From Cyanophora paradoxa CCMP329 (taxonomy: Eukaryota; Plantae; Glaucophyta): a DNA stretch of 64,000 nucleotides. Location: positions 62,001-126,000 of the forward strand of contig QPMI01000439.1 of the NCBI GenBank assembly GCA_004431415.1. Direction: 5' to 3'. Positions 1-64,000 of the stretch are shown here, piece by piece. The notes beneath the pieces were generated by a model. It saw only the letters and a program-made list of their open reading frames with translations, was not told the origin of the DNA and did no database searches. Position numbers and translations under genes: made by a program. Positions within the stretch are counted from its first letter, which is position 1; each line of letters opens with the position of its first letter.

Positions 1-5
1 AAGCG

Positions 6-2325
6 CTAGGCCGGGCCGCGGGCGCGGGCACGCACCTCCTTCGAGTACTGCCTGGGCTTCTTTCCGGCCGCCGCCGCGGCGCCCCGGGCCTTGCCGCCCC
101 TCCTCCTCCCCCGGCCGGGCTTCTTCTTCGAGCCCGGGCGGCCGGGCCCCTCCCCCTCCGCCCCCTCCGCCTCGCCGTCTCCGTCGCTCTCGGAGAGCTC
201 GACGATCTCGGGGGCCTTGGCCGCATCCTCCTCCTCCTCCTCCCGCTTGACCCTCGTCCCCGCCGAGGCTGGGGAGGAGGAGGAGGGAGGGGTGGAAGAA
301 GGGGTGGGCCCCCCCGGCCGAGAGCCCGTGGCCACGGCCGGCGCCAGCGCCTGCTTGGAGCTTGAGCTCGGGCCCGCTACGGCCGCCGCCTCCTTCTCCT
401 CCGCCTCCTCCTCCCCTTCGCTCTCCGCTTCGATCTTGGGCCGCCCCCGCCCCCGCGGCCTCCGCGCCACCTCCGCGTCCGCCTCAGCTTTTCCGTCCAC
501 GTCCGCCGATCCGCCCCCGCAGCAGCCTCCTGCCTCCTCCGCCTCCGCCGCCCCCGCCTCTCCGCCGGCCCCGCGCTGCCGCTTCCCGCCGCCGCCGGCC
601 TTCTTGGTCCCTCCTCCCCCTCGCCCTCCCCCTCCGGCGCCGAGCTCCCTCAGCCGCGCCGCGAGGTCCGCCTGCCTCAGATGAGTCAGATACAGCGCGG
701 GAGCAGCCGCGAGCAGAGCGAAACGTCAAGGGAGGGTACCTCGATTTCGGCGAACCGGATGTCGTCGCAGCCCTCGAGGGCGTACAGGGCCGACACCTCG
801 GCCCTGTACACGTCCAGGCCTGCAAAGATGGGAGATAAGGATCAGGATCAAGATCAGAAGCTTTAGCTTGGAAGGGAGCGCGCCTTCGGCCGCCCCGGCG
901 GGCGTCTCGAGGAGGAGGGGTACCCCGTCCAGCCGCGGATCGTTCATGATGCATCGGAAGGCCTGCGCGACTCACCGAAATCAGTGACGTCATTATCCGA
1001 AGGTTCTCTCAAAAGGCTTATAGTAAACTTCAACGCGCCTGCAGGCCTATGTGGCCGGCGCCGAGGTTGGCGTGGCGGTCGGCGCGGCAGCCGAGGGGCC
1101 CCGCCGAGTCGTTCAGGTGGAGCGCACGAAGGTACCTCAGCCCGACCTGCGCGCGCGCGCGGTGCGTGTACCCCCGCCCATCATCAGCGGCCGGCGCGGC
1201 GAGCCGCGAGCCGCGCGCCCGCCCGCGCGCCTTCGCATCGAACTGCGGGGGGTTACAGAGTGAGAAAAGAGGGACGGGATGCGAAAAGGGGGTACGCGCG
1301 CCTCGGACATGACGGCGGTGTACCCCTCCTGGGTCGAGATGTCGTACCCGGCGGCGAAGAGGTGGCACGTGTCGAGGCAGACGCCGACGCGCGCGCGGTG
1401 CGGCTCGTCCAGCTGCGTGCCTTCGTTCAGAGGGGGAGGGAGGGTGCGCGAGAGAAGGATAAAGAGGCAGCCGGGCGGCGGCGTTGTTCTCTTAGAGAAC
1501 CTAACATATCTAGATCCTATAAGAACCTAACAGATCCTATAAGAGAACTTATTAGAGCCTGTCAGCGGGACGCACGGCGTTGATGACGCTGGCGAGCTCG
1601 TCGAAGGTCGCCTGCGCGCGGGCGGGCGGGCGGGCAAGTGATCATGAGCACGGGCAGGCCGAGAGGACGGGGGCGGAGGGAGACCAGCCAAGCGCGCGCG
1701 CACCACGAGCTTGTCGCCCTCGCCGGCGCAGTTCTCCAGCAGCACGGCGACCTGCGGGAGCGGGGGCTCGGCTCGCGAAATCGAAGGGGCGATCGGGCCC
1801 GGGCAGGCCCATTCTACTCAGACTCCCCTTCATAGGGTCCCAGACCTTCATAGGGGGGGATACAAATGGGCCCGGGCAGGACCCTCAGAGGATTCAAACT
1901 GATTAGAGACTGCAAGGCCCGGACCTTCAGTTGCAGTCTCTTTGCTTATTAAGACTTATTACACTGTAGGCTTATAAGATTTAAAGTTATTAGAGTCTAT
2001 GAAGCCCGGACCTTCTCGGAGGCGTCGAGGGCGAGGCGGACGCTCTCCGCCACCCGCGCGTGCGCCTGAGGAACGCCGATGAACGGAAATTCAGCACTCG
2101 GAGATGGAGCAGGCCACACGACTTCTTCACTCGTCCCGCCCCTGTTGCGGAGCCGGGGCAGGCACCCCTAGGATCTAACAGGATCCTGATGGGATCTAGC
2201 CTTACTGGATCTAAAAGCCCCGGACTTGTCTCTAGGAGCGCACCTCGCCCCTCCCCTGCTTCATCGCCGAGCCGGGGTGGTACGTCCACATCCCGATCCC
2301 CAGCTGCACTCCGGGGCTCAGAGGA

Positions 2326-2364
<39 letters not shown>

Positions 2365-3794
2365 AGAGGGCGCACGGCGTCGCAGCGGCGGAGCTCGTCG
2401 GCCATCGCCTCGCGGGACTGCGGGAGCGGTCGGAGGCGCCGGCGTCAGATCAGATCAGATCAGATCAAAAGTGAGCGCCTCGGATCAAATATAAAGCGGG
2501 AACCAACAGCGGGCGGCCCCCGGGGTCTTCTAGACAGATAAGGACAAGGGAACAACTATAGCATCATATTAGATCCTATAAGATCCCAATAGCGGACCTT
2601 GGAAAGCATGTCGTCGTCGGGCGTGCCGCTGTTGATGAGGTACATGCCTGCCGCCCGCCACGGCCCCGGCTCGAGCTCGCTCCCTCCGCCGCGCTTTGCG
2701 CTGGGCGGGGCGGGGTGGGGCGGGGCGGGAAGGGGGCACCGTGTACGACGATGTGCTTCGCGGGGTCCACCCTGCCCGGCCCTCAGAAAGAGGAGGGGAG
2801 GAGGAGAGAAAGGGGAGGGGGGTACGAGTGCACCCGAAGCGGGCGCAGGTGGATTTGAAGCGCGCGATCTCGTCCTCCTTCAGCGCGGGGCTCTTCCACT
2901 TGTGCGAACGGAGCTTTAGGCTACGGGAGGGGTACAGGCGGGCGGGCAAGGGCGCGCACGCTCATCTTCTGGCGGGTGAAGAGGGCGAGGGCGCGGCCGC
3001 CGAGGCAGACCATGCGCAGGACGGCCCTATCCGCCCCGCCCTCCTTCGACACGTGCGCCCCAACGAGTTTCCTTGACTGCTCTGCGGCCCCGGCGCGGGC
3101 GTCAGCCCCGCGCGGCCGAAGCATTCTAAGCTGGAGCAGCTGGCGCGCGCACCGCGGGGCAGGCTCAGCCGGATAGCGTACTGCTCCTCTGCGGCCTGTG
3201 CGCTGATTGCTGCGCGGGGGCGGCTGCGGTCAGAGGCGGCGGCGCGGAGCTGCGGGCGCTGCGGCTCATGATCAGAATTAGATCCCGGACCTTCCGCCTT
3301 CTTCGAGCGGGCCGGCGTGCGCTGCTTCCGCGGCGTCGGCGGCGCTTCGGAAGAAGACGCGGACGCCGCCTCGCTTCCCTCCGCCTCGCCCGGACGCTCC
3401 GCATCGTCCTCCTCCTCCTGCTTCACGTGCACAGCGCTGTCCTCTGCTGGAGCGCTGCTGGTCCGCGCCGGGCGCCTCTTGCTGGGCTTGCTCGCCGGCG
3501 GCTCCTCGCTGGCCTCTTCCCGCTCCTCTGAGCGTGAGCCGCGTCCCTTCCCGCGGCCGGCCCCGCGCGACGCGCCTCGGCTCCGGCTGCCACGCCCCCC
3601 GCGCTTCGCTGGTTCGCGCGCGCGCTTCTTCTTCGCGCTCCCGCGCTCCTCCTCTGCGCGTACGCTTCAGAGGCGAGCCAGCGAGCCGCGTGGGGCACAC
3701 CGCTCGCTTCGGGCTCCGGCTCCTCCGCGGCGCTCGAATCGCTCGCTTCTTCGCTCTCCGACGGCGGTGCTCTCTTCGCTGCCTTCCGGGCCAT
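6..3794 (-). CDS. APN1: AP endonuclease, endonuclease IV (Apn1/Nfo) family; multi-exon, with acidic/basic extensions and an AT-hook-like motif; 3' end probably continues beyond the window
   Basis: Spliced motifs [16 protein letters not shown]|[77 protein letters not shown] and VPLLLETP match the endonuclease IV Zn-ligand pattern. ATG at 3794. A probable GT donor follows ...YSKE near position 35. Confidence 0.93.
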
Positions 3795-3899
3795 GCTCCT
3801 TTCGGCGCAGGTTTTCGCTTGCCGGGTACACGAACTCCCCCAAGCTAAACACGACGCAAGCTACGCAGACCAGCCCAGCGGCCGAATGAGCGCTAGGAG

Positions 3900-6138
3900 A
3901 TGACGTGGGTGCTGTCTATGCTGGCCAACCAGGCCGCGGCCGGGCCCGAACAGAGCCGAAGGTGCGCTCCTGCGGGCCGCGCCGGCTGGTCGCCGCGGGG
4001 TCGCTCAAACATCCCGAGCAGGCCTGGCTATGCCCCGCCTTACTCCTACGGCGAGCGCCACGGTGCGGGGCGCCGCGTGGCAGTTTCTGAGTGCGGCGGC
4101 GCGGACCTGACCCCTGAGGCAGAGCCGGCGATGAGCCCGCTCTTCGAGGGACCGGAGAGGACGCTGGGCGATGCGGGCGTCTACTCGCCGGTGTCGCCCA
4201 CGGGCTACTCGCCGGCCCCGCAGCGCCCGACGGGCTCCACGCCCATAGGCGTGGCCCCGGTCGCGGGCAAGCAGCGCCCGAAGAACAGCAGCTCCCGTCC
4301 CGGTCCGAAGGTGGCGCTCCGCCGGAGCACGAGCGACCTGCGGCAGCCGGCGCCGGACCGCTCCCAGCAACAGATCTCCAAGGTGGGCGGCGCGGCGCGG
4401 CGCGGCGCGCTCGTGCGGGCGGCATCTGACCGCAGCGCGCGCGCGCAGTCTCAGTCCGTGGACGCGCTCACGCCGCTGAGGCAGGCGCACGCCCAGTCGC
4501 AGGCCCGCGGGGCGTCCTACAGCCCCTCCACCGCCCTACAACAGCAGCAGCGGATGTACGCCCCGGTGTCTCTGCCGCCGCCGCCGCCGAACCGCAGCAG
4601 CCCGGCCTCCCTGCAGCCTCAGCCGCAGCCGCACGGGAACAGCTTCCTGCAGCTGGAGCCGCTGCTGCCCTCGGCGGAGGAGGCGGAGCGCCTGCGGCGG
4701 GAGGTGGAGCGGCTGGAGACGGAGAAGGGCGCCGGCGTGAGGCAGCTGCAGGCGGCGCTGGAGCAGGTCCGCTGGCTCCAGCTCCAGGTCGACCGCGCCC
4801 AGGTGCGAGGGGCGGGGGCGGGGCGGGGCGGGCGGGCGGGGGCGGGCCGGGGCAGGGGCGGGGCGGGCGACTCGGCAAGGGCGCCAGCGAGAGCTAATCA
4901 TGAGATAATCAGAGAGAGGTGCGAGGGGCGGGCCGGGGCGGGCCGGGTCGGGGCGGGCGAGGGTGCCAGCGAGAGCTTAGCTTTCCCTTCCTCCTGAGCG
5001 GTCGTCTATCGTGTCTCATGTCACGCTTCTCGACGCACCTCTTACTATCCTCTAAAGCGTTCTGCCCGCCTTCCTTCGCACCATCTCTCAGCGTGTCTCA
5101 TCTAGAGCGCCCTGTCCGCCCTGTCCCCGGCACCCGCGATCGCCTCTGATTCGGTACCCCCCCCCCCGCGGCAGGTGGAGAAGCAGACGGTGCGGCAGCA
5201 GAAGGAGGAGCTGGAGCTGCGGCTGCGGGCGAAGGAGGCGGCCGACAAGCGCCGCGTCGTGAGCGCCGTCAAGGAGGCCTCCGTCGAGCTGTCGAACCTG
5301 AAGACTCAGGTGACCGAGATCACCAAGGTGCGAACGAAGTTAAATAGTGCGGGGGGTAGACGGCGTTTTGATGCGTGGGTGTGCGCGCGCAGGTGCTGAA
5401 GACTCTGCTGGCGGCGGAGGCGAACGGTCCTCAGGAGGGGGCGAACGGTCCGGCGGCCCTCGCCGCGACGCACCGGTCGGTGGCGCCGGCGACGGCGCGC
5501 GGCGCAGGCCGCGGGCCCGCCCCGCGGACGGCCGGCGGCGGCGGCCGCGCGGCGGCGGGCGCGGCGGGCGCGGCGAGGCGGGGCGGCGGGCCGGCGCGGG
5601 GGCCGGGGCCGGGGCGGGCGGCGGCGGTGGCGGCGCGGGGAACGCGGACCGGGAGGCGACCGTTGCCCGCCTGGTGGGGGAGGTGAACGGTCTCCTGGCG
5701 AAGATCGCGGCCCGCCGCGGCGGCGGGTCGCCCCTGGGCCGCATCTTCGCAGACGCGCGCTCGGGCCTCGCCCCGCCCGAGGCGCCCCCGGGCGGCGGGG
5801 GCGGGGGCGAGTCGGACTGGCAGCGGCCAGCGACGGGATCGAGCGGCGAGCCGGACGGGTACGCGTACGACGGCAACGTGTCCCCCGGCGGGGCGGCGGG
5901 GTACCCCCACGGACACGGGCACGGACAGGGGCACGGGGTACCCTCCACGTCCCGATCCGTTAACTTCCCCCCCCTGGCCGCCCCCGCCCCCGCCCCCGTC
6001 CCCGCCCAGGGGGTCTACACCGCCCCCCTCTCCGCCCCCGTCGCCCAGTCCTGGGTACCCCTGGGCGCCGGCTCCCGCGCCCCCGCGGCGTACCCCCCGC
6101 AGCCCCGGGGCCCTCCCCCGCGGGTGGCCCACAGGTAG
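3900..6138 (+). CDS. Hypothetical protein: Ser/Pro-rich N-terminus, central coiled coil, Pro-rich tail; multi-exon
   Basis: ORF 3900-4802 with a GT donor after DRAQ. Exon 5175-5327 (VEKQTVRQQKEELELRL...) has AG/GT boundaries. Heptad-like EAERLRREVERLETEK. Stop TAG at 6138. The start ATG is uncertain. Confidence 0.6.
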
Positions 6139-6396
6139 CCCGGGGCCGGGCCGGGCCCCGCGTGGCCTTCTAGTTCCTTGTTGTAGTGGCTATATAGAGG
6201 CCGGCCGGCGCCACCTCTCGTTCCACAGCTAGTACTAGTGGATGCGTTGTCATTTGATTAATTTCATCAACGTTAACGTTGCAAGCGGGGCCGCCGCTAG
6301 CTTTAGGCCTAGCTATAGACCTAACGCTAGCTAACAGCTGCAGCCGGCTCCTCGGGCCGGCAGCGCCCTGGCCTGGCAGCGCCTCGGGCCTTCCTC

Positions 6397-6468
6397 GCAA
6401 CTATCCTAGTACTAAAGGATATATATACAGTGCAACTATCCTAGTACTAAAGGATATATATACAGTGC
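6397..6468. repeat. Perfect 35-bp tandem duplication (GCAACTATCCTAGTACTAAAGGATATATATACAGT x2)
   Basis: Read directly: 6397-6431 is identical to 6432-6466. Confidence 0.95.
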
Positions 6469-7153
6469 GTTAAAAAATATAATCAGCTCGCGATCGTTTG
6501 ATTAATATTTCGATCCCTTATATGACCTTATGACGATATATATGATCAATCACTTAAATTGCAGATCTAGAGGAGATCGGGGGGGGGGGGGGGGAAGGGG
6601 GGGGGGGCGGGCTTCAAGGAAGAAAATCGCCGGCCTCTGCAGCTGTACGCCGGCCGCACGCGGGCACACTTAAGCTTCCAGCCCAGCCCGGCGCTCAAGG
6701 CATTTCGGAGAGCGAGCTTTGGGCGCGCACCACTCTACGAGCGCCTTGTGGCTCCGGAGATCTAGAGCGTGCCGCGCAGTGCTCTTCGAGAACTTGGAGA
6801 GCGAACTATAGCCGGAGAGAGCTCGAGCCCGTGGAAAGTGGTTTCGTACGTTAATTCGTCGCGTGGGTCCTCGAAATGCGCGTGCATGCGCGAGCTCTTA
6901 TTTGACCGCGGTCACGTGCGCGTACGCGTACGCGTACACCCGCGCGTGGCCGAACGCTATACACTCATATATATTATTAACGCGCTGATCAGAACGCGTA
7001 GAAGGCGCGCGCGCTGCAGCGAGGGAGCAGGGAGCCTCGATCGGCGGTCCGTGGCAACTCGCAATCATTGAATCGCCATCCATTGGCGCTAAAGCTTCCT
7101 AGGCTTGACCTCTTCGAGCAGCCATTAATTTGAATCGAGTAAACATCGATATC

Positions 7154-10100
7154 ATGGCAGCGCCTCCAGCAATGGACTTCCGCGCGATCGAGGGCGTTCG
7201 CGACAAGCTCGAGCTCGAGCTCGAGGGCGATCGCATTTGCGACGAGATCGAGGGCAAGGATCGCTCTCACGATCGTGATCATGAGGTGCTCGCGGTCGGA
7301 GCTTAAGCTTGTATGCATTTCTATATATATTGATTTTAGGTCACGATCCGTGACCAGGACGACAATCGCGATCGCGAGCAGGACGACAACGATGATGAGG
7401 ACGAGGAGGGCAAGGGCGAGGATGAAGAGGTGCTTATCCGCCGGGCCGATTAAATGCGACATTTTTCTCTATTCGAATTCCCGGTCACAGTCTCTAAACG
7501 CCAGCACTGCGGAAAGCCGTATCTCGAAATAATTATATAAATATGTTAAAAACATTTGAAACGATGCACGCCGCAGTACTTGGAACTGGAGTTCAGATGC
7601 CCGTGTACCGAAGGCAACCATCAGTGCGGCAGCCATAAAAACAATCGCGATCGTGTGCGCGCTTTATTATTTCAGGTGAAGTTAATGCCCTTTGCTGTTC
7701 AGGTTGGCAGGTGAATCCCGTTCCTGGGAGTGCAAGCACCAGTGCACGTGTTGGCAGTGCGAGGAGGCACGCTCGCCGGCTGCAGACGCAGCGGCTTGCT
7801 TCTGCGTCGGCTTTATCCGCCACCTAGAGACGATGGCACCGCCAGATGACGGCCGCTTGGAGGCCTGCATTTCTCAGTGGCAGGTGAATTCGCTTTCAAA
7901 TCCACAACTTAATTATAATGACGATTAACCGGACCCTGTGTCCGATATACAATCTGCGTGCCATGCAAACTACTATATCGATCGTTCGGTCAATTGCCAT
8001 GGAAATAGCTCCGGGATGGGTGTTTGAGGCCTTCGGATCCGGGCCCATAGAATTAATTGTATATAATTCAATTATACGGTCGCAGGAAGAACTTGAAACA
8101 TGCATCGCCAGGCGGGGAGAACAGGGGCTCGCATCGGTTACGTACGCGCTCCGACTCGCCCGCCTGTTCCGAAATTTGCACATGCATGTCGAAGTTTTTG
8201 AGCTTTACCAGGCGCGTTTTGTTTAAGTATCAAAGTGAAACTGTGATTTGATTTCATGTGCAATCGCAGCGCTTTCTTTTCCCCCGCCTCACGGATGGAG
8301 AGTGCCGGAAGGAGCTTCTTGGTGCTGCTTCGGAGGAGGTGCTCTCGGAGCACATACAGACTTTCTTCAAAACAGCGACGCGCATCTGTGAATGCACTGA
8401 ATGCGTGCGGTGCGGCTTTCGCATATTGCCTGCGCCAAATGCATTCGTGGCCTTTTGATTTTCCCATTTATGTGCTGTGCATGCGTAGGCGCGATCGCGA
8501 GCCTCGGCTGTGGCTGTGCACGTATCGATGCGGGTGTCGAGAGTGCGTGGAGGCACGTTCTCCTGCTGGGGGAGCGGCGGCACATTTTTGCAAAGACTTC
8601 ATTTTACATCTAGAAAGCACTGAAGTGGTGTTGGAGGATGCAAGCTCGCGATCGGAACTGGAGGCATGCATGGCTCGGTGGCGGGTTCGTAATTATAATC
8701 TTTTGCAATATACACATGTGTATATATATCGGGTTTCTTCACAATTCTGTGCATGTGCTAAATTTATCTTGTGCTTTCAGAGTGAACTGGAAGAGTGCGT
8801 TGCCAGACAAGGTTCAGACAGTCTGGCTTCAGACAGTCTGGCTTCAACTGCGTACGCTCTCCGACTTGCGCTTCTTTTCTTCAAAGTTGGCCCGAAGTCG
8901 AAAAGCTGCGACTTGTACAAGGTGATCATGATTAAAGCAATTGCGCTTCGGCATCAAAGCTTTTAATGATACTTTTAATGATACTTCTGCTGAACTTGGA
9001 ACTTTTAAGCGAGAACCAACCGAAAAGCAGCGATACCTGGCGCCTCGCCTTTTGGATGAAAGCAGGCGGTTTGAGCTTCTCGGCGCAGCCTCGCCAAAGG
9101 TTCTTGCGTGTCATGCTCGTTGCTACGCTTCGACGTGCTTTGCCGCCGGGGACTATTCTACTGCGAAGCACTCCGACCTGGTCTGAACTTGAGATATGCA
9201 TTATTATCTCGAGCTGAGGTTTTGCAGGCCGCGCTGGACATCTGGAAGCGGTATAGCAATGGAATTGTCATTAACGACATCGATCCTGTTTCTGCAACAC
9301 TCTGGTCACTTGCGTCAGACTGTATTAATCTGAAGGAACGCGAGGACGCATGGCAATACGTACAGGTCTGCGATATTATTTATGCATTTTCGAGTTCGGT
9401 TGCATGCCTCTAAATTCGCCTTCGCTTTGCTTTTACAGTTGGCAGTTGGTGGGGGCCGTCAGCAGCCAGCGTGCCCCTGGTGCAATATCCCTGAAGGCAT
9501 CGACTTATTTAAACTGCTTGCGGAACTTGGATGTCTGTACAGAACCGCCGGCCTCACTCAAGAAGCGGAACCGCTTCTGCAGGTGATCATGCTCATATGT
9601 ATACGTGTCCAAAAACCAATTTTCCATTTACTGATTTCTAATATTAATCGTACGCGTGATTCTACAGTTGAGTTTGGCCATTGCGGAACAAGCTTGCGCT
9701 TCCTGCAAACAGAAGAACGTCCTTGGATATGCGTATAGTTCGTTTCGCGATTTAGTTATAAAAGGGGGCCTCAGTACAGACAGAGCTTTGCTGCACTTGA
9801 AGGTCAGTACGCTACGTATACAGTGCATATCGATAAAGCTAAAGAAGCATAAACCGAACTATGGCTAAGCATAATCGGTACTACGTATTCGTTTAAATTA
9901 AACACGGGGGCACACAGGGGCTCATCGTGCTGGTGTCTAGAGACTGTGGCCGGTAAATCACCAAAAACAAATCATGATCAGCTGCAGTCGCACCTGAAAA
10001 TTGTCTCAGTCGGGGGGCAATTAATATTATTTGAACTTCCCTCATTCACAAATTCGAACATTATATAAGCACTGCCGGCGCTGCCCATTAGATGATAATA

Positions 10101-12207
10101 TGCTGGTCCGCATCTTTGATCCTTTGTTCTGCAGCGTGCGCTGTCCGAGACGGAAGGGGACGATCTCTTGGTATGCGCACTCCTTTGGAATCTCGGATTC
10201 TTCAGCACGATGGCAGTCCGACTCGGAGATGCGGCTTTGTTTTACCGCGTACGATGTTGCCCCGACATGAATCGACATGAATCTCACACTGCAGCTGTCT
10301 CTCGCAGCGAGCCGTGGAAGTTTCCGAGCGGACTTTTGGAATGCTCGACGAAGGCACGTGCACGTATGCAGAGCAGTCCTTTTTGGGACTCGAGTGTGTT
10401 CTACGAGTGAAAAAAGACTTGCCCGAAGTCGCTGCTTTTTATTATCAGGTACCATACTTTATCTTTGATATGTCGCGATCGCGATCGGTGCTCGCGGCTG
10501 TAGTTTTTGGTTAACGTTACTGATCAATGTAAACGGTGCCTATAGAAACTTCTCGAATTCATCAAACAGGCGGGGAGGCTGCCTGCTGGTATAGATAGCA
10601 ACAACCGGACTCTTGCTGAATTCGAGAAGGTTCCAATATTATGATTACTTACATCGAGAAATCGAAATTGCGATTTGGTGTCGAGTCACTCGCGCAAGCG
10701 CAGCAACTCGCTTCTAAGATGAAGCTGGAGAAGCGGCGGCAGGAGCGGGAGGAACAGAAACGGGCGCAGGCGGAGCTTGCGCGAGCGCGCGAGGAGGCCG
10801 AGCGCGTCGAGCGTGCCCAGCGCGACGTCGCGGACAGGGTCCGTGCATTCATTGATATTGTCAGCTGTCGATCTTTTGATTCAAGATTGGTTTCTCAGGA
10901 GTCGGCGGAAAAGCTCATGCAAGATTCGAACTGGGCCCGTGCCCGCTCGCTGCTCAACGCCCTTCTGAAGGTTAGGGACCGGGGAATTCTGTTCTTCTTG
11001 AATTCAAAATCCCGCTTTAAGATCAGTTGATGGCGATCTTCGTGCAGCGGTCGCCCCAAGATGCGGAGGCGCGGCTGCTCCGCATCCGTGCGTGACAAGG
11101 TCGTTTTCTTGCGTGCTAATTCTGGCCGTGAGGAAGTTTTTCCCGTGCGCTGGGCAGAGTGCATGGTGGGGGCCGGACAGCTGGACGAGGCCACGCGGGA
11201 GGTGGCGAAATGGGAGAGTCGGATCAGCGCGGCCATCGCTGAAGACAGCACCGAACTTCTTGCAAAGTGCGTGAATGGCAACGTTACACATCTAAACGCG
11301 CTCTGCCAGTGCTCACCGACACAGCAGGGTTCGGCGGCAGCGAGAGCTAGTGGAGAGCGAGCTCGAGGCTCGGAGGACGGAGCAGCAGCGGCGGGCGGAG
11401 CGGGAGCGCGAAGAGGCGGAGAGGCGGCGCGTCGAGCTCGAAGAGCAGAGGTGCCTCGAGGAGGCGGCGAGGTGCGCTGCGCAGGAGGCGGAGAGGCAGC
11501 GACTAGAGGAGGAGCAGCGGTGGGAAGAAGAGCGGCGGCGGGAGGAGGCGAGGCGAGCCGCGGCCGCCGAGGAGCAGAGGCGGCTCGTGATTGAAGAGGC
11601 GACAAGCTTAAGGCGGCGAACGGAGCGGGAGGCGCGCGACCGACCTCCTCCGCCCTGCCGCTTCTTCCCGTCGGGCGCCTGTCGCAACGGGACCCGCTGT
11701 CGGTGAGTGGCCATTTGCATGAGCGTGGGCCGAGGGGCCTCGGCACGACAGCTTTAGCCAAATATATATCCCTTGCAATTTACTCTAGATGAAGCTCTAA
11801 GTTTAAGATTCTATCACAGATTCGCCCACGTTTCCGCGGCGAACGCCCGCCCGCCCGCCCCTGAAACCACAGAGCCCGAGCCCGAGTGCGCCATCTGCCT
11901 CGACACGGCGCCGCCGCCCCGCGCGGCGGGCCGCCCCGCCGCTCGCGTCGCCCTCCGCTGCGGCCGTGCGCCTGCCCCTCCCACATTGTTTTCGAGGAAG
12001 CAATTTCGAGACTGATCATGACCCGCAGACCGCTTCCACCGGGGCTGCATGGAGACGTGGCGCGGGGGGTGCCCCTTCCGCTGCGGCGAGTCCCCTGCGC
12101 CGGCCGCGTCCGCTGCCTCCCCGGCACAGGCCCTCCGGATCCGGTCCCCGCGGCCGGCGCCCGCCGCGCCGCTGGCCGCGCCCCTGCCCCTTCCGGATCC
12201 GCCTTGA
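7154..12207 (+). CDS. Paralog A: Cys-rich/TPR-like repeats + coiled coil + CCCH zinc finger + RING-H2; putative E3 ligase; about 20 exons
   Basis: Most exons splice in frame from MAAPPAMDF; the 5' junctions at 7430-7700 are unresolved. Cys clusters WECKHQCTCWQC and WLCTYRCGCREC; TPR-like exons ending LYQ/LYK/FYR/YYQ; an E/R coiled coil; CRFFPSGACRNGTRCR|FAH (C-x7-C-x5-C-x3-H); CAICLD...CG|HRFHRGC...CPFRC. Stop TGA at 12205-12207. Confidence 0.8.
9927..9972 (+). repeat. Dispersed ~40-bp repeat, copy 1 (intronic); other copies at 27611-27667 (+) and 59058-59094 (-)
   Basis: TGTCTAGAGACTGTGGCCGGTAAATCACCAAAAACAAAT versus the reverse complement at 59058-59094, TGTCTAGAGACTGTGGTCGGTAATTCACAAAACAAAC. 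Confidence 0.8.
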
Positions 12208-13378
12208 GCTCCTGCCCCGGCCCCGGCCGGAGCCGCACTGGCCGCAGCCATCTCCGTTGTCTCGGGCCCGTCGCCCGCCGTTGCCCTTACGCCCGCGGCC
12301 GCGGCTGCTCCGCCGGCGCGCCCCACGCGGCCGTACCTCCCGCCGAGCCTCCGCGCGCGGCATCCTCCGGCCCGCCCCCGGCCCCGCCCCGCCCCCCACG
12401 CCCCGACAAGCTCCTGAATCCTGACAAGCTTCGACACGGACCTCGGAGCTCGGCGCCGGCCGAGCTCCTGAATATATAATCTCGAGCTCGGACGTCGACC
12501 TCGATCTGATTTCGAAGCTTTTCAAAATAGATGGGCATTTATTAGAATAGATGGGCCAGGAGCACAGCGAGGGCCGGGGGAAAGGGGGCGGGGAAATGCG
12601 GGCCGGATCATCCTTGGCGTGCAAGGACTCAGTTCATGTACAGGCCTCAGGGAGCGGCGGGGGCTCCAGCCTCGAAGGACGTCGACTGCGAGAGTTCGAT
12701 GGATTAATATTTGTCGGAGAACTCGAATCCGGAGGGCCGATCGAGAGAAAGAGCGAACAGGATATCGTGTATATGAGAGGCTGTTAGCAAGGAGGCGGTT
12801 TAAGCGCCCGGAAAGACTTCATGGAATTTGGAGAAAATTGGGAGAATTTGGAGAGAACTTTGGTGATGGGGTGCTAGCGCTCATGACTCAGTGAGGGGCT
12901 ATCAGCCCCTCGAGCTCGCGGGTGATCATGAGGGGCTATGAGCATGAGGGGCTTGAAGCTTAAGGGCCCCGAGAAATTCCGGTTGAGAGGAAATTAGAAA
13001 GCGAGAGTAAATTAAAAAAGCGAGGAGAAAGGAGAATATTAATGTGAGTCGTCGAAGAGCGCGGCGACATTAATTGCAGAGCGCATAAGAAAGAAGCGTG
13101 CATGCGCAGGAGCACCTTCGCGAGTCGGCGGCCCGGGCGCTTTTGCAAATTTCGGCCTGCAGTTGAGAGCGAGCTTTGGAATAATTCGGGAGAGAGCAGT
13201 CGCTTCCGGCGGCTATTGCAGCTCGGCGCTTCGAATTTTCCTGCTCAAACGCGTACGAACGCAGGTGCGCGCATGCGTGCCCAAAGCGTGCGAGCTCGAT
13301 TGCGAGCTTCGGGCACGCGCAGCGGACGCAGCGCTCTTGCACCCGATCGCGAGACGCTTCCGCAATATATAACGTATT

Positions 13379-16300
13379 ATGGAGCCGATGCGAGCCTCGA
13401 AACGCGAGGTGAGGTGCTCTTGCGATCGTATATACGTATATACACCGCTTGCAGTTAACGTTGTGATGCCGGCGCCGATTTCCTTTTCCAATCTAGGGCA
13501 TAGAGAATGTACTTGCCGATGTCGATCGCGATATCGATATCGATGACGGTTTTCTGGATTTCAGCAAGTATATCGATATCGAGGAATTCGAATCCTGGCC
13601 ATGGGACGTCACGTTCCAGTGCACGTGTTGGCAGTGCGATGAAGCACTTTCGCCAGCTGGGAGCTCAACGGCTTCCCTCTGCGTCGGATTCGTGCGCCAC
13701 TTAGAGACAATGGCGTTGCCAGATGAAGACAGCTTGGAGCGCTGCATTGCTCAGTGGCAGGTTAGTTCGCTTTTCAATCTATAACTCACATACTATTCCG
13801 ATTATCCGGATCCGGTGTCCGATTTACTGCGTGCCCGGTGCCATGAAAATAATTATATCGTACGGTCGCAGGGCGAACTTGAAAGATGCGTCGCCAAGCG
13901 GGGAGAGCAGGGCCTCGCATCCATTACGTACGCTCTTCGGCTCGCCCGCCTGCTTCGACATTGCCACATGAACGCCGAAATTATCCAGCTTTACAAGGTG
14001 CTCTGCTTCATCTTTTGAACTCGAATATCCTCGATTTCTGATACTCCTCCACTTTGAATTTTGAAGCGATTCCTTTCCCCCCGCCTCGCGGACGAAAAGC
14101 GCCGGAAAGAGCTGCTTGGGGCTGCTTCTGAGGAGGCCCTCTCAGAGCACATACAGAGTTACATCAAAAATCTTAAGAGGCCGCGCATCTGTCAATGCAC
14201 CGAATGCGTGCGGTGCGGTTCACGAATTGTCAATATCCTTATAATCACTGCGCGCGGCATTCTCTCCCACTTTCGAATCCCGCTGCGCATATGAATGCGC
14301 AGGCGCGATCGCGAGCCTCGGCTGTGGCTGTGCACGTATCGATGCGAGTGTCGAGAGTGCGTGGAGGCGCGGTCACCCACCGGGGGCACTGCGCATGCGG
14401 CTCATTTTTGCGACGATTTCATCGAGCACCTGGAATTGACGGCATCCCGGGTCAAGGATACGTATTCGCATGCGAGCTCGCAACCGGAACTCGACGCTTG
14501 CGTGACTCGCTGGCGGGTTCGCATGCACTTTCGATATTAATGTGCAATTGCGTACATTTTTATTAATGTGCAGATTGAGCTGGAGGAATGCGTCGCCAGG
14601 CAAGGCCCGGGAAGTCTGGCGTCGGTTGCGTACGCTCTTCGACTTGCTCTTCTTTTCTTCAAACTGGGTACGAAGGCGAAGTGTTTTGACCTGTACACGG
14701 TAGCCCGATAATCGTGCAATTGCAAGCGCTAATAAGAGAATATTGACGAAAGCACAGCGCTTTCTGGCACCTCGCCTTTTAGACCAGTGCGGAAGGTTTG
14801 AACTTCTCGGTGCTGCTTCTCCAAAGGGCCTTGCCTGTCATGCGAGCTGCTACGCCTCATATTGCTCTGCTGCCGGAGACTATGAAATCGCGAAAGATTA
14901 TAACCTGGTTTGCGCTTACAATTGCGATTCCAACCTTAAATTGTTTGCAATTGGTTTGCATTTTATCTCATTATCAACAGGTGGCGCTGAACATCTGGAA
15001 GCGGTATGTCAATGGCATCGTCATAGACGGCAACAACATTAATCCTATTAATATTGCTACAACCCTCTGGTCGCTCGCGTCGGACTTCATTACTTCGAAA
15101 GCGCGCGAAGAAGCAAGGCAGTGCGTGGAGGTTTGTATTTGCGATCGCGAGAAGTATGATATACGCGGATTGCGCCCTTGCGATCAGAGCTGATATCTAC
15201 TTTTGGCCGCACATGCAGCTGGCAGTCGCTGGAGACCGTCAGCGGCCAGCTGCCGTCTGCGCCTGCATCTGGTGTGGTGTACCGGAACATATCGATTTAT
15301 TTTCTTTGCTCAGAGACCTTGTAAATCTGCACGTTTCCGCAACCGATGGTCTATCTCTAGATTTCGGAGAAGAGCCGCTTCTGAAAGTGCGCTCGCTCTG
15401 TTACTTCGCATCTCGATGTCTATTGATAGCGATGTCGTCAGTGGACCCTGACCATCGCGGAACGAGCTTGTGATTCGTGCAAAAAGAAAGGCCCCTTCGG
15501 ATCTGCGTCCGACTTAATTCACAAATTTGTGGCAAGTGGTGACCTCAGCGCGCATACAGCTCTATTGCTTTTGAAGGTCAGCAAGTATGATCTCGAGATA
15601 GCTGATTATTATATCATGCTCAATATCCCGCCGTGCAAAGATACTATAGCTAATTGTACATGCGTACGTAATCTGCACCTTCGATCTGCAGCCTGCGCTA
15701 CCCCAGACGGCGCAAGACGATCGCGAAAGCGAAAACGGAGATCTCGTTGCGATTCTGTTTAATCTTGGATGCATCAGTCGACTTGCATGTCGACTCGATG
15801 AGTCAGCTTCGTTTTACTGTGTATGCCGCGACTTTGATAAAACCTTCTGAGCTCGGATTCAGTCATATATTCTCGCACGCGCAGCGAGCTGTGGAAGTTT
15901 CAGAGCGGACATGTGGAATGCTTCACGAAGTTACAGAACGTGGCCTCAACGCACTTGGCGTTCTTATTGAAGAGAAGCATGGCTTGCCTGTTGCTGCTTT
16001 TTTTTACCAGGTGCGGCTGCCTGTGTGTATATACTGCCAAACCGATGATTGCAGTTCATGATCATGATTCTCCTTGTGGTGCTCTTGAAATCAGAAACTT
16101 CTGGAGTTCGTTCAACAGGCTGGGAGGTTGCCCATATTTGTTGACAGCACCACCTGGACTCTGGCTGGGTTGAAAAAGGTGACAGTGTCCGCGGGGAGGT
16201 GGGATGGGCGGGGAGAGGGGAGGGGGGGCGGGGGGGGGGGGGGGGGGGAGGGGAGGGGAGGGGAGGGGGTGCATCTTCTTCCTAATGTCAAGTCGCTCGC

Positions 16301-18054
16301 GCAGCACCTCGCTTCTAAGATCAAGCTGGAGAAGCGGCGGCAGGCGCGGGACGAACAGAAGCGGGCGCAGGCGGAGCTCGCACGAGCGCGCGAGGAGGCC
16401 GAGTGTGTCGAGCGCGCCCAGCGCGACGCCGCAGCCACAGTGCGTCGTGGCCCGACTCGTTGGCGTGGCTGTTGTCGCGGGTTACATATATCGGACCGGA
16501 TTTAAACGCTCTTCGAAATCGAATTCATGATCACTATTTACCAGGAGTCGGCTCGAAAGCTCATGCAAGACTCGAACTGGACACGCGCCCGCTCGCTGCT
16601 CAACGCCCTTCTGAAGGTCACGAGGAATTCAAAGACATAGATAATAAATGATTTTGTTCTCTTCAAATAATATCCGTCGACGTCGTACTGCTGACGAACA
16701 TCGCCTCGCAGCGCTCGCCGGAAAATACGGAGGCGCGGCTGCTCCTCATCCGTGCGTATAAAGTTCAATCCATGGCAGTGACTCAGAGAGGAATTCGCAA
16801 TTTTCCCGCTTGGCAGAGTGCATGGTGGGGGCCGGACAGCTGGAGGAAGCCTCGCGGGAGGTGGCGAGATGGGAGAGTCGGCTCACCGCGGCCGTCGCTG
16901 AAGGCAGCACCGATCGCGAACTTCTTGCGAAGTGCGTCAATGGCAACGTTGCATATCTAAACGCGCTCTGCCATAGCCAGTGCTCACCAACGGCAGAGTT
17001 CAGCGGCAGCGGGAGCTGGTGGAGAGCGAGGTTCGCCGGAGGGCGGAGGAGCTGCAGCGGCGGGCGGAGCGGGAGCGCGAAGAGGCCGCGAGGCGGTGCG
17101 TCGAGCTCGAGGAGGGGAGGCGCCGCGAGAAGGAGGCGAGGCGGGCCGCGGAGGAGGCGGAGAGGCAGCGGCGGGAAGAGGAGCGGCGGCGGGAGGAAGA
17201 GCGGCGGCGTGACGAGGCGAGGCAGGCCGCGGCCGCCGAGGAGCAGAGGCGGCTTGAAGAGGCGGCCCGGCGGCGAGAGGAGCGGGCCGCGGCCGCGCGC
17301 AAGGATCCTCCGCCCTGCCGCTTCTTCCCGTCGGGCGCCTGTCGCAACGGGACCCGCTGTCGGTGAGTGGGCACAGATCGGCACGACAGCTTTAGCCAGA
17401 TATGCACAACTTGACTCTAGATGACGCTCTAAGCTTAAGAAACTCGAGCGACGCAGACGACCTGAATTCACTTTGATTCTCTCGCAGATTCGCCCACGTT
17501 TCCGCATGCGCAGCGAACGCCCGCCCGCCCGCTCCTGAAACCACAGAGCCCGAGCCCGAGTGCGCCATCTGCCTCGACACGGCGCCGCCGCCCCGCGCGG
17601 GCCGCCCCGCCGCTCGCGTCGCCCTCCCCTGCGGCCGTGCGCCTGCGCCTCCCGCCTTTTCCCGAGGACGTATCCTCGAGACTAAACATGACCCGCCCCG
17701 CCCCGCGCCCGCGCGCCAGACCGCTTCCACCGGGGCTGCATGGAGACGTGGCGCGGGGGCTGCCCCTTCCGCTGCGGCGAGTCCCCTGCGCCGTCAACGT
17801 CGCAGGCCCTCCGGGCCCCGGCGCCCGCCTCGCCCCCGGCCCCGCCCCCGCCCCCTCCGCCTCGAGCTCCTGCCCCGGCCCCGGCCGGAGCCGCACTGGC
17901 CGCAGTCCCCTTCGTTGTCTCGGGCCCGCCCCCCGCCGTTGCCCCTGCGGTCACGGCTGCGGCCGCTCCGCCGGCGCGCCCCACGCGGCCGTACCTCCCG
18001 CCGAGCCTCCGCGGCATCCTCCGGCCGACGCCCCAACAAGCTCCTGAATCTTGA
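13379..18054 (+). CDS. Paralog B: tandem duplicate of A (Cys-rich/TPR-like, coiled coil, CCCH, RING-H2)
   Basis: Exon-by-exon homology to A (QCTCWQC, YALRLARL, ELLGAAS, IWKRY, KLEKRRQ, near-identical CCCH and RING). Ends ...RPYLPPSLRGILRPTPQQAPES*. The start is approximate. Confidence 0.8.
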
Positions 18055-18474
18055 GCTCGGACCTCGGAGCTCGGCCTAGGCTTGATTTCGAGGCTTGTCG
18101 TTAATCAGTATAAATCGGCTTTTATTTCGAAGTCAATACAAAAAGCAGGCCAGCTGCAGGAGCACAGAGAGGGCTCAGCGGGGAGAAAGGAGCGGGGAAG
18201 AGGGGGGGCCCGGGAGTCACTCAGAGAAAACTCGAATCAAAACGTAACCGGGAGCAAGAATATTATCGCAAGGCAAATAAAAAAAAGGCAGTGCAGGCAG
18301 TCCCCCGACTGCACAAACCGGCACAAGCAGTGGGCAGCGGGCAGTTAAGAATATTTAACATAGAAGCGTCGCATCACATACGTTGAGGATATCGCGATCG
18401 ATCATGATCATGACATGATGGGCCACAATGTTACTGCGCCGCCTAGGCCTGCGCATGCTGCGCTCCGCGTATGG

Positions 18475-21400
18475 CTAAGCCTGCTGCGCGCCAGCGCCAA
18501 CGCCGGCCGAGCTCGAGGCGGCCTCCCTTGCGCGGCGGGCGAGGAGGCGGTCGAGCTCGCCGCGCGCCCGCGCCCCGAGCGGCCCCTCCCGCGCCTCCTC
18601 CACCAGCAGCTCCACCTGCGTTCCCGGGCCGCCCGGGGCATTGTTACTTTGAGCGAGATATTAGGTAAAGAAAACCCTGGCCCGTGAAGACAGATGGATC
18701 GGCGAGCGTGATCACGCATCGGCCATGCATATGGGGCGCAGGAGGGAGTAGGGAGGAGGAAAGGCCCTGAGGTTGGGTCCTATCGTATCACAAATTTCAA
18801 AATGTGAAATTCCTATATTTGAAGACACCTATAGCTTCACCACTCTGTTTCACGTTGGTTTCACGACTCTGTTTGTTTAACATGGCTCGGCGAGGACGCA
18901 GACTCAGAAAGCGCAGATAATAAGCGCGGGCGCCGCACCATTCGATCCAGGGTGAAGAGAACGGCGTCGAGTATGTCCCGCTCCTCGTTGCCCGCGTTCG
19001 GGATCTCTTCCGCCAGCTTCTTCAGCAGCTGCGGCCGCAGGCTGCATGCCGGAAGCAACACCAGCGTGCGGCCTGTGAGCGCGAGTCGACGCAGCACGTG
19101 GTATCTGCGCAAATGCACACATCAATGAAATATGTATTGAACATTGATGAAAGTCGCAATTGTAGCTCAGGAAATCGTCGCACGCGGAACCGTCGGCTGT
19201 CAGAGCGAATTGCTCGGCGATCCACGCCAGGGTCCCGTCCTTCGTCCAGCCTAACACCTGCCAAAGGGCGAGTTAAAAATTCCAACATGTACAGAAAATA
19301 AACGGAACGCGCCGAAGAAGCGGCAGGCGTTGAAGGGGGTCCTAGGCCTGCTGCTGCTGCTGCTGCCCTGGCAGAGCTCGAGGGAGCTCCAGCAACGTTA
19401 ACGATGGCCACGGCCCCCCCCGCGTGCACGGCTGCGTCGCCGCGAGAGCTTGGACCGGAGTCCGCGGACGTGGCCGCCTTCATCGAAGAGGCTTCGAGAT
19501 CGATCACTTCAGCCCTCCCCCGTCCGGTCCGGGCTCCACGAGCACAGATTCGTCCACCACGGCTGCGGCAGCGGCAGCGGCGGCTGTGGCAGCGGCTGCA
19601 GCTGCTTGCAGCGCGGCAGGAGCGGGCTGCGTTTGCTCACGGGCGCTGCTGAGTGCGCTCGAAGAGGCACCGGCAGCTGCAGCCGATGGCAGCATCGCAG
19701 CCCCCTCGGGCGCGGCCCGCTTGCCGAGCTGCTCGAAAACACTTGTCAGTGTACAATAATTTTACGTCTTGTTTGAGCGCAAAACAATTGCAAGCATGTG
19801 CATGCCTCCAGTTCGGCATCAACGAATGCGACGGTGCGCCGAACGGCGGCCGCGATGTCCTTGTTCCAGTCTGGGTCGTTGTCACCGATCTTGAAGCGGT
19901 ACTCCTTGGGGCCGGTGAAGAGCTTCCGGTACCACGACTCCGATGCGTACTCTGGCGCGGCGCTCGCAATAAGCTCACAGCTAGATCTGGCGCAAGGAAA
20001 TTGCAAATTAATAGTTGATCGTGAGGCATTTTATGATTACCTTCGACTGCGAAGTTGGTTTCCATGCCGTAGCGACGCTCGCCATCCGGACCGTACCAGG
20101 CGATGTTGCAGCGGTCGAAATACCGCTGCGCTTCGTCCACCGATGCCACCGGTGGAGAGATGATCTGCAGAAAATGAAAACACGATTAAAACCCATATTT
20201 GAAAAATGGCCATCGACGTGAAACTAGGTTGCTGACCTTAACACTCTGGAGCAAGAAGGCGGCATAAAACTGCCCCTCCAGTTTGAAGGCAAACGAAAAC
20301 TCAGCGTTTTTCTGAGCAGTTAACGTTGCGGCATTATAAATTAGAAATGAATGATTACAAGGAATTGGGATTCGGCACACCTCGCCGCGGCCGTGCAGAT
20401 CATTCCAACGCCTTTCGAGATCGCCTGCTTCGGCTGCGACTAAAGGCGCCGCGCCGCGCTCGGAGGTCCTCTGTCTCTTTGAAGACCGCTGTGAAGACTC
20501 GAAGCTGCACCGGGTATTGCCAGTGCGAGTACTGGTGCCGGCAGCCTCCCGTGTCGCGTTTCCTGCCCTCTGCTCAGCTGCTGCACGTGGCCCATGATAA
20601 ACTCTACATTGCGGTAGGAAGAAGATCTATAGCTATGGTGAACCAGCAAGCATGCGCACCAGCCTCTTCTGCATCGCACACCCCATCGTCCTCGTCCCCG
20701 TCGTTCTCGAGCTCAGGCTCCGGATCCTCCTCACTCTCGTCCTCGTCGATATACGAATTTAGATCTTCCGAATCGTCTGCTTTTGTCTTCGGGACTCGGG
20801 CTCCTGATTTCTTCCGGCCGCGCGCGGGTGGCTGACGCCTGTGCCAGTTCATTAATTATAAATCCACACATTGACGAGAAAATGAAAACCATGAATGAAA
20901 GAGACCTTTCTCCGGAAAGCTGGGCAACTGCCGGGCGCAAATCGTTCGAGGAACGGACAGATACTGTTGTGCAGAAAGTCCTTCACGACGAGTGTGCCGT
21001 TCAAGGGAATCTCGAGCTCGCCCCGCTGCAGGGCGGCAAAGAACGCCTCACCCCCGTAGTCTGCAATTCGAGCGAATTACGAAAGTCGATGTCTATGAAA
21101 GTCTAGCTTATAGAAATTAGCATGGAACAGACCCGAGAGAGGGAAGTTCAGCATGTCTCTCTGCAGTCGTCGCTGCAGCCCGATCCCGGTCTTCTCGTCA
21201 ACGTGATCGCAAATGATCGCAAAACGGTCCCGGGCCCTGGCGGCCATCTGAAATTAAAAGAAGCGAATCAACACGAGCGTCAAACTGAGGCAAAGAAAGG
21301 AATTGTGAACAGAATCGGACGCACGGCTTGCGATTCAATAGAAGCAGTGTAAATCTGTTCGAAGAGAGATATCGAAGTTTGTGTGTGGCCATGATGCCAA

Positions 21401-22783
21401 GAACACCGGGCATGTGAACCTCTTTCGTGCGCCAGTTGAACCTTCCTAAAAAGTACCCGGCGCCCGCTGTTTCTCACGTAGCTTTTCATGGACGTCGACC
21501 TGCACGCGATTTATGGTAGCTGCACCCCAAATTGATGCAGGGGTTTTTAGATCTACCGACTTGCGATCAGGGGTTTCTAGAACTATTACGATGGCGAGTG
21601 CCGGATAACTTGCGATCGTTGTATACGTAGATCTATTAGAGATCGCCAATAATAATTAGTATTACGTGATGGGAATTGTACCATGCGACGCGAGGGCTTG
21701 CTGCCGGGTGCGTGCCGCTCGAGGAAAGCGTACACGAGCACCCGGAGGTCGTCCTTGTCCGGCGCCCCCGTCGTCGGCAGCTCGCAATCGAGCTCGCCCC
21801 GCTGCAGGGAGGCGTAGAACGCCTCCCCCTCGTAGTCTGTGGGAAACAGATGCAGCTTGGTTTGCACTAGTACCGTAGTACTGGCAATCATTGAGCGAAT
21901 ATTAATATATCAATGCGCGTACCAGAGTGCGGATGATTAAGGACATCTGTCGGCAAGCGTTGCTGGCGTCCAGTCTTCTCGTCGACATGATCGCAGACGA
22001 TGGCGAGGCGATCCCGGGTTCTGGCGGGTTCCTGGACCTGGAGGTGAAAGGCGCCGGCGGTGACGATCATGCAACAATTCTGAACGTACGGCTTCCGTTG
22101 TATAGCGTCTTGTCCGAACCTGTGCAAAGTTTGAAACCGAATATTAATTTCAGGACATGACAAGCCTTCGCGCGCCTTCCGCCCCCGCCAACTGAAGACT
22201 CCAGCAAATTTGCCATACTTCGTTGTCTCAATACCGATAGTACGCACGCCCACCGCCCCCTGATGAGCAGCGCATCGATCATTGGATGCTTAGACCCATT
22301 GATATATAAATATATATATTTTCAATGCGGATATATTGGGTTCGGTACCGGTGCGAGATGCGACCGCGACCTAACAATGCGCGGGTTTACTGCGGCGCAT
22401 ATGCATGGTCCAGCCGCGACGTCGACGCATGCGGTCGTATGCCGCTTTATGCGCGTATAGCGTACGGCGCGGTGCCAAGGAAGAGGAGAGATTTAGAGCG
22501 AGGAGAAAGCGGAGAACGAGGCGACGAAGCCGGACATGTGGGCACCACGCGTGCGTTAATTCAATGAGCTCCAGCCTGCAGCTGCAGCTGGCACCGTATA
22601 CGTAGAGCCGCCATGGGCTCCCGCCCCGGCAGAAGGCGAAGTCCGGATCCTTATTTCTCGCGAGCTCGAGCTTGCTTCCGCCGATTCGAATTCATGATCA
22701 GGCGACAGGGCGATCGAGCTCGAGTCCGCCAGCGCCGATCGCGAGACCGGGTCTTCCGATGCGGAGTTCGGGTCTGAATCCAT
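18475..22783 (-). CDS. Paralog C: three divergent AP2-like domains + C-terminal SAM-like domain; frameshift/stop at 21446-21448 (possible truncation or pseudogene)
   Basis: Repeats QEPARTRDRLAI...LNHPHS|DY, MAARARDRFAI...LNFPLS|DY and DEAQRYFDRCNIAWYG...TNFAVE|EY resemble the AP2 helix EEAARAYDRAA..NFPxSDY. WTKDGTLAWI...RYHVLRRLALTGRTLVLL resembles SAM. Last exon VELLVEEARE...*. Confidence 0.65.
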
Positions 22784-23412
22784 GGATACCTGCGCGAGCT
22801 TCACGATCAGGGAAATCGAAGGCGCAGGCCGCGCGAGGGCCGCGCGCCTCGGCGAGCTCGAGGGCAGGCGCGGGCCGGCGCCACGCAAGTGGACGCTCCA
22901 CGACGACTCAGCAGCTGTGCTCGTGCTTCGAAGAGCTGAAGACCTGATTATTCCTAGATTCAAAATTTTCCCCTATAGGCCTCCTGATCCTCCCCTATAG
23001 TACTAGTCTCCCGGAGTCCCACTTTTCTCCCTGCCGGCGCCAGGCCGGCGCCTGCGCATGCATTCTCCCCTTCGAATTCCCTCCCCATTATAATTAATAT
23101 TCATCTCCTTCCGGATCCCACCCCTCTTAGATCTCCGGATCCGGTTCCGGATCGAGGCCTGAAAGCCGAGAATGGATCCGGAGAGCTGAAGTTTTTGGAG
23201 AGCAGCAACCTTAAGCTTCTCCGAGGCCCTGAGGCCGCCTCAGCACCACCGTAATGGGTCTCCTCTCTTCTCATTCAATTCTCTTCGCCACATGTACAGA
23301 CGCCGGCCCTTCGAATTCCGAGTCCATCCACCATCTTCGAGACTCAGCCTGCCCCCAGTGGCAGCCCCCCTCCGGCAAACCGGCCCGCCCCGGCGGCCGG
23401 CGCCGCCCATAG

Positions 23413-26400
23413 CTACGCCTGCTTTTCGCCAGCGCCGGCGCCGGCCGAGGCGGCCTCCCTTGCGCGGCGGGCAATGAGGCGGGCGAGCTCCCCGCGCGCC
23501 CGCGCCCCGAGCGGCCCCTCCCGCGCCTCCTCCACCAGCAGCTCCACCTGCACATTCACGGGCCGCCAGGGACGTTATTATTTTGCAATTAATATTGAGC
23601 GCGATTATCAGATTAATATTCAGCTCGAATCAGTAAAAGTGAGAATAAGAAGCACGCACAGATGGATCGAGAGAGAGAAGGACGGCATCGAGCGCGTCCC
23701 GCTCTGCGTTGCCCGCGTTCGGGATCTCTTCGGTCAGCTTCTTCAGCAGCTGCGGCCGCAGGCTGCATGCCGGAAGCATTAACAGCATGGGGCCGGTGAG
23801 CGCGAGCCGACGCAGCACGCGGTATCTGCGCACGATAATGATGAATTTATATTCGTGTTCGAGAAAAAAGCCGAATTTAAACGGTGCGGCGCACGCGGGG
23901 CGGTCGGCGGTGAGCGCGAGGCGCTCGGTGAGCCACGCGAGCGTCTCGACTTCATTCCACTTGAGCACCTGCGAATTTCGAACGCCGAATCGAAGAACTC
24001 AAAATTGAACCCAATCAATCATGATCAAGATCAATAAAATAGCTAGGGTTTTTTATTGGGCGGTTTTGAGTTAGATTAAGTATATAGGGCGGTTTTGATT
24101 TAGATTTAGTAGGTTTTGATTTATATATATATTGGGAGCCGCACCAAGCTCGGATTGGGAGCTGCGGGCTTTGTTATCGAGGCCGCCGCCGCTCCAGTAC
24201 CGCTGACCGGAGCTGCAGACTGCGACGTCGCGGGCGAGGAATCCGGCAGCGGCTTCGGCGGCGAAGCAGGAACGACGACGTCGTCGAGATCGATGACCTC
24301 GTGATCGGGCTTCTCCCTTTTGGGAACCACGTTCACGGAGCGACGTCGGCCGCCTGCAGTCGCAATCACAGCTGCACATGCCGAGGATGCTCGCAAGGCC
24401 GGCGCCGCTGCGAGAGCGGTTAACGTTAGCGCGCGATATTTTTGGCGTAATGATCACCTCTAGATCTGAAGCTCAAGCGGCGCACCATGGCCAGCTGAAT
24501 TGTGCTCTGCTGCGCATGCGGGCAAACTTGACGGGTTCGAAGTCTCCTCCGCCAGACGGGTTGCGTATGCCGTGGTCGCCTTTGTATACACAGGGCGCAT
24601 GTCATTAAACGCGCAAGCTCCAGTGGGCGAGCGACAGGACGTCTCCACCGCCGCTCCCTGCTCATTGTCTGCGCATGCACATGCGCAGCGCATCGATATC
24701 GCCATTTGGTGCTCACGTAATGATCAATATGTATAAGAAAGACTACGCACCCGCTTTTGACTTCTTGGGTTCTTGTTGCAGAGGGGCCTGGCGGCTGCGC
24801 GTGCTGCTGCTGCGCGTGCGTGCGGGCACAGGCGGCGGATCGCTACGAGTTCCGGTCCTCTGCTTCTTCGATGCATATGATCGCATCCCAGAGCTCAACG
24901 GGCTGGCCGCTGCGCACGACATTTAATTTGATTTGAACTTCGAATCTAGCGTTTCGCGCGCCGAATACGCATATCCCGTGTTTAACTCGAAATCAAGAAT
25001 CATTGGTACGCACCCACCGGCATCTCCTCTTCCTCATCTTTGCTCGCTCTGTTCGATTCATCATCATCGTCGTCATCCTCGTCCTCCTCTTCGTCCTTGT
25101 CCTCGTCTTTGTCTTCCCCGCGGCCACCATCCAACCTCGACCGAGCTCGAGATTGATTTCGCGATCGCTTCCTAGCCGCAGCGGACTGCAAATCGCGCGA
25201 ATCGTGAACTGAACTCGGAGCAGCTGCGATCTAAAGAATACTAAAAACAAACCCTCTTTGGAGAGGGACAACTGCCGGGCGCGTGCCGTTCGAGGAAGGA
25301 GTACACGAGCTCCCGGAGGTCGACGTCGTCCTCGCCCGGCGCCCCCGTCGCCGGCAGCTCGTGGTCGAGCTCGCCCCGCTGCAGGGCGGCGTAGAATGCC
25401 TCACCCTCGTAGTCTGCGATTCGAGGAGTATATATATCTTCTTATGAGAGTAGCATGAGAGTATAATACAATAGTCTATATATGAAGGCCCATATAGCTA
25501 GCGTAGCATGGGACAGACCTGAGAAAGAAAAGTTCAGCATGTCTCTCTGCAGGCGTCGCTGCCGCCCGGTCATTTCGCGATCGTCGACGTGATCGCAGAT
25601 GATTGCCAGGCGGTCCCGGGCTCTGGCTGCCTCCTGATTGTAAATAAGGTGAATCAAGATAATATTCAACCTGAGACAAAGAACGGAATTCGAAATGTAA
25701 AATCTGACTCACGGCCTCTGGTTTAATAGAAGCAGTGTGAATCTGTTCAAAGAGTGATATCGATATCGAAGTTTGTGTGTGATCACAATGACTAGAACAA
25801 CGGGCATCTGGACCTCTTTCTTACGCCATTTGAATCTGCCTACAAACGTGCCAATAACTGTGTCCGTCTTCATGGTCCCTGCAAAAGTACGCGGCGCTCG
25901 CTCTTTCTCACGTAGCTTTCCATGGACGTCGGCCGCGGCCTGCGCCCGATTAATGACACCAGCACCCCAAATCAAATATCTATCGATGCACGGGATGCAC
26001 AACAGCACCCCCAATTAGATATCGATCGAACGTGTACATGTGGGTTTTAATTTGTACGAGTGAAGATCATTGCGATATCGATCGTTGGATACGTAGATCT
26101 ATTAGGGACCGGATCTAATAATTATAAACTCAGAATATATGACCTTAGGCTTGATACGACCTAGATGTGATAATATCTGATTCTTACCTTTCGACGCGAG
26201 GGCTTGCTGCCGGGCGCGTGCCGCTCGAGGAAGGAGTACACGAGCTCCCGGAGGTCGTCCTTGTCCGGCGCCCCCGTCGTCGGCAGCTCGCGGTCGAGCT
26301 CGCCCCGCTGCAGGGCGGCGTAGAACGGCTCTCCCTCGTAGTCTGCGGAGACAATTTTTCGAAGCCGCATATCATAACCATCTGTTTTTGCTCTGGATAA

Positions 26401-27324
26401 AGCACATTCAAGCATTAAAAAGCGCACCCGAGTGAGAATAATTAAGAATGTCTCTTTGTACGCGATGCTGACGCCCGGTCGTCTCGTCGACGCGATCGCA
26501 GATGATTGCGAGTCGATCCCGGGCTTTCGCGGCCTCCTGCACAACCAAATGGTCGGCATCCTCGAGCTCCATGTTTGATTATCAATTACAATTGAGCGAA
26601 AGCAAGTGCGCACGTCTTCTGTTGGAAAGCCCGATGTGCAGACCTGCGCAATGTAGAAATTGGAGGGCGACTTGCATGCAAATCGCATCGCAATCGCACC
26701 TCGCAGCCCCGCCGGCGCCATTGAACTCGGCCATAGTACTTGTTGTTAAGTTTTCTTGTCCCGGCAAATGTACATGTACCCGGTGCCCGTGTCCGCACTG
26801 ATAGCTTCTCATGGGCCTGCGCAATATGTGTTCGCAAGCAGGTGCACGTGCGCGCCATTCGTTCTGGAATATATTGAGACCGGACCTGTGTGCTGGACCC
26901 ATGACTATTGCAAATGGAATCCTGCAGCTGCGGCGCGTGCTGCGCGGCGATGGGGCTAGCGCTCAATAAATTAAATATATAGAACTATATATAAATGAGG
27001 TGGCAGCATTATCGATGTTTACGAGCCGCATGCGCGATATGTATTGGTCACCTGCGAAGTTTCAAATTCGGATGCGCTCGAAGAAGCGGAGAGCTCGAAA
27101 TCGCCCCGCGCAGCGGAGCTCGAACGCTGATCATGAGGCAACGGTGTAGAAGATGCTGCGCCGTCGCGAGCAGAATGAGCGCACGACGATGCGCCGCCGC
27201 GAACGTCCGCAGTATGTGAATCCCTATTGCAAGCATCGATATCTAGATCTGCAGAATTCGAAGCAGCAGCCGAGCTTGGCCCATCCGATGCGGCGCGCGG
27301 CCGCGAACGGGGATCGATATCCAT
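23413..27324 (-). CDS. Paralog D: two divergent AP2-like domains + acidic linker + SAM-like domain
   Basis: QEAAKARDRLAIICD...LNYSHS|DYEGEPFY and QEAARARDRLAIICD...LNFSFS|DY, each preceded by a G-R-x-x-W-R beta-strand motif. WNEVETLAWL...RYRVLRRLALTGPMLLML. Terminal exons are near-identical to C. Confidence 0.68.
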
Positions 27325-27769
27325 CTGAGCTTCGCGATCAGGGAAAGCCAAGGCGCAATTGCAAGTTGCAAGCCGCGCGCGATCATTATATATCGGCGGG
27401 CTCAAGCCACGCACGCTCATGATCAAAGTTGACTTGGCGGCGCTTTGGGGTCGATCTCGAGCGCGATCGCCTGAAGAGTTTCTGCGCGTTTCTGCTCTAG
27501 ACCTCGCGTCCTCCAGACTGCCCTCGAGCTCTCCGCGCGTACGTTACGTTTCTCCTTGATTTCGAATTTGAGGGGACCGGAGCAGAAATTTCGAAAGAGC
27601 TCGAGATCCAGTGCTGGAGTAGACTAGAGGCTGTGCCGCGGTGGCCGGTAATTCACCAAAACCAAATAGAGCTATATAGAGGCCAGCAGGCGGATATTAA
27701 TCTTAGATGGACCGGGCCCTTCTCCCTCTCCTCCCCCCGGGCCCCTTTTCCTCTCCTCCCTTCCTTCCA

Positions 27770-27812
27770 CCCCCCCCCCCCCCCCCCCCCCGTGAGCTCG
27801 GGGTGTGTGTGT

Positions 27813-27843
<31 letters not shown>

Positions 27844-27851
27844 GGGGGGGG
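27770..27851. repeat. Poly-C run, (GT)n microsatellite, poly-G run
   Basis: About C22 at 27770-27791, GT repeats at 27803-27826, about G25 at 27827-27851. Confidence 0.9.
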
Positions 27852-28249
27852 AGCTAACGTAGATAGGTGTTGCCGTTCTTAAATCTAGGTCTAGAATTGA
27901 AGGCCGGGCCTGTGGCAGGATACCGATTTAGGTTTAGATGCTCACTTCCGACAGGTTCAACTTTGCTTGCGAAGCTACTTTGCTTGCGAAGCTACCAAGA
28001 AGCGAGTGAAGCGAACGTCGGTCTGGCCCAGTGGCCCTCAGGGGCTCTAAATAAATCTACTCTCGGTTCACAAACAAAGAATTTAGGAAACAGGGTTGTC
28101 AGATAGAAGCGTTCCGCTCAGCGGCTGGTGTTCAATCGGCGCCGCCTTTTGCAGACGCGACGAGGGCCTCGGCGTCTGCGCATGCGCTGGGGCCCTCCAC
28201 CGCCGGGAACGCCCGTCCTGCCGCAAAAGTGACGTGGCCAGTCATGATC

Positions 28250-31200
28250 AGCGCGGCGTGCTGAGCATGGCGGCCGCGGGGTCAATGCTAAGGCGCTGCG
28301 CACCGAAGTCGGCAGCGGGGGCCAGGCACGGGGCGCCCTCTTGCAATTGCCTGGCGGCAGCTCCTCCGAAAATGACGGATTCGGAAGGCCGCAGCTGCCG
28401 AGCACCCCCACGTGAGCACGGTCCCTGCGCTACGGTTTCTGCAGCTGAGGGGCGCCCGGGCGCGCACCGTAACGACGCCGATACCGTAGCCGAAAGACGG
28501 AAGACCGAAATGAGCTCTAAGCTGGCAGCGCTTGAGGAGGCGGAAGGGGCGCAGCTCGACCTCCTCCCACTTGGACCCGGACCGCATCTTCGCCTGGTCG
28601 TCCTTGGAAATCGATGTGTTGAAGTGTCTGAGCGTCGCAAGCGTTAAAGCGTCCCAAAGATAAGTCTCTCAAAACGACACTCAAATCGAATATTGATGCG
28701 AACAAACTACGCACTCCTGATCGGCAGAATAGCGGTTCGGCTCGACGAAAACGCCGCTCACGCGCACGTCAACGTCCCCCAGTCTCGATGCCACGCTCAT
28801 CTCGACGGTCGCGCTGTACTCCGTCGGGGGCATGAAGGGGAAGACTCGCTCGGAGGCGGGGACGTCCCACTCGCTCTCCCGGCGCGCGAACTCGCGCTCG
28901 CCCACTTCCACCGTGAAGCACTCCACAAAGTCGCGCGCAAGGCCCTGCCGCGATCGCCATATATGTGAATCAGACCACGAAAGCCTTGTGCCAAAAGCCG
29001 GCGGCAGCCGGCAACATTAATGGCGTGCCTCATACGAGAGCTTCTGAAGTCTTCCCGAGTCGGTGGCCTCCCAGCCTTCCCCTTCCGCGAGCAGCGGCCT
29101 TGCCGCGGCCCCCCCCTCGGGCTCCTCGACCTCGAGCCTCACGACCTCGAGCTTCGCATCGCCCTCACACGAGCCGCGGTTGACGCAGCAGACCGCGACG
29201 CGGTTGGCGCCGTCGAGGGCGAGCACGTCGACGTCCGCCGTGTGCAGCAGCTCGAGGCGGCGCAGCGGGCCAGCCGCGGAGCGCGGCCGCGAGCAGTCCC
29301 ACACCAGCACGGAGCCGTCACGGGCGGCGGAGACGAGCGTGGCGCGGCCCGTGAAGTCCAGGGCCGTGACGGGCTGCGCGTGCCCCGCGAGAACGGCCTT
29401 CCGGTACGCGCCGCCGGCGTCGGCGACGTAGAGGCAGATCTCCTTGCCGCCCGTGCACGCCACGGGCGGCGTGCCGCCGGAGGCGGCAGCGACGCCGACC
29501 GCGACCGCCAGTGAGGAGCCGAAGGGCGGCCGCAGATATTCCAAGCGGCTCTCCTCCGGATCGACCTCCCAGTCCCAGGGGGTGACCTGGCATGGCGCCC
29601 GGGCCGTGAGCACGACTCTAATCACAAAGGTGCGCCTTCTATTATATTATAAAGGTGACTCTTATAAAGGCGGCAGCGTACGGCGAGGCGGTCGAGGGCA
29701 GTGACGGCGGCCGCGCCGAGCTCGGGCCCCAGCGTCGCCAGCAGCTCCGTCCCGTCGTACGCCGCAGATGCGATGAACATGCGGCCCTGCGAGGATGGTC
29801 GGGCGGCCGCGCGACGCGCGCGGGTGGGGGCGGGCGGTGGCATGGTTGCGGGCCTCTGCGGCGCGGGTGGCGAGGCACGCGACGGGTCCCCCGTGGAACC
29901 AGGACGCGCGGCGGCAGACGACGCGGGGAGCGCGGCCCGCGCCAAACTGGAGGACAAAGGCATGAATCCCTCCATCTGCTAAAACGTGAGCGCGCCGTTT
30001 TCGCCGCAGATTGGCGCGTGTGACAGGGGGCGCGCCCTGGAGGCCAAAGTACGCCTCGAAAAGATCTGAAAGAGGTTCGGTCGGCGGAGTGCAAGATAAA
30101 GGGAGGTCTATAGGGCGCCGCGCACTGGCCGAGTCCGCGACGGTGCCGGCCCCAGGTCCGAGAGCAAAGGCGGTGACGGGGCTCGGGATTGGCACGCTCA
30201 GCTCTGCCGCGTCGCCGAGGCGCGGCGCCCCCGCCTCCAGATCCACGCGCACTTCGGCGAGCTTCAACTCCCCGCGGTCGGACACCGTGGCAAAGACGCT
30301 CGTGCCGCCCTTCGTAAGGAGGGCGACTGCGACGTGGCGTGCCCCGCGCAGGATCTTGGGCCCGAGCGTGCTTTTCGCAATGCGAGATGTCGAGTCGGAG
30401 TCAGCCATGACGTCCTCGCGTGTGCTTGCACCGGAAACAGTCTTGTCCCCAAACAGAGACGAGATCGTAGCCTGCGGTACAGATCCGGTGAGCTGCCGAT
30501 CGCGCCTCTTATTGTATTATAAAGGCGCCTCTAATCTAAGTATTCTAGGGAGCCTTCGGGCGCACCTTTGCGTTGGCGGGCCCGTCTCCGCAGCGGAGGC
30601 ACGAAACCACACCGTCGTCGCGGAGGCTGGCGACGAGGACCGCGCCGCCCGGGCTCGCGATCGGCAGCGGCGCGACGCCGACGCCGGCGGCGGGCGGGCC
30701 GCCCTGCAGCCTGTCGTCGCCGCCCGCCAGGTCGCTGGGATCGATGGCGTCGAGGTCCCACACGCGGACGTGCTCGCGATCGTACGTGACGAGGCGCCGC
30801 CCGCCCTCCTCCATCGCCATGTCCTTGATCGGGTGCGCGTGGCCTTTCAGCTCGCCCACAAGGCGGGCGCACTTTGGCGTGTGCGCCCTGAGCCAGTCGC
30901 GCGTCGAGTCGGTCATGGGCCTGCCCATGACAGGGTCCGTCTCGGGATCGAACGGCGCTCCCGGGTCGCACTCGTCGAACTCGCACAGGCGCACGATCTC
31001 CTGGCTCTGCAGGTGCACGACCGCCACGCGCACCAGGCCCGGCCGGCCCTCGACCTCCTGGATAGCGAAGCGCCAGGACTCGTCGTCCGCTCCGATGCCG
31101 ATCAGGCACAGCAAGCGCGGCCGCGGGGCGTTGGCCACAATGCAGATGACGCAGCGGTCTCCGATAACTTTTCTGTTGAGAAGTGACTCGCAGTGCTTTG

Positions 31201-34200
31201 AAACGACTCGAACGTTCCCATTGGCGAATTCCGCGAGCGTCGTCCTGCGCACAGGGGTGGGGACTTGAACAGGCTGCATCGCAATCTGATCATCGGATGC
31301 TCGCGAGCGCGCGGGCGCACGTGAACTCGATGCCATCGTACTCCCGGTCGACCCCGCTCTGGAGGACTCTGACGGAGAAGGGCGGGTTAGTACTCCGTCT
31401 AAATATGTGCATGAAGGCGCTCACTCTTCATTGTCGACAGTGCAGTAGAAATTCATGTAGACACCACGGCCTAGCACGTCCGTATACCTGTTCACGGTCA
31501 GCAACCATGACCATGAGCAACAACGCATATATAGAGCACAATAGTACGCACCCAAAGCCAGAACGTCCATGACCGCACAACTGCATGAACGCACGATACT
31601 GCGGTAATTGGTGGCTCTGCACAAAAGAACGAGGGTGTGAGCGATACAAGCGCATCTGTAAATATATATTTGTGATGGTGAGCTTCTGCAGCAACTGCGA
31701 AAACGCACGCGGAGAATACGCAGAGGCGTCTGGGTGTGGACATCATAGATCACTATTTCGTCGCGTTTCCCCTGCGCGCTGAAGTGAGCAAGCAGGAAAG
31801 GATGAACACAGTTGCCAGGCTGCAGTGCCCTATTTAGCGAAAAGTAAATCTTCTAGGCTATCTATCCTGAAAGCACACCGATGCCAGCTTGCTGCTATCG
31901 GAGCTCCAGCACAGCGCCTGGAATGGTTCGTTGGGCCTGTCGCGATCGAGCCGCACGCACGCACGTGACAACCATGTGAATAAACGTGCACATGTAGCCA
32001 AATCAAACGCACCCGTACTCGAAATCCCCTTCCTCGCGATCGGGCATGGTTTCGGCGCTTAGGCGCCCCCACAGCTTGCCTTGCTCAAGCGTCAGCAGCA
32101 CGACTCCATGGTTCGGGAGCTGGCGCACGCTCGCGATAAGCGGTCATCAAACGGATCAAGCACTCTAGATTTGCATGCAGCTGATCGCTACGCACCTCGT
32201 TGGTGCTGACGGCTCCAGTTTTCCGTCGTTCGAGATGCGGAGGCACGCGTGCACCGTGTTTGAGGAGTACATACTCAGCTTAACGTTCGCCTTCCAGCGC
32301 TCTTGTCCGTTGAAGTCGAAGCACACAACTTCCTCCGTGTCTTTGCTGCGACCGCGCTCACGAATGAGGCTTGTAACCATGCATCTCGATATCGGGCTCT
32401 TAATGTTTATGAATATCCGTATGGCTTTCAAATCTGGGCAGGATCGGGGACTCCAACGGACCATTTAATAACGATGTACTGTTGCTTCCACACGCCGAGG
32501 CTACAGGTTTCAGGTTGCAAATCCCAGTTGAATTTCTTGTCCTGCAGGCCGCCGGGCGATCGCAAATGAGAGATGTAGATCTAGAATTAAAACATCCTAT
32601 AAACCTTACAACTCGCAAGGATATAGCAGGCTATTGCGAGGGTGCCGGCACGCACAGGCAGAAGGGCACGCAATATGATCATGATACAAGGCTCGTGACT
32701 CTGCGGGGCTCGTCAGGCATATTTGACGGATGCAGCTGAACAACATTTGATTTAAATTTGGGAAGGCAGCGGTTGCCGACCAGGGGCTTGTTCATGCAGC
32801 GCAGCCACGTCGCGCGCGAGCTGCGGAGCGCCTCTGCCGCGCGCGTCGCCAGCTCGAACTTGTCCGACTCGTTCGCGGCTCGCTGCTGCAAGCTGGCTAA
32901 AGCCGGCGCAGGATTGCTTTGCATGAATTCGGCATGGCGCCCGATGAAGCCCTTGATCTGCCGCGATCGCGATGTCATTCCAGCGAAGTCTTAATTATAA
33001 GCAGCTATGGCGTGAAATTAAAAATTAGAGCGTGAGATTCAAAGATCCTGAACCTCAAAAAAGCCCTCGCGGAGGTCGCGTGCAGCGTCCTCCTGCATGA
33101 TTTCATCGAGGAGCGTGAAGAGCGCCGGCAGGCCGTCGCTCCGTGCGCACGCGAAGAGGAATTCGAGGGATCCATCCCTGCACGTGGCGTGACGGGCAGC
33201 GGGTGCAGCATGCGCAGCTGGAGCTGGAGCTGGCGGGATCTGAGATTATAATTACCGGAGGATGTCGAGAAGCTTCGCGTACTGGCCGGACGCAGCCAAA
33301 TGCGCCGGCTGCACGCGATGTTTGAGACAGAATTCGAACGTATCTTGCACACAATTATTTGATGTGCACTGCACCTGCATGCGTATGCGCCGCACGTTTG
33401 GCGTGTCTCCCAGCATGAGTGGCTGCGCGAGCCGGGCTCAGAGGGACATACGAAGAAGCTTAAGCTTAAGCTTGGCCATGGGCGTCGGGGCGTGCAGGCC
33501 TGCGGGGCGAGCCGTCGGTCCTCGAGCATGGCCCCGTCCCTCGATATCGATGCGCCCTTAAGCTTCTCCATCGACGTCGACGTCGGCGGCCGATGCATAT
33601 GGTGCCGCCGCTTCCCCGCCGCGAACTCGTTGCCGAAGTAGCACGCGAGCAGCTCGTGCATGGCGCGGCGCCTGTCGGGGTCCGCGTCGACGTACCGCCG
33701 CGTGGCGGCCTCCGCGAACTGCCGGTGGTACCTGCACCCCTCGAGTCGGCATGGCGCGGAAGCGGCTACGTTTAACGGGGCGCAACGCACCAGCCGATCA
33801 CTGCCGCGTTGCTGGCGCCGCCGGAGCCGCGCTCGGCGAGGAGACCGCCCAGGTCCGACCGGATGCGGAGGATGAGCGACGGCGGCACGCGCCGCACCGG
33901 CGGCGTCCACCACTGCCCGGATACAAGTCAAGGGAGGTGTATGCAGGCGTACGCGTGCGCGCACGGCGCGCGCGCACCACAAAGAGCTGGTCGAGCGTCG
34001 CGTCGTCGCAGCTGAGCACGTCTGCGAGCTCCGCCTCCGACAGGCCGCCCTTGGCGACCGTGACGAAGCCCAGCATAGCCCGCACCAGCGCCTCCCCGTA
34101 CTTCGTCTGCGCACCAGGACAAGGCGATCAGGCGAAGCACGAATCAAAGCGCGAAGCATGAAATTTGAAGAGGAATCACGAGCGTGCCTCAAGACGCTTG

Positions 34201-37200
34201 AACATCGCCTCGACCAGCGTGGGGACGTCTTTGGCCTGCAGCGCAATTGATATCCCATAATTATAAAAGAAGCTGCTGCAGCAATCAAAGACGACCGAGG
34301 GCCGCACCTCGATCTTAGCGGCGTCGCCTTCGACGAAGCTGCGCCAGCGGCGGGCCTGCTCCCAGCACAGGCGGAGGAAGAGGGGCGTGCGATCGGGTCC
34401 CGCGTCGAAGGCCGCCAGCACCGCCTCCCGCTGCGCAGGCACGAGCGACCTGCCCGCCTCCTGGCACCTGCAGCGAGATCGATGGTCGAAGTCGACGTCG
34501 TCCCTTGCAATTGAGAGCGACATCTACAAGAAATTATATTAAAGCCAGAGCGAGCTCGAGCCGCACCAGACGCCGAGGACGCTCTCTGCCATGCTGCGGT
34601 CGAACGCCGGTGCCTCTACCGTCGCGTTTTCGACGTGGTCGTTGAAGCGCTCGAGCACGCCGCCGCCGGCCTCGCCGACGAGGATCGAGACGAGGCAGCG
34701 GCAGTGCGCGGGCAGCGCGGGCGGGAGCCACTGCAATAGCCGCCCGAGCTCGTCGGAGAGCTGCCGAAGTCGACGTGTAAGGGGCGCGGGCGGGCGGCGC
34801 TGGCGCCAGGGCGGGCTAATATATTTATATAAATTATATAAGACCTGGTCCAGGGCGTCCAGGATCAGGTAGATCGGCTGCTCCCGGGTTCCCCACTCGA
34901 GGCACCGCAGGAAAACCGCCGCGACGGTCCGGAAGTCCGCGTCGGGCGGCAGCTCGGGCGCCGGCCGGCCCAGCGCCGCGGCGAGCTGCCGGGCGAGCGA
35001 GACGAGCAGGCTCCGAGTGTCCCCCGAGTGCAGCGTCGTGCCGAGGAAACGCCCAAGCACGACCGGCTGCGCACCGCCGCCGTCGCCGCGGCCGTCGCCT
35101 GAGCTCACCCTCCGCCAGACGGCACCCATGATGGACGACTTGCCGCAGCCGCTCGCGCCGACGAGCGCGAGGGGCCGCCCCTCGCCCTCGGAGGCCCCCT
35201 CCAGGTACCGAGCGAGCTCGGAGACGACCGCCTCCTGCCCCAGGCACGCCTCCGCGCACTGCCACGCCGTCTGCAGGTGCTGCGCCGCCTCCGCCTCCAG
35301 CGGGTCCGCCGCCGCGCCGCCGGTGCCGGCACCGGCGCCGGCGCCGGCAGCTCTGCCCGTCGCGGCGGCGACGATGCCCGCGCCGACCATGCGGCACACC
35401 GCGTCGCTGAAGGCGTGCACGTGCTCGTCCGACAGCGGTTTGCTGAACTTGGTCGCGAGGGTGACGGGCGGGGCGTGCTTCGAGACCCGCCCCAGCAGAT
35501 CCTGCGGGCGCGAGCAGCTCTGAGCTGAAATTTCCAAGTCCGCCGGGGCGGAGACGGCAGGCTTGCAACTGGGCGCACGCGCAGCATTGCCTGCGCTTCC
35601 GCGTCCACTGGGGCCCTGGAAGTCGATCCCGCGGCCACGGCGACGGCCGCGGCGGGCCGCGCGCCAGTGCCGTGCGCGATGGGCGTCGGGGCGTTCTCGA
35701 GGTCGATGAAGCGCCGCACCACCTGCGGGGAGCCTCATGATCAGTCCCCGAACGGCCTTGAGATTCCTTGCGCGCGCCAGGCGCGCGCGCCGCATCGTCG
35801 AATGCGCCGTTCCTCGCGACTTCCTCGATGTCGTCGATGCGTCGCCTGCCGCAGTCCAAAAACGAGCGTCAGGCCGCGCAAGGAACGCTATCTCGCAGCG
35901 GCCTTAGATCTAGGGACGCACCGGACGAAGAGGAACGTGCCCTCGTAGCGGCCCTCCAGCTCCTGCAAACCCCTCTCGATCTCCATCTCCGTCACGCTGC
36001 AGCGCCCCAGGCCTCATGATTAGTTTCGGCGGGTGCAGCCCTGCGCGGCAGGTCTAGAATGGTGCCCGGACACGGGACCCGCCTGATTGTGTACTTGCGC
36101 CGCGCCTCCTCCGGCAGACCGCTGGAGGCCCTGCGCAGCAGGCCCGCAAGCCGCGTCGAGATCTCCGTCCACGCGGCGTCCGCCTGCAAATTATAAAATT
36201 AAACGATGGCGTCGTTCGTGAGCGGCGGCCAGCTGCAGCTGCATCGTGGCGCCGCGGGGCGGGGGGAGGGGGGGGGGGGGGAAGGGGAAGGGGGGGGGGA
36301 AGGGAGCGGGGGAAGGGGGGTAGAGGGGGGCCCGGGCGCGCCTGCTTCCGCCTCGCGGGGTCGTCGGAGCGCTTGTCGGGCAAGTTCGCCGAGATGCGAA
36401 GGAGCACGTACTCGCCCCCGGGCCGCGCGTTCTCGTCCAGCTTGTACCTGACGAGAAGCCGTGATCGTATGAGGAGGCCGGTTCGCGCAGGAAGGCCGGG
36501 GCCCCGAATTCGAAAGGGCAACGGACCACTGGCGGAGGAGCGCGATCTCTTCCTTCCCCGCGCCCGCCTCCTCCGAGCTCCGCTCAAGCGCCTCGAACTC
36601 GCCCCGCGGGATGCGCGAGGGCAGCGGCCGGAAACTGCGCGCAGGCGCGCGCGCGCGGCCCCGTCACGTCACGTCAGCCCGGCCCCTCGCGAACGCGAGG
36701 GGGCCGAGCTCCGAGGCTCGAGGCTCGAGGGGGCCGCTGGCGCTTACCCGTACTTGTCGCCTCCGAGGAGGACGAAGGCGGGCCCGGCCGACTCGGCGGC
36801 GCAGCGCGCGACTTCCAGCAAGCAGATGTCCACCACGTCGTGCTCTGCGCACGCGCGCGCGGCCGCCCTTAGCCCGCCCTCCGGCCGACCGCACATTTAA
36901 AGCGCGCACCGTCAACAGCGTCGTCGGAGACACCCCAGCGCCTGCCAGGCCCCACACGTCTCAGAGCCGGCGAGAGCCCCGAGGGCCGCGGCGCGAGCGT
37001 CCGGCGCTGCCCGGCCGGAGGCGCACATATCGACGGCTTGCCAGGTGAGGCCGACACGGCGGGCGAGGCTGCGGGGCGCCCCATACATATGTCAGCACCC
37101 GGCCCGCGCGCGGCGCGGCGCCGGCGTCAGGCGGGCCTCAGCCCGGCCGCGGGAGGGAGGGGCGGGCCTGTCGAGGAAGGGGAAGACGTCCTCGAGGAGA

Positions 37201-38448
37201 TCGTTCCTCTCCCTCTCCATGTCTGCGGGAGTCGTTGGGTGGGTGGGGGGCAAAGGAGGGGGGGTGAAGAAAGGCCGGGGGGGGGGGGGGGTTCCATATG
37301 AAGTGAGTCAAAGAGGGGGGAGAAAGGGGGAAGGGGCGCAAAGAGGGGGGAGAAAGGCGGGGGGAGAAAGGCGGGGGGGGGGGGGGGCGGGGTTCCATAG
37401 GGGGTGACTCAAGGGGAGAGGGAGGGGGCCGGGGGGGCTAGAGTAGTGGGGGGACGAAGAGGGAGGGGGGGGGGCTAGAGTAGTGGGGGGACGATAGGGG
37501 GTAACTCAAGGGGAAAGGGGGAAGGGGGAGGCTTCATAGGGGTGAGTGAAGATAAGAGAGGGGGGGGGGGGAGGGGCGAGGCGGGGAGGTGGGGGGAGGG
37601 GAGAGGGGGAGGGGGGGAGGGGTGGGCCACCGCTGAACTGCGCGGCCGGTCAAAGACAGAAGATCGCGGTTGCGAGAGGAGCGAGGGACGCCCGCGCACG
37701 GTCGAAGAGAAGAAGACGCGGACCGCGCGGCGGGCGGCGGTCGGCCGGGACCCCGCGAGGCGGCCGCGCAGGGCGCGCCGGCGCGCCCCGCCGTCGTCGT
37801 CCGGCGCCTGCGCCTGCCCCGCGACCGGTGCCCTCTCGCGCGCGGCCTTCTCTGCAGCTTCCAGCATCTCTCTGAACTCGGGCCTCTCCTCCCGCCGCGG
37901 GCGCGGCTTCTTCTCCTGCTGCTGTTGCTTGGGGCCGCCCGCAACCGCTGCTGCGGCTGCCGCGGCGCGCGCGCCGTGGCTGGCTCAGTAAGGCGACCGC
38001 CGCCGAGCGCGAGCGCGCACGTACGAATGGGGTGGGCGGCGTCTGCCGCCGCGCCGGGTTTAGAGGAACTCGTGGGGGCCGGCGCCACGGCCGGCCCTGG
38101 TACTGGCCTTGGTGCGCCGGGGCGCGCAGCTGGTTGATATGAGGTGCCCTGCGCCACAGAACGTTAGCTATAGCCTTTAATGGCATGATCAGCTGCAGCG
38201 TGCTGCATGCGCAGCTGCAGCTGGAGCCGCTGGTGCCGCGGCCGCCGGCCGCGGGCGAGCAAATTAAAAGATCTAGAGGCTTGATCGAGCTCGGAGCTCG
38301 CGGATTGCAATTGGCAGCTGCAGCTGCGCATAAGAACGCGCGCGCGCACCTCGGCTGCAGGATCCAGATTCACAATGACCTCTCGCACGGCCACGTTAGC
38401 CTGCAATTGCGAGTTGCGCTGGCGAGACGTAGACTGGCAGCAACCCAT
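28250..38448 (-). CDS. DUF4062-NACHT-WD40 STAND protein (NWD1/NWD2-like) with N-terminal MGCC lipidation motif; 3' end approximate
   Basis: RVFFSST|FS|DMERERNDLLEDVFPFL, VDM|RWGV, DICLLEVARC..S.GPAFVLLGGDKYG, SVTEMEI; Walker A LVGASGCGKSS; RFLGTT; Walker B LILDALDQ; TPLFLRL; GGLSEAELADVLSCDD; WLRCMNKP; WD repeats LKGHAHPIKD..VRVWD and LAGHAQPVTALDF..LVSAARDGSVLVWD. Confidence 0.85.
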
Positions 38449-38874
38449 CTCTAACAGACTGTCAGCCGATCCGCCGATATCGATCCAGCTAGTTTCGCGC
38501 GTCAACAGCCGCCTTCAAGCAGGCGCTTCAAGCAGGCCCAAGCTGCATGCTCCGATCCCCGCTGCAGATGCCGACCGATTCGCCCGCGCCAGCCTGCTGG
38601 TCAAGAGTCAACTTGGCAAGCCTGCAGGTTGCAGCTTCCGATGTCCGGACTCGTCGGTACCCCCCCGGTGGTCAATGCGGCCGCGTTGACGTCGGCGCGC
38701 TGCGCAGCTGATCATAATTAAATATTAGCGAGTTCGACTTCGCGATCGGCCTGCAGCTGCAGCTGGCGCGCGGCGCGCCGGCGGCTTCGAATTCGCTCGA
38801 GAGAGCCAGTGCGCAAACTTCCAGGCGTACAGGCGCACGGCCGTGGACACGTCTGTTAAACAAACTGCGGGCCC

Positions 38875-40839
38875 CTAGGCGAGGAGGTCGGTGCGCTGGA
38901 CGCTGCCGACGATGAACTGCGGGTCGATCGCCGCCCCGTTCACCAGCAGCATGTCCGCCACATCCACGCGTATCCTCCAGAACGCGTATGGCTGTGGGTG
39001 GGGGTACGATGTTGGGGATCTGAGGGGGGGGGGCGGGTGGCATGGGGGTACATACCACGTCGTGCTTGACGAACTGGACGAGATTGATGTACGGGTGGGA
39101 GATCGTCAGCGCGTCCCCGACCTTGATCGCCTCCTGCGGGGCGCAAGGTGTTCAGGGCGGAAGGGGGTACACCGTTCGACTGAAAGGGGGGGGGTACCTT
39201 GGTGACGTTGTAGACGGAGACGGCGACGCAGGACTCGAAGGAATCGGAGCAGACGAAGATCCTGCGGGACGTCACGCGGGGGGTGGGGGGGGGGGTGGAG
39301 GGAAGGGGGGAAAAGGCGGACAGGGGTACGCCGTTGAAGCCCTCAAGGCAAGCAAGGACTTTCACCAGAACGGCCTTGCCCGAGTTGGCCCCAGGCTCGA
39401 GCTCCGTCAGGCTGCTCAGACGGCTCAGATGGAGCTCAGGCCGAGGCCGGGGCGGGCGCACTGAGCGCGGGAGACGCCCCCGGGGAGGGTACCCGGCCCC
39501 GCCTTGTTGATCTGGTCCATCAGGGTACGCAGCTTCCGCTCCTTCAGGTACCCCTGCGCCGGCCCTAAGAAGCGGACGGGAAGAAGGGGAACGGGAGCCG
39601 GGCGGAATCGAACCCGGTTCTTGACGGCCTCGGCCGTCTTCGTCACAGTGTCGAAGATCGCCTCGACCTCTTTATCCGCCCCGAGGGCTGCGCGCCGGGC
39701 CGCTCGAACGAGCAAGGGAGCCAGGGGGGGAAGGAGACGGGGGGGGGGTACCGGGATCGAGCTCGTGGGCGCGCTCGAGGGAGGCCACAGCGGCCTCCCA
39801 GTTCTCGACGTAGCGGTACGCCTGGGAGCGGTTGTAGTGCAGATCGGCGTTCTCGGCGCCCCCCGGGAGCGTCGCGGCCTGCTGGTAGGCCTTGAGCGCC
39901 TTCTGTAGCTCCTCGGCCTCGTGGCTATTGACGAAGAAGTTGCGGAGGTGGCTGTTGCCCAGGTTCTGCCACGAGAGGGAGTCGCCGGGGTCCAACTTGA
40001 TCGCCTCGCGGGCCTTCTGGATGCTCTCCCGCACGTTCGCGCGCTCCTCGGGCGAGCCGCGGCCCATAGTCCGCAGCAGCATCGAAAGGAGGCGGAGGGA
40101 GACTTTGTTGGAGACCTGCGGCCGCGGGAGTAAGATTTGATCCGCGGGGCGCGCGGCGGGGCGGGGCGGGGCGGGGCGGGGCGGGCGAGCGGCCAGCCGG
40201 GCGGCGTGCCTGGGCCATCGCGCCCTGGAAGCAGTTGCGCGCGGAGACGTAGTCCTTCTTCTTCATGTAGCAGTGCCCGAGGCAGTTCCACGCGTCGGTC
40301 AGGGACGGATCCAACTTCACCTGCGAACGCCGCAGGCACCGCCCGCGTCGGCGGCGCGGACAGGCGTGTGCGGCCGCGACCGCGAACCGCTTTCGACAGG
40401 GCATCCTCGGCGTCCTTGTTGTACGTCTCGAACGCCTCGTGCGCCTTGCCTGCCGGCCCCGCGCGGTCAGCCGGAATGCCGCGCGCGTCCGCCTCGGTGC
40501 TACCGCTCGCGAAAGCCATGCGCGCCTTTGAGATACAGGTACCGAGCCTTGTCCTTCGCGCTCGCGTCGTCTGCGCGTTCGGAGTGCCGAGCGCGTTTTA
40601 GCTACGCGGACGCCCAGGCGCGGAGCGACGGGAGACCGACCTCGCTGGGGTCCCAGCTTCTCTAGTGCCTCGTCGACGAGCTCCTGGATCTTCTTGGCGC
40701 TGGGGACGGCGGGGACCGTGAGCACGTTTGAACGAGTTCGCGCCCGGGCCTCGGCGGACCGGTCCCTGCCGTAGTACGCATCCCTGAGCTGGTGTGCTTT
40801 GTCCACCGCCTCCTGCACTGCCGCCCAGCTGTCTCCCAT
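38875..40839 (-). CDS. TTC5: Tetratricopeptide repeat protein 5 (TTC5/STRAP) with C-terminal OB domain
   Basis: MGDSW..VDKAHQLRDAYY; AEDALSKA|VKLDPSLTDAWNCLGHCYMKK; NKVSLRLLSMLLR; SIQKAREAIKLDPGDSLSWQNLGN; NADLHYNRS; C-terminal CVAVSVYN..IKVGDALTI..RVDVADMLLVNG. Confidence 0.9.
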
Positions 40840-41548
40840 TTGATCGCTGCTAGCTCTGTAAGGCCCGCGTTCCGGGGCTGCCCGCCTGAGCGAGCTGTAT
40901 GCAGAGATGCCTCCGAGGACGCGCAAGGAGCTCCCGCGGCGGCGTGTCCGCTTTTTGAAGATGGACTGCCGGGGTACGCAAAGTCGACAATCGCCACTGG
41001 CACACCCTTCGAATTCCCGTCAGCTCCGTGCATCGCGGGATTCGCAATGAAAGCAGCTGAGCGCAGCCGAACGCAGCGAAACACGTCGAAGCGCGCGAGG
41101 ATGGCGTTTTCCGACCCGCTCTCTGCTGCGGTTGGCAGCTGATCCCCGCGTGCGGTTCACTGTGCCGATCGTTTGAAGGCTCCACCGCGCTCGCCCCTCG
41201 CTCCCCCGCAGTTGCAGGTTCAAAGCCGGCTGCGGCCATGGCCAGCTGCGCGGCGGAGTCGATGCCACCTGCGCGCGGTCAAGGTGGCGAGAGCAAGCTT
41301 AAGGTGATACCCGTGGATCGCGCGCGGTGCCACGTGCACGTGCGCGCACGGTGCAGCTGTGGCCTCTAGAAGTCTCCTCTAGATCGTCTCCTCTCTAGCT
41401 CGCTATGCATGTAGATCTCCTCTAGAAGTTCTCTCATAGTCAATTCAATTAGATCTCCTCTAGCTCGATCTAGATCTTGATCCCGACCCCCCCTCGCCGG
41501 AGGGGGCAAACTCTAGGGGAGACTTTTCGAACCGCAGGCGCACGTACG

Positions 41549-44500
41549 ATGCCGCCAGGTGCGCGGGCTTCCTGGCCAGCGCTCATCCGCATCCGCAGCA
41601 GCTGACTGTGCGTGCGCAGCCCCGGCCGAGGGCCCAGGCGCCGGCGGCTCGCCGGGGTCGCTCCTGGAGCCCGCGGCCGTCATTCCGGCTCCGTTTCTGA
41701 AGATCTTCCCTTACAGGACCTTCAATCGCGTCCAGACGCACGTGAGCGGTCGCGGATCTCGCCGGGAGCTCTTGCCGCGCGTCTCGCAGGTTCTCATCGC
41801 ATTCGCTTTTGCAGGCCTTTCCGAGAGTGTTCGAGGGGAATGGCAACGTCGTCCTCAGCGGTGCGCGTGTCATGAGCATGCGCTCGTCCCTTAAGCTTCA
41901 GCCCGTGCCGAAATTTAAAATTCGCAATGAACTGATCCCGCTCCCCGCCGCTCGCAGCGCCCACGGGGGCCGGGAAGACGGTCATCTTCGAGATGGCCAT
42001 CGTCCGCATGCTGACCACGGCTCCCTCCTCCGCTCGGGCGAAGCCGAAAGCGATGTGTGCCCGCGGCCGCCTGTGATCCATGGCCTCCTGCGCTCGCGCT
42101 CTAAGACTCGTTCGCCCCGCGCAGCTACATCGCACCGATGAAAGCTCTGTGCGAGGAGCGGGTGGGCGACTGGCAGCAGAAGTTCGGGCCTCTTGGCGTC
42201 AACTGTACGCGACCGCTCTAGAGCTTCGAACTCGTCAGCGCTTGCTCCGGTCTGACCGCGACCGCCGGTTGCGCAGGCGTGGCGCTCACGGGCGACTCGC
42301 AAAGCGACCAGGGCAGCGACCTTGCGTCGATCCGGTCGGCCAACATCATCTGCACCACGCCGGAGAAGGTGCGCGCGATTTGATCCGTGGCGGAACCCCG
42401 TGCCCGCGCGCGGCCGCGGCCGCGCGCTCGCGCTCACAGGCGCCTCAGTGGGACTCGGTGACGCGCAAGTGGTGCGAGCGTGAGCACCAGAGCTTCGTGC
42501 GCTCCTTCGGGCTCCTCCTCGTCGACGAGATTCACCACGTGACCTCGCCGAACCGCGGGGCCACGCTCGAGGTCGCCGTCACGCGGTGCGCCGAGCAGAT
42601 TTGATCCCTTCACCCCGCAATTTGATCCCGAGGCTCACGTGGGATCTTTTGGTTCGCGCGGCAGAATGAAGACGGTGGCAAAGCACCCGGCAGCCGCGGG
42701 CCACCCCATCGCGTCGCTTCGCATCCTTGGCATTTCGGCCACGTTCAAGGTTCACGGAATTCCCAGCAGACGTCTCGCGAGTCCCTAACCCTTCGTCGTT
42801 CTCAGAACCTGAGCGACGTCGGCGAGTGGCTCGAGTGCCGCCCTGAGAACGTGCTCAAGTGCGGCCCCCCCCTTCTCCCCCACAGTCCCCCGCGCCTCCC
42901 CCCCCTCTCCTCCCCCTCCTCCCCTCCCCTCCTCCCCCTGCCCCTCTGCCACCCCTGCCCGCCCCTCACGTGATCAAGTGCGAGAGCTCGGCCCCCCGCG
43001 CCCTTTCCTTCCCCTCCCCTCCCCACCTCCCCCTCCCCTCGCCCCCTCTCCCCGTCCCCCCCCCCTCTCCCCCCTCCCCCCCCCCCCCCCGCGCCCCTTT
43101 CTGCATCTCCTGACGTGAACCCGACGCCAGGTTCGACGACCCGATGTACCGACCCGTCCGCCTCGAAACGAAGACGCTAGGTCGGATCGGCCCCTTCCTC
43201 CGAGCTCTCTGAGAGCGTTTGCGAGCCCCGCGCGCGCCGTGCAGAGTACCCGATGAGCAACAAGGGCATGTTCCTCTTCGAGCGGACCCTGAACGAAAAG
43301 TCAGCTCAGCCTTCAGTGTCCCTCTAGCTCGCAGCCGCCTTCAAGCTGACGTCGGCGGTGAACGCCGCGCAGAGTCCCGCACCTCATCAGGAGCCACTAC
43401 GAGGGCAAGCCGGCCCTCGTCGTGCGCCTTTCCCGCCCATCTCGTCTCCGGATCCGCGGCCCGCGCAGCTGAGCCGAGCCGCACGCGCGCGCGCGCGCGC
43501 GCCCGGCCCGCCTCAGTTCTGCTCGACGACGAAGGGCGCGGCCGAGTGCGCCCGGGCGATCGCCAAGAGCCAGCTCCTCAAGCTCGTGGTCTCCGACGCC
43601 CAGCGCGAAGCGTGCGCCCGCGCGCGCCGCGCCGCGCGCGCCCAGACCGAGCGGCTCCGACACTGACTTGCCGTCTCGGCCAGGCTGCGGGCGGCGGCGC
43701 AGCAGGCAAAGAGCGCGGAGCTGCGGGAGTGCCTCGTTCGCGGCGTGGCGTTCCATCACGCGCGGCTCGCGTTGGAGGACCGCCGGGCCGTCGAGGATCT
43801 CTTCTCCCGCTCCCACGTCGTGGTGCGTGCGACCGGCTCGAGCTCGTTCGTTTACGTTCCCTCACGGGCGGGCGCAGGTCCTCTGCTCGACCAGCACGCT
43901 GGCGCTGGGCGTCAACTTCCCCGCCCGGCTCGTCATCCTCCGCGGCGCCTCCCAGTACATTACCGGCGGAGGGGGGTACGAGGACATGGACGCGGTCCAG
44001 GCGCGCCCTCTCGACCCCCTCGGCCCCGGCGCTGGCGCCGCCCACGGCCGCGTCCTGAGCCTAGCCCCGGGCTTCGGCAGATGCTCCAGATGTGCGGGCG
44101 GGCGGGCCGCCCCCAGTACGACGACCGGGGCGTGGCGATCATCATGTGCGCGACCGGCGGCAAGGCCCGCATCGAGGGCATCCTCGCCGGCAACATCCTC
44201 TGCGAGTCCCAGTGCGCGACCCTAAGCTTAAGCTCAAGATCCTGGAGACTGATGCTTACCGCCGGGCCGGGCAGGCTCCTGCACGGCAGGGGCGGGCTTG
44301 AGGAGCACCTGAACGCCGAGGTGGCCCTGGCGGGCGCCGGGGGCGGGGGCGTCACGGACCTGGCCATGGCCGTCGAGTGGGTCAAGGGCAGCTACCTCGC
44401 CGTCTGCCTCCGCAGGCGAGCTCTCCTTCCTTCCCCTCCCCCCCGCTCTTGATCTATCTCTCCGTCACTCGACCCCGCGTGCAGGCGCCCGGGGATATAC

Positions 44501-47500
44501 GGCCTCGCCGCCGGCGCCGACGTCACGTCCCACCTCCACGGCGCGTTGAATTTAGTAAAAACGGCTCTATTATGAAGCCTTAAGACCTTTCTTCCCTTCT
44601 AGATGTACTAGACCAATAGAGCTCTTCGGCCCTTTATTAATCCTGAACTTTGCTGCGGGCTGCAGGGATCTGCAAGAAGGCGGTGGAGACCCTGCGCGAC
44701 CGGGGGTGCGTGCGCGCGGACGACGACGGCTTCGGCCTCACCACGACGCCCCTCGGCTCGACCATGTCCCGCTTCTACACCCGCCTGGCCACCATCGAGG
44801 CCCGCCCCCGCTCCGCTCTGCTCCGCCTCGCCGCTCCTCGCGACTGATTATCGATCAGGCCTTCTCCGCGGCGCCGCCGGGGGCCGACATGCGGACGTGC
44901 CTCCAGACGCTCTGCTCGGCGGCCGAGTTCGGGGACTGGAAGCCCCGCCAGGAGGACAAGGCGGCGCTGAACGAGCTCAACGCGCGCCTCCCGCCCGCGT
45001 TCGCGCTCAAGGGCAAGTTCAAGGAGCCGCGGGACAAGGCCTACGCGCTCCTCCTGGTGCGGGGGCCGGCCCTCCCGCTTTCTAAGCCTAGTCTTAGCCT
45101 AGTCTGCTAGTCCTCCCGGTCGGTTTTCGTTTGACGCCGGCGGGCCGGGCAGGCGGAGCTCTTTGGCGAGGAGATCCGCGAGTGGGGCCTGCGGAGCGAC
45201 GCCGGCAGCATCCGCACCGCCGCGCTGCGCGTCGCGCGCTGCATGGTCGAGGCGCGCGCGCCGCTCGGACCTCCTGTTTACCCGCCCGCCAGCCCGCCCG
45301 CCCCTTTCTTGACCGCTTCCTCCTTTTCCCAGGTCTTCCAGGTCCTCGAGAAGGGCCTCGCCTGCGCGAATGCCGTCGTACTGTGCGCCCGCCCCGCCCT
45401 TTAGCGCCGCAGATTCGATCGTGGCGCAGCGGGGCGTGCCTGGAGCGGCGGCTGTGGCAGAACTCGGAGCGCGGGCTGGCGCAGCTCGGGCGGCTCCCGC
45501 CGGGCGCCGGCCCCGCGGAGCTCAAGCTCGCCGGCTTCGCGAGCGTACGGGAGCTTCGCGAGGCCGCCGCCGCCGCCGCGGCGGAGGGGCCCGAGGCCCT
45601 CGAGGTCCTCGCCCAGCGCCTCAAGGTCGACGCGGCCCTCGCCGGGCGCGTCTTGGCGGCCCTCCCGCCCATGCCCGCCGTCCACGCCTGGGAGGGGGTA
45701 CGCGAATCTGCTCTCCACTCCAAAGGCCGCGCCCCCTCCGCCCCCTCCGACTCCGACGCCGCGCAGCACGTGGGGGACGCGCCGGTGCTGGAGATCCACC
45801 TGGAGGGGGGGCTCGATTGCGGCGGCCCGCACGCGGGGCGCCCGGCCCACTCCCTCCGCCTCCTCGTCTGCGACAAGGCCGGCGGCCTGCTCTACGCCAC
45901 GCGCTTCCCGTGCGAACTTCGCTGAAACTTCGCTGAAATTTCGATGAAACTTCTGAAGTCTAAAGCGCGTCGCGGCGCAGCTCCTCGTCGCTGGCGGGAG
46001 AGCAGACGCGGCGCGTGCCCCTCGCGGACAGGACCCTCCCTACCCCCGAGCTCTTCGTCGTGCTCGTGTCGGAGGATTACGGTACCCCTCCCCAGATCGC
46101 CCCCCCCCGGCCTCCCGTACCCCCTTCGCGAACCGCCCCCGCAGTCGACGTGGATGACCTGAAGTCGGTCTTGGTGCCATCCGCCCGCATCGCCGGACCC
46201 GCTTCCTCAGGCCCTGCGGAAGCCTCTGCGGCCGCCGCGCCGGCCGCCGCCGCGCCCAAAAAGAAGAAAGCGGCGTCCAAGCGGGCGGCGCCGACCCCGG
46301 CGGAGCCTTCGGCCCCCGGCCCCGCTCCGGCTTCCGCCCCTGTACCCGCACCCTCTTCCGCTCCCGCCCCCGCCCCTGTCCCGCAGCCGCAGCGCTTCTC
46401 CGCACCACACCCGCCGCGCTCATCCGCCGCGCACCCGCCGCGCCCCTCCGCCCCGCACCCGCCTCCGGTCGAGCATGCGCAGCAGCCGGCGCGGGCTTCT
46501 GCTTCCTTCAGCGCGCCGCGGCCGGCGCAGCCGCCGGCGCCGCAGCCGCCGCAGGAACCCATCGACGTTGACCTGACGGACGTCGGGGCGGATGGTGCGC
46601 CCGTCGCTTTTCAACTGGACCCGCCCAGCACTTGACGCGTTCGTGCGCCGCGCAGCCGCCGAGGGCGCGGGAGAAGTCGACCCGTGGGAGGGCGGCTGGG
46701 ACGCGGACTTCGACCCGCCGTCGGCAGGCGCCGACGGCGCCAGCGCCGCCACTGCTTCGCATTACTTCTCCGCTGCGCCGCCGGCGCCGCCGCCGCCGCC
46801 GCCGCCTGCCGCCTCTGCTCCGGCGGCCCCCGCCCCGAGCTCCTCCTCCTTCGCCCCTGCGCCGGCGCCGGCGCCGGCGCCCGCCGCGCCGCGCCCCCGG
46901 GCCTCCGCTCCGAAGACGGGCGGCGCCGGACAGGCCAGCGGCGTCGCGCCGGCGTCTACGTCGACGTCCGCCGGCAAGGCTGGCAAGGTGGCGGCGGCGC
47001 CGGCTGCGGCGGCGCGGGGCCCGATGGACGCGTTCGTGAAGCCCGTCACGACCGACGAGCTGGCGGCAGCCGCCGGCGAGCGTGCGCCGCTGCCCCGGGC
47101 CCGGCCAGCCGCAGCGCCGCCTGACGCGCGTCCCTCGCCAGAAGAGCGCCGCTGGGCGGAGAAGGAGCGGGCGGACCGCGAGCGCGCCCAGCAGGAGGCC
47201 GCCGCCCGCGCTGCCGCTGCTGCCGCCGCGGCTCCGCCGCAGCCGGCCCCCTGGCGCGCCCGCGCCGCGCCCGGCGGGCGTTGGACCGCCGTCGCCGGCC
47301 CCGCTGGCCGCGGTGGGGCCCCGCCGCCGCTTCGAGTCTCGCCGCCTCGACGTCCGCCGGCCCCGGCCCCTTCGGGCCCGACTGGGACGCCTACCGGTTT
47401 TCCAGGGCGGCGGCGGCGCCGCCGCCCGCGTCGTACCCCGCCGCTGCTGCGCCCGCGGCTCTGGCGCCGGCGTGGACGCCGGGGCCGGCGCCGGCGTGGA

Positions 47501-50164
47501 CGCCGGGGCCGGCGCCGGCGGGCGCCGGGGAGCCACCCGCTCCGGACTCCCTGCTCAGCCCCTTCTCCGAGGAGGATGAGGAGGGGGCGGGGCGCGGGGA
47601 GCAGGGGAGGGCGGCGCCGCAGCCGCGGGGCGCGGGCGGCGGCCGCTCGCAGCCCATCCGCACCGGAGACGCCGAGATTCTGTCCTTCGAGAACGGCGCG
47701 AACGCGTCAGATGACGACGAGGAGGGGGGTACGCAGGAGCTCGAGCCGGAGGGGCGCCCGGCCCCCGCCCCCTCCGCCGTCGAGATGTGCGCGCCCGTAC
47801 CCCGCAGCGTTTCTGCTCGTGTACCCCCCAAGCCTGCGGCTGACTTCGACGCCTTCGCGCAGGGCGCAGGCGAGCCTGGCGGAGATGCTGCCTGCCTTTC
47901 GGGCTCAGAATGGCTCCGGCGCGCGCCTCACGGCGGCGTTCGGTCCGGGCGCGGCGCACACGCCGCGCGGGCCGCCGCCGCCGCCGCCGGCCGCGGGCCC
48001 TTTCGGCGAAGCGGCCGACCACGTCCAGCATGGCGGGTGGGACTTCGGCGTCGGCTCCGAGCGGCCCCGCCCGCCGCCCCCGCCGCCCCTGGAGACGCCC
48101 GCCTTCGAATTTGAAGCGTCCCACGCTCAGCCGGCCCTGCGGCAGGGCGCCCCGGTCCCAGCGCCCTGGGCGCGGCAGCGGTCCCCTCCGGCAGCCCCGC
48201 GGCCGCAGGCTCAGCAGCAGCATCCCTTCGGCCTCTCCCCTCGGCGCTCTCAGCGCGACTTCGTCCCATCTCCGTCGCGCTCGGGATCGCGGCAGGGCTT
48301 CGCTCCGGGTGCCGGGGCTTACGGTGCCGGCGCCGGCCCCGCGCCCCGCCCCGGCTCGGTCTTCATCGTCGGGGCCTCGGGTACCGTCGAGCTCTGCGGC
48401 TCGGAGGTCCCCTCGCCGCACGGGTACCCCTCCTACCACGCTTCGCCGTACCCCGCCGCGGCCGCCGCCTCCTCCTCTCTGGCCGCGTACCCCGCGCGGA
48501 CCCCGTCGCGCCGCACCCCGCTCCAGACGGGAGCGAGTCCCGCTGAGCTCGCGGCGGCGGCTGAGGCGGAGGCGCGCGGTCACCGGCCGATGCCGCTGCC
48601 TTCCGGCCCCCGCACTCCCTTCCGCCCCGGGCCCGCGGCCCCCTCGCCTCTCTCCCCGCTCTACGAGGGTCCCAGCCCGCGCGGCGGACGCCGCCCAGCC
48701 CCGGCCGGGCCCGACCCCCTCGCTGCTGCGCTGGGCGGCGGAGCGCCGCGCCGCAGCTCACTCCCCGGGGCTTCCGCCGGCCCGTCCGCCTCTGAGCAGG
48801 TACCCCCCCTCTCTCTGCATCCGCCTCCGCCGCGCCTCGCCTCACGCCGCGCGCGCGCGAAGGCCCGCAGCCTCTTCCCGGCGCGCCGGCCGTCTTTGGA
48901 CCCCACTCCACCGGCTCGGGCGCCCGGGCCCGGGCCCGGCCCCGCGACGCCGGCAGGGGCCAAGGCTGCGAGGGCGGCGCCGTGGCGATCCCACTCGTTT
49001 CTGTCGCACTACCCGCCCGCCGCGCCCTCCGCCGCCGCCGCCGCGCGCCCCGCGCCCAGTCCGGAGGCTTCTCGGGCCCTCCTGCGGGCCGCCCTCGGCG
49101 GGCACGGGCACACAGCGGGCCCCGCTCCGCCCCCGGCCGCCCCGCTCCCGCCCGGCTCGCCAGGTACAGGCATCGCCGACGATCTCTGGGGTACGCCTCC
49201 GGGTGCGTCGACGTCTACCCCCCTCCCCCCGTCCCTTCTTCCCCCCTGTTCTGTCCTGACGCCGCCCGGCCTTAGAAGGCGTAGCGCCCCGCGTCCGCCC
49301 CTCCATCGGCTTCCCCGCCCCTGCCCCGAAAATGGAAGTCGAGGAGGAGACGCCGCCGCCGGCCGCCCCGGCCGCCCCGGTACCCCCGGAGAGGCCGGCC
49401 GGCGTGGCGCCTCCGTCTTCTTCGACCTCCGCTCTTCTCGGCGGCAGTTCGATAGAGCTCGAGGTGCATTCAGCTGTGCTGCTTCCGCGGCCTTCGGCAC
49501 CTTTCTCACGATCCGCCGGCCGTTCGCAGCTGCTGCGCGGCGCGGGCCTCGCCTCTGCCGCCCGCTCGCGGGAGCCGGCGCCCTCTGCGGCCCGCATCTT
49601 CGCCAAGCGGCCCGCCGAGGAGGCCCCGGGGGAGATGGGCGCAGCAGCCCCCGCCAAGGCGGCCCGCCCCGCGGCGGACGACGCCGCCTCCGCCCCGACA
49701 CAGCTCGAGGCCGAGCCCGAAGCCGTCACTCCGGAGGGCCCCTCGACTGGCGGCTTAATTCTGGGCGACTGGCCATGGCCGGCGGCCGCGGCGGCGCTGC
49801 ACGTGCCACAGGGGCCCCCTCTCGAGCGAACCCCGCCGTGCGCCTTCCTTCCTCCCCCTCGCGCCAGCCAGCAACGCCGGACCACTCACTCACGCGGGGC
49901 GGGGGTCTGCGCAGGGCGCCGGCGGCGCGGCGGGGCAACTCGGCACGCAAGATCGATTTCGGGGATGAGCCGGCCTTGCCGGCCACGGGCCCGGGCCCGG
50001 CCCCAGCGCCCCAGGCGCCTCCGCCGCCGAAGCTGCAGTCGGCGCCGCCTCCCGAGGCGCCGGCGAGGCTGGAGGGTGGGGAGGAGGCCTGGGGGGAGAA
50101 CTGGATGTGGGACGACGAGGAGGAGGGGGCCGACCCCGCAACCGCCGTCGACCTCCGCACGTAG
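41549..50164 (+). CDS. MER3: Meiotic Ski2-like DExH helicase MER3/HFM1 with a Sec63-like region and a very long Pro/Ala-rich C-terminal tail
   Basis: FPYRTFNRVQT, S|APTGAGKTVIFEMAI, YIAPMKALCEER..DW, TTPEK|WDSVTRKW, VDEIH, RGATLE, GISAT, YRPVRL, FLFERTLN, VFCST.KGA, GVAFHHA, STSTLALGVNFPARLVI, QMCGRAGRPQYD, LEEHLNAEV. Single helicase cassette. Confidence 0.9.
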
Positions 50165-50810
50165 CTTTCGGGCGCAATTGCAGCGCCTACTAGGCTAGAA
50201 CCCGTACCTAGAACCGAGCTTGAGGCATGAATTCGAACGGAACCGAGTTATTTTGAGACGGGGCCCGGTCGCCTGAGCCGCGAACGAAGTGACGCGGTCG
50301 CCGTCACCGCTGATTCTCTTCGGTAGCCCCCTATTGCGATCGGACCAGAGTTGGATCGGTCGCACCGCCCGGCCGGCGCAGCGAGAATCCGGGCAGATCT
50401 ACAGCCGCGCTAGATCCAGACGATCGACAGAACCGGTCCGACGGTCCAGCCTTTGCCTACTAGGCTAGCTGAACAACAGGACGGCCGCGCGGATCCGGAG
50501 CAGATCTCAGAGTCTGACCTATAGCTAGCCTAGTAGCCATAGCTCAACTCGGCGACTCGGCAAAGCACTTAAGGAACTATGGAAGCCGATCTCTAGCAAC
50601 TGGCGCCGGCGCGTACGCGTACGAAGCCGATCGCGCGAGCTCGAGCGTCGCCCAGCTGCAGTACTCGTACCAGTCGCCGAGCGCGAGCATTGCAAGCTTA
50701 AGCGAAGTACGGTCTGTGCGATCATGCTATCATGCTTCTCTGCTGGGTAGGCCTGAAACGACGCGTGCGCCCGCGCGCGCACGCCGCCCGCGCAGACGTC
50801 GGCGCCGGAT

Positions 50811-53800
50811 ATGGACGCGGCAGAACCCGCGGACATCGATCCAGCTGCGGTGTCAGCTGTCCACGGGTCTACAGCGAGCGCCGGCCCCGCGGCCGGCGCT
50901 GGCCATGGGAAGCGCAGGGAGCGCCCGGAGTCGGGCGGAGAATCCTCGGATCCAGAGGACAAGCGTACGCGGAACCTGCCCGAGCACGATCATGAGTCCC
51001 GTGCGTAACGCACTGCGGCTCTAGATCTTCAGCCGTCGTCCCTGATCGCGCCCCTCATCAGATTCCAGCGCTAGCGCAACCCCTCGACCTGATCATGATA
51101 ATGCGCCAGCTCGAACGTTGACAGGGGCCGCCCCCGCCGCGGAAGCGGCTACGAGAGCTCCTGCAGGATGCGGCCGAGCGATCCGCATCTTCGTCTCTTC
51201 GACATTCCGTGCGCGCTTTCTTAACCCGTCCCCCCTTCCGAAGTTCTTCCCTCTCTCTTCCCCCCCCCCCTCCGCCGGCCCCCCCCCCCCCCCCCTCCGG
51301 CCCTCCGGATCCGCAACACCCCGGCCCCCCTTCCTCCCTTCCGACTCCCTTCCGACCCCTTCCCCTTTCCCCTCCGCCCCCACCCCGCCCTCCCCCCTTC
51401 CCGTCGGTCCCCTCCCCCCCCCCCCCCCCTTCCTAGTCCTCTCCCTGTGCACCCACTTCCTTCTTTTCGGCGCCTCCGCTTCCCTTAAAGCTTTCTGCTT
51501 TTTACTCTCTCTTCCGCATCCCCCGGCGTTGACGCTCAGCCCCGCCTGCTGCGTCCGCCTTGACCCCTCTTCTTCTTGAGTGCTTCCTTTCGTCTCTGCG
51601 TCCCAGCCTCTTCCGGCCTCCGCCCCCCCCCCCCCCCCCCCCCCCCCGCTCCCACCCCCTCCCCCGCCGCTCCCCGCCCTCCTACGTCCCAGCTCCTCCC
51701 TCCGTTCGCCCGATTCTCAGCGGGGCCCCCTTTGCCCCCCGCGCCTCTTTGCGCCCCCGCGTCTATCTTCCCTCCCATGCCAGCCGCCCGGCATCCCGGT
51801 TTCCCCCGGTTTCCATCATACCACCTCCCCCCAACCTCCCCCTTCCCCCTCCACCTCCCCCTCCCCCATGGCCACCCCACCCGTTTCCCCGGGTCCCTTT
51901 TTTTTCGGGCTCTTGTCTGGCCCTTGGCTCACCCTTCGTGCTCCGCAGAGGACATGATGGCGGAGCGCGACGCGATCCGCTCGGCCGTGTACCCCCGCCT
52001 CCGCGCCCTCTGCGCCGAGCGCGGCCTCTTCCTCCACATCGTCGACCTCCGCTGGGGCATCAGCGACGACGAAGTCAAGCGGAGCGAGGTCTGACCCTCG
52101 CATTCATGTTATTATATATATTGCTGAAGCCATCTACGATTCGCAGGTCATCCGCCTCTGCCTCCGGGGGGTACAGCGGTGCCAGTACTTCGTCGGAATT
52201 CTGAAGAGTGCGTACACTCCCCTGCTGAAGGTGTTTGTATAATTTTAATTATATATAATCTGCTCGCACTCTGCGCAGGTCGCTATGGGTGGCACGCGAA
52301 ACCCTCCGCCGGCGCTCCAACAGATGACGAGAGCAGCATCGCTTTTCGCGAGTTCGTGTGGTTGTAGATGCCTGAATCCTGCGACTGTATGGAATTTATT
52401 CTTGCGGTGCAGAAATCTGCAGAAGGCTGCAAAGGAGTTTCCATGGGTGGACGAGTGGGCCGATCGATCCATTACAGAAATCGGTGCGTCTATCATTGTC
52501 CTGCAGCCGTTCCTCCAGCCGCTGATCACGAGGAAATCTGCACGTGCACACGTCCTAGAAATTCGAGCCGGCTGCCTTCGTAATCCAGAGGTGAATCATG
52601 ATCATAGGTTTTGAGTGATTAAAATCTGCTTGACTGAATATTATCTGTCCTAATTATAAACGCAGGCACATCGCGGGAAAGCTATCTTCTTTTGCGCCGA
52701 AGAAGCGATTCGCGACGGGGAGGAGAGCCCATACGCTGCGCGAAGGATGGAGGAGCTAAAGGGCGAGATCCGCCGCTCAGGCCTCCCCGTGCAGCCGTAC
52801 AGCGGCCCGCAGCAGCTGGCGACGGCCTTGCGCGATGAACTTGTGCAGGCGAGAATGATTTTCTGTCCATACTCCGCCCTTACTTTTACGCTGACCTGTA
52901 TACAATTCTGGACAGATGGTAGAGCGAGACTACCCAGCAGGACAAGAGCGAACGTGGCTGCAGAAAGAACGGGCGGCGCAAGATGCGTTTGCGGTCCTTC
53001 GGCGACGGGTGTACGTTGGCTATCCAAAGGATGCCGATGCGCTCAGCGATTACGTCACTGGCAAAAAGAAAACTTTTCTCGCAATCTACGGCGAGGGAGG
53101 CTCGGGCAAGAGCTGTGCGCATCTGAGGACTTAGCTATATATAGCTATAGCTATTGATAAATATATAGCATCTGATCCCAACCTGCACGCAGCGCTGCTC
53201 GCCACTTGGAGCCAGCAATGGGCTCAAGACCACCCGAACGACCTGGTAATTGCGCACTTCATTGGAGGCTCCCAGAGCAGCTCCACTCTCCCCTCCATTG
53301 CGCGGTTTGTTCACGCCCTCGAATATCATTTGTTCTTCTTGCTCAGAGAAAGCTGTGCAGGCGCATCGGAGAAGAAGTGAGGGAGCGCTGGCCTGATGTG
53401 GAGAAGCTGGATTGGAGCGGAAACGAGGCGGAAGTGGCCGAAAAGCTGCGGGCGTGGCTCGCATTGAAATCGCAGCGATGGCCGGGGCGAGTTGTCCTTG
53501 TGCTCGATGGCATCGATCAGCTGCGCGGCCCGGCAGTCGCCCAGCAACTCGAGTGGCTGCCAGAACGCTCGGCCCCACGGCTCCGCATCATTCTATCGTG
53601 CATCCCGGGTTTACGGATTTCGCCGGTCTCTGACTGGTGCCGTAAAATGGAGTGGGCAAGGGCGAGAGGGGAGGCTGGCCCATATAGATACGGGTCAAGC
53701 TCACCGATGGCTCCACGACTGAACACCCGCAAGGTATTCGGGCTGCAGTTAGCGATGCGGCGCGATGTAGTGCAGCGAGTACTTCAGGAGCAAGGCAGAA

Positions 53801-56800
53801 ATCTAAGCAAGGGGCGCGTCGACGAAATTGTCGAGTCGAGAGGCTGCGCCAATCCGTGCGTCACGGCGTCTTTTGCATGCATCGATAACATTGTCACAGT
53901 GTGCATGGTTATCAACTTTGTATTTCTCGCAGGCTCTTCCTCCGCACGTTGTTGGAGGAACTGTCTGTGGTGGCTGTGGATGAAACTCTCGACGCTGACA
54001 TCCAAAAGTACCTCAAGTGCAGCGGCCCGCGGGATCTCTTCCGCGCCATCCTTGGGCGCGTCTACAACCAGCACAAGGGTGCCGGCGGCGGCGCGAGCGT
54101 GGAGGGCTTCGCGGCGGAGGCGGCGCGCGCGATCCTGCTGTCGCGTCACGGGATGGCGGAGAGCGAGCTTGTCGAACTTCTGCGGGTGGGAAAGAACGAT
54201 GGGCCTGCAGAAGTTCGCGAAATGCGTTTGTTGTCTGGGAGCTCGAGCTTGCTGTGACAGTCGCCTGGCATGCGCAGGTTGCGTGGGAGCTTTTCTGGTA
54301 CGATTTCTTGCCACTACTGGTTGATCGAGGTGCTAACACTTTGTGCGACTTTCTTTGCTTACCTACGTGAACTTTTTTTGCCGCCAGATGGCTTGTTTGG
54401 ATTCTTCCACCGCTGTGCCGCCGAAGTGCCACATGTTCCATCGCTATTAAGATTTCATGTGCTTACGTCAGACTGCAGGCAGCCGAGCTTGAATCAGGGT
54501 TGTCCAGTGAAGCTGAGTCTGGCGGCCTCACCGCTCTTGAATCGAACCGAAGGCGAGTGCATGAGCTGCTTGGTGTATTCTTCGCCGCTCAGCCCGCGTC
54601 GAGACGAAGGGCGGAAGAGGGCCCGTGGGCGCTCGCCCAAGCCGGGCCCGCTGCCAGCGAGCGGCTGGCGGATCTGCTTTGCGACAAGGACGTGCTAAAG
54701 CATCTCAATGACTTCGAGATGACGGAGCTCTGGGTTCGGAGCGGCCTTTCGCACGAGGCGGCAGCCCGCTACGCCCAAATGCCAGCTGCAGTGGATCCAT
54801 CGTATTTGTGTCGTGTTGGGCAGGTTTTGCACCAAATGGGACGGTCCGCGGATGGGATACCGCTCCTCCAGGTGATCATGATCATGAGTGCCAAGAACTG
54901 TTGTGTTGTCACGAGAAGCCTTGCAATTGATTTCTGATCAACAGTGCTGTCCCTATGCGCAGCACGCCCTTTCAATTATCACGAGACATCGGCCATTTGT
55001 GCATCCGAATCACCCAAGCGCGGCATCAGTGCTTCACGATCTGGCGCGTTTTCATCAAGCGCAAGGAGAGTACAATAATGCCCAGTCCCTGTACGAGGTG
55101 CGCTGTCCAGGATATTGAGTGCGGCCTCTTAAAGTTTCCATATCAGTGTTAATTTAACGTGCAGCAAGCACTCGAAATGAAACGAACTTCGGCCGCGTTC
55201 GGCCCAAAGCACTCAAGCACAGCCGAAACGCTGCTCGGGCTTGCGTCGCTGCTCCAAGTTCGGAGCGACTACGGGAAGGCGCTTTCCCTTTCTGAGGTAT
55301 ACGTAAATACAATGTGCGTCTCTGAAGGACTCTGAAGGCAATCTTATAACGGCGCAGCAAGCTCTTTCAATCTTCGAGACAGTTGTCGGCGCGGAGGACC
55401 CAAAGACAGCAAAGGCGCTGCACGTGCTGGCTTCAATTCATGAGGCGCGAGGCGATTATGATGCAGCGCTTCCGATGTTTGAGGTGAGCGTCTTAAATTT
55501 TGTGTATATGTGGAGCTCTCGAACGAGTACTATTTAATTTATTGCGTACATTTGCAGCGGGCGTTCAAAATCAACGAGAAGGTTCTCGGTCCAGATCACC
55601 CTAACACGGCGGCGGCTTTGCACGAACTGGCTTCGCTGTTCGTGGAGAAAGGAATGTACATTGAGGCGCTGCCGCTCTATGAGGTGCGCTGCCGCTCCAC
55701 CGGTAGAAAGAGCGCTTTCGCCCCAGAGCGTGACGAGATATGGATAGAAATAAAATTAACTTGAAACTCGCGCGCTTTGAAATTGATGAACTGACGGGTT
55801 TGTTTTCAGCGGGCGCTTTCAATCAGTAGATTGACGTTGGGCGCAATGCATCCGGGAACCGCTGCAACAATGCAGGAACTTGCCCGTTTGAACCACGAGT
55901 TGAAGAACTACTATGCGGCTGTTCAGCTATACGAGGTTTGCGGAAGCTTTCGCTTTCGAATTCGAACTAGTACTGTCATATAATCGATGGCTAGAGCTTT
56001 CAAAACATTTGAATCTGCACGCAGAAAGCTCTGAGTGTCCGCATGAAGTTCGAGGGTCCAGAGCATCCAAATATTGCCGTACTGTACCATCAACAGGGGC
56101 TGCTGTATGAGACCTTTCAAAAATATGAGTTGGCGGAGGCTCTTTATCGGGTAAACCGTGACATCGACATGCTCTGAACACATGCTTTGCGAACGTGAAC
56201 CGCTCGTCGCAGAGAGCTCTTTCCATCAAAGAGAAGGCGCTTGGCTCTGAGCACCCAAGCACAGCAGCGACTCTCCATCAGTTGGCCTCGATTCACAGCA
56301 CGCGGAGAGAAACTCAGGAGGCGCTCGCTCTGTACAAGGTCTGACTTCTGACACCCGCAATGCATATTATCTGAAAGCGTGTTTTCCAGAAAGCTCTCGC
56401 GATCGAGGAGAAATCGCTCGGCCCAAAACATCCTAACACGGCTGCGACACTGCACGAGATCGCACGGCTGTATCAAGGACAGTGCGAATATCGAGCGGCG
56501 CTCCCCCTGTTTGAGGTAATTATGTTGAATCCAAATTTGAATGTGTTGTTCTCCGCTCACTCTATGAGGTGACATGGCACTATGCACAGCGGGCGCTTGC
56601 GATAAACGAAGAAGTCCTTGGATTCGATCATCCGAATACCGCAGCGACGCTGTTCCAGCTCGCTTCGCTACATGACAGGCGGGGCGACAGTCTCAGAGCC
56701 AAACCTCTGCGCGAGGTCCGCGTTCACTCTCATAGTCGAGTTTATAACTCGAGTTTACTTACTTTAGTCCGCGTCTCATTATTAAATTGCACCATGCGAT

Positions 56801-58977
56801 TGACTCAATGCGCAATTGACGTGCGTGTGGCAGCGAGCTCTTGCGATCGACGCGAGGCTCCAAGCGATGGTTCGACACGCTAATTTGCACGATATGAATC
56901 CGCCTCCGCTGCATGTTCCTGCTTCCAGCGTACCATTCTGCGTGTACGAGATTGCGAAAGATGACCGACCCAATCGCGAGGTGCTTTCACTGCTTCTTAG
57001 CGTCAATATCGAATCGAGGGCAATTATTCAAGATGCACATCACTCGTACGCGCAGTGGGTCCTCTGCATACGGGAGAAGCCGGTCGCGAAGCGATCTGCA
57101 GCCTGTTGTGCAGGTCCCGGCAGGCTTTCAATTGCAAGTGCTCAAGGAACTCACATTCGCCGCCCGGAAACGCGTATACGAGAGGTGGCTGCCGCACTGC
57201 AACAGCGCGATGACGACAGGCTCGATACGCTGCTGGCCAAGTTCAAAGTGCGCGCACGCGATGGCCCCCATTTGGTTTTTTGCTTAAGCTCACAATCGCC
57301 CCATACCCGTCGTCGACGTCGGCAGATGGGCGACAGGAAGAGAGGAGAAGAGCTGCACGAGCTCGCCGGGCAGCTTGGCAGGAGCGTTCCTCACAGCTGG
57401 GTAGTGCAAGTATACGAGGTGCGATACCTGGACAAATCGAAACCTGGATTCGTTACGATCCTCCTGTATAGGAGGCCCTGCAAAGCAAGACGGAAACCCT
57501 CGGAGGCGACCATCCGAGCACGGCGGCAACGCTTCACGAGCTTGGGCGAGTGCACCAGGAGGAGGGCAACTATCGGAAAGCGCTCGAGCTTTACGATGTA
57601 CGCGAGTCCCGCATCGATATCCTGACACGAGATTCCTAGCTGACTTGCGTGCAGAAAGCGCTAGGGATTAGAGAGAAAGCGGAGGGTCTGGAGCATTCCG
57701 AAACGGCGGGAACTTTGTTCTCTGCGGCATCGCTCCACCAAGCTTGGCGCGAGGTGCGTGTAGCTGTAGACTTTTAAAGTACATTATTGCGGAAATCACG
57801 TGTACAAGCAGGCGATCGCGGTTGCTGTTTGTCAAAGCCTGCGGGGGCAAGTGTCCTGCGTCTTGGCATTTAGCAATTGTCGATTCGAATTCGATGACGA
57901 TTCGGAAAGAGGATTCGATTTGGCAAGTGTCTTGAGTCGTCTCGACAACATCGATACGGGACTCCCCGTTTACGTCGACAATTTCAGGCTGGCACTGCGT
58001 GTGTTCGAGGTGCGCCAAACCTTAAGGCTCTGCTGTTCCGAAAGCTGGGTTGAATCGCTCTGCACATTAATGCAGCAAGCGCGCTCGATATTCGAGGAGA
58101 TCGTCGGGCCAGAGCACCCGAGCACGGCGTCCGCGCTCCACGAGCTCGGCCGCCTCCACATGGAGCAAGGCGACCTTTACGCCGCCCGTCTTTTCCTCGA
58201 GGTGCCGCACGGTCTATAGATTAATATTTCTGCGCACGCGGGCGCCGCGGCTGTGCCGTTTTCGAGTTCATGATAACGCGTACGCTGCAGCTGATTACAA
58301 TTCGCAGAGGGCGCTCGCGATTCGGAGGCGGGTGCTGGGAGATCAGGACGCGCTGGTGGCGCAGACGGCGGCGTCGCTCGCGGAGCTCCTAACGGCGGCC
58401 GGCGAGCGCGAGGCCGTCGACGCCCTCGTCCAGGCGCTTTATATGCTCGTCGATGTTTGATTTATCTATCTAATTTCGATGCCAGGAGGCGCTGCTGCCG
58501 GCGACGTGGAATCAGGAGCGCTCCGCCGCCGCCACCGCCGCCGGGACTGTTTCTGCACCCGACACGGCTACAAAGCTAGACGCGTTCGGGCGGGTGGAGG
58601 TCGCCTGTGGGCGGCCCTGCGAGGCCCGCGCGCGATTCGAGGTCCGCACATCGCTCCCGTCTCCTGTCATACATACGTAGCGCCGCTCGATCACAATGTT
58701 GGGGGATGACTCGTGTTAGATATCTTGAAGCTGAAGCTTAAGTAAGCTTAAGTAAGAACCTCTTAAGTACTGATCATTATGTCTCATTCATGCCTCAGTC
58801 ACCGAGCCTCAATTTACTAATTATAAGCTAGCCTCAATCACGTGTACGTGCCGGTCACCACGTCATGCGCATGCGCAGGTTGCGCTGGCGCTGCGGCGGG
58901 CGTGGCTCGGGGACGAGCACCCCCTGGCGAAGGAGACGGCTGCGGCCCTCGAGCTCGCCTCCCTACCCCCTGCTTGA
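50811..58977 (+). CDS. DUF4062-NACHT-TPR STAND protein (NPHP3/TTC41-like architecture) with about 16 TPRs, mostly one per exon
   Basis: IRIFVSSTF|QDMMAERD..VYPRLRALC..VDLRWGI; RYGW; RSITEI|EI; Walker A IYGEGGSGKS; AHFIG; Walker B VVLVLDGIDQL; LEWLP; NP|LFLRTLLEEL; SRHGMAESEL; 42-aa TPRs such as RAFKINEKVLGPDHPNTAAALHELASL. Stop TGA at 58977. Confidence 0.9.
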
Positions 58978-59057
58978 TTCGTTCTGGCAGTGGCATATGC
59001 ATGCGCAGCCCTTTGGCTTAAGATTCAATCTAATCTTTGGTCAGGCCTGTTAATTCA

Positions 59058-59815
59058 GTTTGTTTTGTGAATTACCGACCACAGTCTCTAGACAATTGAG
59101 TTGAAAGAAGGGGGTCAGATTTGCATTTGAAAAATTAATATTAATGAAAATCTGAGTCGACGTCATTATCTGACCCCCGTCTTTCTGGAAACTGCAAAAG
59201 CGGATTATAGATCTGTTGAATTGAAAGACGACACCGGATTTGTATATATAATTTCTGTAATGACTAGTATCAGGTATACAAAAGTAGTAACATAACTAGA
59301 CCAAGGATTATGCGAACTACGTTTACTCACTGATTATTTAAGCTTTCCATCGAAGTTCAACTGGAACCCTCTGTATACTCACTGATTATATAAGCTTTCG
59401 ATCGAAGTTCAACTGGAACCCTCTCAGAGGTTGAAAGCCGAAAACAATAAAGCTAGCGCTGCCAGCTGCAGGCTGTGCCGCAACCTGGGCCACCTGGCAA
59501 ACCTACCAATAGAGTATACCGTACCGTGGGGCCGAGAGGCCTCACCCCTCCTGGGAAAAAAGAACTAGCTACAGCACTCGAAACTGCACAGGTATTATAG
59601 TCAATTTATAGATCTGTTGAGTTGAAACTTGAAAGACTGGCATGGATATCTATATAATATCTGTTGACTAATACCAGGTAATATAAGAAGCAAAACTAGG
59701 CCAAGGATTATGCGAACTACTCACTAATTATTCTACATGTACAAGTTTCCGACGGTCAACTAGAATACTTGAAACCATCAGGGCGCTGAAAGCTGAAAAC
59801 AAAGCTGTGCCGCAA
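59058..59815. mobile_element. AT-rich composite repeat, possible non-autonomous element relic
   Basis: Dispersed-repeat terminus; 18-bp inverted repeat at 59103-59120 / 59168-59185; degenerate direct repeat with a ~400-bp period (59205 and 59606, sharing CCAAGGATTATGCGAACTAC); internal ~52-bp tandem duplication. No coding capacity. Confidence 0.45.
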
Positions 59816-59879
59816 GCAATGGCGACTCGAGCTCTCGCCCGATCGCTGCAGGGAGCGGCCTGGCCTATACATAGCTAGA

Positions 59880-62800
59880 TCACAGGACGGGGGGGCCGGC
59901 AGCCGCGTCCGCAGCGTGGTTGTGGCCGACGCCCGGACGGTGCGCGTGCAGAGTGAAATTCACAGGGGCGGCGGGGAATCCGGCGGCGAGGGCGGCGAGG
60001 AACGGGCAGCCGGCGCGGTGCGGGAGGGGCGAGAGGGCGCGCGAGAGGAGGATGCGGGTGGGGCACGGCTTCAGGAGCGCGTCGTCGAAGCCGCCGGCCA
60101 TGCACCGCGCGCGCGTCGACTCGCAGAGCCCCGCGCTGCGGTGCCGAAATATGAAATACAAGCTAAAGTCAGCGGCGAGTTCAGATACGTATTTGAATTA
60201 TTGCTGATATGTAAAAAGGATTTGCAAATCTGAACTGGGCTGAAAACTTAAGGGGGATCCAGATCCACTGACCTCCACGCGACGATGGTCTTTGGGCTTG
60301 AGCTCGGATCCGGACTGAGGTCGCCAGGCGCAGACTGCGCGGCGGCGGCGGCGGCGGCGGCGGCCTCGTCGGCCCGCATCTCCCGAATCGCCTCCTGCGG
60401 GGCCAAATTCGAAATCTGAGGCGAAGGCGCCGGCGAGGCCAGGGCGAGGGCGAGGGCGAAAGGGGGGGGCGAGGGGGAAGGGGGGGAGGGGGTGGAAGAG
60501 GCGGCCGCGGGGGATGGGGGGCGGGGGATGGGGGGCGCGGGAGGGGGGGGGGAGGGGGGGGGAGGGGGGTTCGCACGTGGCCGGTCATGCGAGGCATGTC
60601 GAGGTCTAGCACGACGGCGTCGTAGGCCCGCGCCCGCGTCGCCTCCACCGCCGCCCGCCCGTCGGCCACCACGTCCAGGCGCCCCGCGGGGCCAGAGACG
60701 ACGGGGCCAAAGATCCGCTTGGCGATGAGCCGGTTCAGCGGCTGTTCGGCTCGCGATCAGTTCGATCGCGAAAAATTGAAGCTGGCGAGAGGGCCGGGGG
60801 TACGCGCCTCGTCGTCGGCGACGAGTACCTGGAAGCCGCAGGTGCAGCGCCCGAGGACGGACCGCACCGCACCGGATCCGGATCCGCCGTAGGCCCGCTC
60901 CGCGGCCGCCGCGGAGAGGGGGCTCGCCCCGACAGACGGCGCCGTGCTCGCCAGCACGCCGGGGGCCGCAAGCTTAAGGGGACGGGAGGGAGGGGCGGGC
61001 GGGAGCAGCGACACCAGGGCCAGGGCCGCGGACGGCGAGCTCGAGCTAGAGGGGACAGGGGCGGGGCTGCAGCTGGGGACGTCGACGTCGACGGATCCGG
61101 AGGCGATCGCTCCTTCGAATTCTTTCGCTTCCTCCTCCTCCTCGTCCTCGTCCTCGGCGTTCTCCTCTGAGAGCTTGCGGAGGGCGCCGCTGGCTTCCAG
61201 CGCCTCCCGCAGGCGCGCCCGCGACTGCCCCCCCGCGCCCAGGTCCAAGGTAGCCCGCCGGCTCGGGTACCGCTGCCGCGGCGGCGTTGTCGGCGAAGCC
61301 CGCAAGAGCTGGAGGCTCGGCGCATCCGCGGCGGCGGCGGCGAGGAGGAGCGACGTGCTGAAAGCCGGAGCTGACTCCGAGAGTCGAACCGGCGCCAGCT
61401 GCAGCCCCGCAATCTGAGGCGAGTCCGGCAGCTGCAGCTGCGGCGGGCGCTCCCTTGGGGGGCTGTCTGGCGGGGAATCCGGGGCCGGGGCCGGGGCCTG
61501 GGGCGAGGTCGCGATCGGAGTCCGGGCCCCGGAGGGGGCCGAGGGGGGTACGAGTCCAGCCTGGCGGAGCTGCGCGGAGAGGGCCGAGACCCGCACGGGG
61601 GGGGCGTGCCTTGCGAGCAGACCCCCGACGCGCTCCAGGGCCCCTGCTCGAGTCCGTAAGGGGCCCTTCAACAATAATTTCATTTCTTGGGAGCGGGCGG
61701 GCAATTACAAGCTTATGATTAAAGCTTTAAGCTTTAAGCTGTCGGCTTATAATTAAGCGCGTGCGCACCTCTGGAGGGCGGGCGTGGCTCGGGGACGCGG
61801 CCCTCGCGCGATGGGGGAGGCGCGCGGGCGCCCCCGGGGCCCCTGAATTTGAAGCCCTGGAACGGACCCAGGGACAGCGCGCCTCCGCCGCCGCGTACCC
61901 CCTCCGCCTCGCCGCCCCGGGGGTAAAGGGGCGCTTCTGGGACCGAAGCGGGGATGTCGACGTCGCCGTCCACAGAGGCGCACGGGAGTACTAGTGGGGG
62001 AAGGGTGCGGGGCCGGAGCGCCGGCGCCGGGGCTCCCAGCGCGGGCTCCAGCTCGGAGGAGCACGGCTGGACGGCGTCTCCGTCGCCGTCGGCCGCGGCC
62101 GGAGGGTGATCATGAGTGCTTGGGGCCGGCGGCCGCGGGACGGGCTCGGGGGAGACGAAGTCACGAGGGGTACCGCCGTTGACGTTAACGTTGGAGGGGT
62201 CGGGGAATTCGAAGGCGCAAGGGCTCAGCACGTTTACTTGGGAGCGGGAGAGCGCGTTGACCAGCGCGGGCTCCGAAGCATTGCGGCGTATGCCTGCAGA
62301 GGCTCATGATTAGCACTCTGAAAAGAAGCCCGATCGTGATTTGCATCGATGAAAACATTGTAAAGAGATGCTCTAGATATATTTATATCGATTGTCTGAG
62401 AACCGAACTTCGCGTAATTATAATGTGTAATTATAAGGGGGTACTGTGTAAGGGAAATGTGTCGGGTGCTGTAACGTGTGTAACGGTAGTTCTTTTTTTT
62501 GGGGGGGGGGCGGGCGGGCAGGGGGATGGGCGGGCGGGGTGGGGGAGGGGATGGGGGGGGGGGGGGGGGGGGCGGGACAGGGAGGAGGGGGAGGAGGAGG
62601 AGGGGGGGGGGGGGACGGTCACCGCGGAAGTAGGGGGCCGGGGAGCAGGCGGCGACGAGGCGCGCGACGGACTCCGGGAGGTCCTTTTCGCTCGAAGCCG
62701 CCTCGGGGCCGGCCAGGTAGAGGCCTAGGGCCCGCCTCGCCGCCGCCCTGGGCGCCGGCACGAAACCGAAATCCCGGGGGGACGCGGCCGCGGCCGGCTG

Positions 62801-62902
62801 CAGCCTGGCGAGACCGCCGGCTCCAAAGTTGCCGGCGGCGGCGCCGGCGGGTCGCCACGAACTCACAGCTGCAGGGCGAGCGGCGTGGAGGCTTGGGAGC
62901 AT
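59880..62902 (-). CDS. Response-regulator receiver (REC) domain protein with a long low-complexity N-terminus; both ends uncertain
   Basis: FQVLVADDE|PLNRLIAKRIF...VVADGRAAVEA..AYDAVVLDLDMPRMTG...RARCMAGGFDDALLKP: acidic pair, phospho-acceptor Asp and KP are all present. No HisKA/HATPase motifs were seen in the window. Confidence 0.8.
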
Positions 62903-63569
62903 TTGGGAGGTCGACGGGCCGCCCCCGATCGCGGCGTCGCGGCGAATCGGTCCTAGGGCGTGATCGTGATCGTAAGTGGCCGCGCATGCTGTATTATACA
63001 TCTATATATAAATCTCGATGTGCATATACGCGTGGGAGGCCTAGGCGGATCGTCGGATCGATATCCCGGCGCGGGCCGCGCGGGGGCCGCGGGCCGCGGC
63101 CGGGGGCCGCGGCTGCCGCAGTGTGCGGTTACTTACCGGAGAGCACTTCCATCGCAAGCTTACGTCGACGTCGCGTTCACTCTCCGAAGACGACTCGACG
63201 CCGACTCACCCTAGGCCTCCGGTCCGGACCAGGCTCCGGTCCGGACTCCGGACTCAGTGACTAGCTTAGAAGTACTCAGGACTCCAAAGCTCGCCCGTAC
63301 GACTCGGCGAATTTCAGACCTTGCTTGAACAGTAAACTGAGCAGCGCACGCGCAAGCTTTGCAAGCGCGCGCTGCTGAGGGCTGAAGGCCCGGCCGTCGG
63401 GCTGAAGGGCGACTTCACGAACGCTCCGGTCCGCGACGTCAATCGGTCGGCCAGATGCTACACAGCCTACACTAGTATACGTACGTAATTTATAAACGTA
63501 TACTGTGATCATGCATATGATTGACATGCACACTACAATTTCGCAGCAGCATGCAGCCGCTGAACTGCC

Positions 63570-64000
63570 GCGCTGAACTCCGGGAGATCTAGAGTCGACT
63601 ATGCCGGCACGGTAGTACTACGGTAGCGGACCACTAGCGGCCGGCTGCGGTCCTCGAGTCGCGATCGATCGCGAGGACCTCGAGCTCGCCGAGTCGACTC
63701 CGAGGCTCCCGGTTCAGAGTCTTGGACTGGAGAGTCAGCTGCAGTGGAGACTGGAGACTGGAGTCACTGGACCAGTGGACCCGGACTCCCGGAGACTCCC
63801 GGGCCCGGCCGGAGGCCCGGAGACTGGGCCGGAGGCCCGGAGGGCCGGAGACTGGGTCGGAGTCCTCGCGCGCGGACTCGCGATCGCGATTCCGAAGTTC
63901 GGCGATCGTATTTCGCGCCTCCGACTCTCAGGCTCCGAGCCTCGGAGTCCGACTCTCAGTACACATGTACACTGTGATCCGATGATCATGACTCATGAGT
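63570..64000. repeat. Degenerate short-motif array (GACTC/GAGTC, CCGGAG, GGAGACTG)
   Basis: Dense recurrence of these motifs in both orientations; a smaller patch occurs at 63175-63305. Confidence 0.6.

Follow-up and report, generated by a model that had tools for sequence, protein, structure and literature searches.

The locus at positions 50811 to 58977 of the Cyanophora paradoxa DNA analyzed here (the window, i.e., the whole 64-kb stretch) is probably an apparently intact NIR-NACHT-TPR receptor gene, a member of a Cyanophora expansion, with a putative NADase domain, a NACHT switch, and a sensor that would have arisen by duplication of a TPR exon long ago and has since settled. Its exons, all on the plus strand, are as follows.

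50811..51000, +, probable first exon, with ATG and low-complexity N-terminus (predicted; its open frame joins the next exon)
51125..51208, +, exon ending in the first DUF4062 strand (FVSSTF motif, matching paralogues and TEP1)
51949..52848, +, DUF4062/NIR (TIR-like NADase) domain, six exons; the TE-x-E motif spans 52413-52483 and 52559-52590
52916..53855, +, NACHT NTPase exons; Walker A ends 52916-53114, Walker B lies in 53361-53855
53933..54871, +, helical/winged-helix region, four exons with a phase-0 end (NPHP3_hel, E 0.06)
54963..55097, +, TPR exon 1, 135 nt, 45 aa
55165..55296, +, TPR exon 2, 132 nt, 44 aa, most similar to unit 2 (also 44 aa) of paralogue P0045
55358..56715, +, seven consecutive 126-nt phase-0 TPR exons, starting at 55358, 55558, 55810, 56025, 56213, 56390, and 56590
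56834..57418, +, interrupted unit that opens and closes as a TPR, with about 150 non-TPR residues in between
57472..57597, +, 126-nt TPR exon
57655..57753 and 57812..58009, +, truncated unit (99 nt, 33 aa) and degenerate exon (198 nt, 66 aa)
58076..58433, +, two 126-nt TPR exons, 58076-58201 and 58308-58433, the latter with a GC donor
58486..58641, +, degenerate TPR exon, 52 aa, with weak in-register matches to paralogue units and a coding-like score
58879..58977, +, last exon, encoding a capping helix and ending the frame with a stop codon

The exons from 50811 to 54871 join in one open frame that enters the TPR array in phase 0, giving a predicted product of about 1,630 aa with the order DUF4062/NIR-NACHT-helical-TPR. 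Walker A and Walker B are intact in the gene model and, together with the helical domain and the repeat sensor, place it among NIR-type STAND proteins. The NLR-like layout of a STAND NTPase plus a TPR sensor, proposed in the preliminary description, is thus borne out, the NACHT with its Walker motifs being followed by the TPR array. The N-terminal DUF4062/NIR domain had been missed, as had the TEP1/NWD/TTC41/NPHP3 type of the core. An NB-ARC identity was rejected: the NTPase is recognized as NACHT or AAA_16 and accompanied by DUF4062, with no NB-ARC match. Pfam scans, searches, and folding were run exon by exon or on paralogues, the joined model being compared only locally with fetched proteins; at this level the NACHT matches of the individual exons are weak, and the paralogues pass the NACHT cutoff. 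Similarly, the DUF4062 region of the gene model aligns to paralogues that pass PF13271, and the family DUF4062 profile matches the human TEP1 NIR domain (PDB 11gz) with an E value of 2e-37. Both Glu residues of TE-x-E are present and aligned with the TEP1 motif, the chain numbering fitting E1008 as the first Glu, and the NIR domain would have NADase-type activity. With the largest NACHT exon as query, the 100% match was EukProt Cyanophora paradoxa tig00020675_g12613, which is only a 157-aa fragment, indicating that the public annotation splits the gene.

The regularity of the array described earlier was confirmed by coordinates, frame, and splice dinucleotides: all ten of the exons listed as 126 nt have exactly that length, are open in frame 0, and lie between an AG and a GT (a GC for the exon ending at 58433). 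With the 135- and 132-nt pair, each encodes one kinesin-light-chain-type TPR, in phase 0 and with a common cut register. In Pfam scans, every exon tested matched TPR_12 and most also matched TPR_10; exon 55558-55683, the sole one searched against solved structures, had its best matches in kinesin light chains and a Podospora NLR-type TPR protein. Chance or artifact can be rejected, since ten full-length repeats coincide exactly with both splice boundaries, far beyond what is expected by chance at the local dinucleotide frequencies (AG 0.064, GT 0.049). All modeled introns from 54872 on are in phase 0, versus 5 of 14 in the modeled core, the phases of the degenerate exons being an outcome of a gene model built to keep the frame. 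The scaffold positions of the units are conserved, as previously claimed (entropy 0.96 bits versus about 2.0 elsewhere). Taking as the groove TPR positions 2, 5, 6, 9, 12, and 13, by established TPR numbering and not from a model, we found a row at positions 5 and 6 with His in 7 and Glu or Gln in 8 of the 10 exons.

The array is nonetheless less regular than the preliminary description had it. A clean 12-unit array was rejected because the units at 56834-57418, 57655-58009, and 58486-58641 are either interrupted or degenerate; nine regular units are followed by the interrupted one, a canonical one, the truncated and degenerate pair, two canonical ones, a degenerate one, and the capping exon. 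The 56834-57418 segment is either a single 585-nt exon or three exons separated by in-frame introns of 75 and 78 nt. Its insert had no match in Pfam, in Atlas, among the fetched paralogue proteins, or in the 64-kb window, and its single-sequence structure model (pLDDT 40) was too poor for a fold search. Splicing of 57812-58009 as modeled is uncertain. These features raise the alternative of a decaying or truncated member, with nine genuine units at the front and, beyond 56715, sequence that is degenerating or whose expression departs from the model. The three irregular units with their intermediate coding scores, the GC donor, the long terminal branch in the core tree (0.53), and the split of the annotation at the core all point that way. 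Conversely, the gene model contains no stop or frameshift, the catalytic motifs are intact, and the 585-nt stretch keeps an open frame (p about 0.0006 versus shuffles) with three canonical TPR exons after it. We consider decay quite unlikely.

The best other matches of the largest NACHT exon are Cyanophora paralogues, which carry DUF4062, NACHT, and TPR_12; the gene model aligns to the top ones with 38 to 43% identity across at least 1,000 residues. In a core tree built from 72 sequences, the 27 Cyanophora rows cluster together (support 100), separate from the remaining 45 proteins. The gene is, by these comparisons, a member of a Cyanophora expansion of at least 27 genes, with 1 to 14 detected TPR units per annotated protein; its nearest relatives in the tree, on a long branch, are P0045, P0002, and P0009. 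Outside Cyanophora, the best matches are metagenomic or bacterial proteins with an identical domain architecture. The outside relatives looked up are single ORFs, some of them adjoining caspase, kinase, TIR, SLATT, or toxin-antitoxin genes; PADLOC gave no Avs model match for the two paralogues run. Gene transfer from bacteria is offered as a lead only, from a core tree that has no eukaryotic outgroup and no NPHP3 or TTC41 sequences.

NPHP3 is a single-copy protein with an N-terminal myristoylated Gly2 and a coiled coil. Clear orthology to it, raised in the preliminary description as the competing identity, was not found and is rejected: the paralogues fall below the PF25022 and PF24884 cutoffs, the modeled start lacks Gly2, and there are at least 27 paralogues. 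No protein named TTC41 was present among the best 120 matches listed. Put more broadly, the protein could be a STAND scaffold without an immune role, similar in kind to NPHP3 or TTC41 and acting, for instance, in cilia or trafficking, with a groove that binds a fixed endogenous partner. The weak Pfam matches to NPHP3 models occur in the correct order, the repeats are of the kinesin-light-chain type, and the conserved His/Glu-Gln row would suit a fixed ligand; yet a large lineage-specific expansion is not what a single-copy orthologue would give, and the low NPHP3-specific scores, the absence of the myristoylation site from the modeled N-terminus, and the single-ORF metagenomic matches, some of which neighbor caspase, TIR, SLATT, or toxin-antitoxin genes, all argue in the other direction. 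Such a scaffold is very unlikely.

As claimed, skipping or duplicating any unit keeps the reading frame by construction, every unit being in phase 0. The claim had been taken further, to an actively diversified receptor with a combinatorial binding surface, produced by skipping of TPR exons in RNA or by their shuffling in DNA; of this, active shuffling and a diversifying surface were not supported at the locus. The repeats are old: the ten 126-nt exons share 35 to 60% DNA identity, the units average 40% amino acid identity, and fourfold sites are 31% identical between exons versus 28% expected by chance. Synonymous sites are thus saturated, making dN/dS between exons meaningless. The introns are no more alike than shuffled sequences (the best pair score, 24, equals the 95th percentile of shuffles), and no long repeats were found at the locus. 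Orphan, inverted, or stop-containing TPR exons were sought by a six-frame profile scan of the 64-kb window; none was found, and orphan or inverted exons are rejected there. If skipped in RNA, the truncated 99-nt unit and the degenerate exons might qualify as inactivated exons. Units compared with those of other paralogues reach 40 to 64% identity in their best matches; with at most 60% DNA identity inside the array, saturation, and unrelated introns, no sign of recent local duplication or of exon exchange between genes was seen. The 44-aa unit 2 has as its top match among all paralogues the 44-aa unit of identical rank in P0045 (21 of 44 residues), and a 44-residue spacing is rare in the Cyanophora family, suggesting a stable order at the start of the array. 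Variability was not concentrated on the concave face, entropy there being 1.93 bits versus 2.06 on outer positions (p=0.83), a comparison weakened by the synonymous saturation, which would hide old positive selection.

This copy thus looks old and settled, not actively reshuffled. Active diversification does draw support from the single register of phase-0 units, the range of unit numbers in the annotated family proteins, a young Cyanophora subclade without positional orthology and with a hypervariable groove, and the precedents of Ectocarpus (PMC3341825) and of alternative splicing of brown-algal ROCO genes (PMC11378527). Against it, the locus shows no nearly identical exons, no homology among introns, no clear orphan exons within introns, and no hypervariable groove, and two intronless relatives, P0060 and P0077, reach a groove excess without exon cassettes. 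For the present gene, we regard it as unlikely.

The young subclade (P0008, P0040-P0044, and P0015), known from annotated proteins alone, behaves differently. The cores of P0040-P0043 are 77 to 88% identical to that of P0008, and the annotated proteins have 4 to 12 TPR units. Units of the same rank are no nearer to one another than those of other ranks, and for 20 of 42 units the nearest neighbor lies within the same gene, versus 7 expected. Groove entropy is 2.45 versus 1.28 (p=0.006, with columns that are not independent). Judged from these proteins, repeats have turned over and the binding face varies in the young subclade, which lies elsewhere in the genome, and the Cyanophora family appears more dynamic than the member studied here. 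Since the intronless P0060 and P0077 have a groove excess like that of the young subclade, exon cassettes are not required for it.

Both the 126-nt TPR exon design, described in Ectocarpus, and the NIR-NACHT-TPR architecture are already known. The Ectocarpus NB-ARC-TPR genes form a multigene family with 42-aa repeats, each encoded by one 126-nt phase-0 exon; their hallmarks are inactivated intronic exons, recent local duplications, an exon order that paralogues no longer share, and positive selection (Zambounis et al., PMC3341825). The precedent invoked in the preliminary description is sound as regards layout: both systems combine a STAND NTPase, a C-terminal TPR array with one such exon per repeat, and a multigene family. 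The Cyanophora NTPase, in contrast, is a TEP1/NPHP3-type NACHT preceded by an N-terminal DUF4062/NIR domain, in a glaucophyte and not a brown alga, and the locus lacks clear inactivated intronic exons, recent local duplications, and a selection signal (synonymous sites being saturated).

DUF4062 (NIR) is a TIR-like NADase in bacterial defense, including a STAND-TPR protein, and in TEP1, while human NWD1, NWD2, and NPHP3 were NADase inactive in reported tests (bioRxiv 10.64898/2026.05.01.722283; 10.64898/2026.09.04.749371). As in TEP1, NWD1, NWD2, TTC41, NPHP3, and PsAvs2-NIR, DUF4062 adjoins NACHT and a helical domain in the Cyanophora gene and the catalytic Glu position is kept; the TPR sensor is shared with bacterial PsAvs2. 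Unlike these NIR proteins, the Cyanophora gene, a putative NADase, belongs to a Cyanophora expansion, has an exon-per-repeat sensor, and lacks TROVE, vWA, and WD40 domains. Fungal NLRs also have a kinesin-light-chain-like TPR sensor, with high internal conservation of the arrays (Dyrka et al., PMC4986451). Like them (PMC4986451), the young Cyanophora subclade combines repeats that resemble one another with variability on the concave face; this copy does not, having low internal conservation (mean 40% aa identity) and no concave excess. Finally, metagenomic P0028, P0060, P0062, and P0077 have the same DUF4062-NACHT-TPR order, with cores about 33 to 37% identical to that of paralogue P0008; they differ from the Cyanophora gene in being uncharacterized single ORFs without exon cassettes, across a long branch.

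The settled receptor that we favor would have acquired its sensor long ago, through tandem duplication of a single 126-nt TPR exon bordered by phase-0 introns. Tandem amplification of a single phase-0 exon would by itself give a common register without selection for shuffling. The units of this copy would later have diverged, become fixed, and partly degenerated. If the gene is expressed and spliced as modeled, as we infer, its role would be in immunity: by analogy with PsAvs2-NIR, with TEP1, and with how STAND proteins work in general, binding of a ligand (probably a foreign protein, viral or otherwise) in the TPR groove would trigger nucleotide exchange at the NACHT and oligomerization, and the clustered NIR domains would then cleave NAD+, leading to growth arrest or an ADP-ribose signal. 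The frame that is open throughout, Walker A and B, and the Glu aligned with TEP1 E1008 count in favor of the receptor; counting against it are the inactivity of NWD1, NWD2, and NPHP3, the split annotation, and the degenerate C-terminal part, which could mean decay. The phase-0 design eases the gain and loss of repeats over evolutionary time; at this locus it seems not to be in use at present.

A wider reading, which we put forward tentatively and consider rather unlikely as a whole, joins these strands. A bacterial-type NIR-NACHT-TPR defense gene would have been acquired and its phase-0 repeat intron gained independently of brown algae, giving an NADase-armed family whose young members may still be diversifying by exon-unit duplication and groove mutation, and perhaps by exon skipping; the gene described here would be an older member that integrated a non-TPR domain into its sensor.

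No publication on NLR-like receptors of Cyanophora turned up in a literature search, and in Archaeplastida NIR domains are reportedly rare (9%). A large NIR-NACHT-TPR family in a cultured glaucophyte hence offers a usable test ground for whether the exon-per-repeat layout serves diversification or follows from tandem duplication as a side effect, with this gene as the old, static control and the young subclade as the informative target.

Features in the window, within the studied gene (an intron in its DUF4062 domain and an insert in its TPR array) and around it, are as follows.

~7100-12400 and 13500-16500, plus strand: two tandem paralogues of a gene unrelated to the studied one
~28500-37800, minus strand: second DUF4062-type NACHT gene
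~44600-50164, plus strand: upstream neighbour of the studied gene, Sec63/Brl domain (E = 8e-7)
51209-51948, plus strand: poly-C-rich intron, 740 nt
56834-57418, plus strand: TPR unit with an open-frame, non-TPR insert

The intron falls between the first DUF4062 strand and the rest of the domain and is far longer than nearly all others in the gene (50 to 130 nt); similar proline-coding read-throughs corrupt the annotated paralogues P0001 and P0011. The insert places ~150 non-TPR residues inside a single TPR unit, and its frame stays open beyond chance. No homologue was found in Pfam, Atlas, or the paralogues, nor a confident fold in the structure model, and it is possibly an integrated domain or an exonised intron.

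In the second NACHT gene, the P-loop stretch (35109-35234) matches AAA_16 (E = 4e-6); its tail looks like WD40, i.e., NWD/TEP1-like. The tandem paralogues carry internally repeated, degenerate TPR-like exons, with no Pfam matches for the 126-nt exons at 13872-13997 and 15885-16010 (plus strand). The upstream neighbour, which also has a long low-complexity tail, is probably a MER3/HFM1-type helicase.

Outside Cyanophora, an intronless DUF4062-NACHT-TPR gene (DNA record L001, 334-9561) has genes for phosphatase, kinase, and caspase proteins upstream of it, in a defence-like, uncharacterised neighbourhood.

Within the Cyanophora family, P0005 (tig00021037_g17428) and P0038 (tig00021037_g17429) are neighbouring gene models with nearly identical cores, a very recent duplication. 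A young subclade encoded beyond the window (P0008, P0040-P0044, and P0015) has 4 to 12 similar TPR units per annotated protein. Unit-by-unit protein comparison revealed no positional orthology among its members; the units are homogenised gene by gene, and positions of the groove, the putative ligand-binding concave face, are hypervariable. This subclade is the best target for a test of the proposed shuffling of in-frame TPR exons.
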